Below are positions 1-64,000 of a stretch of 64,000 bases of DNA, piece by piece. The notes under the pieces are model-generated. The model was not told the DNA's origin. It did not search any database and worked only from the letters and a program-made list of their open reading frames with translations. The first letter of the stretch is position 1. Each line of letters begins with the position of its first letter. Source of the stretch: Schmidtea polychroa. Lineage: Eukaryota. Made by a program: the position numbers and the translations under genes. The stretch is taken from positions 14,138,001 through 14,202,000 of the forward strand of contig CM097885.1 in the NCBI GenBank assembly GCA_044892525.1, in the 5' to 3' direction.

Positions 1-1216
1 AGTTTTGCAACACACCCAACTGAAAATTTCTGCATAAAAGCCTGGAATCCCGGGTGCCACAGCATGCCTATCCCGGCACATATTTTGTTCCACTTCGAGC
101 ACTGGATATTCTTACAAATCTAAAACGCGACGGACTTGACATAATGATGTGCAGAGCTCAAGGCTACGAAATGCTGCAACAATGTGCGGAATCCATGGAG
201 GTGTTAAAGCCATTCTGAAAAGAAATAATAAGTAAGCGATTTTTATTGGGTGCGTGGACCATTAAGTAAACTTGTGTGGCCTACACTCTTTTGCCAACAA
301 TGCTTCTAGCGTTACATTTTTTGGTACTCTTGAGAGAATATTTTCATTCTTTGCTGCTTACACTCATCGATGGGATGTTTTGATTGAACACACTGGGATG
401 TTGGTGAAAATGTTGTCAACAACACGTCGGAGTGCTCATTATGCTGCTGTTAAGTCAGTGAAAAATAAATTTGATGAATGTATAGCGGCGACTGAAGCTC
501 TATGTGATATTATTGAAAATCTGGACACAAGGGGTACAGTACAACGTCTTTTACATGCGGTCGGTGATTTCACGTTTATCTGCTACCTTTACCTCTCAGC
601 TGATCTACTTGAGCAAGTCCATCTTACTCAGCAGAACCCTCAGACTAAAGGCTTAACTCTTGACAAATTTGTGATTAGGTTTCTGTACGAGAAACGCAGT
701 CTCTTAGTTGAGCATGCAATTGATTAGGCACTTTTAAAATCAGACCAATATGAAATTTGGGTAGAAAGAAGATTAAGGTTCAAGAAGAGAATGGTGGGGG
801 AACAACTGAGAGACGTTGGACTTTCTGCGAGAAGAAAACAGTAGGGAGATGCTGAAATGTATTGATCCTTTTCATTAGGAACTCCTGATGAGATCAAGAA
901 AATCCATCTAATAGACAAAGGAAATGGATCCAGTCTATAAACGAATTTGATGCAAAGATAATGCAAAGATAAAAAATGTTTTAACTGTAATTATTCTAAA
1001 TTACAGTGGATCCTTCAATGGAGAAGTTTCGCCAAGATCTGATTCAATACACGGCTGAGGCAACAAAGCAGGTTAACAGGGCTCAAGCGTTGGTGCGATG
1101 ACGAAGACGAATGGAATTTTTATTGTTTCTTCCAAATTAGGCCAAAAGGTTACATTGGAAGATCGAATCAATACAGAACTGTGAGAGGAGAACCAATGAG
1201 TGATGCAAGATCTAAA
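1..1216 (+). repeat. Arm A of a long inverted duplication (probably extends left of the window); partner is 5674-8690
   Basis: 1-1216 is the near-identical reverse complement of 5674-6536 plus 8334-8690; ORF pairs 272..727/6163..6510 and 724..966/5924..6166 are nearly identical. Confidence 0.95.
105..960 (+). pseudogene. Degenerate hAT (ZMYM1-like) transposase fragment
   Basis: Broken frames read CRAQGY..AATMCGIHGGVKAIL, C.DH..NLCG, FFGTLERIFSFF, LSTTR(W/R)SAHYAAVK, typical of ZMYM1-like hAT transposases; stops and frameshifts. Confidence 0.75.
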
Positions 1217-4200
1217 GATTACCGTCCAAGAGCCTTACCAAGGAGCAATGGATATTCGACATGAGAGCAGGCATTCAAATGAATATAAACGTTCCGCCTA
1301 TTCGGAGATCGAACTGTTTCTCGTTATTGTCTTTGACATCACGAGGCTACCCAATCAATAACATTGACTTCCTCAACTGTAAACAAGAAGATAGCAAAGT
1401 TTCGTCCCAAAAAATACAAGTGAAAAGGACCCAGAAGCTGTACTCTTCGCGAACAAACCTATCCGATTGAAAATATTGATAATTTGATACTTAATGTAAA
1501 TTTCCTTTTACTTATTTATTCATTTGATTCTGTCGCTTGCCTAATTTGAAATATAGTTTTTAATCCAAATAAAATTTAAAGCATATCTGTTTGAATCAAA
1601 ATAAAGCTAAATTCGCCATAAATGGAAATTAGCCACTAATATGAAACCACTGATAGCTTAATATTGCGTTTTCAACTTCAAATCTTCATTTATTTAAGTA
1701 AAAGTACAAATTCAAAGATTTGAGGTATCAAGTAACGACAAATAGATAGGTCAAGTGAACATAATGATGATAGGGACATATGAAATAGGGCCATACACCT
1801 TCTATGATATTTCTGTGAATCCAGAGACGCGTCAGGAAATTTGCACTCCATCTGAGAAGCTCACCTTTAGCTGATGGCCACTAACTTAAATGTAGCACCA
1901 GAGGTGTTTGCGATGGGCATTTAGCGCTAAAGTCAATGGTATTTCGGAGTTACCAGGGGAATATGGTAAAGTGTGAGCAACGGCAAGAAAAGGTTAAACC
2001 TAGATTGTTCTCCCAACATGTAACCCGTTTTATAAATAGAGCCCACTGGCTTATTGATTTTCAACGACTGTACATAACCTACATGGTGGTTTGGATGTGT
2101 ATATTGATGGTAAAAAGTAAAATAGTCATGAAGACACTAAAATAAGAGTTGATGATAACTTTATATCAGCGACTATATATCAGTTATATCAGCGTCTCCA
2201 GGACATCTAAAAAACACTCGCCAGATTCTGAGTTATTTCCCAACCAAACTCTATTAATATCCCAACACCTGCAAGTTTGACTTTAACAACCTTTTACTTC
2301 TGATGTACTTAAAGAATTTCCGGTTCCAAAATATTTTTTTGTTAAGATCCACCTGGTTGTCTTATTATCTCATATTTTTTGTATCTTCAGAACTACAAGA
2401 TAAATTTCGTTGTTAATAAGTAAAATTTATCAAATTTGTGAATTTAAATATATATGGAATAATTTTTGTTTTAATAATATTGCATTTTCACAATTTAGCG
2501 AATGAAAAAGTGAATAAATTAATGAAATGTTACATTATTTAATATTAAATCAGGTCACTCTTTAAAAGAATCTCATTACAAATCCAAATGGTTCGTGAAC
2601 ATTGCACGACAACAAGATTATACCAGCTTAAGAAATGAGTCGATCCACTACGGATCTGTTTCACCTACAAATGCCGATTAAAAGGCAAATTCAGTCGATT
2701 TTAGTAATAAGATTGTTGAAAAGTTCTATGGTATATATTTAAATATTTATATTTGAGTATTTGTGTAATGTACGATTGTATGTGAGAGGAGATTTGAAGA
2801 GCCTGATAGAGTCACCGATAAAAAGAGTGTGGCGGGACAATCGAAGTTCTTGTATGTAACTAAGGAATGTTTCTAAATGAGTATTTATAATTTCTAATAA
2901 TTAAGAAAATTAATAATAAACAACGTAATTAAATACAACTTTTAACTAATAAATATTATAAGACCTGTTTTAATCAGAATATTGTGAGTTCAGGCCAAAC
3001 CTACAATAACTATGTAGGTAGTAACTTGATCGAAGGAATTTGTTGTATTTGGATAGATATTGAAGGGTTGAGAACAAACGCGTAGGAGATTGCCTTTTTT
3101 CTCTTATATTATAATTGAATTAATTATGTTTGGTTGATTGTGATTTGGCCAGTGATTGATCAGAATTATTTGATTAAGACGGTTGATATACAGATTCTTT
3201 TGATAGCTCGAGCTTGTAAAATTTCTCTGATTGTTTCCTTAGTTTAATTTTTTATTGATTTCTTTTAATTTTTAATTAGTTTTCGATTTGTGATTTTTAA
3301 AACTTTTTATTTCACGACGTTAAGGACACAGAAACGAGAGTAAAAACAAAACCTAATTGAGGTTCGGTTTTGAGTAATAATAATGATAAAAATGTAACAT
3401 TCTACTACATATATGAAGCAATTAAAGCAAATGATTCTACATGATTGCATTAACAAATAAATGATTTTAAATATTTTTCATCCACACCATATTTTATTGA
3501 ACCGCTAGAATTTGTGGGGAATTAACTTAATTAATCGATTTTCATGGGATTTTTTTTCATTTTTTCTATTCAATTCTTTTTGTAACGTTTTATCATACTT
3601 CCTTCGTATATAAATAAAAGCTATAACTTTCCTAATTAATTTAATTATTGTCCTTTTGCAAAGACGACCAATAATTATTATCAATTTTCGATCTTACTAA
3701 TTCCTTCTTTTATGTATTATTCTTTCCATTTTGGAGTGGCAGATTTTTCAAATACGTAACTTCTTGCGTTTATCATTTTAATTATATCTATTTATTTATC
3801 ATCCATATGTTGTGTACTTTACTTTATATTATTGATATATGATCACATATTTTGATTCAATTTATTGCAGGTTTTATGATATTTTTTTAGATAAATTCTA
3901 ACAACCTCTTAATTTCTTATTCTATCCCAAAAACAGTTGACGGCTACCAGATTAAGAATGTAATGTTGATCTGAGTCAAAATCAATCACCAACAATAATT
4001 CAAGGGTTTTAGGAGACAAAATTATTGCAAATTTACGGATGCTTTTATAATGTACTCAATGTTCAAAAATTCTTTTGAGTACAATCATTTGAAATTGCGT
4101 AAGACATGGTCCTATTTAACAATATATATTTTCCTGATAATTTTGTTTTATCCATAACTTCCTTGTTGATCGAATTGTTGGACTGAATAGTGTGAGTAAT

Positions 4201-4587
4201 GAATAAGATCTTGTAAGTGGGGGACCTGAGTAAAAATTAATTTAAATTATTAAAAATAAATTTGGATTAATTATAATTAATAAGCCGAGACAAACTCACA
4301 CAACATAGAGATCGCACAAAATTATTTAAATTTAATAAAACACCAAGTAATAAAATTAACATGAAAAAAAATAAATAAAAAAACATAAAAAAGTAGACGC
4401 GTAACGAGTTCCACAAGAAACATATTTTAATACAGAAAAACACAAAAAGTATCGCTGAAAAACAGATAGCAAAAATATATCGATATGAATGATGATGTCC
4501 TCTTCAACTTCGACGACCTCCTTGTGGATGCCCAAGAGAATTCACATTGATGAGAAATAATAACTTTAATAATATAGTAATAATAAT

Positions 4588-4917
4588 GGCACCCCGACAA
4601 AATAGCCCAGGACAAAATAGCCCCGTCATAATAGCCCCGTCAAAATAGCCTGCCCACAAAACAGCCCGAGTTAAAATAGCCCTGTCAAAATAGCCAACAA
4701 AGAATTAGTTACCTAATACTATATATTATTTCTTTAAAGGTACCTACGTGACCTGATTGTGGCTTCACAATCGTCATCAGCCCAGCCACTTTTTTGGATT
4801 TTTACTTTGAGCCATTTTGATGGGGCTATTTTGACGGGGCTATTTTAACTCGGGCTGTTTTGTGGGCAGGCTATTTTGACGGGGCTATTTTGTCTTGGAC
4901 TATTTTGACGGGTGCCC
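4588..4917. mobile_element. Foldback MITE (possibly Mutator-like)
   Basis: Termini GGCACCC(C)GACAAAATAGCCC / CTATTTTGACGGGTGCC; internal arrays of AAAATAGCCC and their inverse; AATAATAAT on both sides (candidate 9-bp TSD, but low complexity). Confidence 0.8.
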
Positions 4918-5673
4918 AATAATAATATTATATTAATTTTTGTTGTAATTTTTGTTGTCTTCTTTCATTATTATTAGAACTATAAGTTTTCTATTTGTTG
5001 AGGATACCTAAATGATACCTAAATGTTAATTAAGAAGTACAAATGAAGGTGGAATTCCAAATTCCAGAAAAACAAAATAAGGGAAAAAGCCGTATCTTGA
5101 CAGATTGTCGGGAGAAGGCGGCATAACAAAAAAGGAGAATGGGAAAATATCTTGATATCTGTCAGAGATAAGGCTGACGTAGAGGAAAAGGAAAATGGAA
5201 AGCAGAGTGCAAATAAAATAACTATACAAAAGGAAACTGGGGGACACAAATTCAGATAATTTGAGAGACAATAAGTGAGACAATTTGAGAGGCAAGTATA
5301 GAAATAAATTTGAAAGAAATTTTGGGAGATAAAATTATTTGAGAAAAATTAGACAACGTCGGACGAAACGTTGTTGGAGAAACGATTGTGAAAACGAATT
5401 GTAAAGAAAATAATTGTGAAAAATAATTGTTGGAGAAGATTTAAATAAAATAATTAGTTGAAAAATTAAACGAAAAGAAGTTACTTGAGTATTTGAATAA
5501 ATTTGTGAAGAAGGTCAAAGAAAACAACCAGCTCAAAGTCCCAGTTGATAAACCAATCAGTAATTTGTGATCTTTTATTCCGGTGTTTTGTTACTAATAG
5601 AATTTGGAATAAATTTCCTTCATGAACTTTCGTTTCTTTCTTGAATGAGAGAATAATTTTGATTAAAAGCTTG

Positions 5674-8600
5674 TTTAGATCTTGCATCACTCATTGGTTC
5701 TCCTCTCACAGTTCTGTATTGATTCGATCTTCCAATGTAACCTTTTGGCCTAATTTGGAAGAAACAATAAAAATTCCATTCGTCTTCGTCATCGCACCAA
5801 CGCTTGAGCTCTGTTAACCTGCTTTGTTGCCTCAGCCGTGTATTGAATCAGATCTTGGCGAAACTTCTCCATTGAAGGATCCACTGTAATTTAGAATAAT
5901 TACAGTTAAAACATTTTTTATCTTTGCATTATCTTTGCATCAAATTCGTTTATAGACTGGATCCATTTCCTTTGTCTATTAGATGGATTTTCTTGATCTC
6001 ATCAGGAGTTCCTAATGAAAACGATCAATACATTCCAGCATCTCCCTACTGTTTTCTTCTCGCAGAAAGTCCAACGTCTCTCAGTTGTTTCCCCACCATT
6101 CTCTTCTTGAACCTTAATCTTCTTTCTACCCAAATTTCATATTGGTCTGATTTTAAAAGTGCCTAATCAATTGCATGCTCAACTAAGAGACTGCGTTTCT
6201 CGTACAGAAACCTAATCACAAATTTGTCAAGAGTTAAGCCTTTAGTCTGCAGGTTCTGCTGAGTAAGATGGACTTCCTCAAGTAGATCAGCCGAGAGGTA
6301 AAGGTAGCAGATAAACGTGAAATCACCGACCGCATGTAAAAGACATTGTACTGTACCCCTTGTGTCCAGATTTTCAATAATATCACATAGAGCTTCAGTC
6401 GCCGCTATACATTCATCAAATTTATTTTTCACTGACTTAACAGCAGCATAATGAGCACTCCGACGTGCTGTTGACAACATTTTCACCAACATCCCAGCGT
6501 GTTCAATCAAAACATCCCATCGATGAGTGTAAGCAGTGTTGGGCTAGAACCGAGAATCGAGAGCTTGTTTTAATGAATCAAAAATACATAACATAAAAAT
6601 CGCACCAAGTTAAATCAAAACACCAATCAATACAAATTAAAGTACATAACACATTGATGATAAATAAGACCCGGGTGATAAAATAAAGGAACGAAAATAA
6701 AGGTCGCAATCACTAACACAATTAGGAGAAACATCGCAATCGGAATATCTAACAACTAAAAATTAAAATAATAATAAATAAAATAATTGGTAATGAATTA
6801 ATTAATAATATGGGAAATTTCTAAATAAATAAATTTAAAATTTAAAATAAATTATCTAGTAAACTGGAGAAATAATAAAAAATGTAGAATGAAAGTAGTA
6901 AAATTAGATAAACCATAAAATTTATAAAATTAAAACTAAAAATAAAACCAACAAAATTATTTAAATTATACAACTTATAAAACCAAATTGTTTAAATTAA
7001 TGAAACTAAAGTAAAATTAACTGAACTTATTTAAATTACAAAACTTGTAAAATTAAATTAAAATTAGCAAAAAACTATTTTGATTATAGAATTTATAAAA
7101 ATAAATCTTAAAAGTTAATAAAAATTAGAATTTTGATTAACTAAATTAATTAAATTAAAAAAAAAACAATAATTGCACACATGCATGCATGCATGCAAAA
7201 ATTAACCAGAATTGCCTCGCATTCTAATTGGATATAGTAGCAGAGAATGCGTAGGCGTACAATTCAATCAGTATAAATACGGATTGAAATTTCAGTTGTT
7301 CAACTTGTTAAATTAGTTTTCAGTTTTACACAACAAATCGTTTGTCAGGTAACGAACATATGCTCTCAATTTTCGATTTTATGCCCTTGTGGATTGGACT
7401 GGTAGTTTTATTTTAATATGAAATTTTAGGTAATGTTTTAAGTTAAATAAATTTTATATTCAATTTAGTTTAGTTTTTTTTTCATTATTGTTTAATTTCA
7501 TTTAGTTTCAAGTTTGAAATAATAGTTTTTATTGAGTTCAATTATATTATTTGTTGATTGTGAACGATAGTAACGTGGAGTTGAGGAACTTCATGTCATG
7601 GCATGAGGTGCCTTCGGGAGCTCAGCCGGTGGACATGAGGTTCTTCAATCACGCAGCTGGATTGGGCCGAAATGTGGGGGCTTCCTCACGGGTCCTATCG
7701 CTGGAAGTACTTTGGCCAAACATAGGTTAGGACTGAGAATACAGGCAGATCCCTGCTCAAATTTTTTTGAAGTACAATTTAAATATTATGGGAAGCGCGG
7801 ATTAACTTGGAAATAAGGGCCAATCCCTGCTCAAATTTTTCAAAGGATAATTTAGATATTGTAGGAAGTGTAGAACAATAATTATTAGCTGGAAAATAAG
7901 GGCCGATCCCTGCTCAAATCTTTTTGCGAGATAGTTTAAATATTCATAAATATCAAAAGAAATACCTAGCAACCTTTATTAATAGAAAAATAAGGGCGCA
8001 TCCCTGCACAAAATTTTGAAAGGAAACAATAGAAAACAACTAGAAATGAAGACCATAACCGAATGAGATAGAAAAGTAAAAATAGAAAATGATCAATGAC
8101 GTAAGACCTTCTATCGGCCGCCTAGAACCCGAAGAGAAAATACAATGGGGAGTAGTTTTAGCAATAGAGCTCACCTGCTCATTGTTTTTTCGCCTTTGTG
8201 TACAGTTCAACATGGTCGTCGCCATGGGTACACAAATGGTTAAATTGCAATAGTCATGGAGGTGCTGTGAATATATATGATTACCCTTAATGCATTTAAA
8301 AATTTAAAATGACACACCCCTAAGTAACCAACAGCAGCAAAGAATGAAAATATTCTCTCAAGAGTACCAAAAAATGTAACGCTAGAAGCATTGTTGGCAA
8401 AAGAGTGTAGGCCACACAAGTTTACTTAATGGTCCACGCACCCAATAAAAATCGCTTACTTATTATTTCTTTTCAGAATGGCTTTAACACCTCCATGGAT
8501 TCCGCACATTGTTGCAGCATTTCGTAGCCTTGAGCTCTGCACATCATTATGTCAAGTCCGTCGCGTTTTAGATTTGTAAGAATATCCAGTGCTCGAAGTG

Positions 8601-8690
8601 GAACAAAATATGTGCCGGGATAGGCATGCTGTGGCACCCGGGATTCCAGGCTTTTATGCAGAAATTTTCAGTTGGGTGTGTTGCAAAACT
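5674..8690 (-). repeat. Arm B of the inverted duplication, interrupted by a solo LTR
   Basis: Reverse complement of 1-1216 apart from the 1797-bp insert at 6537-8333. Confidence 0.95.
6537..8333. mobile_element. Solo LTR (1797 bp) of a different LTR retrotransposon
   Basis: TGTTGG...CCAACA termini; 4-bp TSD GCAG (6533-6536, 8334-8337); empty site TAAGCAGCAAAG seen in arm A; four internal copies of an ATCCCTGC(T/A)CAAA motif at ~7748-8012. Confidence 0.88.
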
Positions 8691-9055
8691 TTGGGGGGTG
8701 TCCAACAAATTTTATATATAGACACATTATATATAGAGGGGGTCGCAGTATAAATAACTCAACAAACAACTTGCTGGTTTAACTAAAATAAATAAGAGAA
8801 TATACCTACCTATCCATTACTGCTGCTTGGGAAATTCTTAATTGAATAGAGAATAGAGAATAAAAAATATATATATACATACATATATGGATGTACTATG
8901 TGTGACCTTAATTGCAGTATTTGTGTGCCTATAAAATGAAATAAGTACCGGGATAAACCTATAGATTATATGAAATGTAGTGCCGGGATGCAATTCCGCC
9001 TACATAATCAATGCCGGGATAATATCCCGGCTAGCCCGCCTCACTTCGAGCACTG
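8587..9055. mobile_element. hAT-type MITE (469 bp)
   Basis: 14-bp TIR CAGTGCTCGAAGTG/CACTTCGAGCACTG; perfect 8-bp TSD AGAATATC (8579-8586, 9056-9063); internal CCGGGAT motifs; partial copy at 1-104. Confidence 0.93.
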
Positions 9056-9857
9056 AGAATATCAGAAATGAGGCCATCAGCTTTATCCCGCTTAAAGGGA
9101 AAAATCCGTGGAACACTTCTTTTACTTCAACTTTCCCATTGTGGATTTTCACATACCTGATAACCTTAAACATCTGGTCAGGGTGTTATATGTCATGTGT
9201 GCTCTCGAACATAATTCCAAAATACCTTGCAGTTTTTTTATCTTTGACAAGAATCTCATTTACTTGATTTGCCAAGACATTTATAAATTGATTTTACGTT
9301 TCTGGTGAAAAGTAAATAACGAATGGTTTTACTGTATATGCACTACAAGTCATCATCCTGTAGAACCATTGTTTGGTTTACTTGCGCATGTCTTTTTAAG
9401 CCTTTTCATCTTGCTTTGTCACAACACAAGCACTCGGCCTATGGAAAATCCTTCAAGTCTATTGATCTATTCTACCTGGTTAATTATCGCGTTCGTAAAT
9501 AACTTCAAACTTTGATCATACCAGCCCTGAATCTCATTAAAATGAGCCAACGTTGTTCTGCAAACTCCAAGGTGACATTCAGGCCCAGTTATGCCTTTTA
9601 GTCATATATTTATTTAACTATAATCGGTCATCCACTTATGAAATACGACTGAACCGAGCAACGTCTGCTCTGTAAAATTTGCAATTTTTTTCATTTGGTG
9701 TCAGCCGGTTCGGTTCTCACCCGCTTAGCGACGCCACTAGCCTTATTATTTTATTACATTAGATTAATAGTAATAATTATTGTCATTCTCCTCTTTCATC
9801 TGATGTAATTAATATTATTATTTTTATTATTACACGACACAACAAAAAATAGTTATA

Positions 9858-12366
9858 CACCTAATTCTGTTTTTACGCGAATTTGATTTAACGCGATTCA
9901 AAAAAATTATTTCGTTCTGTTTTTACGCGATTTGATTTGATTTAACGCGCTTAAAAAAAATTCATTTTTTACCAAGAAAAAACATGTATGTACATGTATG
10001 TACATAATTCTTTATAGTTTACTGCTAATTTGTAGTTTAGGTTTAAAACAATTTCTATTTTAATGTATGTACAATAATCAAAATTCTGAGGTGAGAAAAC
10101 TAAAATATTTACATTCACATTTTAAAGTTATTCGATAATAGGTGTTATAATAGGTGTTTTAGTATAAAATACCAATCCAAATTTGGTATCAATTGCGTTT
10201 GAAGATTTTACCAAGAGATTTATACAATTCCTGAATTCAATTAACGGTAATTTATAATTTGAAGTGCATTTATTTATTACCTGCAAATAAATTATTTTTA
10301 TAGGGACCTCATTACAATTAACAATGTCAGCTAAAAAACAAACGAATAGAAAAGCTATTTCTTTGGAAGTTAAAATCAAAATTTTGGATAGACTAGCCAC
10401 TGAAGGAGGTGCCATTTCTGTAGGAAAATATTTTAATTTAAAAGAATCTACCATAAGAACAATAAAAAAATGAAGAAGCTATCAGAAAATCTGTGATTGC
10501 TGGAACAAATATGAGTGCTCATACATCATCATACACAAGAGACATTGTAAAAGAGAAAATGGAGAAGGCTCTTGTAATATGGATGGAGGATTACTCACAA
10601 AAACGAATACCAGTTGACGGAAATGGCATAAAGCAGATGGCATTACGGATCTATAAGCAGATGAAAGAAATGGAACCACAAACATCAGGCCAGAGAGATA
10701 AAAAAATTGAATTTCCTGCAAGTACAGGTTGGGTGACAGGTTATCTGCTAAGGCAGCGCGCTGCATAATATAAAAATTAGGGGTGAATTAGCAGCCAAAG
10801 AATTTCCCCAAAAATTGGCTAAAATAATTGAAGAAGGTGGCTACACTGCTGATCAGGTATGGAATGCAGATGAAACCGGCCTTTTCTGGAAACGAATGCC
10901 GAGCAGAACATACGTAGCTAAATCCCAAAAAATTGCAAGTGGGTTTAAAGTAGTCAAGGATCGTGTGACCTTTTTATTTTGTTCTAACGTTTCAGGAGAT
11001 CGAATGCTAAAACCTTAACTTGTAAATCGAGCTCTAAAACCACGGTCAATGAAAGGTGTAAATTTCAGTACATTGCCAGTTCACTGGACAGCTAATAAAA
11101 AAGCTTGGGTGACAACTGAGACTTTTAAGGAGTGGTTCCTCAAAAATTTTGTCCCAGAAGTTCGCCGCTATATGAGCGATAAAGGTCTTGAATTCAAGGT
11201 TCTGTTGATTATAGACAACGCACCAGGTCATCCCCATATGGAGCATCCAAATGTCGAATTTTGTTTTTTGCCACCCAATACTACTTCGTTGATACAACTA
11301 CTGGATCAAGGAATTATAGCAACCTTTAAAACCTATTATGTTAAGCAAACATTCCGGTATATTTTAGATCAATTACTGAATGATGACAATTTAAAAGTTA
11401 TGGACGCGTGGAAGAAATTTTCTATTAATGACTGCATCAAACATGCTGGATTAGCGCTATCCGAACTAAAACCATCAACTTTAAACGCATGTTGGAACGG
11501 AATGCGTCAAAAATAAAGATCCGATACCTTCTAATGCAGTCGAGTTTAGCAATATCATAGCCTTAGCTCATGAAGTAGGCGGAGAAGGTTTTGATGATCT
11601 ATCGTCTGCAGATATAGAAGAACTATTAGTGGATACGGTACTTAGCAGTGATGAAATCATTGCTTTTGCGCTTGAGACACCTGATGTGCAAGAAATTAGC
11701 GAAGATGACGACGTAGAGGTTCCTACCCTCACCGCAGATCTAATTAAAGAAGGACTTTAACTAGCAGCTAAATTAAGCGATCATTTGGCAAGCATGATCC
11801 TATTGAGGAAAGAGCTCGGAAATTTCAACGTGAAATTATTAATGGGAAATTATCGCGAATTACATAACAGCATTATCAAACCCAGACCACAACAATTGAT
11901 TACTGAATTTTTGACTAGAACCGCTAAAACATCAACACCACTTCAACATGAAAATGAAGTGGAAAATATTTCTAGTGATGACAGTGATTGTGGCGTTCAA
12001 GTCTCACGTAAACGAATACGTATATCATCAGGAAGTGACAGCAATAGAAATATGTTTAATGATATATTTTGCCACTTTTTGTTTTACTAAAATGAATTTT
12101 TTGTTAAATAATGAATTTTTTTTGTTAAATTAGTATTTTTTTTCGTTTGTCGTTATTTTATTCATAACTATATATTTAAATAAATAAAGTGTATAAAACA
12201 CGTAAAAACAATGAATTTGTATACTTTAATCACATTATTTTAGTTGATTTTGGAAATGAAGAACCAATCCTCTACTTTTATATGGACACCATATCTTTTT
12301 TAACGCGAATTTTTTTTACGCGTATTTTGGGGGAACGTATCTATCGCGTAAAAACAGAATTAGGTG
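9858..12366 (+). mobile_element. Full-length Tigger/pogo DNA transposon
   Basis: 23-bp perfect TIR CACCTAATTCTGTTTTTACGCGA with TA on both sides; internal transposase remnants. Confidence 0.95.
10324..12090 (+). pseudogene. Tigger/pogo transposase pseudogene (CENP-B-type HTH plus DDE_1)
   Basis: MSAKKQTNRKAISLEVKIKILDRL, ASTGW, QVWNADETGLFWKRMPSRTY, KAWVT, VLLIIDNAPGHP, LPPNTTSLIQLLDQGII; several frameshifts and stops. Confidence 0.93.
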
Positions 12367-12897
12367 TATTACTCTTAGAGCGTTTCTATAGTAAATCTGA
12401 CCCTCTGAATTCAAATATCGACGAAGTGTGGTGTTAAATTATTACTTGTAACTTTTTATTTATAATTACGATATGCAATCGTTATCTTATTGTGGTTGTG
12501 TACATATCTAACTCTAAATGTTTATTTGCCACTATAAATTCTTATATAATAAAATCAATATATAATATTGACAATTTATCAGTAGTTTATTAATGATATA
12601 TTTAAAATGGAAAATTAAGAATTTTATGTAAAAAACTTTTATTATATTATTTTGTTTACCAGCTTTTCTTTTATACAAATTTTGACTGATAGCAGCACGT
12701 TTTTATTTCTAAAACATTTACATCATGATCTCATTAAATTGCTCACTATTAACCACCTAAATAAGCATTTTATATTTAATTTTTAATTAAAAAGATTGTA
12801 AATAAATCTGAGTGAATAAATTAAAAAAGGCTTCAGTAAATGATAAAATAACAAAAATAAAAACATGTATTATAACAAAGTAACATCAATAACAAGA

Positions 12898-15800
12898 TCA
12901 AAATTTAAACTTTTCATTGATTACTGCAAGTTCCTTGGTAAAATGTTTCATCAGTTCTCTTTTGCGCTTTTCTAGGCCATCTTCAAATGATTTACTATTT
13001 TCTTTTTCTCCTTCAAATAATGCCGTATTCCCTTTCATTACTGATTCTCTAAAATCATGACTTTCCTGGAGGCTTTGCAGTCGAATGTCAGCACAATCTT
13101 GCTTCAAATCAATATCAACTTCATAGAATTGACTTGCTTCCTGAAATGTACTTTTCTCTTCCTCGAATCGCTTCTAAATCTCTACATCTTTAGGACTTAT
13201 TGATTCTTGAACCCTACCTTTATCTCGACGAGTTTCTGATCCATGTAATCATTGAGATCGCGATGATGACCAACTTGATCCGTTAAATTCTGAATGGCTT
13301 TACAATGTTCCGCAGATTCCTCCTGCAATGTCAGGCAAATCGTCTCATTTTCATTCAAATTCTTGACAGCTATTCGATTCTCGAATTCTAACAATTTTAT
13401 ATCACTTTTCTATGAACTAAATAACTTCGGTTTATATCAATTTACCCATACCAAAACTTCAGCGTTCCTTTTTAAATCTTCGCTTTGTCTTATGTGTTCC
13501 TGTAATTCCTCTCGCCTGATTTGGGTCTTCTCTTCAATAACAGATATCAAGTTTGATATATAAGGTCGCAAATGACCATCGTAATTTAGCAGATATTCGA
13601 AATTAAAATCCGTGATTTCTTGACGAATTTCTTCTTTGACTAAGCCTTGGAACTGAAATGAGAGGTAAAAAAAGTCCAAGTCTATTGAAAGTATGATGGT
13701 CATTTGCCATTATTGTCATTATAGCATCCACAATTAATATTAGCTCCAATAGCTATTGCCAAACATTTTATATCATATAAAATATTGATTATTAAATGAT
13801 AATACAATAATCATTATAATATTATAATAACAAAAGATGAGAGGATTTGGTTATCAAGTCAGTTTTATATAAAATGTAAGTATGAAAAATACATGAAATT
13901 ATACAAATAACAGCCAAGATTAGCGAGAAAGTGATGCTAAGGAAGCAGTTAAAATGTGCTATCGATGGAATAAAATTATTGTGGAATTTTGCCATAAAAT
14001 AATCTTATCGAAATCTCTATAAATCTTATATAATCTATATTGAATAAATTGTAAGCTGAATTCGATCAGTTATGAATTGTGAAATTCTGCTCGGCATTCA
14101 GTTGCTATTAAAAACGATGAAATATTAAGGCCTAACTGGAACAATTAATCATTTCACAGGCAATTACATGTCAAATTTTAATGGGAAAATACAAATACAA
14201 GGTTAACAAGAGAAATTTTAAAATGAAGACGCCACTGGGTTAATTGCAGAGATTAAGTTTTGTAAATAAATCTTTTAAATGATTGTAAGTACATTATTAT
14301 TTTTGGGGTTTTTAATTGATATCCCGATATAAATTTGCCATTAGTTGCGACAAACATATCATTTGATTTTATATAGAATTTATAATATTCCAATTCTTGC
14401 AGATTCTATAAAATTTAGGTAATCAGATATAGAGTAATAGTTTTCCGCATATTTATCGCGATTCTGATTTAGATAAATGATTATTGAAATCATTTCTCAA
14501 CGGGGGCCGCTGTCAACTGCAGGAAGAAGGGAGAGCAGGAGAGGTCAAGGGGATAATTAAAAATTATGAAAACATAAAAGTTAATACATAAATTCTAGCA
14601 CAAATATAATTTCATGAATATATAACAAATTGAATCGATATTAATATAATAAATTGATTTAATAAATGATATTTAAATAGTAATATTACTATTTTATACA
14701 GATGTAAATACTAGCTGTCTGAATTCAGGCACATTTTCTCAGGTATGAATTACAACTACTTATTGGATTAATATCGGATAATATGGTGAATTGTCCTTCC
14801 TGCTACTCCAGTTTAATTTCCGTTTATCTTTTTAGTTTTTTGGTTTCTAACTTGTCGATTCTGCTAGTTCTACTTTTGTCTCAATATTTCATCTCCTTCG
14901 ATTATTGTTGTTACCATCCTTTACATTTTATTTCTCGAACTCGTCCCCCAACTATTCCTCCCCATCACAATCCCATCTGATCTACTCGGAATTGTTTTAA
15001 TTTCATTATAATTACGCTGAAATATTCTCTCTTCCGTTCTACTCTGAAGCTTCATTGTCCAAACATTTATTGTCTCCATATTTTCATGTTTCAGTATATT
15101 TGATTTAAAAACCTTCATGTGTTCGCATTTAACAGGAATTTGATCTCTAAGCTCTTGTTCATGTTCAACCTATTTTTATTGTAAATAATTTTGCTTTACC
15201 AGGCCTTATTTGGAGTATATTTTAATTTCCTCCTGCATTCTACTCGATTTTCTTCAAAATAATTCTTTATAACGCATTTATATCTTCACGCTTTCATTTT
15301 CAGGCCATCATTGGATTCATTTTTTGCATATTCAACAGAAAATATCCTTTTTTATTTCGTACTTTAATTATTCCCTTCTAAACATTCCAATGCAAAACTG
15401 TTTTGCGTTTTAAATAACTCGTAAACTTTAGCACATCAATTTGAAAGTTGCACCGATATCCCGACAACTTTAACCAATTGTTTACACTTCCTAACCTGCT
15501 TTTACAATTAGACATTACCATTCTTTCACTGACCATTCGAATATAATTTCCTAGTGATGATTACGATCGATTTCCTCAATCGCTCAATAATTAATAAAAT
15601 ATTGATAAAAATAATCAGTGAAATTATTAATAAAAATAATTGATAAGTGTTTATTAAAAAATGAAAAATATTAATAAATAATTAGAAAAGGTTATCAATA
15701 AAATATGGATAAAAAATAATCAATAAAAAAATTAATAAAATGTAGATTATTATTGAAATAATCAATAAAATATTGATAAAAAATAATCGATTAAGGGCAA

Positions 15801-16874
15801 ATATTATCGAATTTAGGATGCGGCAAAATAAAATCAAAGTGGCGAGCCAATGAAATCGCGCCAAAATTTCCATCCGTAACGTAAATAATAAATAAAAATA
15901 CAAATAAACCAATTACAATATTATAAACATCGGCAAATATTTTCTGCAAATGGAATTTCACGTCATCAATCTCGAGCTCCATCGATCGGGTCGTTTGTTT
16001 AAATTCTTCCATTTCCAATTTCGATTGCTGCAATTGCGCTCGCTTTCTCACTAATTTCTCTTGGAAATCCTCGATCTGATTGATTGTGTCCGAGTACCTA
16101 GGAAACCGATTCGATAGGAATATCTCAAGCAAATCAATATGAAATCATAAATAAATAAAAAATAGATGAGTTATCGTACTTAATTATCGTGATTAATTTA
16201 ATAATCTATTTATTTATTAATTTACTTAATTTATTAATCTATTTATTAATCTATTTATTAATCTATTTATTAATCTATTTATTAATCTATTTATTAATCT
16301 AAATTACTCATACGAAAAATATTTTAAAAATGAATGAAATTAGAAAATGATCCGAGATTAGAAATATTGTAAAACAGGTAAAATATGGATTATCTATCAC
16401 CCTTTCTCCTCGTATTCACTCCTCTTGGCAACTAGGAGCGAAATCTCTTTCGTAATAGCATTTGAGCAATTGGTTTCATCTCGGATTTCCATTTGCAGCT
16501 TGTGAAGGATTTCCTATAAATGATTCATTACGTAAAGGATTCCACCAACCTGATTTCACTTTCAATTTTGAATGCTTTCCATCCTCGGTCTCATTGCATT
16601 TGTCAATTCGATTGGATTCCTCGGATATTTCTCTGATAGTGCATTCAAGCAGTTGAACATTCGTTTGCATCTCTTCGATTTGGTCGACATTCTGAGAGAT
16701 TTTCATGATTTCACTGCTTGATTTGATGCCCATTTCGTGTCGAATGGCATCCTGGAGTTCAATAAGATTATTAGCGTTGAATTCAGCGTTTTCAATTGTC
16801 CGGTAAATGGAAATCAAAGAATCCAAAACGACTTCTGAGCTGATACGATAACTCATAATTCTCGGGAAAAGCAT
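12898..16874 (-). CDS. Multi-exon gene or pseudogene for an uncharacterised coiled-coil protein (exon structure unresolved)
   Basis: Series of E/K/Q-rich helical minus-strand ORF pieces (16476-16874, 15791-16132, 14921-15118, 13437-13703, 13197-13394, 12898-13107) separated by AT-rich GT..AG-bounded gaps; may be more than one gene. Confidence 0.55.
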
Positions 16875-16914
16875 TTTAGGATCGGTCTGAATTTAGCCGG
16901 GTCATTTAAAATTT

Positions 16915-16940
16915 GTATTATTTATTATTATTATTTATTG

Positions 16941-16988
<48 letters not shown>
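16915..16988. repeat. (ATT)n microsatellite
   Basis: Direct reading. Confidence 0.9.
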
Positions 16989-17052
16989 GCATTAATAATA
17001 AATTGATAAGTGAGATACACCCGTTTGCACTGAATAAACGCATCTATAATAT

Positions 17053-17389
17053 TGGAAGTTTCAACTTTGAATCCTTTGTGGAATTTATTGAAAACAATCT
17101 GGTGCCTCATTTTAGAGCGTACCCGAATAAACTATTGATTATAGATAATGCAAAGTTCCATAAGTCGGTTAAAGTTCAGGATGTGCTTAGAAGAAATGGA
17201 ATCGTATGCAAGTTTGAAGAATTCTTCTCAATGATATAAAATAAATATCATGCAGTGAAAGTTCTAAATCCTAATTTATCAATCGCGCAATGTTTGGACA
17301 GTATTCTGGGGCCAAAAAATGAATATACCTCGCACTGTCAAGGTTTCTATAAAAACATGATGCGATGACTTGAAAAAGCACAGCAGAGA
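17053..17389 (+). pseudogene. Tc1/IS630-type (DDE_3) transposase fragment
   Basis: SFNFESFVEFIENNLVP..LLIIDNAKFHKS..V..L..EEFFSMI with the PYSP-LNPI segment missing; truncated by the retroelement. Confidence 0.75.
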
Positions 17390-17395
17390 GAGGAA

Positions 17396-20300
17396 ATGGA
17401 TAATAATAATGTGGAGATTAAAACTGAAGTTGTAGATGACCCAGGAGAAATTGATCAAGAAATTAATGAGTTGCAGAGATTAGAAACAATGGAAAATGAG
17501 GAAATGAGATCGGAAAATGAGGTTACAAGGGATATCGAGGAAATGAGCACCGATAATAGGATACTACCGAACATAGATGAGATGAAAAGCGAAGAGAACT
17601 TCGTTGAAACGAAAAATGACATTGCGATATGTCGGAAAAAACAGAATGATGCGGAAATTGAATCTTTGAGTTTAGATAAATCGAGCGAAACTGAGCGTTT
17701 AGATGAATCAAACGAGACTGAACGAATATTAAAAAGTTTAGTTACGGAATTGTACTTGTTAGATGAAACTGAAACAGAAGATGATACTTCGGAGGGGGAG
17801 GAAAGAGTTGTAAAAAGATTGGCAACGGAATTAAAGAGGAGATTACCGTCGATAATTAAAAGAAATTATGAAGAAAAGGAATTTTGTGAGGAAGCAGTGA
17901 TTGAGGACCTAACACGAACTGAGTTGGATCGAGATGTAATATTGACAGCGTTAGCTTATATAATATTGGAGATTGGTATTTATGGTTGTCTGGAAAATGA
18001 CAGTTCAAAATCATTGATAAAGAAAGCTACGGAAATGACGAATAAATATTTGGCTAGGTGGATCGCAAACAATGGCGGATGGGAAAATTTGATACAAAAG
18101 GCTGAGAGCCCAAAAACCGAGACAGTGAGGAAAAAGGGAAAACTCGCATTTCCATGGTTGATGATTTCTGTTATTATGTTATTGGGAATAATAAACACGA
18201 CGAATTCATTGGTGGCATACGACTGCTCCCAAACCGAAATGGGAAGAGTATATTCGTTGGTAAACGTAGCAGAGTGTTCGGATGCATATCCAGTAAAATT
18301 AAAAGTGACAAATCCAGTAAAATATTATGTATATCAAGAATCGGGATTTCGACGAGCAAAGGTGAGAGAGTGTACAGTGAAACGAACTACTTTTGTATTT
18401 TATTGTGGAAAATGGAGTCACTCATCGATGGTGAAAATGCAATCGATACCTAGACCGATAGAAATAATTCCAGAGAATTGTTTGGCAGCCTTTCAAACAG
18501 GACAGTTGAAAATCAATGCAGATATCAAACTACAAGCAAAGCTTAACCACAAAATCCGTGAGACTGTAACCGTGCGAGGGATAATAAAGTCGAATGGTGA
18601 TTGCCAAGGAGAGCCATACAAAGTAGACGATGCTATAATTGACAAAGCCGTGGTTGTGGAAGAGTACATGTCAGAATTAAGAGAATTTGATGGATCATTT
18701 GATGATGATACTGGTAAACTACAAACACATCCATTCTGCAACATGAAACAATCTAGCTGTCAGACAGGAGAATCAATCTTGGTGTACGATGTCGATACCA
18801 AAAAGTGCAATTTAGTGCAATTGAAGTCAATGAGTTTTAAAGAAATAACGGGAGAACAGATCAGGGAAAAGCCTGAGAAAATAAGAATGGATCCAGCAAC
18901 GAGTACAACAACGAGAATCACACCTCTACGGATGAAAGATACTCCAACAGTGTTAATGTCAACCTCGGAGGAAGATGGGATGCGATTCCTGAGAAAAGAA
19001 ACTAAAACAAAGTGTGGACAAAGTGTCTATGAGACAAATTATAAAGGTATATATGTATCTCAGAAGATGATTACAGAGGCCCAAACAAACATACATGCCG
19101 GAGATATTAAGTTGACAAATTACTTTAATAACAAAATAGATTATTTATTTCACTTTGGTCAAAATACTGTTGAAAATGTGTACCGAGAAGTTATTATAAA
19201 TGATTGCAATCTCAACAAAGAAATACTCCGAAATCGGATGGCAATGGCTATAACCAATCCTAATTTGGTAGCACCAATGTTAATTGCAGAAAATGGAGTG
19301 TTCGCCAGAATTTTCGGTGAAGCACTATATAGCTATAAATGTAAAGCGGTACCAGTTAAACTGACAAAGTATGACCAATGCACCAACGAGTTACCAGTGA
19401 ATTTAAATGGAAAGTTGCGATTTATGGAGCCTGTAACACGAATCTTACTGGAAGAGGACACGAAACCGAAAGTATTACAGTGCAATAGATTGTTAGCACC
19501 ATTATACAGACTAACACCAGAATCTTGGATTGCATTACCAGATCATCGAGAAGTAAAGACACCGGAAAACTTAGAATTGACAGAATTACAATATCTGGTA
19601 AATTTTACGTCGTTAGAAAAATTGTCGCAAAGTGGAATTTACTCGAACGAAGACATTGAGGAAGCTCGCAGAAACTTGTTATTTCCATCAAAGAAAGAAA
19701 GAGTAATAATGGAAATGGTAGATACAATTCTCCCAAGCGGAAGTGGGAAGGTAAATTATGAGTATTTATTAACTCCAGATCATTACAAGAAAGCGACGTA
19801 TAATACAATGAAAAAGATCTGGGGAAAGTTTATGTTCATTGGACAAGCGTGTGCCGGATTGATTGGAATTTATGTAATATGTGTTGTAATCAAAGTAATA
19901 ATATCGCAGGTCTTATCAACACACAGATTATACGCGATCACAGGTTGGTCGTGGAAACTAGTAATTGGTTGCATACCATTATTGGCTAGATTCTTCATTA
20001 CTCATCATCAATATCAGGAGTTGGAGATACTCAAGGCTCGAATATTAAAGAAGAAAAAGGTGAGCTACGCTAGTACTACCCCTTCAAGGGACGAGAACAA
20101 TGACAATGACAACGAGGGTGATAGTGCACCGTTATATGTTGACAATCAAGAACTAAGTGGAATGAATAAAGAAGCGTTAAGAACCTATCAAATCTTAAAA
20201 GAGCCACTGTTGAATGCGAGTAGCGTAGACACGTTTACAAAACTGTGTATACCAAAATCATTTATGCAACCAGCACCAGTGTATCCAGTTGATCGATTAC

Positions 20301-23300
20301 GAGAGATGAAACCAGTGGAAAATATCGCATTGCAATGTGAAGGAATGGTAGGAGAGAGAATTGAGCCTTCTAGCGCAGAGATCGAGAGAAAAAACATGTT
20401 AGGCTTACCATGCAACTACTCAATGATGACATTAACAAAAAGAGGAAAGCAACCCCGAATATTTATACAAATGAACAAACATAAAGTGGAAGCTTTAGTT
20501 GATTCGGGATCTAGTCACACAATAGTATCGGAAAATGTATTAAACGCGAAGGAAAAAAGGCGAATAAAGCCTACCGACGAAATAGTGAGGTCATTATCAA
20601 AAAATGAATTAAACATAATTGGACAACTTAACGTCATATTCCATATTGGAGATCGAATAATAGCGCACGATGCGCTCATAATGAAGGGAAGTCCAGTACG
20701 ATGTCTGATCGGCATGGATCTATTAGAGCAGCTGGACGGAGTCTCACTTGATTTAAAGACAGGTAATTTGATAGCAGGAGAAACAGGAGAAATAATTCAC
20801 AGGGCAGGTGAAGTGTTTGTGAATCAGACATTGACAATACCACCACAATCGGAGATGGTATATTGTGCAAATACCATGAGTGTGGATAATGGTGATTTTA
20901 TATTCGAACCAAATCAAACGCTAGTCGAAAAATATGATTTACCGATATGTGACGAAGTTGTCAAAGTGAAAAATCAGATAGTACCAGTCCATATAACGAA
21001 TAGCAGTAAGAAACCGGTTCAGCTACACCCAAAAACAAAATTGGGAAAATTATCAAAAATGTCTATTGAAACAAATTGCAAAATACCAAGAAACGTCAAA
21101 GTGTATAAGGAGCCTGAAGTGGTAAGCAATGATTTAAATGAGATGCAGAAAAAGGAATTTACAAAACTGTTGAGAAAATACCGAGATATCTTTGCTAAAC
21201 ACGAATATGATTTAGGTTTAACCAATGTAATTGAGCATGAAATACCGTTATTAGACGAAACTCCAATAAAAATAAAGCCATACAGAATCCCCTACGTTCA
21301 TCAAGACGAAAGCGATAGACAGATTACAGCAATGAAGGAATTTGGAATAATTCGAGATAGCGCGTCGCCATTCTCCTCATCAATAGTGATAGTTAAGAAA
21401 AAGGATGGAGACTTACGATTTTGCGTAGATTATCGGAAGCTAAATCAAGTTACGAGGAAAGACACTTATCCAATTCCAGTACCCCAAGAAATGTTTGATC
21501 AAATGGGAGAAGCACGATATTTCACTGTTATTGATTTAAACAAAGGGTACAATCAATTTAGAGTAAAAGAGGAAGATAGAGGAAAGACGGCGTTCTCGGA
21601 TGGCAAAGGACTGTATGAGTTCAACGTGTTACCATTTGGATTAACAGGAGCCCCAGCTACATTCCAACGAGGAATGAATTATGTGTTACGAGGAATTCGA
21701 CATGCATTGGTATATATCGACGATATAATAATATTTTCAAATGATTTTGAAGAACACCTGAAGGATGTAGAAACTGTATTTAAACGGCTCAAAAGTGCAA
21801 AATTAAAAATCAAACCATCGAAATGTGAATGGGGCAAAGCAGAAGTGATTTATGTAGGACATATAATATCACGGCGAGGGTTACAAACTAATCCAGATAA
21901 CATCAAAAAAGTGGAAGAGTACCCAGTACCAAAAGATGCCGATGAGGTTAGACAATTTTTAGGTTTGGCGAGCTATTACAGAAAATTTATAAAAGATTTC
22001 TCTCATATCGCACAACCATTGAATACGTTACTAAAGAAAAACAATAAATTTATTTGGGGACAAATGCAACAAAACGCTTTCAATACATTAAAAGAGAAAT
22101 TAGTAACAACTCCTATATTAAGATGTCCAGATTTTACAAAACAATTTATCTTGATGACGGATGCAAGCAACGTTGCATTGGGTGCGGTATTGGGACAAAA
22201 ATTTGAAGGTGAAAAGGACCATGTAATAGCATACGCAAGCAGATCATTGAGGCCTCACGAGAAAAACTACTCAACGATTGAAAAGGAAACGTTAGCGTTA
22301 GTGTATGGAATTACTACTTTTAGACAATATTTATTGGGCAGAAAATTTACTGTTTATACAGATCATAATCCATTACAGTGGTTAATGAAACACAGAGATT
22401 CAGCCAGTAAGTTAATACGATGGTCAATTGCCCTCCAAGAATACGACTTTGAGATTAAATACCGGACAGGTAAAGCTAACGCGAATGCAGATGCAATGTC
22501 GAGAATCCCAGAAAATAATAGTGAAGGGACACCTGAAAAAGTGGAAGGCACTATATTCGCAGCAATCAAAGCTGTTAATGATATGTCTGAACTTCAAAAT
22601 GATCAGGAAAACGATAGTGAATTAAAACAATTTATGGAACAAGCGGTCAAAATAAGAAAAGAACAAGACTGGAAACGACTTACAGATGCAAACAGCAAAT
22701 ATGTAATTCATAATGGAATACTTAAATGTTGGAAAAATGGGGAAGCATTAATTATTATACCAGCCAAGCACAGAGATGCATTACTGATGCAGTATCATGA
22801 TGGAGCGTTGGGAGGTCATTTGTCAACGCGCAAGACGCTATCAAGATTAAAATTGAAATACTTTTGGCCGACAATGGAACAAGACGTGAAAAATTGGTGT
22901 AACAGTTGCAAAGTATGCATCACCCGCAGAAATACTGGTAAAAAGATTAAAGTACCATTAAAACCGATGCCAGTACCTGCAGCACCAATGGAGATGACGG
23001 CAATGGATATTCTGGGACCATTACCGGAAACAACAAAAGGAAACAAATACATTGTTGTTTTTTGTGACTACTTTACCAAATGGCCAGAAGCATACGCTAT
23101 TCCAAACCAAAAAGCAGATACGATTGCTAGAATATTTGTGGAAAACATAATATTTCGCTATGGTACTCCAAAGAAATTGTTAACTGATCAAGGAAAGAAC
23201 TTTCAAAGCGAGATGTTTAAATCAATCACAGACTTATTTGGAATTTGGAAATTGAATACGTCACCATATCATCCACAAACTGATGGATTGGTGGAACGAT

Positions 23301-25054
23301 TTAATGGGACACTGATAAATATGATCTCATCATATGTGAATCGAAAACAGAAAGATTGGGACGACTTCATAAAGCCGTGTCTGTTTGCCTACAGAAATGC
23401 AGTAAATCAAAGTACAGGAGAGACCCCTTTTTACTTGATGTATTTAAGGAAAAATAATATGCCGATTGATCTCAAATTCCAACCACCAATTTCACAATAT
23501 ATGGAGATACCCGATTATAAAGCATTGATGCAAGAAAGAATGCAGTCAGTATGGACTAAAGCCGGTTTGACAATAAAGCACAACCAAGAGAAATATAAAG
23601 AATCATACGATAAAAAAGCACATGCGCATGGCATAAAGATTGGAGATCTAGTATATCTGAACAGACCGGAACCTCTCAAAGGTTTATCGCCTAAATTGCA
23701 AAGACCATTTAAAGGACCCTACAAAGTGTGCGACACCACCGAAACCAATTTGAAGTTATTACCATTCAGGAGTAAAAAAGCTAACCCGATGATTGTGCAT
23801 GCAAATCGATGTAAACTAGTGCCAGAGGAAGATGAATCTAGATACCCCTTAAGATCCAAGCAGAATAAAGTAACGGGTCAAACAAAATTGAAACAGAAAT
23901 TCACGAAAAATCCAACACCAGTCAGCTACATCAATAAGATATTATATGTAGCAATAATGCTGATGTTAGTAACAGTTGCGAGCGGCAAAAAGATTGATTT
24001 ACCATATGCGGTAAACAAAATCCGAGGAATGGAGAAAATACATATATATTCCACTCTAACAAATATAGTATGGAGCTGTAAATGCGAGATCGCAGACCAA
24101 ATAGAAATTATTAATTTACTAGACAATACGGCACCAGTGGTAGAACTGAATTATGATAAAGATATAGTTGCGGTACGAAAGTTAAAGCCAAATTACAAAT
24201 ACCAATGGCTGTTGAGACAGAACATGTCAATGTGGTACACGCAAATTCCGATAGAAGTGCACACAAAAGAGATGCGAAACTTGATCGAGATAGAACCAGA
24301 GATAAACGGAATCAATATATATTGGAAGCCAGTGGACTTGGTGAAAGTGCGAATCACATTTCAAGGGTTAAATGTCGACACCCTTAACTCGCGAAAATCA
24401 TTTATCCGCTACGAGAAATTGAAAATGAATCAAAATTATTCAGTTAATGCGAACTACTACGAGAACATATGCCTCGAAAATGGAACGGTAGTGAGAAACC
24501 AATGGTCACGATTTAAGAGTGAGACCCAGTCTATCTATCTCAGAGACGAGTCAAATCGTATAACCCTGAGTGTTGGAAATGGACCGGTAACGATATATAG
24601 AAAATCAGGAAATGATGAAAGAGTTGTTATTATCTACAAACAAAAAACCCTGACTATATTAGATGCCGGTAATCATTTTTTTACACTTTACACTTCTGAT
24701 TTAGAGACGGCATGGGAATTAACAGTTAAATATCAGCGATGGATAACCGATCCAGGCAGATGGCAAACAGTTTTCGTGGAAGTCAAGACAATCAATGAAT
24801 CGAAACGAAAATCATATACAACCACATCACCTCTCCAATTACCGACCCAAGAGACGACAAAACCTAACTCAAACAAACTAATGATGATAAATTCGGATTT
24901 GACAGTCAACTATTGTGAATATCTCATTTACATTTTAATAACAGGTTTTCTCATCTTATCAATAACATTCATAATCATCACCATCTTGATATGTGTAAAA
25001 GAGAGACAACTAACTATCCTTCAACCACCATCATATTATGAGACAAGACTGTAA
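17396..25054 (+). CDS. Uninterrupted 2552-aa polyprotein remnant: Bcl-2-like, SP plus chuvirus-like glycoprotein plus TM, protease, RT, RNase H, integrase, SP plus ectodomain plus TM
   Basis: WIANNGGWENL; WLMISVIMLLGII..LVAYDCS; LVDSGS; LPFGL..YIDD; TDAS..EKETLA..YTDH..ADAMSR; HHCC; MDILGP..TDQG..VERFN; FKGPY; ILYVAIMLMLVTVASG; C-terminal YLIYILITGFLILSITFIIITILICV. Confidence 0.93.
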   Translation: MDNNNVEIKTEVVDDPGEIDQEINELQRLETMENEEMRSENEVTRDIEEMSTDNRILPNIDEMKSEENFVETKNDIAICRKKQNDAEIESLSLDKSSETERLDESNETERILKSLVTELYLLDETETEDDTSEGEERVVKRLATELKRRLPSIIKRNYEEKEFCEEAVIEDLTRTELDRDVILTALAYIILEIGIYGCLENDSSKSLIKKATEMTNKYLARWIANNGGWENLIQKAESPKTETVRKKGKLAFPWLMISVIMLLGIINTTNSLVAYDCSQTEMGRVYSLVNVAECSDAYPVKLKVTNPVKYYVYQESGFRRAKVRECTVKRTTFVFYCGKWSHSSMVKMQSIPRPIEIIPENCLAAFQTGQLKINADIKLQAKLNHKIRETVTVRGIIKSNGDCQGEPYKVDDAIIDKAVVVEEYMSELREFDGSFDDDTGKLQTHPFCNMKQSSCQTGESILVYDVDTKKCNLVQLKSMSFKEITGEQIREKPEKIRMDPATSTTTRITPLRMKDTPTVLMSTSEEDGMRFLRKETKTKCGQSVYETNYKGIYVSQKMITEAQTNIHAGDIKLTNYFNNKIDYLFHFGQNTVENVYREVIINDCNLNKEILRNRMAMAITNPNLVAPMLIAENGVFARIFGEALYSYKCKAVPVKLTKYDQCTNELPVNLNGKLRFMEPVTRILLEEDTKPKVLQCNRLLAPLYRLTPESWIALPDHREVKTPENLELTELQYLVNFTSLEKLSQSGIYSNEDIEEARRNLLFPSKKERVIMEMVDTILPSGSGKVNYEYLLTPDHYKKATYNTMKKIWGKFMFIGQACAGLIGIYVICVVIKVIISQVLSTHRLYAITGWSWKLVIGCIPLLARFFITHHQYQELEILKARILKKKKVSYASTTPSRDENNDNDNEGDSAPLYVDNQELSGMNKEALRTYQILKEPLLNASSVDTFTKLCIPKSFMQPAPVYPVDRLREMKPVENIALQCEGMVGERIEPSSAEIERKNMLGLPCNYSMMTLTKRGKQPRIFIQMNKHKVEALVDSGSSHTIVSENVLNAKEKRRIKPTDEIVRSLSKNELNIIGQLNVIFHIGDRIIAHDALIMKGSPVRCLIGMDLLEQLDGVSLDLKTGNLIAGETGEIIHRAGEVFVNQTLTIPPQSEMVYCANTMSVDNGDFIFEPNQTLVEKYDLPICDEVVKVKNQIVPVHITNSSKKPVQLHPKTKLGKLSKMSIETNCKIPRNVKVYKEPEVVSNDLNEMQKKEFTKLLRKYRDIFAKHEYDLGLTNVIEHEIPLLDETPIKIKPYRIPYVHQDESDRQITAMKEFGIIRDSASPFSSSIVIVKKKDGDLRFCVDYRKLNQVTRKDTYPIPVPQEMFDQMGEARYFTVIDLNKGYNQFRVKEEDRGKTAFSDGKGLYEFNVLPFGLTGAPATFQRGMNYVLRGIRHALVYIDDIIIFSNDFEEHLKDVETVFKRLKSAKLKIKPSKCEWGKAEVIYVGHIISRRGLQTNPDNIKKVEEYPVPKDADEVRQFLGLASYYRKFIKDFSHIAQPLNTLLKKNNKFIWGQMQQNAFNTLKEKLVTTPILRCPDFTKQFILMTDASNVALGAVLGQKFEGEKDHVIAYASRSLRPHEKNYSTIEKETLALVYGITTFRQYLLGRKFTVYTDHNPLQWLMKHRDSASKLIRWSIALQEYDFEIKYRTGKANANADAMSRIPENNSEGTPEKVEGTIFAAIKAVNDMSELQNDQENDSELKQFMEQAVKIRKEQDWKRLTDANSKYVIHNGILKCWKNGEALIIIPAKHRDALLMQYHDGALGGHLSTRKTLSRLKLKYFWPTMEQDVKNWCNSCKVCITRRNTGKKIKVPLKPMPVPAAPMEMTAMDILGPLPETTKGNKYIVVFCDYFTKWPEAYAIPNQKADTIARIFVENIIFRYGTPKKLLTDQGKNFQSEMFKSITDLFGIWKLNTSPYHPQTDGLVERFNGTLINMISSYVNRKQKDWDDFIKPCLFAYRNAVNQSTGETPFYLMYLRKNNMPIDLKFQPPISQYMEIPDYKALMQERMQSVWTKAGLTIKHNQEKYKESYDKKAHAHGIKIGDLVYLNRPEPLKGLSPKLQRPFKGPYKVCDTTETNLKLLPFRSKKANPMIVHANRCKLVPEEDESRYPLRSKQNKVTGQTKLKQKFTKNPTPVSYINKILYVAIMLMLVTVASGKKIDLPYAVNKIRGMEKIHIYSTLTNIVWSCKCEIADQIEIINLLDNTAPVVELNYDKDIVAVRKLKPNYKYQWLLRQNMSMWYTQIPIEVHTKEMRNLIEIEPEINGINIYWKPVDLVKVRITFQGLNVDTLNSRKSFIRYEKLKMNQNYSVNANYYENICLENGTVVRNQWSRFKSETQSIYLRDESNRITLSVGNGPVTIYRKSGNDERVVIIYKQKTLTILDAGNHFFTLYTSDLETAWELTVKYQRWITDPGRWQTVFVEVKTINESKRKSYTTTSPLQLPTQETTKPNSNKLMMINSDLTVNYCEYLIYILITGFLILSITFIIITILICVKERQLTILQPPSYYETRL

Positions 25055-25229
25055 ATTGTGATCTGCATGAATAGTGTATAAAAATATATTACATTTATAT
25101 TAACAATGTGCATGTTTTATAAGTACCATAGGATGAATTATGTAATTTGTTTGAGATTCGAAGCGAGGTGTTGATGCTTTGCGAATAAAGAGTGATACAA
25201 AAAAAATAACTATCATTTAATTTCAGAGA

Positions 25230-25475
25230 ATGCAAGAAGCCTCGGAGATGACATGCAAAGAGTGTAAAACAAGTACGCAAGAACTAAAACAAAAGTTTCG
25301 TAGCATGCAGGGCAGAATAACAGATTTGGAGGAAGAAAACTTCCGTCTGAAAAGGCGGTTGGACCGTTTGGAAATCTTATTGTTTCAACACGAAGCCGAT
25401 TTCGCGATGTTTCGAATGAGAGTAGAAGAAATGGAGGAATCGGAAGATGATGGTGAGATAAATCAATTAGACTAA
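25230..25475 (+). CDS. Small accessory ORF (81 aa): CxxC, leucine-zipper-like coil, acidic tail
   Basis: CKEC then heptads ITDLEEENFRLKRRLDRLE; ATG 4 nt after a splice acceptor (TTTAATTTCAG, 25226); GC-richer than flanks. Confidence 0.6.
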   Translation: MQEASEMTCKECKTSTQELKQKFRSMQGRITDLEEENFRLKRRLDRLEILLFQHEADFAMFRMRVEEMEESEDDGEINQLD

Positions 25476-25554
25476 AAAAATAAATTATTTAAACGGAGGA
25501 ATCGGAAGATGATGGTGAGATAAATCAATTAGACTAAAAAAATAAATTATTTAA

Positions 25555-25770
25555 ACGGCATGGGAATTAACAGTTAAATATCAGCGATGGATAACCGATC
25601 CAGGCAGATGGCAAACAGTTTTCGTGGAAGTCAAGACAATCAATGAATCGAAACGAAAATCATATACAACCACATCACCTCTCCAATTACCGACCCAAGA
25701 GACGACAAAACCTAACTCAAACAAACTAATGATGATAAATTCGGATTTGACAGTCAACTATTGTGAATAT
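25555..25770 (+). repeat. 216-bp direct repeat of 24707-24922, preceded by a 62-bp tandem duplication (25433-25558)
   Basis: Direct sequence identity; ACGG at the junctions. Confidence 0.93.
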
Positions 25771-26200
25771 ATTTTTTTCGTCCTCGAGAGAAAAAAAAAT
25801 AATAGTTAAATAATTATAAGTAAATTAACAAATAATCAAATGAATAAACAAATTGATATAAATAAATAAGTAAAAAAGTGATAAATTAAATGAATGAATA
25901 ATAGATAAAAATGAACAAAGTTAAACGAGCAAATAGAATAACTCAAATAAATGTTGCAAATAATGAAATGACTACCTTAAATGAGCATTAGAAATAAATA
26001 ATATGACTGATTAGTAATTAATGAATTAGCATAGCTATATAGCAATGGGTAACCCACTGGGCGAGAGGACAAAATTATAAACAAGTAAGGAATAATTTCA
26101 CATTAGTAGTAACAAAGACTAATCGCGAAGAGGGACACAATTACCCCACCCTTTCTAGCATAATTAAAAACAAAGGTATGCTGAACATTTATTCAAAGTT

Positions 26201-26502
26201 TTATTCGTCATCAGAGTCCAACAGAACGGGACTTTGGATGCCACAATCCCATTCCCTGCGTACATTGCAAGGCGGGCGTCTTTCAAACCTACTGCCTGTA
26301 TCCACACAGGCAAAGGTACGTTTCAATCCCTTTCGACGCGGTGGTAAAGGGACCCTGAAAAAGAAATTAAAAACCTGTTAGATGGCAGTTAAATAACCAT
26401 TGCATAACATCGAGATGTTCAAACTTAGGTTCTGGCACAGCCTAAAATAGTAAGGGTTGAAAAGAAAAAATGAAATAAATACTATGTAAAACTCCGTACC
26501 AT
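26201..26502 (-). CDS. Predicted 3-exon antisense gene, 66 aa (exons 26502-26500, 26441-26398, 26354-26201)
   Basis: GCCATG, then GTACGG..TTTTAG intron (58 nt), then GTTATT..CTAAC..TTTCAG intron (43 nt); spliced frame MAVPEPKFEHLDVMQWVPLPPRRKGLKRTFACVDTGSRFERRPPCNVRREWDCGIQSPVLLDSDDE*; AATAAA at and after the stop. Confidence 0.6.
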
Positions 26503-29500
26503 GGCGCCCTCGACAAATAATTAGTGCAGGGAAGTAATTGATTTTAAGAATTACGTAATAAATTAATAAGTATAAATACGGCTAAAATTGTCAGAAAAAT
26601 ACGAGTAGCTGTAATTAGAGGTTTGCTTTTAGTATAAATACAAAATCAAAAATCAAAAATATATGACCCAAAACATGAGTGTAGGTAGTTGCATAAACAA
26701 ATTAACGAATTAAAATTAAAAAGTAAATAAGTTAATTTAATATGCAACACGAGCACTTGCAATCACCGGGGTTTGGCTACCCTGGACAGCGATTGCAAGT
26801 GTTCGGTTACTATGAAGGTAGTTGAGGACAGCATGGTAAAAAGAATCACAAATACAAAAAATAACAAAAGATAGTTAATCACTTACGTCCATAGTAATTG
26901 AGGGATGGCGTTACTAAAATTCAAAAAAAAAAATATGAAAAGAAAAATAAAATATAAAATGCTTACTTCAAGATTGGCAAGACAAAACTAACGAAAAGTG
27001 GTAAAGCAGAAACTTATATAGAACGCTTATCAGTACAGACTACGTTGACAAACTACAGAGTAATTAATTAGAAAGCTTATCAGCACGGCTACGTAAGAAA
27101 CCACAGGGTAATTAATTATAGAGCCTATCGGTATCGGCTACGTCAAAAACCGCAGGATAAGAAAAAATTCATTCGGAATATTAATGTTCATCGCAGATAC
27201 CTTATCAGGCTGAGTAAACAGTCGGTCGGTGCGGGGGAGATTAACTTTTTACCATGCTGCGAGCGAAATAAACCAACAAATTATTAATAACAAAAAATTA
27301 TTTTTAAATCATAATATTAATAATAATAGTAATAATGATGAAAGAAAAAAGAAAAAAAAATAAAATAAAATAAATAAATTACCTTGCAACTGAGAATAAA
27401 TTAGGCATATATTCTGCACATAAAAATCGATTTCCGCAATCAATAAAAAAAAAAAAAAAAAAAAAAAATTTATCAGTGGTTTATCAAAATAAAAGCCCCA
27501 GAAAATTCGAGTCACAATGGCTTCCAAAATTCAATATGCGCTCCCTAGAAATATTTAAAACCAACCAATTCTGTTATTGGGTTGAGCTAATTTTTGTTCC
27601 CGGGTCGATAATAAAATTTGCGGTTGTGTCTGATAAGTAGAATGACTGACCAATCAGTTTGAAATATTCATTGGGATGAATTTTGAAGAAAATTGACACA
27701 CATATACACGCAAGTGCACTCATTTATAGATACACACAAAGAACCCCGATTAATGTACAAGTACCGTGAACTACTTAATTGTAAAGACACACACACAGAC
27801 AGACACACAAGCATGATTCCAACAAATATAATTTAATTTAAAAATTTTTTTTTTGAAACAACTAAATAACTTTTTATGATTGCAATTTTTTTTATGAATT
27901 AATTATTCAAATCAAACTTTATTTTCATCTCAGAGAATTAAATTTTTTTGAGAATTTACGTGGATAATAAAATTAAAACAACTTTTGAATGTTAAATGAA
28001 TATGTAGACCACATAATTTAGCTAATTGAATGTCTTTAATTTGGCCATTTTGCTTCAATTTCCACTTTTGTATAAAGAAATTATATTAAATCAATTTCAC
28101 CTTTAATACTTTTTCAGTGTTCTGTACCTCAGAATACTCAAATGAAATACTGTACGACACCATTTTTGAGTAATTCACATTTTGCGATTAAATAGTTTCA
28201 TTTATTTTAATTACCTCCTAATGAAGATTTTTAAGTAAAATAATTTTCACTATGTTTTCAATTTTTTTTTAAAATAATAATCTAATTAAAATATTTAATA
28301 TGAATTAATCATGAAACTTAAATTTTTGAAGAAGTTTATGTTTCACGTAGATCATCAATTCTTAACATTCCTCAATCATTGCTTCTAACTGCATAGCATT
28401 CTGGAACCATATATTCATATCTCTAATAAATTCATCATTTATTCTGAGAGAGGTTTTAACTACAATAACCTTACCAGACTGTCTTTGGTCTACTCGACCA
28501 TTTGAAAGATCCTGAAAATGTCTAATATCAGATAATATCTTTAACTGTGTTTCTGATCAGAATTAAATAATCCTTATATTTCATGCCTTTAATCCTTTAA
28601 TCCTTCACCGTCGCTGATTGAACGCGAATAATTTGAAAACATATAAATAAAATTACGTTTTAATATATATCATTAATATCCTTCACCGTCGCTGATTGAA
28701 CGCGAATAATTTGAAAACATATAAATAAAATTACGTTTTAATATATATCATTAATAAAGTAATAGAGAGACAATTAATGAGAAAAATCAGTTGTGATAAA
28801 CTGATATAGTTTCAAAATTTCTCCAATAGCAGGAATTATCGAATCGACCAATCGAATTCGTTTCGGATGACAGAAATATATTCTCTGTGCTGCCTATAAA
28901 CATACTTGAGCAAAATATTTATCAAAAATCGTATAGAAATTATCGAATCGACCAATCGAACTTGAGCAAAATATTGATCAAAAAGATTTTATCATTTTAA
29001 TAATAAAGAAACAAATTCAATATCAACTTTTTCTAAATGATTTTATTGTTTTGACATATTATCAAAGATTTTAGTCCCACGAAATTAGCCTGCCAATTTA
29101 CAAAAACTGATAAATCTTAAGTTATTACCTGGTAACAAATATAGTCGCTCATTTCATAACCACTTGGAGTTTCAGTTAATTAATTTTCGGCTTATTTCTG
29201 ATAAGAATTATGACGCGTAGGCATTATAAACGAGAATCTTAAAAACAATGATTTATTTACCATTATTCATTCTTATCAATTTTATTCCAGAAATCACATT
29301 AATAATACATAAATTAATCAAAGTCAAAATGTTCTCCATCTATAATGCGGAGAACTCGACATTAGTTGCTTATTTTTAGATAACTATTATATTTGGAGTT
29401 TATATTAGTTTTCCATATGCAAATTTTAGTTCATTGTTAAGTCTGTTTCCATTCCCAGACTTTATAAAATTCAGTGACGAAAACAATTGTTTACATGAAT

Positions 29501-30001
29501 ATGTTAAACAAAACATTATTAAAAGATAATCTTACAGTGTTATCATTGTAATAAGTATCTGGTGAAATTTGATATATATTTTTTTTGATATATAATTTTA
29601 AATTAAAAATAATGGCGATTTCAACACTGCCTAAATATATTTAAGTTATTATTACCGTTAGGGGGTTTCAATAGGCCAAGATTTCATTTAAATTCAATTA
29701 AATCGTTTGATCAATAATTAATAAAAACCACGACCAATTTCATCAAAAAAAAAGGGGGGTTTCAATAGGCCAAGATTTCATTTAAATTCAATTAAATCGT
29801 TTGATCAATAATTAATAAAAACCACGACCAATTTCATCATTTCTCATATTTTTGGGTTATTATTAATGAAATATCAAGGTTTTTATATCTTTCGACATTG
29901 GCGAAAACAATTGCTCATTGTAACATTATTTATGTATACTTGGTTAAAATTCAACAAAACTTTCCATTAAAACACAAATTTCGAGGACGAAAAGATTTTT
30001 T

Positions 30002-30012
30002 AAGGGGGGAGA
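30002..30012 (+). promoter_or_regulatory. Polypurine tract of copy 1
   Basis: AAGGGGGGAGA 2 nt upstream of the LTR start. Confidence 0.9.
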
Positions 30013-30014
30013 TA

Positions 30015-31055
30015 TGTTGAGGTCCGTAAATTAAAATTGAAAATTTAAATAAAATTTAGAATAATAATTCAAATGGAAAGTAAGCGAGGAAAAAAGGCAA
30101 ATAAAAGCGGGATCGTGCACAGAATCAATAGTAAAGGAAAGTGCGATGGAAACAGTATTAGAAAATGCAAAAAGCAATTACGAAAGGCGAGAATCCGGAA
30201 ATCCGAGAAAAATCAATAAATGGAAAAATCATCGAAATCGAATGGGAAAAACGGGACAGGTATAGATTAGCTAATGGTCAACAAGATGATGGTCAGGGAT
30301 TTATCAGAAAAGGGTTAGGAAGGGTCGAAAAACATTCAAACGTATGAAAACAGAAAACGTTAATTAATTAATTAATTGGCTAATGGAAAACCCGAGCCAA
30401 TGGAGAACCCGAGAGATAAAGGAAACCCGAGCTGGGTAAACAAGAAGAAAGGCAAACAAAAGGAAGATTTGGGCCCATTAGCTTGACACAATGATTAATG
30501 GGAAAAGAGTAAGGAGAAGATAGCGCGCGTAGGAAGACCGGTAGGGCCATTAATTATCTGGATTCGTTGGACCATTATGGATGACAGCCGAAGCAAACAC
30601 GTAGGAGAAAATGTCAAACGAAAGATTGGCTCGGCAATAACCATTTGTCATCCTGATTTCGAGGAGTATATAAGCAAAGGGAAAATCAGAGAAAATCGGC
30701 ATTTTGCCTCAGGTAGGTTAAGAAGAATTAGACTGTAGGAAAAGTGGTAAACGAATTAGGGAAGTAGGGAAAAGAAGAAATAGAATTAAGAATACGGAAA
30801 GGCGAAAAGGGATCAAACCAAAGAGAAACCGAGGAAAAAGAGAGTCGAGATAACTAAAGGATCAAAAGGTGAATATTGTTTGTTTGCAAAGCATCAACGC
30901 CGAGCGGAGAATCGTATAAAACTTTGATTGGTAATTGTAACGTGATAATAAATTGTGAACTTGTTGTTTCAATATACGTTGGGTCGTTCATTGTTTTACT
31001 TTAAAGAACACCAGGAGTCAGAGAGAACCGACTTGAAATAATCCAAAACCCAACA
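30015..31055 (+). repeat. Shared LTR (1041 bp): 3' LTR of copy 1 and 5' LTR of copy 2
   Basis: TGTTG..CAACA; preceded by PPT and followed by PBS; TATATAA 30667, candidate donor CAG|GTAGGT at 30713, AATAAA 30947. Confidence 0.96.
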
Positions 31056-31062
31056 TATATTC

Positions 31063-31081
31063 TGGTGAGCCCGACGTGATT
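31063..31081 (+). promoter_or_regulatory. Primer-binding site, tRNA-Trp
   Basis: TGGTGAGCCCGACGTGATT, one mismatch from the canonical tRNA-Trp PBS TGGTGACCCCGACGTGAT; 7 nt after the LTR end. Confidence 0.88.
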
Positions 31082-31303
31082 GAAAGTCGGCGGAAAATTA
31101 TTGAAAGTTAGTGGAAAAATTAATTGTTGGAAAAAATAGTACCGACGTGATTGAAAGTCGGCGGAAAATTATTGAAAGTTAGTGGAAAAATTAATTGTTG
31201 GAAAAAATAGTACCGACGTGATTGAAAGTCGGAGGGAAATTATTGAAAGCTAGTGAAAAAGGAATTATAAAAAGAATTAGTACTGACGTGAGTGAAAGTC
31301 GGC
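31071..31303 (+). repeat. ~71-bp tandem repeat in the 5' leader (3 full units plus 1 partial)
   Basis: Units start at 31071, 31142, 31213 and 31283 with C(C/T)GACGTGA(T/G)TGAAAGTCGG. Confidence 0.9.
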
Positions 31304-31455
31304 TTAGAAGTTTGAAAATAGTGTTAACGAGATTATAAAAGGCTATTATTGGGAGATTTAAAAGAAGTTGAAAAGTAATTTTAAATTATTGTTTAACGTT
31401 TGAAGTTTAGCTCAAAGTGAACCGATACAACCTCAGAAGTCAGAAACAAGTCCAA

Positions 31456-34400
31456 ATGGCAAATGATAATGCTGTTATGCCTCTCAATAGAGAGATGATT
31501 GACTTCGCAAGTTGCCAGAAATTACCCGTCAATCAATATGGAGGAGACCCTGTTGAATTTGCAGATTTCATGGGAGATTATTATATGTACGCCTCAGCAT
31601 ACGGATGGACACAAGCCATTATGGTTCAGAGATTCCCACTCTATCTGAAGGGTGCGGCAAGAGAAGCCTGGCAGCAAGTCGACAAACGAAATGTTGGCAA
31701 TGATTGGACAAAATTGAAGGATGCAATGGCACTGAAACTGGTTGGTGGAGATATCAAAAGAATCATGCGACAGAAATTTTATAATCGAGTTCAAGGTCCA
31801 GATGAATCGGTCAGTGAGTTTGCTTATCATCTGACCACTTTAGCAGATAAAGCCTTTGAAGTTAAACCAGACCAAGCAGAAATGGCCAAGCAGGTTAAAG
31901 AGCTATTAGAAGATCAGTTTATAACCGGAGTCCACTCCGAAATCAAAAAAGCCCTATGTTATGTGGATTTTTCCAATTTTGATGAGCTCGTGAAGAAAGC
32001 CATGAAGATAGAGCTGAATTTAAAAAGTGCAAAAAGATCAGATGCTTTTGGAGTTAATGTGGAGAGACGTGAGCGATCAATTACGCCTGTGAGAGCACCA
32101 TGGGATGAAAAGAAAATAAATCAAATCAGTAGTCCAATTTTGAGACCAAATAATAGATTTCAAGCCAGTAGATCAGCCATGAACGTACAATCAAATGGAC
32201 AGGTAAATAATCCTCAATGCGAACATTGCAAAAAGTCTGGACACTACTCAAATCAATGTTGGTTCAAATATGGGAGAAATCCCAGCCCTAACAAGAGATT
32301 TACAGAAAACAAACGGATCAGCAGTGATGTCGAATGCTATCGATGCGGAAAGAAAGGGCATATTAGCAGAAACTGTTTTACCAGATCAAGGTCATCGTCA
32401 ACGTCACCTTCACCACAAAGGGACAAAGTGAATACAAATGGACAGATCCAATGTCATTCGTGCAAGGGATACGGCCACATGGCTCGATCATGCCCAAGGA
32501 ACTCAGAAAGATTCAACAGACCTATCTTAAAGAAATCAATCAGATTCCAAGAAGATATGCCAAACACTAGTAATATGACATATGCTCAGAGAGAAGAATT
32601 TCAAGACAAAATGGAAAAGGAATTTCGAGAAATGCGACAGAAGCTGAACAAACTAGTGGCGAAATTTGAATCAGATGAGGAAACTGAATCTCATATGATA
32701 ATGGGAACCGTGTCAGAAGGTGAGGGAAAACCTGCCACGAAAGTGCGAAAGATCGCATCAGATGAGAATCCGACTACACTGTTAGCACGAGTCGAAAAAT
32801 GGCTTGAGAAAATGGAAACTGACAACTCCCAGTTGAAACGATGGATCGCAGAACTCAGTGTGATGTCACTAACCCAAAGCGAACTAAAGAGAGCCATAAA
32901 TTTATGTGCAAAGTTATTCAAAGGAAACAGAGACGATGAGATACGTAAACAAATGCAAAAGTTTGGCAAGGCTTTACGGTCAACAAGGGATTTAGCTGAT
33001 ATCATAGTGGAAACGACGGGACTTGATAATGTGAAGTGCCAATTCCGTGTAAATGCCTACGGACAAATCAGAGAGCTAAAGGAGCGAATACTGCGTCAAT
33101 ACAGTGGATGGCAAGTGCAATTAAAATATGAGAATCGATGTCTGGAAGACGAAGAGTACTTAGTAGATTGCGGTCTGATACCAGGCTGGAAAAATAAAGT
33201 AAATGTTATTAATGCTGTTAATACTTTGAATTCAGACAGACAAAATTGGGAAAAGATTCTAGCAGATTTACAAGATACCCTGTATGCAGGGAATAGAGAT
33301 AAAATTAATGCGAGTATCGACTTCATAATGAGCATCGAAATGGATCGAGACATGAAAGAAGGGTTGTTTGAATGCATCGTACCGTATACGAATAAACCGA
33401 CGAGTTATCAGGCAAAACTAAAAGAGGTAATCCGAAAACTAGGACATGATTATGAGGCGGCAGACGATAGTGCGAAGTCTTTGATAATAGCGTTAAATAT
33501 TGCGGATCAAAGGATTGAATATTATCAGGAACATTGGAGTGTAAAAGCAAAGAAAATACGACAAAAAGCAGCGGAGATATTAGGTAATGAAGGAATTATC
33601 GTGTTGACGTTCAAAGGACGAGAATTGGATGATGACGAATATTTATTAAACTACGGATGTAACCCAAATTGTATTAATAATGTGTACGCAACAAAACAAA
33701 GTGATGAAATGGAAAGAGATGCGGTAATAGTACCGTTTTGGCCTCTATATGAGGAAATGGATAATAATAATGTGGAGATTAAAACTGAAGTTGTAGATGA
33801 CCCAGGAGAAATTGATCAAGAAATTAATGAGTTGCAGAGATTAGAAACAATGGAAAATGAGGAAATGAGATCGGAAAATGAGGTTACAAGGGATATCGAG
33901 GAAATGAGCACCGATAATAGGATACTACCGAACATAGATGAGATGAAAAGCGAAGAGAACTTCGTTGAAACGAAAAATGACATTGCGATATGTCGGAAAA
34001 AACAGAATGATGCGGAAATTGAATCTTTGAGTTTAGATAAATCGAGCGAAACTGAGCGTTTAGATGAATCAAACGAGACTGAACGAATATTAAAAAGTTT
34101 AGTTACGGAATTGTACTTGTTAGATGAAACTGAAACAGAAGATGATACTTCGGAGGGGGAGGAAAGAGTTGTAAAAAGATTGGCAACGGAATTAAAGAGG
34201 AGATTACCGTCGATAATTAAAAGAAATTATGAAGAAAAGGAATTTTGTGAGGAAGCAGTGATTGAGGACCTAACACGAACTGAGTTGGATCGAGATGTAA
34301 TATTGACAGCGTTAGCTTATATAATATTGGAGATTGGTATTTATGGTTGTCTGGAAAATGACAGTTCAAAATCATTGATAAAGAAAGCTACGGAAATGAC

Positions 34401-37400
34401 GAATAAATATTTGGCTAGGTGGATCGCAAACAATGGCGGATGGGAAAATTTGATACAAAAGGCTGAGAGCCCAAAAACCGAGACAGTGAGGAAAAAGGGA
34501 AAACTCGCATTTCCATGGTTGATGATTTCTGTTATTATGTTATTGGGAATAATAAACACGACGAATTCATTGGTGGCATACGACTGCTCCCAAACCGAAA
34601 TGGGAAGAGTATATTCGTTGGTAAACGTAGCAGAGTGTTCGGATGCATATCCAGTAAAATTAAAAGTGACAAATCCAGTAAAATATTATGTATATCAAGA
34701 ATCGGGATTTCGACGAGCAAAGGTGAGAGAGTGTACAGTGAAACGAACTACTTTTGTATTTTATTGTGGAAAATGGAGTCACTCATCGATGGTGAAAATG
34801 CAATCGATACCTAGACCGATAGAAATAATTCCAGAGAATTGTTTGGCAGCCTTTCAAACAGGACAGTTGAAAATCAATGCAGATATCAAACTACAAGCAA
34901 AGCTTAACCACAAAATCCGTGAGACTGTAACCGTGCGAGGGATAATAAAGTCGAATGGTGATTGCCAAGGAGAGCCATACAAAGTAGACGATGCTATAAT
35001 TGACAAAGCCGTGGTTGTGGAAGAGTACATGTCAGAATTAAGAGAATTTGATGGATCATTTGATGATGATACTGGTAAACTACAAACACATCCATTCTGC
35101 AACATGAAACAATCTAGCTGTCAGACAGGAGAATCAATCTTGGTGTACGATGTCGATACCAAAAAGTGCAATTTAGTGCAATTGAAGTCAATGAGTTTTA
35201 AAGAAATAACGGGAGAACAGATCAGGGAAAAGCCTGAGAAAATAAGAATGGATCCAGCAACGAGTACAACAACGAGAATCACACCTCTACGGATGAAAGA
35301 TACTCCAACAGTGTTAATGTCAACCTCGGAGGAAGATGGGATGCGATTCCTGAGAAAAGAAACTAAAACAAAGTGTGGACAAAGTGTCTATGAGACAAAT
35401 TATAAAGGTATATATGTATCTCAGAAGATGATTACAGAGGCCCAAACAAACATACATGCCGGAGATATTAAGTTGACAAATTACTTTAATAACAAAATAG
35501 ATTATTTATTTCACTTTGGTCAAAATACTGTTGAAAATGTGTACCGAGAAGTTATTATAAATGATTGCAATCTCAACAAAGAAATACTCCGAAATCGGAT
35601 GGCAATGGCTATAACCAATCCTAATTTGGTAGCACCAATGTTAATTGCAGAAAATGGAGTGTTCGCCAGAATTTTCGGTGAAGCACTATATAGCTATAAA
35701 TGTAAAGCGGTACCAGTTAAACTGACAAAGTATGACCAATGCACCAACGAGTTACCAGTGAATTTAAATGGAAAGTTGCGATTTATGGAGCCTGTAACAC
35801 GAATCTTACTGGAAGAGGACACGAAACCGAAAGTATTACAGTGCAATAGATTGTTAGCACCATTATACAGACTAACACCAGAATCTTGGATTGCATTACC
35901 AGATCATCGAGAAGTAAAGACACCGGAAAACTTAGAATTGACAGAATTACAATATCTGGTAAATTTTACGTCGTTAGAAAAATTGTCGCAAAGTGGAATT
36001 TACTCGAACGAAGACATTGAGGAAGCTCGCAGAAACTTGTTATTTCCATCAAAGAAAGAAAGAGTAATAATGGAAATGGTAGATACAATTCTCCCAAGCG
36101 GAAGTGGGAAGGTAAATTATGAGTATTTATTAACTCCAGATCATTACAAGAAAGCGACGTATAATACAATGAAAAAGATCTGGGGAAAGTTTATGTTCAT
36201 TGAACAAGCGTGTGCCGGATTGATTGGAATTTATGTAATATGTGTTGTAATCAAAGTAATAATATCGCAGGTCTTATCAACACACAGATTATACGCGATC
36301 ACAGGTTGGTCGTGGAAACTAGTAATTGGTTGCATACCATTATTGGCTAGATTCTTCATTACTCATCATCAATATCAGGAGTTGGAGATACTCAAGGCTC
36401 GAATATTAAAGAAGAAAAAGGTGAGCTACGCTAGTACTACCCCTTCAAGGGACGAGAACAATGACAATGACAACGAGGGTGATAGTGCACCGTTATATGT
36501 TGACAATCAAGAACTAAGTGGAATGAATAAAGAAGCGTTAAGAACCTATCAAATCTTAAAAGAGCCACTGTTGAATGCGAGTAGCGTAGACACGTTTACA
36601 AAACTGTGTATACCAAAATCATTTATGCAACCAGCACCAGTGTATCCAGTTGATCGATTACGAGAGATGAAACCAGTGGAAAATATCGCATTGCAATGTG
36701 AAGGAATGGTAGGAGAGAGAATTGAGCCTTCTAGCGCAGAGATCGAGAGAAAAAACATGTTAGGCTTACCATGCAACTACTCAATGATGACATTAACAAA
36801 AAGAGGAAAGCAACCCCGAATATTTATACAAATGAACAAACATAAAGTGGAAGCTTTAGTTGATTCGGGATCTAGTCACACAATAGTATCGGAAAATGTA
36901 TTAAACGCGAAGGAAAAAAGGCGAATAAAGCCTACCGACGAAATAGTGAGGTCATTATCAAAAAATGAATTAAACATAATTGGACAACTTAACGTCATAT
37001 TCCATATTGGAGATCGAATAATAGCGCACGATGCGCTCATAATGAAGGGAAGTCCAGTACGATGTCTGATCGGCATGGATCTATTAGAGCAGCTGGACGG
37101 AGTCTCACTTGATTTAAAGACAGGTAATTTGATAGCAGGAGAAACAGGAGAAATAATTCACAGGGCAGGTGAAGTGTTTGTGAATCAGACATTGACAATA
37201 CCACCACAATCGGAGATGGTATATTGTGCAAATACCATGAGTGTGGATAATGGTGATTTTATATTCGAACCAAATCAAACGCTAGTCGAAAAATATGATT
37301 TACCGATATGTGACGAAGTTGTCAAAGTGAAAAATCAGATAGTACCAGTCCATATAACGAATAGCAGTAAGAAACCGGTTCAGCTACACCCAAAAACAAA

Positions 37401-40400
37401 ATTGGGAAAATTATCAAAAATGTCTATTGAAACAAATTGCAAAATACCAAGAAACGTCAAAGTGTATAAGGAGCCTGAAGTGGTAAGCAATGATTTAAAT
37501 GAGATGCAGAAAAAGGAATTTACAAAACTGTTGAGAAAATACCGAGATATCTTTGCTAAACACGAATATGATTTAGGTTTAACCAATGTAATTGAGCATG
37601 AAATACCGTTATTAGACGAAACTCCAATAAAAATAAAGCCATACAGAATCCCCTACGTTCATCAAGACGAAAGCGATAGACAGATTACAGCAATGAAGGA
37701 ATTTGGAATAATTCGAGATAGCGCGTCGCCATTCTCCTCATCAATAGTGATAGTTAAGAAAAAGGATGGAGACTTACGATTTTGCGTAGATTATCGGAAG
37801 CTAAATCAAGTTACGAGGAAAGACACTTATCCAATTCCAGTACCCCAAGAAATGTTTGATCAAATGGGAGAAGCACGATATTTCACTGTTATTGATTTAA
37901 ACAAAGGGTACAATCAATTTAGAGTAAAAGAGGAAGATAGAGGAAAGACGGCGTTCTCGGATGGCAAAGGACTGTATGAGTTCAATGTGTTACCATTTGG
38001 ATTAACAGGAGCCCCAGCTACATTCCAACGAGGAATGAATTATGTGTTACGAGGAATTCGACATGCATTGGTATATATCGACGATATAATAATATTTTCA
38101 AATGATTTTGAAGAACACCTGAAGGATGTAGAAACTGTATTTAAACGGCTCAAAAGTGCAAAATTAAAAATCAAACCATCGAAATGTGAATGGGGCAAAG
38201 CAGAAGTGATTTATGTAGGACATATAATATCACGGCGAGGGTTACAAACTAATCCAGATAACATCAAAAAAGTGGAAGAGTACCCAGTACCAAAAGATGC
38301 CGATGAGGTTAGACAATTTTTAGGTTTGGCGAGCTATTACAGAAAATTTATAAAAGATTTCTCTCATATCGCACAACCATTGAATACGTTACTAAAGAAA
38401 AACAATAAATTTATTTGGGGACAAATGCAACAAAACGCTTTCAATACATTAAAAGAGAAATTAGTAACAACTCCTATATTAAGATGTCCAGATTTTACAA
38501 AACAATTTATCTTGATGACGGATGCAAGCAACGTTGCATTGGGTGCGGTATTGGGACAAAAATTTGAAGGTGAAAAGGACCATGTAATAGCATACGCAAG
38601 CAGATCATTGAGGCCTCACGAGAAAAACTACTCAACGATTGAAAAGGAAACGTTAGCGTTAGTGTATGGAATTACTACTTTTAGACAATATTTATTGGGC
38701 AGAAAATTTACTGTTTATACAGATCATAATCCATTACAGTGGTTAATGAAACACAGAGATTCAGCCAGTAAGTTAATACGATGGTCAATTGCCCTCCAAG
38801 AATACGACTTTGAGATTAAATACCGGACAGGTAAAGCTAACGCGAATGCAGATGCAATGTCGAGAATCCCAGAAAATAATAGTGAAGGGACACCTGAAAA
38901 AGTGGAAGGCACTAGATTCGCAGCAATCAAAGCTGTTAATGATATGTCTGAACTTCAAAATGATCAGGAAAACGATAGTGAATTAAAACAATTTATGGAA
39001 CAAGCGGTCAAAATAAGAAAAGAACAAGACTGGAAATGACTTACAGATGCAAACAGCAAATATGTAATTCATAATGGAATACTTAAATGTTGGAAAAATG
39101 GGGAAGCATTAATTATTATACCAGCCAAGCACAGAGATGCATTACTGATGCAGTATCATGATGGAGCGTTGGGAGGTCATTTGTCAACGCGCAAGACGCT
39201 ATCAAGATTAAAATTGAAATACTTTTGGCCGACAATGGAACAAGACGTGAAAAATTGGTGTAACAGTTGCAAAGTATGCATCACCCGCAGAAATACTGGT
39301 AAAAAGATTAAAGTACCATTAAAACCGATGCCAGTACCTGCAGCACCAATGGAGATGACGGCAATGGATATTCTGGGACCATTACCGGAAACAACAAAAG
39401 GAAACAAATACATTGTTGTTTTTTGTGACTACTTTACCAAATGGCCAGAAGCATACGCTATTCCAAACCAAAAAGCAGATACGATTGCTAGAATATTTGT
39501 GGAAAACATAATATTTCGCTATGGTACTCCAAAGAAATTGTTAACTGATCAAGGAAAGAACTTTCAAAGCGAGATGTTTAAATCAATCACAGACTTATTT
39601 GGAATTTGGAAATTGAATACGTCACCATATCATCCACAAACTGATGGATTGGTGGAACGATTTAATGGGACACTGATAAATATGATCTCATCATATGTGA
39701 ATCGAAAACAGAAAGATTGGGACGACTTCATAAAGCCGTGTCTGTTTGCCTACAGAAATGCAGTAAATCAAAGTACAGGAGAGACCCCTTTTTACTTGAT
39801 GTATTTAAGGAAAAATAATATGCCGATTGATCTCAAATTCCAACCACCAATTTCGCAATATATGGAGATACCCGATTATAAAGCATTGATGCAAGAAAGA
39901 ATGCAGTCAGTATGGACTAAATCCGGTTTGACAATAAAGCACAACCAAGAGAAATATAAAGAATCATACGATAAAAAAGCACATGCGCATGGCATAAAGA
40001 TTGGAGATCTAGTATATCTGAACAGACCGGAACCTCTCAAAGGTTTATCGCCTAAATTGCAAAGACCATTTAAAGGACCCTACAAAGTGTGCGACACCAC
40101 CGAAACCAATTTGAAGTTATTACCATTCAGGAGTAAAAAAGCTAACCCGATGATTGTGCATGCAAATCGATGTAAACTAGTGCCAGAGGAAGATGAATCT
40201 AGATACCCCTTAAGATCCAAGCAGAATAAAGTAACGGGTCAAACAAAATTGAAACAGAAATTCACGAAAAATCCAACACCAGTCAGCTACATCAATAAGA
40301 TATTATATGTAGCAATAATGCTGATGTTAGTAACAGTTGCGAGCGGCAAAAAGATTGATTTACCATATGCGGTAAACAAAATCCGAGGAATGGAGAAAAT

Positions 40401-41322
40401 ACATATATATTCCACTCTAACAAATATAGTATGGAGCTGTAAATGCGAGATCGCAGACCAAATAGAAATTATTAATTTACTAGACAATACGGCACCAGTG
40501 GTAGAACTGAATTATGATAAAGATATAGTTGCGGTACGAAAGTTAAAGCCAAATTACAAATACCAATGGCTGTTGAGACAGAACATGTCAATGTGGTACA
40601 CGCAAATTCCGATAGAAGTGCACACAAAAGAGATGCGAAACTTGATCGAGATAGAACCAGAGATAAACGGAATCAATATATATTGGAAGCCAGTGGACTT
40701 GGTGAAAGTGCGAATCACATTTCAAGGGTTAAATGTCGACACCCTTAACTCGCGAAAATCATTTATCCGCTACGAGAAATTGAAAATGAATCAAAATTAT
40801 TCAGTTAATGCGAACTACTACGAGAACATATGCCTCGAAAATGGAACGGTAGTGAGAAACCAATGGTCACGATTTAAGAGTGAGACCCAGTCTATCTATC
40901 TCAGAGACGAGTCAAATCGTATAACCCTGAGTGTTGGAAATGGACCGGTAACGATATATAGAAAATCAGGAAATGATGAAAGAGTTGTTATTATCTACAA
41001 ACAAAAAACCCTGACTATATTAGATGCCGGTAATCATTTTTTTACACTTTACACTTCTGATTTAGAGACGGCATGGGAATTAACAGTTAAATATCAGCGA
41101 TGGATAACCGATCCAGGCAGATGGCAAACAGTTTTCGTGGAAGTCAAGACAATCAATGAATCGAAACGAAAATCATATACAACCACATCACCTCTCCAAT
41201 TACCGACCCAAGAGACGACAAAACCTAACTCAAACAAACTAATGATGATAAATTCGGATTTGACAGTCAACTATTGTGAATATATTTTTTTCGTCCTCGA
41301 GAGAAAAAAAAATAATAGTTAA
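31456..41322 (+). pseudogene. Gag-Ubl-Ubl-Bcl2-like-Env-Pol polyprotein broken by CGA>TGA at 39037-39039 and lacking the final TM
   Basis: ORFs 31417..39039 and 39148..41322 are in one frame; Gag motifs FPLYLKGAAREAW, QGPDESVSEF, DQFITGV; three CX2CX4HX4C knuckles at 32218-32493; copy 1 has CGA at the stop position. Confidence 0.93.
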
Positions 41323-41713
41323 ATAATTATAAGTAAATTAACAAATAATCAAATGAATAAACAAATTGATATAAATAAATAAGTAAAAAAGTGATAAATT
41401 AAATGAATGAATAATAGATAAAAATGAACAAAGTTAAACGAGCAAATAGAATAACTCAAATAAATGTTGCAAATAATGAAATGACTACCTTAAATGAGCA
41501 TTAGAAATAAATAATATGACTGATTAGTAATTAATGAATTAGCATAGCTATATAGCAATGGGTAACCCACTGGGCGAGAGGACAAAATTATAAACAAGTA
41601 AGGAATAATTTCACATTAGTAGTAACAAAGACTAATCGCGAAGAGGGACACAATTACCCCACCCTTTCTAGCATAATTAAAAACAAAGGTATGCTGAACA
41701 TTTATTCAAAGTT

Positions 41714-42015
41714 TTATTCGTCATCAGAGTCCAACAGAACGGGACTTTGGATGCCACAATCCCATTCCCTGCGTACATTGCAAGGCGGGCGTCTTTCAAA
41801 CCTACTGCCTGTATCCACACAGGCAAAGGTACGTTTCAATCCCTTTCGACGCGGTGGTAAAGGGACCCTGAAAAAGAAATTAAAAACCTGTTAGATGGCA
41901 GTTAAATAACCATTGCATAACATCGAGATGTTCAAACTTAGGTTCTGGCACAGCCTAAAATAGTAAGGGTTGAAAAGAAAAAATGAAATAAATACTATGT
42001 AAAACTCCGTACCAT
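41714..42015 (-). CDS. Second copy of the predicted 66-aa spliced antisense gene
   Basis: Same sequence as 26201-26502 (offset 15513); upstream region cut at 42084. Confidence 0.5.
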
Positions 42016-42085
42016 GGCGCCCTCGACAAATAATTAGTGCAGGGAAGTAATTGATTTTAAGAATTACGTAATAAATTAATAAGTT

Positions 42086-45000
42086 AATAATTCACAGGGC
42101 AGGTGAAGTGTTTGTGAATCAGACATTGACAATACCACCACAATCGGAGATGGTATATTGTGCAAATACCATGAGTGTGGATAATGGTGATTTTATATTC
42201 GAACCAAATCAAACGCTAGTCGAAAAATATGATTTACCGATATGTGACGAAGTTGTCAAAGTGAAAAATCAGATAGTACCAGTCCATATAACGAATAGCA
42301 GTAAGAAACCGGTTCAGCTACACCCAAAAACAAAATTGGGAAAATTATCAAAAATGTCTATTGAAACAAATTGCAAAATACCAAGAAACGTCAAAGTGTA
42401 TAAGGAGCCTGAAGTGGTAAGCAATGATTTAAATGAGATGCAGAAAAAGGAATTTACAAAACTGTTGAGAAAATACCGAGATATCTTTGCTAAACACGAA
42501 TATGATTTAGGTTTAACCAATGTAATTGAGCATGAAATACCGTTATTAGACGAAACTCCAATAAAAATAAAGCCATACAGAATCCCCTACGTTCATCAAG
42601 ACGAAAGCGATAGACAGATTACAGCAATGAAGGAATTTGGAATAATTCGAGATAGCGCGTCGCCATTCTCCTCATCAATAGTGATAGTTAAGAAAAAGGA
42701 TGGAGACTTACGATTTTGCGTAGATTATCGGAAGCTAAATCAAGTTACGAGGAAAGACACTTATCCAATTCCAGTACCCCAAGAAATGTTTGATCAAATG
42801 GGAGAAGCACGATATTTCACTGTTATTGATTTAAACAAAGGGTACAATCAATTTAGAGTAAAAGAGGAAGATAGAGGAAAGACGGCGTTCTCGGATGGCA
42901 AAGGACTGTATGAGTTCAATGTGTTACCATTTGGATTAACAGGAGCCCCAGCTACATTCCAACGAGGAATGAATTATGTGTTACGAGGAATTCGACATGC
43001 ATTGGTATATATCGACGATATAATAATATTTTCAAATGATTTTGAAGAACACCTGAAGGATGTAGAAACTGTATTTAAACGGCTCAAAAGTGCAAAATTA
43101 AAAATCAAACCATCGAAATGTGAATGGGGCAAAGCAGAAGTGATTTATGTAGGACATATAATATCACGGCGAGGGTTACAAACTAATCCAGATAACATCA
43201 AAAAAGTGGAAGAGTACCCAGTACCAAAAGATGCCGATGAGGTTAGACAATTTTTAGGTTTGGCGAGCTATTACAGAAAATTTATAAAAGATTTCTCTCA
43301 TATCGCACAACCATTGAATACGTTACTAAAGAAAAACAATAAATTTATTTGGGGACAAATGCAACAAAACGCTTTCAATACATTAAAAGAGAAATTAGTA
43401 ACAACTCCTATATTAAGATGTCCAGATTTTACAAAACAATTTATCTTGATGACGGATGCAAGCAACGTTGCATTGGGTGCGGTATTGGGACAAAAATTTG
43501 AAGGTGAAAAGGACCATGTAATAGCATACGCAAGCAGATCATTGAGGCCTCACGAGAAAAACTACTCAACGATTGAAAAGGAAACGTTAGCGTTAGTGTA
43601 TGGAATTACTACTTTTAGACAATATTTATTGGGCAGAAAATTTACTGTTTATACAGATCATAATCCATTACAGTGGTTAATGAAACACAGAGATTCAGCC
43701 AGTAAGTTAATACGATGGTCAATTGCCCTCCAAGAATACGACTTTGAGATTAAATACCGGACAGGTAAAGCTAACGCGAATGCAGATGCAATGTCGAGAA
43801 TCCCAGAAAATAATAGTGAAGGGACACCTGAAAAAGTGGAAGGCACTAGATTCGCAGCAATCAAAGCTGTTAATGATATGTCTGAACTTCAAAATGATCA
43901 GGAAAACGATAGTGAATTAAAACAATTTATGGAACAAGCGGTCAAAATAAGAAAAGAACAAGACTGGAAATGACTTACAGATGCAAACAGCAAATATGTA
44001 ATTCATAATGGAATACTTAAATGTTGGAAAAATGGGGAAGCATTAATTATTATACCAGCCAAGCACAGAGATGCATTACTGATGCAGTATCATGATGGAG
44101 CGTTGGGAGGTCATTTGTCAACGCGCAAGACGCTATCAAGATTAAAATTGAAATACTTTTGGCCGACAATGGAACAAGACGTGAAAAATTGGTGTAACAG
44201 TTGCAAAGTATGCATCACCCGCAGAAATACTGGTAAAAAGATTAAAGTACCATTAAAACCGATGCCAGTACCTGCAGCACCAATGGAGATGACGGCAATG
44301 GATATTCTGGGACCATTACCGGAAACAACAAAAGGAAACAAATACATTGTTGTTTTTTGTGACTACTTTACCAAATGGCCAGAAGCATACGCTATTCCAA
44401 ACCAAAAAGCAGATACGATTGCTAGAATATTTGTGGAAAACATAATATTTCGCTATGGTACTCCAAAGAAATTGTTAACTGATCAAGGAAAGAACTTTCA
44501 AAGCGAGATGTTTAAATCAATCACAGACTTATTTGGAATTTGGAAATTGAATACGTCACCATATCATCCACAAACTGATGGATTGGTGGAACGATTTAAT
44601 GGGACACTGATAAATATGATCTCATCATATGTGAATCGAAAACAGAAAGATTGGGACGACTTCATAAAGCCGTGTCTGTTTGCCTACAGAAATGCAGTAA
44701 ATCAAAGTACAGGAGAGACCCCTTTTTACTTGATGTATTTAAGGAAAAATAATATGCCGATTGATCTCAAATTCCAACCACCAATTTCGCAATATATGGA
44801 GATACCCGATTATAAAGCATTGATGCAAGAAAGAATGCAGTCAGTATGGACTAAATCCGGTTTGACAATAAAGCACAACCAAGAGAAATATAAAGAATCA
44901 TACGATAAAAAAGCACATGCGCATGGCATAAAGATTGGAGATCTAGTATATCTGAACAGACCGGAACCTCTCAAAGGTTTATCGCCTAAATTGCAAAGAC

Positions 45001-47018
45001 CATTTAAAGGACCCTACAAAGTGTGCGACACCACCGAAACCAATTTGAAGTTATTACCATTCAGGAGTAAAAAAGCTAACCCGATGATTGTGCATGCAAA
45101 TCGATGTAAACTAGTGCCAGAGGAAGATGAATCTAGATACCCCTTAAGATCCAAGCAGAATAAAGTAACGGGTCAAACAAAATTGAAACAGAAATTCACG
45201 AAAAATCCAACACCAGTCAGCTACATCAATAAGATATTATATGTAGCAATAATGCTGATGTTAGTAACAGTTGCGAGCGGCAAAAAGATTGATTTACCAT
45301 ATGCGGTAAACAAAATCCGAGGAATGGAGAAAATACATATATATTCCACTCTAACAAATATAGTATGGAGCTGTAAATGCGAGATCGCAGACCAAATAGA
45401 AATTATTAATTTACTAGACAATACGGCACCAGTGGTAGAACTGAATTATGATAAAGATATAGTTGCGGTACGAAAGTTAAAGCCAAATTACAAATACCAA
45501 TGGCTGTTGAGACAGAACATGTCAATGTGGTACACGCAAATTCCGATAGAAGTGCACACAAAAGAGATGCGAAACTTGATCGAGATAGAACCAGAGATAA
45601 ACGGAATCAATATATATTGGAAGCCAGTGGACTTGGTGAAAGTGCGAATCACATTTCAAGGGTTAAATGTCGACACCCTTAACTCGCGAAAATCATTTAT
45701 CCGCTACGAGAAATTGAAAATGAATCAAAATTATTCAGTTAATGCGAACTACTACGAGAACATATGCCTCGAAAATGGAACGGTAGTGAGAAACCAATGG
45801 TCACGATTTAAGAGTGAGACCCAGTCTATCTATCTCAGAGACGAGTCAAATCGTATAACCCTGAGTGTTGGAAATGGACCGGTAACGATATATAGAAAAT
45901 CAGGAAATGATGAAAGAGTTGTTATTATCTACAAACAAAAAACCCTGACTATATTAGATGCCGGTAATCATTTTTTTACACTTTACACTTCTGATTTAGA
46001 GACGGCATGGGAATTAACAGTTAAATATCAGCGATGGATAACCGATCCAGGCAGATGGCAAACAGTTTTCGTGGAAGTCAAGACAATCAATGAATCGAAA
46101 CGAAAATCATATACAACCACATCACCTCTCCAATTACCGACCCAAGAGACGACAAAACCTAACTCAAACAAACTAATGATGATAAATTCGGATTTGACAG
46201 TCAACTATTGTGAATATATTTTTTTCGTCCTCGAGAGAAAAAAAAATAATAGTTAAATAATTATAAGTAAATTAACAAATAATCAAATGAATAAACAAAT
46301 TGATATAAATAAATAAGTAAAAAAGTGATAAATTAAATGAATGAATAATAGATAAAAATGAACAAAGTTAAACGAGCAAATAGAATAACTCAAATAAATG
46401 TTGCAAATAATGAAATGACTACCTTAAATGAGCATTAGAAATAAATAATATGACTGATTAGTAATTAATGAATTAGCATAGCTATATAGCAATGGGTAAC
46501 CCACTGGGCGAGAGGACAAAATTATAAACAAGTAAGGAATAATTTCACATTAGTAGTAACAAAGACTAATCGCGAAGAGGGACACAATTACCCCACCCTT
46601 TCTAGCATAATTAAAAACAAAGGTATGCTGAACATTTATTCAAAGTTTTATTCGTCATCAGAGTCCAACAGAACGGGACTTTGGATGCCACAATCCCATT
46701 CCCTGCGTACATTGCAAGGCGGGCGTCTTTCAAACCTACTGCCTGTATCCACACAGGCAAAGGTACGTTTCAATCCCTTTCGACGCGGTGGTAAAGGGAC
46801 CCTGAAAAAGAAATTAAAAACCTGTTAGATGGCAGTTAAATAACCATTGCATAACATCGAGATGTTCAAACTTAGGTTCTGGCACAGCCTAAAATAGTAA
46901 GGGTTGAAAAGAAAAAATGAAATAAATACTATGTAAAACTCCGTACCATGGCGCCCTCGACAAATAATTAGTGCAGGGAAGTAATTGATTTTAAGAATTA
47001 CGTAATAAATTAATAAGT
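42086..47018 (+). repeat. Tandem duplicate of 37152-42084 (RT-RH-IN-ectodomain and start of 3' region)
   Basis: Constant offset 4934; same TGA (43971-43973) and same private variants; junction AATAAGT-T-AATAATTCAC. Confidence 0.95.
46648..46949 (-). CDS. Third copy of the predicted 66-aa spliced antisense gene
   Basis: Same sequence as 26201-26502 (offset 20447). Confidence 0.55.
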
Positions 47019-50000
47019 ATAAATACGGCTAAAATTGTCAGAAAAATACGAGTAGCTGTAATTAGAGGTTTGCTTTTAGTATAAATACAAAATCAAAAAT
47101 CAAAAATATATGACCCAAAACATGAGTGTAGGTAGTTGCATAAACAAATTAACGAATTAAAATTAAAAAGTAAATAAGTTAATTTAATATGCAACACGAG
47201 CACTTGCAATCACCGGGGTTTGGCTACCCTGGACAGCGATTGCAAGTGTTCGGTTACTATGAAGGTAGTTGAGGACAGCATGGTAAAAAGAATCACAAAT
47301 ACAAAAAATAACAAAAGATAGTTAATCACTTACGTCCATAGTAATTGAGGGATGGCGTTACTAAAATTCAAAAAAAAAATATGAAAAGAAAAATAAAATA
47401 TAAAATGCTTACTTCAAGATTGGCAAGACAAAACTAACGAAAAGTGGTAAAGCAGAAACTTATATAGAACGCTTATCAGTACAGACTACGTTGACAAACT
47501 ACAGAGTAATTAATTAGAAAGCTTATCAGCACGGCTACGTAAGAAACCACAGGGTAATTAATTATAGAGCCTATCGGTATCGGCTACGTCAAAAACCGCA
47601 GGATAAGAAAAAATTCATTCGGAATATTAATGTTCATCGCAGATACCTTATCAGGCTGAGTAAACAGTCGGTCGGTGCGGGGGAGATTAACTTTTTACCA
47701 TGCTGCGAGCGAAATAAACCAACAAATTATTAATAACAAAAAATTATTTTTAAATCATAATATTAATAATAATAGTAATAATGATGAAAGAAAAAAGAAA
47801 AAAAAATAAAATAAAATAAATAAATTACCTTGCAACTGAGAATAAATTAGGCATATATTCTGCACATAAAAATCGATTTCCGCAATCAATAAAAAAAAAA
47901 AAAAAAAAAAAAAATTTATCAGTGGTTTATCAAAATAAAAGCCCCAGAAAATTCGAGTCACAATGGCTTCCAAAATTCAATATGCGCTCCCTAGAAATAT
48001 TTAAAACCAACCAATTCTGTTATTGGGTTGAGCTAATTTTTGTTCCCGGGTCGATAATAAAATTTGCGGTTGTGTCTGATAAGTAGAATGACTGACCAAT
48101 CAGTTTGAAATATTCATTGGGATGAATTTTGAAGAAAATTGACACACATATACACGCAAGTGCACTCATTTATAGATACACACAAAGAACCCCGATTAAT
48201 GTACAAGTACCGTGAACTACTTAATTGTAAAGACACACACACAGACAGACACACAAGCATGATTCCAACAAATATAATTTAATTTAAAAATTTTTTTTTT
48301 GAAACAACTAAATAACTTTTTATGATTGCAATTTTTTTTATGAATTAATTATTCAAATCAAACTTTATTTTCATCTCAGAGAATTAAATTTTTTTGAGAA
48401 TTTACGTGGATAATAAAATTAAAACAACTTTTGAATGTTAAATGAATATGTAGACCACATAATTTAGCTAATTGAATGTCTTTAATTTGGCCATTTTGCT
48501 TCAATTTCCACTTTTGTATAAAGAAATTATATTAAATCAATTTCACCTTTAATACTTTTTCAGTGTTCTGTACCTCAGAATACTCAAATGAAATACTGTA
48601 CGACACCATTTTTGAGTAATTCACATTTTGCGATTAAATAGTTTCATTTATTTTAATTACCTCCTAATGAAGATTTTTAAGTAAAATAATTTTCACTATG
48701 TTTTCAATTTTTTTTTAAAATAATAATCTAATTAAAATATTTAATATGAATTAATCATGAAACTTAAATTTTTGAAGAAGTTTATGTTTCACGTAGATCA
48801 TCAATTCTTAACATTCCTCAATCATTGCTTCTAACTGCATAGCATTCTGGAACCATATATTCATATCTCTAATAAATTCATCATTTATTCTGAGAGAGGT
48901 TTTAACTACAATAACCTTACCAGACTGTCTTTGGTCTACTCGACCATTTGAAAGATCCTGAAAATGTCTAATATCAGATAATATCTTTAACTGTGTTTCT
49001 GATCAGAATTAAATAATCCTTATATTTCATGCCTTTAATCCTTTAATCCTTCACCGTCGCTGATTGAACGCGAATAATTTGAAAACATATAAATAAAATT
49101 ACGTTTTAATATATATCATTAATATCCTTCACCGTCGCTGATTGAACGCGAATAATTTGAAAACATATAAATAAAATTACGTTTTAATATATATCATTAA
49201 TAAAGTAATAGAGAGACAATTAATGAGAAAAATCAGTTGTGATAAACTGATATAGTTTCAAAATTTCTCCAATAGCAGGAATTATCGAATCGACCAATCG
49301 AATTCGTTTCGGATGACAGAAATATATTCTCTGTGCTGCCTATAAACATACTTGAGCAAAATATTTATCAAAAATCGTATAGAAATTATCGAATCGACCA
49401 ATCGAACTTGAGCAAAATATTGATCAAAAAGATTTTATCATTTTAATAATAAAGAAACAAATTCAATATCAACTTTTTCTAAATGATTTTATTGTTTTGA
49501 CATATTATCAAAGATTTTAGTCCCACGAAATTAGCCTGCCAATTTACAAAAACTGATAAATCTTAAGTTATTACCTGGTAACAAATATAGTCGCTCATTT
49601 CATAACCACTTGGAGTTTCAGTTAATTAATTTTCGGCTTATTTCTGATAAGAATTATGACGCGTAGGCATTATAAACGAGAATCTTAAAAACAATGATTT
49701 ATTTACCATTATTCATTCTTATCAATTTTATTCCAGAAATCACATTAATAATACATAAATTAATCAAAGTCAAAATGTTCTCCATCTATAATGCGGAGAA
49801 CTCGACATTAGTTGCTTATTTTTAGATAACTATTATATTTGGAGTTTATATTAGTTTTCCATATGCAAATTTTAGTTCATTGTTAAGTCTGTTTCCATTC
49901 CCAGACTTTATAAAATTCAGTGACGAAAACAATTGTTTACATGAATATGTTAAACAAAACATTATTAAAAGATAATCTTACAGTGTTATCATTGTAATAA

Positions 50001-50353
50001 GTATCTGGTGAAATTTGATATATATTTTTTTTGATATATAATTTTAAATTAAAAATAATGGCGATTTCAACACTGCCTAAATATATTTAAGTTATTATTA
50101 CCGTTAGGGGGTTTCAATAGGCCAAGATTTCATTTAAATTCAATTAAATCGTTTGATCAATAATTAATAAAAACCACGACCAATTTCATCATTTCTCATA
50201 TTTTTGGGTTATTATTAATGAAATATCAAGGTTTTTATATCTTTCGACATTGGCGAAAACAATTGCTCATTGTAACATTATTTATGTATACTTGGTTAAA
50301 ATTCAACAAAACTTTCCATTAAAACACAAATTTCGAGGACGAAAAGATTTTTT

Positions 50354-50364
50354 AAGGGGGGAGA
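50354..50364 (+). promoter_or_regulatory. Polypurine tract of copy 2
   Basis: AAGGGGGGAGA just upstream of the 3' LTR. Confidence 0.9.
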
Positions 50365-50366
50365 TA

Positions 50367-51407
50367 TGTTGAGGTCCGTAAATTAAAATTGAAAATTTAA
50401 ATAAAATTTAGAATAATAATTCAAATGGAAAGTAAGCGAGGAAAAAAGGCAAATAAAAGCGGGATCGTGCACAGAATCAATAGTAAAGGAAAGTGCGATG
50501 GAAACAGTATTAGAAAATGCAAAAAGCAATTACGAAAGGCGAGAATCCGGAAATCCGAGAAAAATCAATAAATGGAAAAATCATCGAAATCGAATGGGAA
50601 AAACGGGACAGGTATAGATTAGCTAATGGTCAACAAGATGATGGTCAGGGATTTATCAGAAAAGGGTTAGGAAGGGTCGAAAAACATTCAAACGTATGAA
50701 AACAGAAAACGTTAATTAATTAATTAATTGGCTAATGGAAAACCCGAGCCAATGGAGAACCCGAGAGATAAAGGAAACCCGAGCTGGGTAAACAAGAAGA
50801 AAGGCAAACAAAAGGAAGATTTGGGCCCATTAGCTTGACACAATGATTAATGGGAAAAGAGTAAGGAGAAGATAGCGCGCGTAGGAAGACCGGTAGGGCC
50901 ATTAATTATCTGGATTCGTTGGACCATTATGGATGACAGCCGAAGCAAACACGTAGGAGAAAATGTCAAACGAAAGATTGGCTCGGCAATAACCATTTGT
51001 CATCCTGATTTCGAGGAGTATATAAGCAAAGGGAAAATCAGAGAAAATCGGCATTTTGCCTCAGGTAGGTTAAGAAGAATTAGACTGTAGGAAAAGTGGT
51101 AAACGAATTAGGGAAGTAGGGAAAAGAAGAAATAGAATTAAGAATACGGAAAGGCGAAAAGGGATCAAACCAAAGAGAAACCGAGGAAAAAGAGAGTCGA
51201 GATAACTAAAGGATCAAAAGGTGAATATTGTTTGTTTGCAAAGCATCAACGCCGAGCGGAGAATCGTATAAAACTTTGATTGGTAATTGTAGCGTGATAA
51301 TAAATTGTGAACTTGTTGTTTCAATATACGTTGGGTCGTTCATTGTTTTACTTTAAAGAACACCAGGAGTCAGAGAGAACCGACTTGAAATAATCCAAAA
51401 CCCAACA
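50367..51407 (+). repeat. 3' LTR of copy 2 (1041 bp)
   Basis: Matches 30015-31055 except GTAACG vs GTAGCG; no PBS follows. Confidence 0.96.

Positions 51408-51408
<1 letters not shown>

Positions 51409-51492
<84 letters not shown>
51409..51492. repeat. (TAA)n microsatellite abutting the 3' LTR
   Basis: Direct reading. Confidence 0.95.
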
Positions 51493-51494
<2 letters not shown>

Positions 51495-51698
51495 CGTCAT
51501 CAATTTATTGTTTAAGTCTGTGATAGATTGGCATTAATTATTCTAAATGACCAATGAGAAAATGTTGAAATTTCTGTTACTATTTTTAGAAACGCGTTGT
51601 CATTCAATCCACGGTGGAGAATTTGATGCAATTCAGAATCACTATAAATACTCAATGTTTTCTATGATTTTTATTATTCGATTTCAATATTATATTAA

Positions 51699-52327
51699 AT
51701 GGGAATACTTTTGAGTAGATTATACAAATTGCTAAACGAGTTGTCTCAATCTGATCCTCGGAGAATCCTAATGTTGGGACTGGATGCTGCTGGTAAAACC
51801 ACAATTCTGTACAAATTGAAACTCAATGAAACTGTGACAACGATTCCAACAATCGGATTCAATGTGGAGGAAGTTTCAATTGGGAAAGGTTTGAAATTCA
51901 CAATTTGGGATGTGGGAGGTCAAGAAAAGATTCGACAGTTATGGAGACATTACTATACGAATTGTCATGGATTGATTTATGTAGTGGACAGCAATGATGT
52001 GGAAAGGTTGAAGGAATCAAGAGATGAATTATTTACGATTGCTGAATGTGACGAGATGAGAAATGTAAATCTAGATTTCATAGGAAATTGAAATGTTTAA
52101 CATTGATTCAGATTCCAATAGTGGTGATTGCAAACAAACAAGATTTACCAAATGCCATGTCACCAAGTAGAATTGTGGAAGGGTTAGAATTATCGAAACT
52201 GGAGCGCACTCACAAATGGCACCTGCAGGCATGTTGTGCAGTTTCCGGTGATGGACTGTACGAGGCATTGGAAGCAGCAGGGAAATTATCATCAGAATAC
52301 TTGAAGAGTTGTAAATCATTTCAGTAG
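51699..52327 (+). CDS. ARF/ARL-family small GTPase, 193 aa, two exons (51699-52064, 52112-52327)
   Basis: MG N-terminus, [29 protein letters not shown]; 47-nt GT..AG intron joins the two ORFs in frame; AATAAA near 52373. Confidence 0.95.
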
Positions 52328-52521
52328 ATTGTTGGAAAGGTTTTCTGAAGGGAGATTGCGAGACATATTTTCAATAAAATTATTTTTCTGTTTTTTTATT
52401 TTGATTTTGTATTTTAGAATTATATTTGTAAAGATTATTTAAATAAAATTCAGAACGATGCGAATTTGTCAATTAATATTATCACAATTTTATTCATCAA
52501 GCATAATTATTGTAATAAATT

Positions 52522-52730
52522 GGGTATAAGGACAATATCCCCATAACAATATCATCCTGGATAATATACCCTCGGACAATATCCCCGGGCAATTAATTAA
52601 TTTATAATTACTAGTTAATAAACTGCAATGTCTTTATTATTATATTCATACTAAATTATATGCATTATTAACAAGAGTGGGGGGTATTTGTCTAGGAGGA
52701 TATTGTCCGAGGGGATATTGTCCTATACTC
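52522..52730. mobile_element. Short MITE
   Basis: Imperfect TIRs GGGTATAAGGACAATATCCCC / GGGGATATTGTCCTATACTC; repeated GGACAATATCC; AATAAATT on both sides. Confidence 0.8.
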
Positions 52731-53454
52731 AATAAATTGACCATGCATTATTTTATAACATATTTTATTACAACATAATGTTTAAATGAGAAAATAAATA
52801 TTTTACATAAAGGATAAAAATATATTTATTACACATTCTTAGTTAGATCAGACTTGTGTTAGATAATTATATGGGGACAGGAGGCAAAGTTAAGGATCGC
52901 CCCAGGTGGCACATATTCTAGCTACGCCACTGCATTTTTGTATAATTAATTTGCATTAGAATTTTATGCACAGTATTGTTATGCGGAATCAGAAAACTAT
53001 ACAAACTAATTTATTATTTTATTTATAACTTTTTATAATATTGTGATAAAATGACATAATTCATTATTAATTAATAAAGTAAAAACTTAATTTTATTGAA
53101 TAATTCAATTCTACTAATAAATTAATCAGTAGTTAATTATTTTCACATTTTGATTTCGATATATAAATGAATTTTATCACTGAATAATTTATATTTATAT
53201 TTAATTTTCAAAATTTTATGACAGAAATAAAAGAGTTGATTACCTAAAGAATATGATGATGAGATAAAGGGTGGCCCTTGCAAGTAAAACCAATAGTAAT
53301 TCAACTTCATGATAATTGGAGTGTAGATTATCAAAATTATCCCCTAATCAGTAGGATTGATAATATTTATGATTATAATTTTATATTATGAGAGAAATTA
53401 TATTAATGGAATGCAAATATGTAAAATTGAGTAAAAGAGAAAATTTTCAAAAAT

Positions 53455-53541
53455 CGCTGGAAAGGTGGAATCGAACCACTTCGGTGTCAACCGACTACAG
53501 GTTTGAAGCCTGCACCCCGGACCGCCGAGGCTCATCCCAGC
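53455..53541 (-). tRNA. tRNA-Sec (selenocysteine, anticodon UCA)
   Basis: Minus strand GCTGGGATGAGCCTCGGCGGTCCGGGGTGCAGGCTTCAAACCTGTAGTCGGTTGACACCGAAGTGGTTCGATTCCACCTTTCCAGCG: TCA anticodon, long D stem, long variable arm, closely resembles animal tRNA-Sec; TATA-rich stretch ~25-40 nt upstream. Confidence 0.95.
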
Positions 53542-53590
53542 AATTATAAATTTCTAATTCTCTTTTAAATATATTATATATATTTACATT

Positions 53591-56325
53591 TTATTTATAA
53601 TTATTATTGCTGCAAATTATTTTAATCGGCCTTTGAAATTTATTACTACTTCTTTGGCATGATTTATCCATATCTTCATAGTCTCTACAGGAGTGATATT
53701 GAATTTGGCCTTGTAAATTAACACTGTCTCTCTGAGGTGATTGTATATTATCATTGGTTCTCTGGTTACTGATATTCGTTCTGTTAAAACTTTTCTCGCC
53801 ATTACTTTTCACTCATTCCTTTTAGACTACGCCACTCGTTATTTTTGAACCAACATTGACTATTGATATATCCTTCTCTTTGACAATAATCACACTGAAC
53901 TGGGCTAGGACTCCTTCAAATATTATTTTTAAACCAGTATTGGTTTACATGATCAGGCCCGGTTTTAAGCGTTGGCAACATCGGCGACCGCCGACGGCGC
54001 ACTTTTCGAATGCGGCATTTTCTAATTTTTTTTGTCAATTCCAACAAGAAAAATATAATTTGCTGAAAGAAGTTTTACAAAGCAGAAAATAATAAAATCT
54101 TATCTGAGATCACTATTGTGTAAAGATCGTTTAGTTGGTCTAGCCACGATTTCCATAGAAAAAGAAATTGCTGATCAATTAGACATAGAAGATTTGGTTA
54201 AGGATTTTGGAGAATTAAAAGCGAGAAAAATTCACTTTTAATTATTATTTGTTTTGTTATTTGTTATTTTTTATAAACTGGATTTTGTTTAATTTTTCGT
54301 ATTAAAATACAAATATATGTATTAAGTTCAGATATTCAGTGATTTTCTATTTTTTTCAATTTTAAAATTACAACATTTTTTATTTTTGCGGCGGCAAATT
54401 TGCAACTCGCCTACACACAGAAAATTCCTAGAACCGACACACTACCTAATGGACAATTTTTGCCAATGACTACATTGAAGTTACAATGAATTTGGCCTTG
54501 TAAATTAGTCTATCTCTCTGTGGTGATGGTGATGTTGACTGAGATCTGAATCTTGCAAAACAATTTCGAGAGACATGACCTTTCCTTCCACAATTATTGC
54601 ATTGTATATTATCATTGGTTCTTTGGTTACGGATATTCGTTCTGTTAACACTTTTCTCTCCATTACATTTCACCCATTCTGGAAACATTCCTTTTGGACT
54701 ACGCTGCTCGTTATTTTTGAACCAACATTGATTATTGTTATATCCTTTTCTTCGACAATAATCACACTGAACTTGGCTAGGGCTCATTCGAATATTATTT
54801 TAAACCAGTATTGATTTACATTATAGACCATTTTCTAGCAATGACTACATCGAAGTGGTCTTTGTCTTTCCTCATTTGGACGGGCTGTTGGCTTTCTTGG
54901 TTCAAATTTCACTCTGAACTTGGGAAATGGGCTGGTTGGCCTTTAGAGTAAGTTATCACTGACTAGGGCTATTGATCTATCTTTTGGCTCACTGATAGTC
55001 GCAAAGGATTCTGCTTTTGACTGAGTCGTTTTGAGGTTCATTTCGATTCTCATGGCCTTTTTAATTAAGTCATAAAAACTTGTAAAGTTAACAAAACATA
55101 AAGCCCTTTTTATTTCTTTTTTGACTCCTGTCAAAAATTGATCCTGCAATAATTCTTTAACTTGCTTTGCCACTTCTTCGTGATCTGGTTTCAGTTCAAA
55201 TGCTTTCTCTGCAAGAGTAGTTAAATGACATGCAAACTTACTTATCGATTCATCTGGCTTTTGCACTGGACTGTAAACCTTCTGACGCATCATTCTCTTT
55301 ATATCTTCTCCGATCAACTTGGCTGCAAGCGCATATTTTAATCTTGTCCAATCATTTGCTATGGGTCGTTTATCAATCTGTTTCCAGGCCTCTTGTGCTG
55401 CTCTTTTTAGATCTAATGATAGCCGTTGAACCATAGTTGCTTGGCTACATCCATAGGCTGTAACATACATGTAATAATCTATCATGAAATCAAAATATTC
55501 GACTGGATCTCCTCCGTACTGATCGATGGGTAATTTTTAACAACTGGCATAGTCGTTTCCATTGTTCGCTGGAGTAGTAGACACTGAATTTTGCTCTTTG
55601 ACATTTGAGTTACTCGACACCATACTTTCCAATTGTTTTTACTTCTCAGATTGTATAATTTTTCTCGTTGAAATTTTAAAACTTTACAATTTTTAACTTT
55701 ACCTTTTGTTTGAATTTTGAATTGATCTTCAATAATTGTCTTTATAAATTCTCTCGTAATTTCTCACAACTTTATTTCAATAGCTTCTAAATCTCAGTAA
55801 ATTTACGCTTTTATTTCAAATGCACAATTTATTCACTTTCTTATCTTTTAACTACAACAATTTATTTTCACTTTCCCTTATTTCAATATTCCAAATATTT
55901 GACAAAAATATTTTTATTCAATTAGTACTATTTAAATTTTTATTTTTTTACTTCTCTTTTATTTGAACCACAACAATTTATTTCTTTTCTACTTTTTCAA
56001 TTTAATTTCTTTTTAACAACTTTATCTCCAACTTTGTACCTCGACAATAATTTTCAACTTTCAATTAATTTTAGTTTTCCCTCTCCGACATTCTTCACGT
56101 CAATAATAATCAACTCTCAATCGATTTTACTTTTCTCTTTTTATTTTTTCCCGCAATATTCACAGCCGACTTGCATCACGTCACCCTCACCAAAATGTTG
56201 GATTTTATTTTTCATGTAGGTTCCCTCTGACTTTTCGTGTTCTTATTTAAATAAAAAAATCGAAACCCAGCACAGAATAAATTTATTCAATTTCAATCAA
56301 ATTACAATTTGTTACTATATTTATT
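53591..56325 (-). mobile_element. Decayed relative of the central retroelement: LTR 3' end, PBS, leader and gag pseudogene
   Basis: Minus strand ..ATCCAACA TTT TGGTGAGGGTGACGTGAT (LTR end 56196, PBS ~56175-56192); ORF 54943..55485 aligns with Gag (DYYMY..AYG..QA.MVQR..QVKELL.DQF.TGV); Zn knuckles in 54470..54787, duplicated at 53591-53950. Confidence 0.88.
53954..54440 (+). mobile_element. Internally deleted hAT element carrying the C-terminal dimerisation-domain remnant
   Basis: ~54090-54240 reads KIIKSYLRSLLCKDRLVGLATISIEKEIADQLDIEDLVKDFGELKARKIHF*; ends CAGGCCCGGTTTTAAG / CCTAGAACCGAC only loosely inverted. Confidence 0.7.
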
Positions 56326-56617
56326 AAGAAAAATTAAGAATTTTATGTAAAAACCTTTTATTATATTATTTTGTTTACCAGCTTTTCTTTTATACAAATT
56401 TTGACTAGATAGCAGCACGTTTTTATTTCTAAAACATTTACATCATGATCTCATTAAATTGCTCACTATTAACCACCTAAATAAGCATTTTATATATAAT
56501 TTTTAATTAAAAAGATTGTAAATAAATCTGAGTGAATAAATTAAAAAAGGCTTCAGTAAATGATAAAAAAACAAAAATAAAAACATGTATTATAACAAAG
56601 TAACATCAATAACAAGA

Positions 56618-59600
56618 TCAAAATTTAAACTTTTCATCGATTACTGCAAGTTCCTTGGTAAAATGTTTCATCAGTTCTCTTTTGCGCTTTTCTAGGCCAG
56701 CTTCAAATGATTTACTATTTTCTTTTTCTCCTTCAAATAATGCCGTATTCCCTTTCATTACTGATTCTCTAAAATCATGACTTTCCTGGAGGCTTTGCAG
56801 TCGAATGTCAGCACAATCTTGCTTCAAATCAATATCAACTTCATAGAATTGACTTGCTTCCTGAAATGTACTTTTCTCTTCCTCGAATCGCTTCTAAATC
56901 TCTACATCTTTAGGACTTATTGATTCTTGAACCCTACCTTTATCTCGATGAGTTTCTGATCCATGTAATCATTGAGATCGCGATGATGACCAACTTGATC
57001 CGTTAAATTCTGAATGGCTTTACAATGTTCCGCAGATTCCTCCTGCAATGTCAGGCAAATCGTCTCATTTTCATTCAAATTCTTGACAGCTATTCGATTC
57101 TCGAATTCCAACAATTTTATATCACTTTTCTATGAACTAAATAACTTCGGTTTATATCAATTTACCCATACCAAAACTTCAGCGTTCCTTTTTAAATCTT
57201 CGCTTTGTCTTATGTGTTCCTGTAATTCCTCTCGCCTGATTTGGGTCTTCTCTTCAATAACAGATATCAAGTTTGATATATAAGGTCGCAAATGACCATC
57301 GTAATTTAGCAGATATTCGAAATTAAAATCCGTGATTTCTTGACGAATTTCTTCTTTGACTAAGTCTGGGAACTGAAATGAGAGGTAAAAAAAAGTCTAA
57401 GTCTATTTTGAAAGTACGGTGGTCATTTGCCATTATTGTCATTATAGCATCCACAATTAATATTAGCTCCAATAGCTATTGCCAAACATTTTATATCATA
57501 TAAAATATTGATTATTAAATGATAATACAATAATCATTATAATATTATAATAACAAAAGATGAGAGGATTTGGTTATCAAGTCAGTTTTATATAAAATGT
57601 AAGTATGAAAAATACATGAAATTATACAACAGCCAAGATTAGCGAGAAAGTGATGCTAAGGAAGCAGTTAAAATGTGCTATCGATGGAATAAAATTATTG
57701 TGGAATTTTGCCATAAAATAATCTTATCGAAATCTCTATAAATTTTATATAATCTATATTGAATAAATTGTAAGCTGAATTCGATCAGTTATGAATTGTG
57801 AAATTCTGCTCGGCATTCAGTTGCTATTAAAAACGATGAAATATTAAGGCCTAACTGGAACAATTAATCATTTCACAGGCAATTACATGTCAAATTTTAA
57901 TGGGAAAATACAAATACAAGGTTAACAAGAGAAATTTTAAAATGAAGACGCCACTGGGTTAATTGCAGAGATTAAGTTTTGTAAATAAATCTTTTAAATG
58001 ATTGTAAGTACATTATTATTTTTGGGGTTTTTAATTGATATCCCGATATAAATTTGCCATTAGTTGCGACAAACATATCATTTGATTTTATATAGAATTT
58101 ATAATATTCCAATTCTTGCAGATTCTATAAAATTTAGGTAATCAGATATAGAGTAATAGTTTTCCGCATATTTATCGCGATTCTGATTTAGATAAATGAT
58201 TATTGAAATCATTTCTCAACGGGGGCCGCTGTCAACTGCAGGAAGAAGGGAATATATAACAAATTGAATCGATATTAATATAATAAATTGATTTAATAAA
58301 TGATATTTGAATAGTAATATTACTATTTTATACAGATGTAAATACTAGCTGTCTGAATTCAGTCACATTTTCTCAGGTATGAATTACAACTACTTATTGG
58401 ATTAATATCGGATAATATGGTGAATTGTTCTTCCTGCTACTCCAGTTTAATTTCCGTTTATCTTTTTAGTTTTTTGGTTTCTAACTTGTCGATTCTGCTA
58501 GTTCTACTTTTGTCTCAATATTTCATCTCCTTCGATTATTGTTGTTACCATCCTTTACATTTTATTTCTCGAACTCGTCCCCCAACTATTCCTCCCCATC
58601 ACAATCTCATCTGATCTACTCGGAATTGTTTTAATTTCATTATAATTACGCTGAAATATTCTCTCTTCCGTTCTACTCTGAAGCTTCATTGTCCAAACAT
58701 TTATTGTCTCCATATTTTCATGTTTCAGTATATTTGATTTAAAAACCTTCATGTGTTCGCATTTAACAGGAATTTGATCTCTAAGCTCTTGTTCATGTTC
58801 AACCTATTTTTATTGTAAATAATTTTGCTTTACCAGGCCTTATTTGGAGTATATTTTAATTTCCTCCTGCATTCTACTCGATTTTCTTCAAAATAATTCT
58901 TTAAAACGCATTTATATCTTCATGCTTTCATTTTCAGGCCATCATTGGATTCATTTTTTGCATATTCAACAGAAAATATCCTTTTTTATTTCGTACTTTA
59001 ATTATTCCCTTCTAAACATTCCAATGCAAAACTGTTTTGCGTTTTAAATAACTCGTAAACTTTAGCACATCAATTTGAAAGTTGCACCGATATCCCGACA
59101 ACTTTAACCAATTGTTTACACTTCCTAACCTGCTTTTACAATTAGACATTACCATTCTTTCACTGACCATTCGAATATAATTTCCTAGTGATGATTACGA
59201 TCGATTTCCTCAATCGCTCAATAATTAATAAAATATTGATAAAAATAATCAGTGAAATTATTAATAAAAATAATTGATAAATGTTTATTAAAAAATGAAA
59301 AATAAATATTAATAAATAATTAGAAAAGGTTATCAATAAAAATATGGATAAAATGAATCAATAAAATATGGATAAAAAATAATCAATAAAAAAATTAATA
59401 AAATGTAGATTATTATTGAAATAATCAATAAAATATTGATAAAAAATAATCGATTAAGGGCAAATATTATCGAATTTAGGATGCGGCAAAATAAAATCAA
59501 AGTGGCGAGCCAATGAAATCGCGCCAAAATTTCCATCCGTAACGTAAATAATAAATAAAAATACAAATAAACCAATTACAATATTATAAACATCGGCAAA

Positions 59601-60545
59601 TATTTTCTGCAAATGGAATTTCACGTCATCAATCTCGAGCTCCATCGATCGGGTCGTTTGTTTAAATTCTTCCATTTCCAATTTCGATTGCTGCAATTGC
59701 GCTCGCTTTCTCACTAATTTCTCTTGGAAATCCTCGATCTGATTGATTGTGTCCGAGTACCTAGGAAACCGATTCGATAGGAATATCTCAAGCAAATCAA
59801 TATGAAATCATAAATAAATAAAAAATAGATGAGTTATCGTACTTAATTATCGTGATTAATTTAATAATCTATTTATTTATTAATTTACTTAATTTATTAA
59901 TCTATTTACTAATCTATTTATTAATCTATTTACTAATCTATTTATTAATCTATTTAATAATCTATTTATTAATCTAATTTACTCATACGAAAAATATTTT
60001 AAAAATGAATGAAATTAGAAAATGATCCGAGATTAGAAATATTGTAAAACTGGTAAAATATGGATTATCACCCTTTCTCCTCGTATTCACTCCTCTTGGC
60101 AACTAGGAGCGAAATCTCCTTCGTAATAGCATTTGAGCAATTGGTTTCATCTCGGATTTCCATTTGCAGCTTGTGAAGGATTTCCTATAAATGATTCATT
60201 ACGTAAAGGATTCCACCAACCTGATTTCACTTTCAATTTTGAATGCTTTCCATCCTCGGTCTCAATGCATTTGTCAATTCGATTGGATTCCTCGGATATT
60301 TCTCTGATAGTGCATTCAAGCAGTTGAACATTCGTTTGCATCTCTTCGATTTGGTCGACATTCTGAGAGATTTTCATGATTTCACTGCTTGATTTGATGC
60401 CTATTTCGTGTCGAATGGCATCCTGGAGTTCAATTAGATTATTAGCGTTGAATTCAGCGTTTTCAATTGTCCGGTAAATGGAAATCAAAGAATCCAAAAC
60501 GACTTCTGAGCTGATACGATAACTCATAATTCTCGGGAAAAGCAT
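56618..60545 (-). CDS. Paralogous copy of the uncharacterised multi-exon coiled-coil gene
   Basis: ORF pieces nearly identical to those in 12898-16874. Confidence 0.55.
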
Positions 60546-60585
60546 TTTAGGATCGGTCTGAATTTAGCCGGGTCATTTAAAATTT

Positions 60586-60800
<215 letters not shown>

Positions 60801-62526
60801 GCATTAATAATAAATTGATAAGTTAGATACACCCGTTTGCACTGAATAAACGCATCTATAATATGTGTTGGTATGTACAACCAATTATAGATGCTTCATT
60901 CTTTATGAAGAATTTTTTTGGAATGAATGTGGTTAATTTAACTACATGCATTCAACTAATTATTTAGCTATTTTATTTAGATATTTTAACTTTTTGTATT
61001 TAGCCAAATGGCTTAAAAGTAATTTTTTTTTATTTAAAGTAAACTTTAAGGCTTGAATATTGATCCATATAGATATGAGATCATTATTCAAGCTATTAAA
61101 TTATACTTTTTATCAAAAATTTTTATTATAAATTATTTTTAATTAATTTTTCAGTAGTTTTAGATGTTTTTATTATTATTTCGAATTATTTCAATATAAT
61201 GTGAGCTTTATTATTATTTTATTAAGTAAAAAATACAATTTATTAATACAATTTATTAAATTTTTTATATTTATAAATTATATTTCTGATTGATTCTTTG
61301 CGAATTCCTAAGAATCGCCCGAAATTATAAAAATCTATAGAAATATTATTTTTTTAAATTTAGGTTAATCAAATTTACGATTTCCTAGTTTTTTCCCAAC
61401 ATCGGACGGCAAAGTTGAGATTTCAGGGCAATGTGAAATACAAAAAAACGATTTAATTTATTAAAAATTTAAGATAAATCATACAAAATAATGTCTTCGT
61501 TATCTATAGAACTCAAAGTTGAGTTATCGGAATTTTCGGTAGCAATATTTTCATTCATTTTTTTTCAAAAAAAATCAAAAAATGTCTGTAAATGATTTAT
61601 TATAGTGCGTTTATTCATTGCAACGATTCTACATATCGAAAATTTGCATGCGTATTTTACTATGTGTTGTGTTTTTGTGTGTCAGTTTATTTTTTCTACC
61701 ACTTTCTCACTTTCTATATTAAATGCGTTTATTCATTGCAACGCTAAAAATCAACATACAGGTAACTTTGTATGTTTATATAATATACACATACTGATTT
61801 TTTGTTTTATATTATAGGTGCGTTTATTGAGTGCAAACAGGTGTATATCCATCACACCCACCATCACATTCCCCAGCACATCCACCGTCACATGCACCAG
61901 CAAAGTGAACTGCAATACGATTGGATAGAATCAATTAAAATTAATTGTCAATAAGGCCCTGCACCGATCAAAGATTTCATAAAATTATACAAAAATCCGT
62001 TACAATTTAATTTTTATTGTGTTAAATCTAATCCAATTTATCAGTACTGCTTTGTGCATGATATTTTATCATTGCAATTTTGTCACAATAAAATGTGAAA
62101 ATGTCAATATGAGGCTCATAGGAACCTTGTACACATCAGAAAATGTCAGACAAATATTTGTAACCATAACGAGATCATTAGATCAATATTTTAATATTTT
62201 ATGAAAAATATTTATTTTTATATTTTGATATATTTTTAATTTGTGTTTGCCATTAAAAATGTTAAAATTTTACATTTCGTTATCAAATTGTAATTTAAAT
62301 AATTTTTATAAGATTTAAAATAAATGAGAAAAACACTGAAAATTAGCATTAACAATATTTCAAGCTAAAATACAATATTTATAAAATTTTTCTTTATCTA
62401 CATCAAAATACAAATTATAAATATTGAAATTGTCAACGTCAGCGAAAATAATTAATATAATAAGTATGATTTATGAATGTTGTAAAATGTTGAAATATTT
62501 TGATAATTTTGTTAATTTTAGATAAA

Positions 62527-63870
62527 ATGTTTGCAAGCGTATGGGAACTAATGAAGAGGAATAAATTTGAATTTGATAATGAAATCAGCAGTGAATTGAT
62601 ATGCAGAATTTGCAAATGTTTAATGATAAAAGCTTGCCAAGCTCCTTGTGGTTGTCGCTTTTGTTCTGATTGCATTGAACATTATTTGGATGGAAAAGAT
62701 AAATTCTGTCCAGGAGCAGGAAAACATTGTGGAAAGAAAATGATAAATTTCAATAAGGATGTTTCTGAAGATCACGCAGCCAATTTAAGGATTTCAGAAG
62801 TGATAGTGAGATGCCCAATGCAAAATTGTCAATTCAAAGATGAATTAGAGGTGATGGAGAGCCACATGAGAACATGCAACAAGCAACCAATAAAATGTTT
62901 ATTCAATAGAATCGGATGCGAAATGAATGAGGTGGATAATGACAAAATGAAGGTCCATCTCTATGAGAACAATGAAGGCCATAGCAAATTATTGATCGAT
63001 TAGATCAGTAATTTATGCAATGAGATGCAAGCAATGAGAGACGAGAATGTGACATTGCGTAATGAAATTATCAATATTAATGTAAAATTTTATTTGTAAT
63101 TAATTTTATTGATATTTGTGATTGTAGGTGAAACTGGGAAATGTTGAAAAGAAAGAGGCGGAAAACAGAGATGAAATAGAAGAATTGAATAAGGAAATGG
63201 TGGCATTGAAGAATGAGAATCGCTCATTGAGAATGGAGATGGAGACAAATATTGGATCAATGAATCAAGTTTGATTATTGATTTGATTTATTATTAATGC
63301 AAAGCAGGTCAGGCAGCAAATTGAGGCGATTGAATCTAAATGTCAACAGCAAATTGATGAGATGAAAAAGAAATGCGAGCAGCGGCTGCAAAAAGGGAAT
63401 GAAAAAGTGATTTATTGATTTATTGACGTGTTTGAATTTGAGATTCAGTTGCAGCTTTTATAAAATTATTATTTCTTGAATGGCAAATCGATAAATTTTC
63501 ACAACAAAAGATAAATGAAAATATTTATAGCGACACATTTTATTCGGGGCCAATCGGTTACAAAATGTGCTTGTGGGTGTGGATTATGGGGTTTTTGGTT
63601 GGTTTCTGTCTGATGCGAGGGGCAAATGATGAGCAAATGGATTGGCCGTTCAATCAACCCGTGACAATCGATGTGATTGATCCAGCAAATGGCAGCATTT
63701 ATATGAGCAAGTCAATAAAATATTCAGATTGCCCTGATGATGCCAGATGGAGGAAACCGTCAGATGACAGAAATGATTCAATTGGCATTTATAATCGTTC
63801 TTTTGGTGATGCCTACCTATCAATTAGCAGCCAAAACTGATAAATTGCTGCTCAGGTGCAGAATTATAAA
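62527..63870 (+). pseudogene. TRAF-like gene (RING, TRAF zinc finger, coiled coil, MATH), probably a pseudogene
   Basis: RING CRICKCLMIKACQAPCGCRFCSDC; Zn finger CPMQNC..HMRTC..C..IGC..H; coil exons between ~40-47-nt introns; MATH motifs FYSGPIGYKMCL, LMRGAND..DWPFNQPVT; in-frame TAG at 63001-63003. Confidence 0.85.
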
Positions 63871-64000
63871 ATTTAAAAAAATTCAATAAAAAATTAATTT
63901 ATTTTGGCTTTTGATCTGTTTTATTATTTGACTGATTTAATATTTATTTATTGATTTATTATATTGTGATAATAAAATGTGTCGTCGTCATCATCATCAT

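What the first reader, a model, noticed from the sequence alone, without database searches (positions are those of the whole stretch)
23935..25054. Second type-I membrane protein fused in frame after integrase
Seen: after the GPY motif comes a signal-like ILYVAIMLMLVTVASG|KK, ~290 aa beta-rich ectodomain with FN3-like motifs (INIYWKP, LKPNYKY, LKMNQNYSV), N-glycosylation sequons (NMS, NYS, NGT), a Thr/Pro stalk, a 26-aa TM and a short tail with PPSY. Established: PPxY binds Nedd4-family WW domains. Inference: the element encodes two surface proteins, a fusogen and a separate attachment or immune-modulating protein at the usual env position.
Basis: partly seen in the sequence, partly recalled or inferred. 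Interest (0 to 1): 0.75.

Follow-up and report, generated by a model that had tools for sequence, protein, structure and literature searches.

The report
Retroelement's second, fibronectin-type surface protein
A virus-like jumping gene, likely of a planarian flatworm, carries behind its integrase a second predicted cell-surface protein built from fibronectin-type domains and kept in distant relatives; it likely serves as an attachment protein beside the element's already known membrane-fusion protein.

Summary
The integrase runs without a stop into a signal-like segment, a 311-aa ectodomain, a 26-aa TM and an 18-aa tail. The element matches the published planarian GAG-ENV-POL element Smed_errantivirus_2 (248 of 251 env residues). 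Three relatives with 68-72% identical integrases carry the same in-frame extension at only 17-33% identity per repeat. An alignment-based model (pLDDT 72) matches FN3 tandems (Foldseek E 7e-8; Z 9.8). Repeats 1-2 are supported; repeat 3 is weak. One correction: PPxY is missing from the relatives' tails. All complete tails instead end in a class I PDZ-binding motif (ETRL, STLV, TTAV), against about 3% by chance. Best reading: a second type-I membrane protein, cut from the polyprotein and held at cell contacts by its PDZ tail, working as adhesin for the class III fusogen. This function is inferred, not shown. No paper found describes it, but Grohme 2018 and Sacco 2022 were not available. The scan noted the same kind of protein before on other DNA (e1-9328347, e1-9041064).

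The parts
17369..25054 (+). Single ORF of copy A (5'-truncated at about 17390): Bcl-2-like, signal, fusogen, PR, RT, RH, IN, then the second membrane protein
17894..18082 (+). Bcl-2-like domain (weak)
   Evidence: PF00452 E 0.068, below cut-off
18143..18208 (+). First internal signal-like segment, before the fusogen
   Evidence: KD19 1.99
18917..20095 (+). Class III-type fusion glycoprotein, best Pfam stretch; TM at 19847-19903
   Evidence: PF24664 E 4.4e-94; KD19 2.64; 248 of 251 residues as in Smed_errantivirus_2
20465..22444 (+). Protease, reverse transcriptase, RNase H
   Evidence: Pfam
22757..23833 (+). Integrase (H2C2, core, GPY/C-terminal part)
   Evidence: Pfam; GPY at 23714
23834..23935 (+). 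Basic linker beginning with RYPLR; likely site of release from integrase
   Evidence: RY(P/N)xR kept in P0003, P0004, P0005; cleavage inferred
23936..23986 (+). Second internal signal-like segment, predicted cut after ASG
   Evidence: KD19 1.88, KD11 3.0; same slot in relatives ends in SQA or VCG
23987..24262 (+). FN3 repeat 1
   Evidence: pLDDT about 80; FN3 matches
24263..24526 (+). FN3 repeat 2
   Evidence: rmsd 2.1 A over 78 residues to fibronectin 6mfa, Z 9.4; repeat 1~2 hhalign 90%
24527..24796 (+). Third, probably FN3-like repeat (weak)
   Evidence: hhalign 56% and 24% to repeats 2 and 1; pLDDT 40-70
24797..24919 (+). Ser/Thr/Pro-rich stalk
   Evidence: sequence; a low-identity stalk in relatives
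24920..24997 (+). Transmembrane helix, 26 aa
   Evidence: KD19 2.8; TM at the same place in P0002, P0003, P0005
25025..25036 (+). PPSY (PPxY); not conserved beyond near-identical copies
25040..25051 (+). C-terminal class I PDZ-binding motif ETRL
   Evidence: relatives end in STLV or T-A-V; last codon differs only silently in four runs
25549..25770 (+). Second copy of 24699-24922; skipped in three other runs, so local to this copy
30015..31055 (+). LTR (TG...CA, 1041 bp) after a polypurine tract at 30002-30012; 3' LTR of copy A and 5' LTR of copy B
31411..33750 (+). Gag (3 CCHC knuckles) and ubiquitin-like domain of copy B
40294..41322 (+). Extension in copy B, ends without TM and tail; pol broken by a stop at 39037-39039
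45228..46256 (+). Extension in the internal 4934-bp duplicate (copy C), ends without TM and tail; stop at 43971-43973
50367..51407 (+). 3' LTR of the B/C unit
   Evidence: near-identical to the first LTR

Best explanation
The integrase of this Gag-Env-Pol Ty3/gypsy element continues in frame into a second predicted type-I membrane protein with FN3-fold repeats, which likely acts as the attachment or adhesion partner of the element's class III fusogen. Shown: one open frame, the order of parts, the FN3 fold of repeats 1-2 (as a model), the same unit in relatives, a conserved C-terminal S/T-x-V/L. Inferred steps: (1) signal 1 sends the fusogen into the ER, its TM returns PR-RT-RH-IN to the cytosol, and signal 2 sends the FN3 repeats into the lumen; (2) signal peptidase cuts after ASG and the element's protease (or signal peptide peptidase) frees integrase in the basic linker, much as flavivirus and hepacivirus capsids are freed from the next signal (recalled); (3) the protein is glycosylated, reaches the surface one-to-one with fusogen and Pol, and its PDZ-binding tail holds it at junctions or polarised contacts; (4) the fast-changing FN3 repeats bind a neighbouring cell or matrix and so bring particles or the producing cell close enough for the fusogen to act.
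For: Open frame and motifs. Gap-free junction in four other runs. Homologous in-frame extension in 3 of the 120 listed integrase hits, P0003, P0004, P0005 (E 1.7e-17 to 8.5e-9), plus P0002 as the only hit among 1.84 billion representatives (E 7e-10). These form one integrase clade with the window (SH-aLRT 95, quick tree). Integrase 68-72% identical, repeats 15-42%, mostly 17-33%: architecture kept while sequence turns over, as expected of a binding protein (inference). Of 21 listed variants in the extension 10 are silent, 11 change a residue, none is a stop; silent expected 21-28%, p 0.007-0.04. FN3 fold (atlas leads 15, 58). Class I PDZ motif at the end of all complete tails: window, P0002/P0003/P0005, P0006; 1 of the other 117 hits; 2.7% by composition. 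HTLV-1 Env uses such a motif to bind DLG1 at virological synapses (PMC4810129, passages). Entry mechanism of gB-type errantiviruses is stated to be unknown (PMC13524379 discussion).
Against: No binding, localisation or particle data. A shared fold shows no function; FN3 receptors also signal or act as decoys. The signal segment of P0003 and P0005 is only mildly hydrophobic (no KD13 peak above 1.7) and shares 1 of 17 residues with ours. Repeat 3 is poorly modelled. The fusogen has a second mildly hydrophobic stretch (KD19 1.38); if it crossed the membrane the topology model would fail. Sister elements P0007, P0008, P0009, P0010, P0012 show no such protein in the ORF held, so the wider clade may do without it. 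The homolog set is four proteins of three lineages, from short contigs with no host label. Expression is not shown: one contig of one run on record as RNA.
Confidence: 0.5

Rival explanations
1. The protein is a host-cell modulator that stays on the producing cell: a decoy or mimic of an FN3-type receptor, or a junction/polarity disruptor acting through its PDZ tail, in line with the Bcl-2-like and ubiquitin-like cargo of the same polyprotein.
For: Top fold matches include CD45, LAR, Tie2, IL-22R1 and interferon receptors. The element family carries host-regulatory cargo (PMC6431247 section 7). Viral class I PDZ motifs often disturb polarity proteins (PMC4810129, passages). Fast divergence also fits an arms race with a host ligand.
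Against: The 18-aa tail has no signalling domain. No match stands above the general FN3 background (Z 9.8 to 7.9 over 50 rows). Translation one-to-one with fusogen and Pol fits a structural role (inference).
Confidence: 0.27
2. The tail is what matters: it is a budding or assembly adaptor (PPxY recruiting a Nedd4-family ligase and ESCRT) and a membrane tether for Pol, with the ectodomain secondary.
For: PPSY is present and survives a 6-base in-frame insertion seen in all four runs. An in-frame signal anchor would hold integrase at the membrane until cleavage (inference).
Against: No PPxY in the tails of P0002, P0003, P0005, P0006. Three repeats with fold-defining residues are kept over large distances, more than a tether needs.
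Confidence: 0.1
3. The membrane protein is made mainly on its own, from a spliced or internally started RNA, as a classical env-position gene; the in-frame link to integrase is incidental.
For: In-frame ATGs at 23789, 23957, 23963. P0002 was called as a free 410-aa protein from a Met just before the signal. Env of other gypsy elements is a separate ORF.
Against: The frame stays open across the junction in all four long relatives and runs examined. My simple pattern found no acceptor-like site in 23601-24000. The Met before the signal is not conserved. P0002's start may be a gene-caller's choice; its contig was not found.
Confidence: 0.1
4. A captured host gene fragment riding along without function.
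For: Two of three copies in this window lack the TM and tail; the elements take up cargo readily.
Against: Those two copies also have a stop in pol and arise from one local rearrangement. Full architecture kept in relatives at about 20% identity, excess of silent changes.
Confidence: 0.03

Closest known systems
Smed_errantivirus_2, a GAG-ENV-POL HSV/gB-type Ty3/gypsy element of Schmidtea mediterranea (Chary and Hayashi, PMC13524379; abstract, sections 5 part 1, 8, 9, 14, passages and supplement searches seen)
   Same: Env segment 248 of 251 residues identical by eye; Gag-Env-Pol order; LTR element; 215 copies in the paper's table.
   Different: The paper annotates GAG, ENV, POL and chromodomains only: 'fibronectin' 0 in the main text, 'fibronectin' and 'FN3' 0 in 7 supplements. 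The post-integrase membrane protein is not described in what I could read.
Burro / GYPSM1 giant gypsy elements of planarians (Arkhipova and Yushenova, PMC6431247, section 7 read)
   Same: One polyprotein with Gag (3 CCHC), ubiquitin/SUMO-like, Bcl-2-like, mononegavirus-like env before the protease.
   Different: Much smaller (LTR 1041 bp); no MATH, BIR or ankyrin Pfam hit; the review names no post-integrase membrane or FN3 protein.
HTLV-1 Env with class I PDZ-binding motif (PMC4810129, passages)
   Same: Retroviral surface protein whose C-terminal S/T-x-hydrophobic motif places it at cell contacts.
   Different: There the motif is on the class I fusogen itself; here on a separate FN3 protein. 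Works-like analogy only; no homology.
Cellular FN3 type-I membrane proteins (FNDC4/5, CD45, LAR, Tie2, class II cytokine receptors)
   Same: Signal, FN3 tandem, stalk, TM, short tail; fold match.
   Different: 4-16% sequence identity; no Pfam fn3 hit for the window protein and only E 0.2-0.7 in relatives; the donor gene cannot be named.
Accessory membrane proteins of other retroelements and planarian viruses: sORF2 of MDG1-group elements (PMC11952523, abstract); FN2 domains of the planarian nidovirus PSCNV (PMC6211748, passages)
   Same: A non-Env membrane protein linked to cell-to-cell spread; matrix-type modules inside a single planarian viral polyprotein.
   Different: sORF2 is a tiny fusogen replacing Env; FN2 is an unrelated fold in an RNA virus.

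Membership tests
GAG-ENV-POL HSV/gB-type errantiviruses (operational sense of PMC13524379) | Ty3/gypsy pol order PR-RT-RH-IN | tested here: met
   Pfam order
GAG-ENV-POL HSV/gB-type errantiviruses (operational sense of PMC13524379) | gB/chuvirus-type env between gag and pol | tested here: met
   PF24664 E 4e-94; gag upstream in the same frame in copy B
GAG-ENV-POL HSV/gB-type errantiviruses (operational sense of PMC13524379) | Flanking LTRs | tested here: met
   30015-31055 and 50367-51407, TG...CA, polypurine tract before each; copy A lacks its 5' end
Smed_errantivirus_2 | More than 98% nucleotide identity over the three ORFs | tested here: inconclusive
   Only a 251-aa env segment could be compared: 3 differences by eye; the reference DNA was not at hand
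Burro / GYPSM1 | Total length over 30 kb | tested here: not met
   LTR-to-LTR unit 30015-51407 is 21.4 kb including a 4.9-kb internal duplicate
Burro / GYPSM1 | Gag with 3 CCHC, ubiquitin/SUMO-like, Bcl-2-like, env in frame before protease | tested here: met
   (ubiquitin E 6e-5 and Bcl-2 E 0.068 are under the curated cut-offs)
Burro / GYPSM1 | MATH, BIR, ankyrin cargo | tested here: inconclusive
   No Pfam hit at E up to 1; no profile-profile search run
Fibronectin type III fold | Seven-stranded beta-sandwich of about 90 aa, repeats 1 and 2 | tested here: met
   pLDDT about 80; Foldseek E 7e-8; Z 9.4, rmsd 2.1 A over 78 residues
Fibronectin type III fold | Same fold for repeat 3 | tested here: inconclusive
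   pLDDT 40-70, barely covered by the fold search; hhalign 56% to repeat 2
Type-I membrane glycoprotein | Cleavable signal and single C-terminal TM | tested here: inconclusive
   Hydropathy and (-3,-1) pattern fit; TM strong; no SignalP; signal weak in P0003/P0005
PPxY late-domain / Nedd4-binding proteins | PPxY conserved in the cytoplasmic tail of relatives | tested here: not met
   Absent from 4 of 4 complete relative tails
Class I PDZ ligands | S/T-x-hydrophobic at the free C-terminus (definition in PMC4810129) | tested here: met
   ETRL; STLV in P0002, P0003, P0005; T-A-V in P0006, P0123, P0126
Class I PDZ ligands | Binding to a PDZ domain | not testable with these tools
   No host PDZ protein at hand
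Viral attachment proteins | Presence on particles and binding to target cells | not testable with these tools
   Needs experiments

The most novel reading that the evidence does not exclude
A clade of flatworm retroelements has a two-glycoprotein entry system, with labour divided as in herpesviruses: a captured, fast-evolving FN3 adhesin chooses the target cell and is clustered at junctions by a PDZ-binding tail, while the class III fusogen fuses. Both come in equal amounts from one polyprotein that crosses the membrane four times. The slot after integrase is an exchangeable attachment cassette: the sister element P0006 holds a different ectodomain there, with the same signal-TM-PDZ frame. This would let the elements pass from differentiated cells into stem cells across synapse-like contacts.
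Probability: 0.3. Interest if true: 0.85.

Novelty: new variant of a known kind. Interest (0 to 1): 0.62.

Why it matters
How gB-type errantiviruses enter cells is stated as unknown, because herpesvirus gB needs partner glycoproteins (PMC13524379 discussion). Here is a concrete candidate partner, in an element listed with 215 copies in a standard regeneration model that has RNAi and known transposon de-repression (PMC8532177, passages). An LTR retrotransposon with a fusogen before pol and a second, host-type surface protein after integrase would blur the line to complex enveloped viruses. The conserved PDZ tail gives a direct, cheap test of where the element is handed from cell to cell.

Tried and rejected
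Pfam and PDB sequence searches with the extension: nothing. Word-based homolog searches with the extension alone, 205-653 aa and 1408-4482 aa: 0 of 1247 and 0 of 1593 candidates; relatives appeared only through phmmer and the integrase-anchored search. Single-sequence AlphaFold: pLDDT 32, not used. DNA context of relatives: none in viral contigs or metagenome contigs; no whole genome held, so no copy census. Homodimer prediction of repeats 1-2: no answer, score 0.00, alignment not used; no evidence either way. Viral fold library: phage and giant-virus FN3 proteins only, nothing specific. P0006 ectodomain as FN3 homolog: not significant (BLASTP E 0.72; 7, 63 and 5 of 200 shuffles reached its scores). 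Run X15 gave no contigs, which is no proof of absence. Nematode host (NERV-like, recalled) considered first and dropped after the match to the planarian element. TM-less form as the family norm: rejected, since three runs hold the TM segment and none of the 15 joints shown skips it (12 more not shown). The careful tree did not finish; the quick tree of 45 rows (window, P0003-P0044, P0052, P0067; 76 of the 120 hits left out) is quoted. Literature searches found no description of the protein; Sacco 2022 and Grohme 2018 are not held.
Full report
OBSERVATION. The finding is the last 373 codons of one ORF, 17369-25054(+), 2561 codons. After GPY (23714) come 75 codons, a hydrophobic stretch ending in ASG (23936-23986), 311 residues of ectodomain and stalk with four sequons, a 26-residue TM and an 18-residue tail ending PPSYYETRL. 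From GPY on there are 0 stops in 446 codons, against 20-51 in the other five frames. Contigs from other public runs cross the integrase-signal junction with no gap: X1 and X13, X5 and X20. X20 is on record as RNA, but one contig at depth 4 does not show transcription.

THE ELEMENT. Pfam gives Bcl-2-like (weak), PF24664 fusion glycoprotein (E 4e-94), protease, RT, RNase H and integrase in this order; copy B adds Gag with three CCHC knuckles and a ubiquitin-like domain in front. LTRs of 1041 bp lie at 30015-31055 and 50367-51407. Copy A, which holds the finding, lacks its 5' end. Copies B and C are one unit with a 4934-bp internal duplicate; both have a stop in pol and end without TM and tail. 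Other runs hold the TM segment (X1, X9, X13), and three skip the second 224-bp repeat, so the TM-bearing form looks like the family form and the TM-less form like a local deletion (inference). A 251-aa env segment in the supplement of PMC13524379 for Smed_errantivirus_2 differs from ours at 3 sites by eye; the paper lists 215 copies in Schmidtea mediterranea. The host is therefore likely a planarian. The layout also resembles the larger Burro elements (PMC6431247 section 7).

CONSERVATION. Searches with the extension alone gave one hit, P0002 (E 7e-10, 21% identity). A search with integrase plus extension listed 120 of 814 hits. Three of the 120, P0003, P0004 and P0005, continue in frame from integrase into a homologous extension (E 1.7e-17 to 8.5e-9; alignment). 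P0003 and P0005 reach TM and tail; P0004 ends in repeat 2; P0002 is a near copy of the P0005 end. Integrase identity is 68-72%, repeat identity mostly 17-33%. In a quick integrase tree of 45 rows these three group with the window and with P0011, whose ORF ends inside integrase (SH-aLRT 95). In the sister group, P0006 has a different signal-ectodomain-TM-tail unit; P0007-P0010 and P0012 show none in the ORF held. Among near-identical copies, 21 listed differences in the extension (18 of the 20 rows; 8 of the 40 rows shown of 208; 5 shared) are 10 silent, 11 replacing, 0 stops, with 21-28% silent expected (p 0.007-0.04). This is modest purifying selection on a selected table.

FOLD. Profile comparison shows three tandem repeats of about 90 aa (1~2: 90%, E 2e-6; 2~3: 56%; 1~3: 24%). 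AlphaFold on the single sequence failed. With five aligned sequences the best model has mean pLDDT 71.6 (other models 38-55), about 80 in repeats 1-2 and 40-70 in repeat 3. Foldseek's top PDB rows are FN3 tandems: fibronectin, LAR, Tie2, CD45 (best E 7e-8). The independent aligner gives Z 9.8 for a two-domain fibronectin fragment and rmsd 2.1 A over 78 residues for repeat 2. Identities are 4-16%, so no donor gene can be named. The language-model atlas points the same way, as a lead only (FNDC5-like 0.88 and 0.90).

THE TAIL. None of the four complete relative tails has PPxY. All end in S/T-x-V/L: ETRL here, STLV in P0002, P0003, P0005, and T-A-V in P0006 and its two full-length cluster members. 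Only 1 of the other 117 hits ends so; composition predicts 2.7%. These are three lineages, not seven independent cases. The last codon differs only silently in all four runs. The pattern is the class I PDZ-binding motif as defined in PMC4810129, which also reports that HTLV-1 Env uses one to bind DLG1 at virological synapses (passages). Binding was not tested here.

MECHANISM. The five strong hydrophobic peaks of the ORF are the Bcl-2-like core helix, signal 1, fusogen TM, signal 2 and the final TM. They give a consistent topology: Gag part cytosolic, fusogen luminal, PR-RT-RH-IN cytosolic, FN3 repeats luminal, tail cytosolic. This needs the second mildly hydrophobic stretch after the fusogen TM (KD19 1.38) not to cross the membrane. 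Signal peptidase would free the ectodomain, and a cut in the basic linker would free integrase. I put 0.5 on an attachment or adhesion role beside the fusogen, 0.27 on a host-modulating role on the producing cell, 0.1 on a budding or tether role, 0.1 on mainly separate expression, 0.03 on no function. That the unit is a real, selected FN3-type membrane protein I put near 0.9. All functional steps are inferred.

KNOWN AND NEW. The element, its Gag-Env-Pol order and its Bcl-2 and ubiquitin-like cargo are in print. The second membrane protein is not in what I could read: 'fibronectin' 0 in the main texts of PMC13524379 and PMC6431247, 'fibronectin' and 'FN3' 0 in the seven eLife supplements (long cells are cut, figures and the authors' sequence archive not seen), and nothing relevant in searches. 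Grohme 2018 and Sacco 2022 are not held and Repbase entries were not seen; any of these could mention it. The eLife discussion says entry by gB-type errantiviruses is unexplained since herpesvirus gB needs partners. Earlier notes of this scan report the same kind of protein elsewhere in this genome (e1-9328347) and in another genome (e1-9041064), and ankyrin cargo in the same slot of a Burro-like element (e1-9115182); these are unchecked AI notes and not independent support. Their short texts do not mention the PDZ motif.

VERDICT. Real, conserved, fold-supported; new variant of a known kind; interest 0.62. The bold reading, a two-glycoprotein entry system with an exchangeable attachment cassette and junction targeting, has probability about 0.3 and would deserve 0.85.

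Noticed in passing
window 25230-25475 (+): 81-aa ORF with CxxC and a predicted coiled coil right after the polyprotein, behind an acceptor-like tttcag; covered without gaps in run X13. Possibly a small accessory gene. Only weak coiled-coil Pfam hits.
   Followed up: partly
window 25771-30014: About 4.2 kb between the ORF and the 3' LTR, repeated at 46218-50366. A few minus-strand splice-like sites at 26354-27389 suggest an antisense multi-exon transcript, but counts are not above the plus strand for donors.
   Followed up: partly
P0006, P0008, P0009: Sister elements carry one or two extra aspartyl-protease-like domains right after integrase; P0006 then has a signal, a different 374-aa ectodomain, a TM and a tail ending TTAV.
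   Followed up: partly
window 30015-51407: Tandem arrangement sharing one LTR, with a 4934-bp internal duplicate; copies B and C lack the segment between the 224-bp direct repeats, so they would give a TM-less ectodomain, but both have a stop in pol.
   Followed up: partly
window 31063-31080: Primer-binding-site candidate 7 bases after the LTR, resembling a tRNA-Trp site (recalled, not tested); similar words repeat at 31144-31300.
   Followed up: no
window 31423-31437 and 23840-23854: An RY(N/P)LR motif lies both upstream of the first Met of gag and after integrase; it recalls the foamy-virus chromatin-binding motif (recalled).
   Followed up: no
window 12597-16987 and 56316-60661: A 4.4-kb non-element stretch is present twice at 97-99% identity: segmental duplication or another repeat.
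   Followed up: no
P0004 (MGL4337186.1): This close relative is labelled as a Turicibacter MAG protein; likely animal DNA in a bacterial bin.
   Followed up: no
window 11019-11516; 354-1216 / 5674-6536: DDE_1 endonuclease ORF (E 4e-33) and 863-bp inverted repeats: DNA transposons unrelated to the finding.
   Followed up: no

Follow-up and report, generated by a model that had tools for sequence, protein, structure and literature searches.

Antisense accessory genes located between pol and the 3′ LTR are already known from LTR retrotransposons, and those described so far come mainly from plants and fungi. Antisense ORFs are carried in this slot by the maize Grande element (gene23), rice RIRE2 and Retand (TRP28) (PMC7264820; PMC11963269), while in Boty-like Ty3/gypsy elements of Botrytis and Sclerotinia the additional antisense gene is brtn (PMC4227169; PMC8365987; PMC7264820). 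Among animal LTR elements, the Mytilus Steamer-like element 1 has a 67-aa antisense ORF, AS-SLE-1, which is driven by the 3′ LTR and translated from an IRES, and neither introns nor selection are mentioned in the available excerpts of the source (PMC10974842). The HBZ gene of HTLV-1 encodes a spliced antisense nuclear regulator of the bZIP type, and its promoter lies in the 3′ LTR (PMC10186651). In planarian Burro elements env is placed in frame within one polyprotein and accessory ORFs occur, but the Burro section of the review describing them contains no mention of an antisense gene (PMC6431247).

We analyzed a window of 64,000 nt of Schmidtea polychroa DNA (all positions below without a contig name refer to it; genome context, PMC11410931), which contains two tandem elements of one family. 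The following features define the elements.

17396..25054, plus strand: env-protease-RT-RNaseH-integrase ORF of 2552 aa, in the element bearing the antisense frame, a copy without gag
31456..39039, plus strand: gag-ubiquitin-like-env-pol ORF of the second element, which displays the family layout
30015..31055, plus strand: LTR of 1041 nt, TG...CA, common to both tandem elements
41714..42015, minus strand: identical copy of the antisense coding part, inside a 4.9-kb internal duplication and cut off from the predicted promoter
46648..46949, minus strand: the second element's copy of this coding part, identical and with its upstream region

The order of domains in the single ORF is gag with zinc knuckles, a ubiquitin-like unit, a Monjiviricetes-type fusion protein, protease, RT, RNase H and integrase. 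In the ORF at 31456-39039 the env/fusion domain (PF24664) lies in frame between PF03732/PF00098 and protease-RT, and the ubiquitin match has an E value of 9e-4, which is below the curated cut-off. The polyprotein also contains a stretch that we take to be BCL2-like. The ORF at 17396-25054 matches 33751-41283 at 99.9%. The LTR at 30015-31055 is preceded by a purine tract and followed by a site resembling a primer-binding site, and it differs by 1 nt from the LTR at 50367-51407, so the family is young. The element is Burro-like Ty3/gypsy, with roughly 300–400 copies in the genome. It has the same one-polyprotein domain order as Burro/GYPSM1 of Schmidtea mediterranea, including env between gag and pol and a putative ubiquitin-like unit; however, Burro1/GYPSM1 exceeds 30 kb and has a 4,873-aa ORF with a MATH domain, while the element studied here is much shorter, has 1-kb LTRs, and showed no MATH domain in the four element ORFs that were scanned.

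Several rearrangements accompany these elements. The tandem duplication of 4.9 kb in the second element lies in window 37152-47022, and the identity of the copy at 41714-42015 runs up to the equivalent of position 26571. A further stretch, window 12597-16987, has a second copy at 56316-60661. The region immediately following pol contains, downstream of an acceptor-like TTTCAG, a sense ORF of 81 aa (25230-25475, plus strand) that encodes a leucine-heptad coiled coil and is possibly a second accessory gene; it has weak coiled-coil matches in Pfam and no shared indel in 71 copies. The short rearranged duplication behind it, at 25498-25772, was absent from the other copies examined. Past the predicted antisense promoter, the 3′ internal DNA (27400-30000) varies between subfamilies, and the piece at 28800-29600 was nearly whole in only 7 of 31 matches. 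Outside the elements, the window contains a host ARF-family gene (51699-52328, plus strand) with a single 47-nt intron at 52065-52111, and a RING/zf-TRAF ORF at 62527-63003 (plus strand).

The antisense frame (26502-26201, minus strand) is located between the end of pol at 25054 and the LTR start at 30015, which is the same slot as that of the plant and fungal genes. To assess its conservation, 154 whole-gene loci were used after exclusion of 6 partial ones, and collapsing of identical contexts left 125 distinct copies, which together with the window copy made a set of 126. The parts of the antisense unit, with their retention either in this set or in 110 rows for the upstream region, are the following.

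27021..27260, minus strand: ~50-nt repeats with GATA-like motifs upstream of the TATA box, weakly suggestive of an enhancer
27013..27020, minus strand: predicted TATA box TATATAAG, in 103 of 110 rows, with TATATAGG in 3 more
26967..26991, minus strand: predicted initiator TTAGT and 23-nt first exon; TTAGT kept in 106 of 110 rows
26914..26966, minus strand: predicted intron a, 53 nt, GTAAGC...TTTTAG; donor kept in 106 and acceptor in 105 of 110 rows
26887..26913, minus strand: predicted 27-nt exon ending ATG-GAC (ATG 26892), in phase with the downstream frame
26509..26886, minus strand: predicted intron b with a GTAAGT donor (26886); acceptor uncertain
26500..26508, minus strand: GGCGCCATG, with the ATG in a strong context; would be a micro-exon of 9 nt with the intron b acceptor at 26509
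26442..26499, minus strand: intron 1, 58 nt; 54–59 nt in 125 of 126 copies
26398..26441, minus strand: exon 2, 44 nt, containing Met14; length kept in 125 of 126 copies
26355..26397, minus strand: intron 2, of 43 nt in this copy and of 45 nt in 73 of 126 copies
26201..26354, minus strand: exon 3, 154 nt, 50 codons and stop, with a basic cluster, three invariant Cys and a SIM-like C-terminus
26188..26205, minus strand: two AATAAA signals; the one overlapping the stop codon is kept in 101 and the other (26193-26188) in 124 of 126 copies

The coding part had been proposed in an earlier note on this DNA, made from the sequence alone, and it could be reproduced base for base. The minus strand contains GCC-ATG at 26502-26500, 66 spliced codons, GT..AG introns of 58 and 43 nt, the latter holding CTAAC, and a stop codon that overlaps AATAAA; the PRRKGLKR and C-terminal VLLDSDDE motifs are both encoded in the spliced frame. 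The observation on the sequence is thus confirmed, while splicing itself was not observed. The intron sizes are host-like, as had also been claimed, because the ARF gene of the window has an intron of 47 nt, and introns of 42, 44, and 48 nt were found in Ras-family genes. From the five host intron calls made in Ras-family genes three were kept and two were judged to be artefacts. A planarian intron size peak of 45–85 bp has been reported (PMC13594981).

The introns also differ from the exons in composition, with a GC content of 0.26 and 0.28 versus 0.43 and 0.51. The branch motif of intron 2 is a full TACTAAC in 114 of 126 copies, and its T-tract and CAG are kept as well. The two-intron model was obtained in none of 1000 dinucleotide shuffles of the 3′ region, a figure that is optimistic, since the intron rules were set after the candidate had been seen. 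By the same rules neither strand of pol or gag contained an intron-like stretch, and neither did the 3′ region on its plus strand. With relaxed rules, the minus strand of the 3′ region had four acceptors, of which three belong to the antisense unit, versus one on its plus strand and one in pol. Translation continued into intron 1 runs into a stop in all but one of the 126 copies, and the case for this putative intron comes from consensus and phase, not from selection. The sense genomic RNA retains antisense-strand introns, which therefore pass on with each new copy of an element. Among 163 matching loci none lacked the introns, and the deletions listed there lie off the intron boundaries.

The antisense unit extends about 500 nt upstream of the coordinates originally given for it. 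The earlier model missed a conserved TATA box, an initiator, and two more predicted introns. The A of the initiator, at 26989, is located 31 nt from the TATA box. ATGGAC followed by GTAAGT is present in 105 of 110 rows, and the promoter and upstream splice signals are each retained in 102–106 of 110 rows; common variants of these signals fall inside their consensus patterns. A look-alike TATA and initiator site at 26041 kept its initiator in only 21 of 154 loci. The GATA-like repeats are less convincing, with three WGATAR motifs in 240 nt versus 3.9 per kb window-wide. For intron b the acceptor could be either a weak GAG at 26509, which follows CACTAA(T/C), or the one at 26442. We infer that transcription starts at 26989 and that polyadenylation takes place after the second AATAAA.

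The proposal that the first coding exon consists of the start codon alone fared less clearly. The ATG at 26502 is kept in 123 of 126 copies, but only two of seven shared substitutions in exon 2 are synonymous, and both ATG 26892 and Met14 offer alternative starts. Since the routes from all three ATGs share one frame, the choice affects only the N-terminus, which we place provisionally at ATG 26502, at slightly worse than even odds, with ATG 26892 or Met14 otherwise.

The pattern of substitutions among copies argues that the frame encodes a protein. The ATG, the four splice dinucleotides, and all 66 open codons are intact in 110 of 126 copies. Among substitutions found in at least three copies 17 of 27 are synonymous, versus an expected fraction of 0.23 (p = 1.1e-5), while 3 of 17 doubletons and 17 of 73 singletons are synonymous, and the difference between shared and singleton changes is significant (Fisher p = 3.4e-4). 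The ratios for singletons and doubletons, which are near expectation, are explained by decay after insertion. The signal is located in exon 3, where 15 of 20 shared changes are synonymous versus 12 of 58 singletons (p = 2e-5; one TAA-to-TAG change was taken as silent and one double change as two replacements). There was no synonymous excess in exon 2, where the respective numbers are 2 of 7 and 5 of 15. The claim of an antisense coding frame is thus supported as purifying selection acting on exon 3.

The excess does not depend on how the copies were chosen. Without the loci picked by protein the counts are 17 of 27 shared versus 16 of 71 singletons, and for 50 copies picked only by a flanking motif they are 9 of 12 versus 11 of 36. 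In the other haplotypes seen in RNA runs all four listed exon differences, mapped by coordinate offsets, are synonymous. The copies are at most 12% diverged from the window copy and recombining, with most variants requiring 2–5 changes on the tree, and hence the shared variants are not fully independent. The positive controls were weak, because only 2 of 5 shared changes were synonymous both at the 3′ end of pol and in the sense coiled-coil ORF. The distribution of indels is weak evidence, since they cluster in intron T-runs, which are prone to slippage in any case, and length is held just as well in the 58 nt that precede the ATG. Taken together, the cassette is very likely a real antisense coding unit under selection.

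The frame is conserved within the family, while the two relatives compared showed no homologue. In a sister family (16 stretches at 8 loci) and in a larger Burro-type element of the same genome (6 stretches), whose integrase is 54% identical to that of the element studied here, there was no match to exon 3 better than an E value of 0.035, and that match fell outside the 3′ side of the element. The search for relatives in other species yielded four distant pol homologues.

RNA evidence was sought in 8 of 24 runs, of which two were raw single-cell runs from one study, five were contig sets guessed to be RNA, and one was of unknown kind. About 2% of each single-cell run was sampled, with 838 and 1382 reads aligned, while the guessed-RNA runs (share 0.38–0.40) carry other haplotypes. 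The minus-strand spliced reads expected from the antisense gene were not found, as no joint at intron 1 or intron 2 was present in seven RNA or RNA-like runs, which contain mostly sense RNA of other haplotypes. Unbroken unspliced contigs spanned the gene in three runs (X1, X8, and X10). The raw reads came mostly from the plus strand and had oligo-A tails at plus-strand A-runs, and they are read as sense, unspliced RNA of the element. In run X23, 19 minus-labelled reads covered intron 2 versus 23 for exon 3. As a percentage of plus-labelled reads, the minus-labelled ones made up 6–8 in the gene, 1–2 in predicted intron b, and 8–19 further upstream.

The only joint in run X23 (3 reads with 2 starts) can be read as linking 26438 to 26887. 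One end coincides with the predicted donor and the other falls 3 nt beyond the intron 1 acceptor; the joint is in frame, but it is non-canonical and its reads are plus-labelled. A simple deletion may explain it, as similar random deletions occur among copies. From 36 alleles listed in the RNA runs 13 were absent from the best-matching genome locus, and a pattern for one such allele had no genome matches. Because the RNA reads carry fixed alleles that the genome loci examined lack, they derive from a small number of loci in another strain. Overall, these data weigh against the gene being expressed now in the sampled runs, but they are no test of the young copies.

The lack of spliced reads in the runs examined would fit the possibility that the cassette was a gene in ancestral source elements and is now silent or functions only as RNA, so that antisense transcription, perhaps together with a hairpin, would damp the element via double-stranded RNA or PIWI, with the peptide being secondary. 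A strong hairpin at 26746-26808, within predicted intron b (z scores of −6.2 for the plus and −7.2 for the minus strand), would be in line with this, and its commonest variant, found in 60 of 159 loci, preserves pairing on the antisense strand only. Non-coding roles of antisense transcripts are noted in reviews (PMC7264820; PMC10186651). On the other hand, the hairpin, although present in 159 loci, shows no compensatory double changes, and a search of 24900-31500, hairpin included, gave no Rfam matches. The frequent variants of young subfamilies are synonymous, including the first-position changes at 26281 (49 copies) and 26221 (29 copies), which constraint at the RNA level does not predict. 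We therefore regard this explanation as rather improbable, and we retain the reading of the cassette as a protein-coding frame.

Whether this protein requires splicing of intron 2 was considered separately. Exon 3 has no ATG or Met, and the unspliced route, from Met14 through intron 2 into exon 3, is open in only 61 of 126 copies, which indicates that intron 2 is needed. A protein made by such read-through would agree with the 45-nt length of the intron in 73 of 126 copies and with the fact that all RNA seen was unspliced. However, while the length of intron 2 is divisible by three in 77 copies, it is not in the other 49 of the 126, and among 19 copies of an older group with a stop inside intron 2 the spliced frame is kept in 16. 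Common variants within the intron also change the residues that read-through would add, and TACTAAC, the T-tract, and CAG are conserved. Intron 2 is likely spliced, and translation through it is very unlikely.

The host-type appearance of the promoter and introns could also be explained if a host gene or a piece of it had been captured and was riding as a passenger, and the neighbouring 3′ DNA, which varies between subfamilies, looks recently acquired. Yet the cassette is about as numerous as pol and is selected within the family. In a first look at the genome the cassette had 344 candidates and the pol end 304, versus 26 for DNA located 2.5 kb further on, although these counts are rough and the 344 may include a tandem array. 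This array, which extends from C3:28248553 onwards (loci L132 and L230), consists of at least 28 units of ~865 nt, each made of exon 3, part of exon 2, and the 3′ flank of the cassette. No host paralogue was found among the 150 of 409 genome candidates that were scored, all of which were element copies with 98–100% identity. A passenger gene is thus highly improbable, while a distant host gene is a possible origin of the selected cassette. In the homologue searches exon 3 alone (50 of 66 aa) was used as the query. They found no homologue by word index, among 1.84 billion sequence representatives, in an atlas, or in metagenome and viral contigs; no Pfam family matched at E values up to 0.1, and the best match in PDB had an E value of 0.49.

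Least probable of all is that the synonymous bias derives from a 67-codon sense ORF (26178-26381, plus strand), whose third positions coincide with those of exon 3, with the antisense splice signals being incidental. This ORF has no stop in the window copy, lies on the strand of the RNA seen, and has 14 of 22 shared substitutions synonymous. However, its frame is intact in 74 of 126 copies, while the antisense frame is intact in 110; in one RNA set all four runs carry a changed ATG for it; and the changes at 26281 and 26221 are silent on the minus strand only, while just one rare change (4 copies) is silent only on the plus strand.

The selected antisense frame is thus best explained, with a probability of roughly 0.6, as a gene with its own internal promoter and up to four host-type introns, encoding a protein of 53–70 residues that is likely a motif-based nuclear adaptor. 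Transcription would proceed from the internal TATA/initiator promoter, antisense to the element between pol and the 3′ LTR, and splicing through up to four introns would yield the protein, which would serve the element as an adaptor in the nucleus. As such a protein would act in trans from a separate promoter, it could be made with the LTR promoter shut.

We infer this function from the motifs alone. Of the 110 intact copies, 106 retain VLLDSDDE, 101 retain RRKGLKR, and all 110 have the three Cys. The SIM-like core with an acidic tail arose in only 0.8% of shuffles, and thus the SIM-like C-terminus pointed out earlier holds as both conserved and rare by chance. The NLS-like PRRKGLKR is likewise present and conserved, but a basic cluster is common by chance (34% of shuffles); PxxPxR occurred in 10%. 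The sequence PVLL-DSDDE fits the loose form of the SIM, a four-residue core with three V/I/L followed by acidic residues or Ser. The SIM is a loose motif, and viral SIM proteins are known (PMC12751080). In flies a SUMO ligase is tied to Piwi silencing (PMC11663942), and in planarians SMEDWI-2 represses Burro1 and Burro4 (PMC8532177). These data make a role as a SUMO decoy plausible. The hydrophobic and acidic C-terminus would bind SUMO and compete with SUMO-dependent silencing of the element, which is the most likely single mechanism suggested by the sequence, although as such it is tentative. A search for the host SUMO gene gave as top matches tandem 228-nt units, which were read as ubiquitin.

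The most far-reaching version, in which the cassette of this env-bearing animal element is a complete host-style antisense micro-gene, equipped with a promoter, four splice steps between tiny exons and a poly(A) signal, and encoding a 66-residue SUMO decoy against PIWI/SUMO-dependent chromatin silencing, independent of the LTR, with sister families carrying other 3′ cargo such as an ISG20/SDN1-like exonuclease, appears unlikely as a whole. If the SUMO-decoy reading is true, the transposon would encode its own counter-defence against silencing by nuclear piRNAs. The family is young and has a high copy number, and RNAi and PIWI knockdown are routine in planarians, which makes the function directly testable. 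The locus also illustrates that annotation based only on ORFs overlooks selected multi-exon micro-genes in animal retroelements.

In comparison to the described systems, the Grande, RIRE2, and Retand ORFs resemble the antisense frame in slot, orientation, and presence in most copies (PMC7264820; PMC11963269). Transcription of Grande gene23 starts from an upstream promoter of its own, and its product is nuclear; here, too, the predicted promoter is internal. The plant ORFs are long, mostly above 600 bp, and introns are not mentioned in the available excerpts, in contrast to the ~66-aa, multi-exon frame studied here, which has no sequence similarity to them; in Pfam, exon 3 has neither a TRP28 domain (PF04195) nor a bZIP match. 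The brtn gene occupies the same slot, but its elements are fungal and chromodomain-bearing, and no homology to it was detected. AS-SLE-1 is similar in length, but differs in being driven by the 3′ LTR. The analogy to HBZ made in the earlier note is loose, as the gene model is antisense and spliced, but its promoter is predicted to be internal, ~3 kb from the 3′ LTR, and there is no bZIP. No prior report of the gene was found in the literature searched. Hence, the slot is already known for antisense accessory genes, while a version with four predicted introns and its own predicted promoter in an animal element is new.

Related elements of the same genome carry other ORFs behind pol. In the sister family, whose integrase is 58% identical, there is a 460-aa sense ORF (L073:2577-3959, plus strand; broken in L067) with a region similar to the ISG20L2/SDN1-like 3′-5′ exonucleases (best E value of 4.5e-6; no Pfam match), and a nuclease degrading small RNAs would, as cargo, be a candidate counter-defence gene. 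An unrelated frame at L229:979-1467 (minus strand) opens with what we take to be two tandem hydrophobic-acidic SIM-like motifs. The larger Burro-type element (L218:2143-3579, minus strand; C1 ~266–285 kb) has a separate sense ORF with RING and MATH (TRAF-like) domains behind pol, together with further ORFs.

Follow-up and report, generated by a model that had tools for sequence, protein, structure and literature searches.

Does the reading frame that joins Gag, an envelope glycoprotein (Env) and Pol at this locus belong to a genuine retroelement family, and might its product be one polyprotein threaded through the ER membrane? The window analysed (64,000 nt from Schmidtea polychroa) contains two tandem copies, A and B, of one Ty3/gypsy-type env-bearing LTR retroelement family with one LTR in common (Table 1). 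The host is an animal with an AT-rich genome of 781 Mb.

Position 30015 is the exact start of the shared LTR, whose TGTTG directly follows a purine tract, and the 5′ LTRs of other genomic copies start to match at 30010-30015; position 41322 is where the frame of copy B ends, the element itself continuing to its 3′ LTR. Self-BLAST showed that positions 17390-24922 of copy A are 99.92% identical to 33751-41283 of copy B. Homology thus begins inside the acidic linker and the 5′ third is missing from A, whose frame (17369-25054) has no stop between RNase H (RH) and integrase (IN) and retains the complete C-terminal end with a transmembrane (TM) segment. Three lesions disrupt copy B: an in-frame TGA, a deletion of 850 bp and an internal duplication of 4.9 kb. 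The TGA divides its frame into 31411-39039 (2,542 codons) and 39040-41322 (760 codons) and is found again within the duplicated segment (43971-43973); in copy A a sense codon occupies that site. Because of the deletion, which affects ~850 bp present in A between 224-bp direct repeats (24699-24922 and 25549-25770), copy B lacks the last TM segment and the natural stop, and contigs from three public runs proceed past 41283 into A-type sequence. The duplication (37152-42087 again as 42086-47022, 99.98% identity) includes both the TGA and the deletion.

Table 1. Features of the two element copies in the window (aa numbering from the frame start at 31411).
Feature	Coordinates	Strand	Details and evidence
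Copy A	17390..30014	+	5′-truncated internal region; self-BLAST, ORF list, Pfam
Post-integrase membrane module (copy A)	23921..25054	+	hydropathy
Copy A 3′ non-coding region	25055..30014		~5 kb
Copy B	30015..51407		end-to-end LTR element
Purine tract	30002..30012	+	AAGGGGGGAGA; directly upstream of LTR
LTR	30015..31055	+	1,041 bp, TGTTG...CAACA; 3′ LTR of A = 5′ LTR of B
PBS-like site and tandem repeat	31063..31303	+	TGGTGAGCCCGACG; PBS-like site 7 nt past LTR
Gag	31456..32493	+	capsid-like Retrotrans_gag aa 75-160; Pfam PF03732 E 1e-8, PF00098 E 8e-9
Ubl 1, helical linker, Ubl 2	33001..33699	+	aa 531-601, 602-685, 689-763; AF2, Foldseek
Bcl-2-like domain, matched part	34237..34461	+	aa 943-1017; BH2-like motif WIANNGGW; Pfam, profile
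First signal-like segment	34486..34578	+	RKKGK-LAFPWLMISVIMLLGIINTTNS then LVAYDC; hydropathy scan, sequence
Env, class III-type viral fusion glycoprotein	34525..36459	+	PF24664 Monjiviricetes_fusion E 1e-92
Protease, RT, RNase H	36808..38805	+	aa 1800-1897, 2115-2273, 2336-2465; Pfam
Internal tandem duplication (copy B)	37152..47022	+	4.9-kb unit; self-BLAST
In-frame TGA (copy B)	39037..39039	+	between RNase H and integrase
Integrase, H2C2 zinc domain and catalytic core	39118..39636	+	PF17921 E 2e-20, rve E 6e-12
Deletion junction (copy B)	41283..41284	+	self-BLAST
3′ LTR of copy B	50367..51407	+	(TAA)n microsatellite flank beyond

The earlier note on this DNA had joined the two copies into one frame of ~3,319 aa. 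Such a frame is absent from every single copy in the window, because B carries the TGA and A is 5′-truncated, but it matches natural frames elsewhere in the genome: at least eight loci have an uninterrupted frame of 3,334 codons, 3,319 of them from the first ATG (31456 in copy B), and stop-free frames of 3,334 or 3,336 codons hold 5 of the 19 scored genome matches. In one frame these encode Gag with three CCHC knuckles, a ubiquitin-like (Ubl) domain, a helical linker, a second Ubl domain, an acidic linker, a Bcl-2-like domain, a signal-like segment, a class III fusion glycoprotein and its TM segment, followed by protease (PR), RT, RH, IN, a second signal-like segment, an ectodomain of ~310 aa and a final TM segment. 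The earlier note had given this order, with the envelope between Gag and Pol, and Pfam, profile, fold and hydropathy analyses bear it out.

The CCHC knuckles of Gag, located by regular expression, lie at aa 270, 309 and 348. In the AF2 model of the Ubl region (mean pLDDT 78.4) there are two beta-grasp units, and a Foldseek search of PDB gave 78 matches at E<=1e-3, the best being ISG15 (E 6e-6) and di-ubiquitin; single-domain matches had TMt values of 0.74-0.80 and rmsd of 2.0-3.0 Å. The Pfam ubiquitin match (E 7e-5, 22.9 bits) is under the 25.4 cut-off and the C-terminal Gly-Gly is absent from both domains; the two Ubl domains proposed earlier are nonetheless upheld by fold model and Foldseek together.

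The match of Env to PF24664 scores 311 bits (cut-off 27) and covers profile positions 6-210 and 241-628, which confirms the glycoprotein with TM segment of the earlier note. Its ectodomain (~aa 1057-1599) contains a single N-x-S/T sequon in 545 aa, a low number for a glycoprotein in the lumen. Next come the TM segment (aa 1600-1618, 36208-36264), a membrane-proximal stretch that is conserved and a tail that varies; another moderately hydrophobic stretch downstream of this TM segment could alter the topology. The first signal-like segment stands ~15 aa past the BH2 motif, immediately ahead of the ectodomain, and has counterparts in family 2, P0001-P0004, family 3 (from the alignment) and P0012. 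Pfam matches in Pol are RVP, gag-asp_proteas, RVT_1 (E 5e-33) and RT_RNaseH (E 4e-40), and a Ty3-like IN C-terminal part lies further downstream (PDB 7q5b, Ty3 Gag-Pol, E 7e-4).

The post-integrase module of copy A consists of a signal-like segment (23921-23995), an ectodomain of ~312 aa (23996-24931), a TM segment (24932-24988), a short tail and the stop; its counterpart in copy B (40282-41283) is without the TM segment. This A-type end is complete in all 40 scored genome matches. The module is 35% identical to that of family 2, with conserved Trp, Asn and Tyr columns, and no homologue was found in Pfam, PDB or sequence-database searches. Its segment pattern is repeated in family 2, family 3 and P0001-P0004, and the overall hydrophobic pattern (signal, glycoprotein, TM ... 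IN, signal, 210-400 aa, TM) recurs in seven of seven lineages, signal-like and TM segments being called from a Kyte-Doolittle scan plus reading by eye, with no trained predictor.

A complete family member is ~17.4 kb long, with 1,041-bp LTRs, a leader containing the 71-bp repeat, one 3,334-codon frame and a non-coding 3′ region of ~5 kb. The LTR at 30015-31055 has, by eye, a TATATAAG box near 30665 and AATAAA near 30947, and 42 genome matches to it (94-100% identity) include many same-strand pairs ~16 kb apart. The leader repeat (3.3 copies, 31071-31303) differs in copy number between element copies and contigs, and contig joints skipping 72 or 81 nt were seen in this region in public runs. 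The family is young, multicopy and present among RNA reads. Many copies are 99% identical genome-wide, 4-bp target-site duplications flank all four LTR pairs examined, and a run labelled as single-cell RNA-seq yielded 4,459 reads that covered 30 of 30 bins with a strand bias of about five-fold (sum of two depth columns), in line with the recent activity suggested earlier. These reads were matched at >=95% identity and are not assignable to a single copy. One contig of 7.5 kb is colinear from the LTR through RT, and no canonical splice joint with support was seen in four public runs, covering ~2% of one true RNA run and three contig runs tentatively taken to be RNA.

Analysis of related elements showed that the Env-PR-RT-RH-IN core and the tail module are kept by two further families of the genome and by four distant database polyproteins. 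Family 2, 51.8% identical to the window family across aa 8-1679 in one HSP (70% in Env), has stop-free frames of 3,435 or 3,437 codons at 9 of 18 scored loci. In family 3 the order is CCHC, Bcl-2 (E 9e-5), glycoprotein, PR, RT, RH, IN, and nine Bcl-2 matches lie within frames of 3,051-3,058 codons; the four database polyproteins (22-40% identity) have glycoprotein, PR, RT, RH and IN in one ORF. Against a 95.8% identical copy, dN/dS was 0.17 overall, 0.04-0.08 in Gag, 0.38 in the Ubl region, 0.29 in the Bcl-2-like domain plus signal and 0.13 in Env. These values come from a single pair in which changes were few (in the Bcl-2 part, 7 synonymous and 8 non-synonymous).

Taken together, these data point, with a probability that we put at about three in four, to an env-bearing retroelement of the Smed_errantivirus_2 family that is expressed from one frame and an unspliced mRNA as an ER-threaded polyprotein. 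The unspliced genomic RNA would be the sole mRNA; Gag, Ubl and Bcl-2-like parts would remain cytosolic, the Env ectodomain would enter the lumen, PR-RT-RH-IN would again be cytosolic and the second ectodomain luminal. Signal peptidase might then cleave behind both signal-like segments, leaving the Env signal on the Bcl-2-like domain as a C-terminal tail anchor in the membrane, and the protease of the element would cleave the cytosolic junctions. The G-like protein would serve as the fusogen of budding particles, and the Ubl and Bcl-2-like modules may target host ubiquitin and apoptosis pathways. The enveloped, membrane-threaded polyprotein of the earlier note gains partial support from the four alternating hydrophobic segments in seven lineages and from the lack of canonical splice joints in the four runs. 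One frame would be predicted to yield Gag and Pol in equal amounts, a ratio that most retroelements avoid, and no mechanism compensating the Gag:Pol dosage was found in the element.

Other explanations concern the locus, the route to Env and the nature of the Bcl-2-like segment. An origin of the architecture as a single chimera, or through misassembly of this locus, might be suspected from the rearranged state of the window (shared LTR, truncated copy, 4.9-kb duplication, deletion); we regard this as ruled out, since the search for intact copies proposed in the earlier note gave 19 of 19 scored copies that cover aa 1-2527 colinearly at 99-100% identity on four chromosome-scale contigs, a genome scan with PF24664 returned 2,581 candidates at first look, and target-site duplications are as given above. 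Public runs from several studies also contain this sequence. It is unlikely that the long frame is real but its linkage incidental, with Env, perhaps along with the tail glycoprotein, made mostly from subgenomic RNAs that arise by splicing or internal initiation. Stop-free Gag-Env-Pol linkage is kept in three families of the genome and four polyproteins (22-52% identity), which would be unexpected for an unused linkage; no joint with canonical ends rose above the listing threshold in the four runs, and the lone long joint, from 30494 to 34735, has four reads, TT..GT ends and five extra letters. Such RNAs would resolve the Gag:Pol:Env dosage problem and have a precedent in gypsy and retroviruses, whose Env is made from spliced RNA, and the depth is modest (10-77 per bin, from ~2% of one RNA run), so that minor isoforms may have gone undetected.

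We consider it similarly improbable that the Bcl-2-like segment, preceded by the gappy acidic linker (aa 766-930), is a helical linker whose GGW motif is fortuitous, neither a homologue nor involved in apoptosis. Its Pfam score (PF00452, E 0.006, 17.5 bits) is under the gathering score of 31.4, no NWGR-type BH1 motif was found in the alignment, Foldseek and VIA searches with a low-confidence model (pLDDT 49) returned only generic helical bundles, and hhalign against one host Bcl-2 gave a probability of 50.7% over 32 columns. However, a four-sequence profile against PDB gave a best E of 4.9e-5, all 60 matches listed being Bcl-xL or Bcl-2, and the nearest language-model neighbours (Atlas) were Bcl-2-like 15 (0.90) and BID (0.89), with Bcl-2-like 14 also among them. 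The domain aligns with family 2 without gaps (38% identity), family 3 scored 29 bits for Bcl-2 in the genome scan, and families 2 and 3, P0009 and P0012 retain both the motif and its place just ahead of a hydrophobic anchor. A BCL2-like motif has also been described independently in Burro elements (available text of PMC6431247). The profile match thus sustains the Bcl-2-like domain of the earlier note despite the sub-cut-off Pfam score.

Among known systems, Drosophila gypsy-type errantiviruses and vertebrate retroviruses carry env after pol, as a separate ORF translated from spliced RNA (class I/F type in gypsy), and set Gag:Pol dosage via frameshift, readthrough or splicing. Like the window element, they are reverse-transcribing LTR elements that encode Gag, PR-RT-RH-IN and a protein for membrane fusion, whereas the env of the window element lies in-frame between the Gag modules and PR. 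The flavivirus polyprotein is one chain of alternating cytosolic and luminal parts, cleaved by the signal peptidase of the host and by a protease of the virus. At its capsid-anchor-prM junction an internal signal holds the preceding cytosolic protein in the membrane and also initiates glycoprotein translocation. The likeness of the window element extends only to the positions of hydrophobic segments, and flaviviruses, unlike it, are RNA viruses that have a serine protease and do not reverse-transcribe their genome. Cellular Bcl-2 has the tail-anchored topology proposed here for the Bcl-2-like domain held by the Env signal. Nematode gag-env-pro-pol endogenous retroviruses, reportedly treated by Sacco et al. 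(2022, J Gen Virol), belong to another host phylum and, in the part of their description available, are like the window element in being a metavirus with a captured RNA-virus glycoprotein gene upstream of pol. Grohme et al. (2018) and Jurka (2007) are said to have worked earlier on Burro/GYPSM1 elements.

The novelty that the earlier note had implied for this architecture does not hold, as the architecture is already catalogued in Burro (PMC6431247) and Smed_errantivirus_2 (PMC13524379); the post-integrase membrane module and the ER-threading topology were not found in the available text of either paper. Burro/GYPSM1 are giant Gypsy elements of Schmidtea mediterranea (Arkhipova and Yushenova, 2019; available text of PMC6431247), whose polyprotein has retrotrans_gag, three CCHC motifs, a Ubi2/SUMO-like domain before the BCL2-like motif and, in-frame between BCL2 and PR, an env that matches mononegavirus fusion glycoproteins, with PR-RT-RH-IN next. 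Compared by description, Burro is larger (>30 kb, with a 4,873-aa ORF1, against ~17.4 kb and 3,334 codons) and adds MATH_TRAF_C, BIR, ankyrin, AIR1, Smc and dUTPase-like domains, none of which appeared at E 0.01 in a Pfam scan of the window frame; that text mentions no signal peptides, topology or post-IN module for Burro. Smed_errantivirus_2 is listed with the order GAG-ENV-POL and a copy number of 215, its GAG, ENV and POL being treated as three ORFs (Chary and Hayashi, eLife 2026; available text of PMC13524379), and none of the terms fused, polyprotein, single ORF, in-frame, ubiquitin, Bcl and apoptosis turned up in a word search of that main text. The table in PMC13524379 gives no LTR or PBS for it; the window element has an LTR and a PBS-like site. 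Both are planarian, multicopy Ty3/gypsy elements with a class III ('HSV/gB-type') ENV, and 248 of 251 ENV ectodomain residues in the supplement agree with the window by eye count (PMC13524379, as available). Judged from this sequence agreement, the window family appears to be Smed_errantivirus_2 itself, and its layout is of the published Burro type.

The limits of the element emerge from comparison of the window with itself and with other copies in the genome. Copy B is the full-length element and extends from 30015 to 51407, and copy A (17390-30014) is 5'-truncated and has an LTR in common with copy B. In a self-BLAST of the window, 17390-24922 of copy A equals 33751-41283 of copy B at 99.92%, a tandem repeat brings 37152-42087 back at 42086-47022 (99.98%), and 25549-29745 and 29755-31055 pair with 45994-50191 and 50107-51407, respectively (the latter at 99.92%). 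The LTR is 30015-31055 (1,041 bp, TGTTG...CAACA), because the shared similarity stops at 31055 and at 51407, where the sequence reads ...CCCAACA, the 5' LTRs of other genomic copies begin their similarity to the window at 30010-30015, and TGTTG at the LTR start directly follows the purine tract AAGGGGGGAGA. A PBS-like site starting with TGG lies 7 nt 3' of the LTR, and 4-bp target-site duplications were found at all four LTR pairs checked, one of which sits in a microsatellite and is uninformative. In its LTRs, PBS-like site, Pol order, CCHC knuckles and target sites the element thus agrees with Ty3/gypsy (Metaviridae), the group to which Platyhelminthes elements are assigned in the available text of PMC13524379. 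Two insertions, that of the window included, sit in (TAA)n or (TTA)n microsatellites (window 51408-51490; L031/L032), and one copy lies ~35 bp 3' of a tRNA-like 3' end, GGTTCGAATCC (5' flank at locus L030).

Features of the window and membrane-type segments of the polyprotein (aa numbers refer to the copy B frame starting at 31411; empty cells, nothing recorded)
Feature	Position	Strand	Details
Stop-to-stop frame	17369-25054	+	2,561 codons
Stop-to-stop frame	31411-39039	+	2,542 codons
Stop-to-stop frame	39040-41322	+	760 codons
Stop-to-stop frames	42075-43973 and 43974-46256	+	
Signal-like segment, basic n-region	aa 1026-1056		Directly before G ectodomain; hydropathy
G TM	aa 1600-1618		Hydropathy
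Second signal-like segment	After integrase		Hydropathy
Final TM	Copy A		Hydropathy
Heptad-rich small frame	25221-25475	+	84 codons
Direct repeats, ~4.4 kb	12597-16987 and 56316-60661		97-98.7% identical
tRNA-SeC gene, anticodon TCA	53455-53541	-	ARAGORN
DDE_1 transposase fragment	11019-11516	+	E 4e-33
Inverted repeats near DDE_1	1-1216 against 5674-8690		358 and 863 bp, 98.7-100% identical
Frame with weak RING and TRAF-type zinc finger matches	62494-63003	+	E 1e-3 (RING), E 7e-5 (zinc finger)

Neither copy in the window is intact throughout. In copy B and in its duplicated segment, a TGA interrupts the frame between the RNase H and integrase domains, at a site where copy A has a sense codon; copy A carries two direct repeats of 224 bp at a distance of 850 bp, which enclose the final TM segment together with the natural stop, and copy B has a single 224-bp repeat and no intervening stretch. 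Contigs from three public runs carry A-type sequence beyond 41283, and the deletion in copy B is private to the window locus, since 40 of 40 scored genomic matches keep the full A-type end. The ~3,319-aa frame that the earlier note had obtained by joining the two copies occurs naturally elsewhere in the genome: counted from the first ATG (31456) it has 3,319 residues, and at 5 of 19 scored loci an open frame of 3,334 or 3,336 codons runs without a stop. A search with residues 1-2527 of copy B, combined with a PF24664 profile scan of the genome, yielded intact copies at no fewer than eight distinct loci with a full stop-free frame. The element is also no one-off chimera, as 19 of the 19 scored matches span residues 1-2527 at 99-100% identity; these near-identical copies and the LTR matches (94 to 100% identity) are as described earlier. 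The ~5 kb between the frame end and the 3' LTR is devoid of frames of at least 150 codons, and Rfam gave no match on 25000-31500. Just past the polyprotein stop of copy A, within the 850 bp missing from B, lies a heptad-rich small frame that has no Pfam match. In the surrounding sequence, copies A and B lie together with ~5 kb of other DNA between the two ~4.4-kb repeats, and the DDE_1 fragment with its nearby inverted repeats suggests a DNA transposon.

The run recorded as single-cell RNA-seq provided 4,459 reads on 30015-42085 at ≥95% identity, covering 30 of 30 bins, a count that rests on ~2% of the run and on reads that are not assignable to the window locus; the strand bias, taken from the sum of two depth columns, was about five-fold. 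Across four public runs (this one and three contig runs that are only guessed to be RNA), the listed joints included none with canonical ends; one contig of 7.5 kb follows the element colinearly from the LTR into RT, save for one repeat-unit difference. The joint from 30494 to 34735 (4 reads) was rejected as a splice owing to its non-canonical ends, and the poly(A)-like loose ends found after positions 34226 and 41886, where the template is rich in A, were attributed to internal priming. The RNA reads support transcription of the family without visible splicing. Separately, window 30261 (+), in the LTR and ~400 bp upstream of a TATA-like box, is the start point of 38 molecules among the reads of the RNA run.

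Pfam analysis of copy B identified Retrotrans_gag, zf-CCHC (three knuckles, at aa 270, 309 and 348), PF24664 (Monjiviricetes_fusion), aspartyl protease families, RVT_1, RT_RNaseH, Integrase_H2C2 and rve, with a Pol order of PR-RT-RNase H-IN in which integrase is last; the C-terminal part of IN resembles Ty3 Gag-Pol (7q5b, E 7e-4). The match to PF24664 (E 1e-92, 311 bits; profile positions 6-210 and 241-628 of 653) falls between the CCHC knuckles and PR in one frame, and so confirms an Env (here G, a class III-type fusion glycoprotein) between Gag and Pol; the domain order proposed in the earlier note was borne out in every structural detail. G had no sequence relative in the PDB, and none of the database matches close to it in length was a named viral relative.

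The ubiquitin family of Pfam matched two stretches (E 7e-5) at 22.9 bits, below the cut-off of 25.4. An AF2 model of aa 520-780 built on a 7-row alignment (pLDDT 78.4) has two beta-grasp units with helices between them, and in a Foldseek search against the PDB it gave 78 matches at E≤1e-3, with ISG15 and linear di-ubiquitin on top and single-domain matches at TMt 0.74-0.80 and rmsd 2.0-3.0 Å. Alignment of this region to host ubiquitin by hhalign had a probability of 2.7%, and on reading the sequence both Ubl ends lack a C-terminal Gly-Gly. As modelled, both domains are Ubl and not ubiquitin. Near-canonical ubiquitin or di-ubiquitin units (95-112 bits) do occur in the same genome within long multicopy open frames (e.g. 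1,395 codons), and other transposable elements therefore seem to carry true ubiquitin.

The Bcl-2-like segment scores 17.5 bits against PF00452 in the window (gathering cut-off, 31.4) and, in a further related family of this genome, family 3, 23.4 bits by hmmscan and 29 bits in a genome scan. Its WIANNGGW aligns with WIQDNGGW of the Bcl-2 BH2 motif (W-x3-GGW), a hydrophobic segment follows ~15 aa past this motif, and both features recur in family 2, family 3 and the sequence P0012. Another hydrophobic stretch (aa 963-981) aligns to the Bcl-2 central helix and is therefore not a TM. The BH1 motif NWGR is absent from the aligned columns in all four element sequences but present in host Bcl-2 genes of the same genome. 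A profile of the four element sequences retrieved from the PDB 60 listed rows, all Bcl-xL or Bcl-2 (best E 4.9e-5), and the language-model neighbours were Bcl-2-like 15, BID and Bcl-2-like 14. The AF2 model from a 3-sequence alignment was poor (pLDDT 49); with it, Foldseek found no PDB match at E≤1e-3 and the VIA wide search found generic helical bundles only (best Z 9.1). A representative search with B1 aa 500-1030 gave seven matches, none of them over the Bcl-2 part. Our literature search for Bcl-2 homologues in LTR elements returned PMC6431247 only. Outside these retroelements, Bcl-2 family ORFs are multicopy as well, with about 40 loci listed in addition to L019:978-1433 (- strand): one ORF is of 152 aa (32.5 bits, above the Pfam cut-off), and another group consists of ~176-179-codon frames with one in-frame TAG in each.

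Related elements occur in the same genome and in databases. Family 2, found with the distant database polyprotein P0004, has stop-free frames of 3,435 or 3,437 codons at 9 of 18 scored loci and shares 51.8% identity with copy B along a single HSP that covers aa 8-1679. By region, identity is 69% in the Gag capsid, 35% in Ubl 1, 43% in Ubl 2, 21% (gapped) in the acidic linker, 38% (gap-free) in the Bcl-2-like part and 70% in the G ectodomain. Family 3 came from the PF00452 scan of the genome, in which nine of the matches lie within 3,051-3,058-codon frames with the order CCHC, Bcl-2 (E 9e-5), G, PR, RT, RH, IN. The four distant database polyproteins P0001-P0004 (2,627-4,029 aa, 22-40% identity) carry G, PR, RT, RH and IN in one ORF, with gag and Ubl-like parts upstream in two; a Bcl-2-like part is not detectable in any of the four and is present in P0009 and P0012. 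Comparison of a single pair, involving a degraded copy at 95.8% identity and hence small counts, gave dN/dS ratios of 0.17 overall, 0.04 for Gag, 0.38 for the Ubl region, 0.29 for the Bcl-2-like part plus signal and 0.13 for G. These data are evidence that the layout is conserved in three families of this genome and under purifying selection. As further observations, P0001, P0002 and P0003 have two or three retroviral-type protease domains per polyprotein, one of them after integrase in P0001 and P0003, and, 3' of the polyprotein, family 2 contains one additional frame of 496 codons (L010:2686-4173) that the window family lacks, with no tblastn match in window 25001-30014; the exonuclease motifs suspected in it by eye gained no support, as no Pfam family matched at E≤0.01.

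Membrane-type segments were predicted by a hydropathy scan and by reading the sequence. By hydropathy, the four-segment pattern recurs at conserved positions in seven lineages (the window family, families 2 and 3 and P0001-P0004), and in 7 of 7 the post-integrase end consists of a signal-like segment, an ectodomain of 210-400 aa and a TM anchor, followed by a short tail that is basic. This tail ectodomain is fast-evolving: it is 35% identical to that of family 2, and its profile had no significant match to P0001-P0004 or family 3. Pfam gave nothing for it, a sequence search of the PDB yielded matches to the Ty3 IN part alone, and no relative was found among database proteins of 215-686 aa; Atlas leads to fibronectin-III or a cytokine receptor were weak (all under 0.9) and were discarded.

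The alternation of the hydrophobic segments fits a cytosolic location for Gag-Ubl-Bcl-2-like and PR-IN and a luminal one for both ectodomains, and the Env signal would occupy the position at which the Bcl-2-like domain is expected to have its tail anchor. The conserved post-integrase module and this placement of the Env signal together would imply a Gag-Env-Pol-glycoprotein-2 chain with four ER membrane crossings, in which a single round of translation would supply two different surface glycoproteins together with a Bcl-2 mimic anchored in the membrane. Two features speak against such threading, namely the single N-x-S/T sequon in 545 G residues and a further moderately hydrophobic stretch 3' of the G TM, and we put the probability of the four-crossing chain at roughly one in three. 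The ER-threaded polyprotein proposed in the earlier note, with its presumed cleavage by signal peptidase and the element's own protease, is plausible but unproven. No expression strategy of this kind is known to us for any reverse-transcribing element.

Planarians are famous for their stem-cell turnover, and cell death in the host is a process that the Ubl and Bcl-2-like modules could affect. As a naturally occurring retrovirus-like genome with a fusion glycoprotein inside the Gag-Pol polyprotein, the element raises questions of dosage, membrane topology and processing. Added here for the family are exact LTRs and target-site duplications, model-based structural confirmation of two Ubl domains, evidence for a layout kept in three families under purifying selection, transcription support without visible splicing and a putative, conserved and undescribed post-integrase membrane module.

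The novelty once attributed to the layout did not hold up. As far as the available text of the two papers goes, it was already published for Burro in 2019 (Arkhipova & Yushenova; PMC6431247) and the family is in a 2026 catalogue (Chary & Hayashi; PMC13524379), so that no new class is opened. The accessible parts of the latter describe a GAG-ENV-POL order with a gB-type ENV in Nematoda (citing Sacco et al. 2022), Bryozoa and Platyhelminthes, and its supplement includes six Schmidtea mediterranea elements, among them Smed_errantivirus_2 (copy number 215, LTR and PBS not found). The ENV ectodomains of the window and of Smed_errantivirus_2 share 248 of 251 residues (counted by eye, not from a computed alignment), and the window family appears to be this catalogued element. 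In the available portions of both papers there is no mention of signal peptides in such a context, membrane topology or a post-integrase module; relative to those portions, we found no published description for just two parts, the conserved module that follows integrase and the reading in which the Env signal serves the Bcl-2-like domain as its tail anchor. Scans of the genome for Burro copies gave only a host gene for dUTPase and no match for MATH, and the BIR matches were dismissed as an unrelated multicopy ORF of 392 aa. These BIR (inhibitor-of-apoptosis) matches number at least 150, nearly all in a 392-393-codon multicopy frame.

According to the available description, Burro is a single giant polyprotein with a three-CCHC Gag, a Ubi2/SUMO-like part before BCL-2 and, between BCL2 and PR, an env-like region that matches mononegavirus fusion glycoproteins (PMC6431247). 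The window element likewise combines Gag with three CCHC knuckles, Ubl, a BCL2-like part, an in-frame env and PR to IN in one ORF. However, Burro exceeds 30 kb, has an ORF1 of ~4,900 aa and carries MATH_TRAF_C, BIR, ankyrin and dUTPase-like domains, whereas the window element has ~17.4 kb and 3,334 codons and none of these domains at Pfam E≤0.01. It is thus related to Burro but compact, and not Burro1 itself, a placement based on the described layout. With the GAG-ENV-POL errantivirus-like elements it shares a class III ENV with flanking signal and TM between gag and pol, and, as in flavivirus-like processing, its predicted internal signal and stop-transfer segments alternate, judging by hydropathy only.

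Follow-up and report, generated by a model that had tools for sequence, protein, structure and literature searches.

A 64,000-nucleotide stretch of the Schmidtea polychroa genome (contig CM097885.1, positions 14,138,001 to 14,202,000; hereafter the window) carries a retroelement in which a Bcl-2-like segment stands ahead of an envelope glycoprotein (Env), with a hydrophobic helix between them. The first-pass annotation had proposed that positions 34075–34569 encode a Bcl-2-like domain whose tail anchor may double as the Env signal peptide. This raises two questions: whether the segment adopts the Bcl-2 fold, and whether the helix belongs to that fold, to Env, or to both.

Element architecture and its relation to Burro

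The polyprotein of this Gypsy LTR element is ordered as Gag, ubiquitin-like (Ubl), Bcl-2-like, Env, protease (PR), reverse transcriptase (RT) and RNase H (RH) (Table 1), and the genome holds at least 150 close copies of the element. Its 5′ and 3′ LTRs differ at one of 1,041 bases. The main copy in the window has a premature stop at 39037–39039, ahead of the integrase (IN), and its primer-binding site may be of the tRNA-Trp type. The segment at 34075–34569 (forward strand) lies in frame in the polyprotein ORF, where all motifs cited in the first-pass annotation were located, and stops precisely at the Ser (34567–34569) preceding LVAYDC. A further copy had been placed at 17714–18208, and the two spans are indeed identical throughout.

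Table 1. Features of the element and of the truncated upstream copy, in window coordinates.
Feature	Position	Strand	Basis and remarks
5′ LTR	30015..31055	+	1,041 bp, TGTTG...CAACA; doubles as 3′ LTR of the truncated upstream copy
Primer-binding site	31063..31080	+	read from sequence
Polyprotein ORF	31411..39039	+	2,542 aa stop to stop; first ATG 31459
Gag	31633..32493	+	Retrotrans_gag PF03732 E 1e-8; PF00098; three CCHC zinc knuckles (read from translation)
Ubiquitin-like domain	33004..33177	+	PF00240 E 5e-6, 26.6 bits, above cut-off
Bcl-2-fold domain (predicted)	34066..34461	+	predicted helices 1-8; BH1 = DRDV for NWGR; BH2 intact
Linker with basic RKKGK at its end (n-region of signal)	34462..34503	+	sequence
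Internal signal sequence of Env (hydrophobic helix with c-region)	34504..34569	+	predicted cut after 34569; would terminate Gag-Ubl-Bcl-2 chain
Env: Monjiviricetes-type fusion glycoprotein ectodomain and TM helix	34570..36264	+	PF24664 E 1e-92
Env transmembrane helix	36208-36264	+	hydropathy
Aspartic protease, reverse transcriptase, RNase H	36808..38805	+	Pfam matches
Integrase zinc finger and core	39118..39636	+	in ORF 39040-41322; Pfam matches
3′ LTR	50367..51407	+	polypurine tract just before
Second copy of Bcl-2 domain and helix, identical	17705..18208	+	inside 5′-truncated element starting 17390

Much of this layout has been seen before. Burro elements (GYPSM1), known from dugesiid planarians, are giant retroelements of the Gypsy LTR type (Jurka 2007; Grohme 2018; via PMC6431247), in which a BCL2-like domain, a ubiquitin-like domain and an in-frame env between BCL2 and PR have already been described (PMC6431247, section 7). 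The comparison with planarian giant LTR elements that the annotation had suggested returned the same arrangement: one ORF in which Gag with three CCHC knuckles, Ubl, a BCL2-like domain and env precede PR-RT-RH-IN, with an env that resembles mononegavirus glycoproteins (PMC6431247). The PR-RT-RH-IN order, LTRs, primer-binding site and polypurine tract of the window element are all Burro-type traits. However, it measures approximately 16.5 kb net of a tandem duplication, with 1-kb LTRs, as compared to more than 30 kb for Burro, and its family ORF of approximately 3,330 aa is shorter than Burro’s 4,873 aa. Burro also carries BIR, MATH and ankyrin domains, none of which gave a Pfam match at E ≤ 1 in the window element, and a spacer of approximately 200 aa between PR and RT, where Burro has a dUTPase-like region, had no Pfam match. 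Given its size and the lack of MATH, BIR and ankyrin matches, we regard the element as Burro-like rather than as Burro1, a placement made against the published description of Burro.

Because the Burro layout is already in print, most of the novelty of the domain arrangement is removed. With the domain and its position published, the gain is narrower and consists of structural support, evidence of selection, the uniform loss of Trp and Gly from BH1, an order of events, and a topology from which an ER-bound product would follow. We consider the element a further, compact case of the known Burro-type layout; the topology with one shared helix adds modestly to that layout. The Burro review makes no mention of a signal peptide or anchor at the Bcl-2/Env junction (PMC6431247), and we found no printed account of the shared-helix topology, although Grohme 2018 or Lee 2026 (Dev Cell) may contain one. 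As a compact family without BIR, these elements let the Bcl-2 domain be tested separately from IAP.

The Bcl-2-like domain: predicted fold, motifs and selection

Against the Pfam Bcl-2 profile (PF00452), the window domain scored 18.6 bits (E 0.003), under the gathering cut-off of 31.4, and a sister family scored 28.3 and 30.3 bits against the same cut-off. The profile was matched at E ≤ 0.1 by 15 of 17 element homologues (best 3e-7). When a profile of these 17 was compared with the PDB, Bcl-xL ranked first (E 6.6e-6), and the best 60 of 134 matches were all Bcl-xL or Bcl-2. Top matches in the ESM Atlas were likewise of the Bcl-2 family, at 0.78, and serve as a lead only; word-index searches for homologues returned no match.

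A structure model from the single sequence (pLDDT 65) did not resemble Bcl-2 (Foldseek at best E 0.53; in VIA the top match, Z 7.6, was to an unrelated protein) and was dropped as poor after a better one had been built from an alignment of element sequences alone. This second model, of moderate quality (pLDDT 67.7, tail below 60), predicts helices bundled around a hydrophobic helix 5 at the centre, as in the Bcl-2 family. Its top 33 rows in structural comparison were Bcl-2-fold chains (Z 15.7, rmsd 2.4 Å, 133 residues aligned), with the first unrelated structure at only Z 7.2. All 40 of the 40 Foldseek matches listed belonged to the Bcl-2 family, the best at E 0.002 and none under 0.001. These E-values and the single-sequence result speak against the assignment. 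Homologue matches to PF00452, the PDB profile search and the alignment-based model thus support a Bcl-2-like domain, and the segment at 34075–34569 is predicted to have the Bcl-2 fold. We rejected chance resemblance, which these profile, PDB and fold matches exceed, and also an insertion of the element into a host gene, because at least four families carry the domain in frame.

The motifs are unevenly kept. BH2 is clear, as had been claimed, and its WIANNGGW lines up with Bcl-2 and Bcl-xL. BH1 had been called degenerate for want of NWGR; it reads DRDV in the window, with Trp, Gly and Arg all gone, and both Trp and Gly are missing in 14/14 element rows. The Gly is missing too in four of six host-like genes, so binding could survive without it. 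The BH3 core motif is LxxxGD. The proposed BH3-like segment stands only in part: helix 2 is present in the model and reads VVKRLATELKRR, but the conserved Asp is missing (register by eye). When the domain was modelled together with a 39-aa Bax/Bak-like BH3 stretch from the host (L182:9323-9439), without an alignment, the score of 0.01 spoke neither for nor against binding.

The Bcl-2 domain is under purifying selection. In a sample of 86 loci drawn from the best-scoring matches, shared variants numbered 21 N / 24 S (w 0.23) versus 82 / 40 for singletons (w 0.53; p 0.02); nine loci were excluded as the window’s own copy or suspected duplicates, three of which were not duplicates. Between sister subfamilies w was 0.09-0.10, and constraint on Env was tighter (w 0.07-0.09). 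For helices 4-8 alone, constraint was not significant in the 86 loci (p 0.61). In pairwise dN/dS comparisons upstream of the domain, three pairs with frameshifts and several with saturated dS were all excluded.

The hydrophobic helix and the probable order of events

A single hydrophobic helix lies downstream of BH2, at a distance of 26-58 aa across elements and 26 aa in the window’s family. It aligns from positions 5-6 of the viral glycoprotein profile PF24664 onward, and stand-alone glycoproteins of approximately 650 aa open with Met followed by this helix and xxxYDC. In the window it combines a basic n-region (net charge +4 ahead of the core), a hydrophobic core, small residues at -3 and -1, and the homologous position. 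The residues before LVAYDC are T-N-S, with a cut predicted after ...TTNS; of 67 proteins, 57 satisfy the (-3,-1) rule for a cut three residues before YDC, as compared to 2-37 for seven other offsets. Judged from this homology, the helix is in origin the signal sequence of Env, as the first-pass annotation had suspected, and a signalase cut after 34569 is likely.

Env could also be translated from an mRNA of its own, either spliced or internally started, making the helix an ordinary N-terminal signal that was never a Bcl-2 anchor. A Met at the hydrophobic core, or up to 30 residues before it, occurs in 12 of 17 rows, and other gypsy env genes are expressed apart (PMC6431247, section 7). We nevertheless consider this route highly improbable: five of the 17 rows have no such Met, the sole one in the window sits at the core start, past the basic n-region, and the reading frame is open across the Bcl-2/Env junction in every family examined. 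Contigs from three runs, whose RNA nature is a guess, cover the region; two span the BH2-helix-Env junction, and none has a splice-like joint there, but we give these contigs no weight as evidence.

The part of the earlier reading that gained no support is the helix as Bcl-2’s own tail anchor, or as adapted to that use. Twelve polyproteins carry the helix without a Bcl-2 domain (best Bcl-2 score 3.0 bits). Compared with these, the helix in 15 Bcl-2-bearing elements is neither longer nor more hydrophobic (five hydrophobicity measures, p 0.25-0.83), and several of the 15 have uncharged runs of merely 8-12 residues, or Asp or Lys within the helix. The variable spacing between BH2 and helix likewise speaks against anchor adaptation. 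In an Env tree rooted with stand-alone glycoproteins (quick tree search), the four earliest-branching elements lack Bcl-2, and all 11 Bcl-2-bearing rows fall in one branch (SH-aLRT 96), which includes five rows with the helix but no Bcl-2. One origin was weakly supported in the Bcl-2-domain tree (77/72). The likely order, as read from these trees, is signal first, Bcl-2 added later, then several losses. We therefore rejected the helix as a captured gene’s own tail, since it appears older than the domain and survives its loss; with the signal likely the older part, any membrane-anchor use would be a by-product. Among host genes, L042 scored highest against the element profile (36 bits; runner-up 25), but the elements did not group with it in the Bcl-2-domain tree, and no donor gene is therefore named.

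Under a true double use, the cut helix would persist as a tail anchor, and the domain would be a classical viral Bcl-2 that binds Bax/Bak-like BH3 helices. The window’s family offers a case for this, and against a by-product: its sole helix past BH2 is long, ranks near the top of the 15 in hydrophobicity (KD19 1.99, 17 uncharged residues) and is strongly conserved (3 N / 10 S), and at 26 aa past BH2 it suits a lasting anchor. The modelled fold is also complete and nearest to BH3-binding members, and NWGR is dispensable for BH3 binding in some poxviral Bcl-2 proteins. We still judge double use unlikely in view of the helix’s greater age and its survival without the domain, the missing anchor-like shift in hydrophobicity among the 15 rows, with their several short-run or charged helices, and the DRDV that replaces NWGR; co-translational insertion, moreover, would put the helix in the ER and not in mitochondria. 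The signal is matched in hydrophobicity by helix 5 of the Bcl-2 domain (KD19 2.13), a possible competitor for membrane targeting.

Possible roles of the Bcl-2-like domain

We lean towards an account in which a Burro-like element with an internal Env signal acquires an ER tether as a by-product and its Bcl-2 domain acts non-canonically to dampen death or stress signalling. A host Bcl-2 gene would have been captured once, in front of the pre-existing signal. The helix would send Env into the ER and then probably be cut after 34569, leaving Gag-Ubl-Bcl-2 on the cytosolic face, Env in the lumen, and Pol in the cytosol past the Env transmembrane helix. Such anchoring is plausible because the cut helix would still span the ER membrane as the last part of Gag-Ubl-Bcl-2, and no selection for it is visible. 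The tether may persist, or be removed by the element’s protease or by signal peptide peptidase. The domain itself would probably dampen cell-death or stress signalling of the host via a non-canonical contact, a reading favoured by the loss of Trp and Gly from NWGR.

In flavivirus C-prM and HCV core-E1, a cut internal signal remains on the upstream capsid protein. The element would share with them a cytosolic nucleocapsid protein, an internal signal and a luminal glycoprotein; however, the sequences are unrelated, and a second cut in those viruses frees or trims the anchor. Flavivirus capsid anchors, HCV core and foamy-virus leader peptides are also analogues for a structural role, in which the Bcl-2 fold would be a membrane-facing adaptor holding Gag by Env for ER budding, with no effect on apoptosis. 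A fold that is retained while BH1 and BH3 have lost their signature residues agrees with such a role, as do purifying selection and the covalent position between Gag and the signal. Yet at least five related elements of the same branch keep Gag-signal-Env without the domain, so assembly needs no Bcl-2 domain, and the capture of other death regulators by planarian elements (BIR/IAP, already in print, and Bcl-2 in Maverick-type elements, found in this analysis) points to host modulation. We consider a structural role quite unlikely.

A precedent for dampened cell death is cited in PMC13465017, where the IAP domain captured by Burro1 is said to shield planarian stem cells. One helix might translocate Env and then remain as an ER anchor for a captured, NWGR-less Bcl-2 that protects planarian cells, a second host-serving cargo beside Burro1’s IAP; this we put forward tentatively, as a rather doubtful possibility.

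Bcl-2 mimics are known mostly from large DNA viruses, and a selected Bcl-2 fold in a retroelement polyprotein widens that range. The predicted fold is shared (Z 11-13.4) with the Bcl-2 proteins of herpesviruses (BHRF1/KsBcl-2), ASFV (A179L), avipoxviruses (CNP058/FPV039), an iridovirus (GIV66) and a lancelet adintovirus (Bcl2), with which the domain also has its carriage by a mobile element in common. Each of those proteins comes from a gene of its own and has a separate C-terminus, whereas the domain described here is internal to a polyprotein, is predicted to end in a cleavable Env signal, and lacks the BH1 Trp and Gly. Poxviral N1L, A46 and A52, which work outside classical BH3 binding, have also retained the fold while losing BH motifs (Z 7.0-8.4 to the element model). 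In contrast to them, the element domain retains a canonical BH2 and is structurally nearer to cellular Bcl-2 proteins.

Fold of the Bcl-2-like domain

The motifs from which the first-pass annotation had proposed a Bcl-2-like domain were confirmed, in frame within a single polyprotein ORF, and an identical copy lies in the upstream element (table). The window domain alone scored 18.6 bits against Pfam (cut-off 31.4) and E 0.1 against the PDB, and a single-sequence structure model had no related fold among its structure matches. A profile and a second model were built from an alignment of 17 element-derived homologues, cellular Bcl-2 excluded, comprising eight from this genome and the nine of 89 proteins that show BH2 ahead of the Env start. 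PF00452 was matched by 15 of these 17. The top profile match was Bcl-xL (E 6.6e-6), spanning BH1 to BH2, and the alignment-based model (pLDDT 67.7, pTM 0.64) matched the Bcl-2 helical bundle and not another fold, which would have refuted the first-pass annotation, with Hydra Bcl-2-4 at Z 15.7 and rmsd 2.4 Å over 133 residues. Bcl-2-fold proteins filled the top 33 rows of the structure comparison, unrelated proteins starting at Z 7.2, and the Foldseek ranking concurs (best E 0.002).

BH1 is degenerate, as had been claimed: it reads DRDV in the window domain, and its Trp and Gly are missing in 14/14 element rows (present in 5/6 and 2/6 host-like genes, respectively). Read by eye, helix 2 showed no BH3 Asp. 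Because the modelled fold is that of Bcl-2 but BH1, BH3 and the Pfam score fall short, we name the domain Bcl-2-like.

Selection was assessed in 86 aligned family loci. Shared variants of the domain (in at least three copies) comprised 21 nonsynonymous and 24 synonymous changes (w 0.23), against 82 and 40 among singletons (w 0.53; p 0.02); for helices 4-8 alone this contrast was not significant across the same loci (p 0.61). Elsewhere, w was 0.07-0.09 in Env, 0.09 in the ubiquitin region, 0.32 in the acidic linker and 0.08 in linker plus helix. Between subfamilies of a sister family, w was 0.09-0.10 for the domain (dS about 1.4) and 0.34-0.43 for the following linker, and in a third family identity is 88-93%, with dS at or near saturation. 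These substitution patterns mark the domain as functional for the element and as less tightly constrained than Env.

The hydrophobic helix as probable signal and possible anchor

Several observations support the proposal that the helix acts as the Env signal peptide. It aligned to the opening positions of the profile for the viral glycoprotein; the same helix and xxxYDC also open stand-alone glycoproteins some 650 aa long; and cleavage three residues ahead of YDC would satisfy the (-3,-1) rule in 57 of 67 proteins, as against 2-37 at other offsets. In the window this places the predicted cut behind 34569, at TNS / LVAYDC. The helix occurs as well in twelve polyproteins that carry no Bcl-2 domain. 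In an Env tree (27 rows, quick search, rooted on the stand-alone glycoproteins), the four earliest-branching elements are without Bcl-2, and all 11 Bcl-2-bearing rows share one branch (SH-aLRT 96) with five that lack it. The simplest reading would be one Bcl-2 gain ahead of a pre-existing signal, then about three losses.

Gag-Ubl-Bcl-2 would be synthesised by the ribosome in the cytosol; the helix would then dock at the translocon, with Env passing into the ER lumen, until a further helix suggested by hydropathy halted transfer and kept Pol cytosolic. Once cut by signalase, the upstream chain would carry the signal helix as its C-terminus, a tail-anchor topology, but in the ER, and the domain might be set free by signal peptide peptidase or by the protease of the element itself. 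Functional comparisons can be drawn with flavivirus, HCV, foamy virus and poxviral proteins. Separate production of Env is very improbable.

The first-pass annotation had further suggested that the cleaved helix remains as the Bcl-2 anchor. Five measures of hydrophobicity revealed no anchor-like shift in the 15 rows that have Bcl-2 relative to the 12 that lack it (p 0.25-0.83), and the distance from BH2 to the core varies between 26 and 58 aa. On the other side, the helix in the window ranks among the most hydrophobic and closest to BH2, so it could act as an anchor in its own family. Since the same layout-derived topology is expected in elements without Bcl-2, the tether would be a by-product unless retention is shown. 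We lean towards such a by-product tether, on a domain that acts on host death or stress signalling in a non-canonical way. A lasting anchor whose domain binds BH3 in the classical manner is unlikely, and a purely structural role slightly less likely still. The boldest reading, in which the retained signal anchors a protective Bcl-2 in the ER, is doubtful.

Relation to Burro and element layout

The accessible text of PMC6431247 describes, for Burro/GYPSM1, a BCL2-like motif preceded by a ubiquitin-like motif and, between BCL2 and protease, an in-frame env that matches mononegavirus glycoproteins. It suggests interference with host apoptosis, and the terms "signal peptide" and "anchor" are absent from it. 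An anti-apoptotic role is given for the Burro1 IAP region (Lee et al. 2026, as cited in the accessible part of PMC13465017), while that of PMC11410931 merely names Burro. Our literature search returned no paper on a shared signal/anchor in such elements; Grohme 2018, Lee 2026 and supplements lay outside its coverage and may treat the helix.

Comparison with planarian giant LTR elements, suggested in the first-pass annotation, was borne out: the window element has the Burro domain layout but neither giant size nor BIR/MATH/ankyrin cargo, and is therefore classed as Burro-like. Judged by the element type, the host is likely a dugesiid planarian. The feature is real and of a kind already known, and the element is a new compact member. 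Its domain order by Pfam is Gag, three CCHC knuckles, ubiquitin-like, Bcl-2-like (weak), Monjiviricetes fusion glycoprotein (E 1e-92), protease, RT, RNase H and integrase.

Features of the element and its surroundings (window positions)
Feature	Position	Strand	Remark
Tandem pair of elements	17390-51407		one LTR common to both; upstream partner 5'-truncated, starting at 17390
LTRs	30015-31055 and 50367-51407		PBS and polypurine tract both present
Polyprotein ORF, 2,542 aa	31411-39039	+	encloses 34075-34569 in frame
Bcl-2-like domain and helix, copy 2	34075-34569	+	
Bcl-2-like domain and helix, copy 1	17714-18208		identical throughout
Putative stop-transfer helix	36208		
Premature stop, copy 2	39037-39039		
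4.9-kb tandem duplication, copy 2	37152-42087		repeated at 42086-47022
Post-integrase region, copy 1	23921-25054		transmembrane helix at 24935
Post-integrase region, copy 2	40279-41322		without transmembrane end
Other repeat	12597-16987		again at 56316-60661, 97-99% identity
Other repeat, overlapping part	8691-16185		present again, inverted, directly upstream of the window (locus L175)
Diverged gag relic	54943-55548	-	~71% DNA identity to the family's gag

The LTRs differ at 1 base of 1,041, so the tandem arrangement would be either very recent or in part an assembly artefact. The genome search gave at least 150 matches at 91-100% identity (best 150 of 1,290 candidates), ten of these 150 lying in open frames of 3,333-3,336 aa. 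The Env-start pattern had 693 genomic matches, its reversed control one. The 693 matches and loci L061-L108 and L164 include no fewer than four families with Env (A, which has subfamilies, B, C and D), all with the Bcl-2, helix, xxxYDC layout; in family B and in several outside elements an AT-hook-like RGRGRPRK lies upstream.

Past the integrase, the same ORF has a second signal-like helix, a ~300-aa region without Pfam match and, further on, a transmembrane helix, a PPxY motif and a C-terminal ETRL, which we take to be PDZ-binding-like. This region may encode a further membrane protein that carries a budding motif.

Other Bcl-2 genes and database entries

Stand-alone multi-copy Bcl-2 genes occur inside Maverick/Polinton-type elements (L046-L060, L167-L172; e.g. 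L167:4778-5233, minus strand), beside protein-primed DNA polymerase B, A32-like ATPase, integrase and a TBP-like ORF. One clusters with the host Bcl-2-like gene L042 (support 82/69). As BFVD already contains a lancelet adintovirus Bcl2, these genes are of a known kind. A Bcl-2-like host gene with NWGR intact has seven near-identical copies clustered on a single contig (C4:89.9-90.8 Mb, L031-L037).

Among homologous proteins, P0025 is a full element polyprotein entered under a Flavobacteriaceae MAG, an assignment that is likely contamination. P0001 and P0003, env fragments fused to host domains (MRP-L47, FAD oxidase), are likely gene-calling chimeras or insertions.
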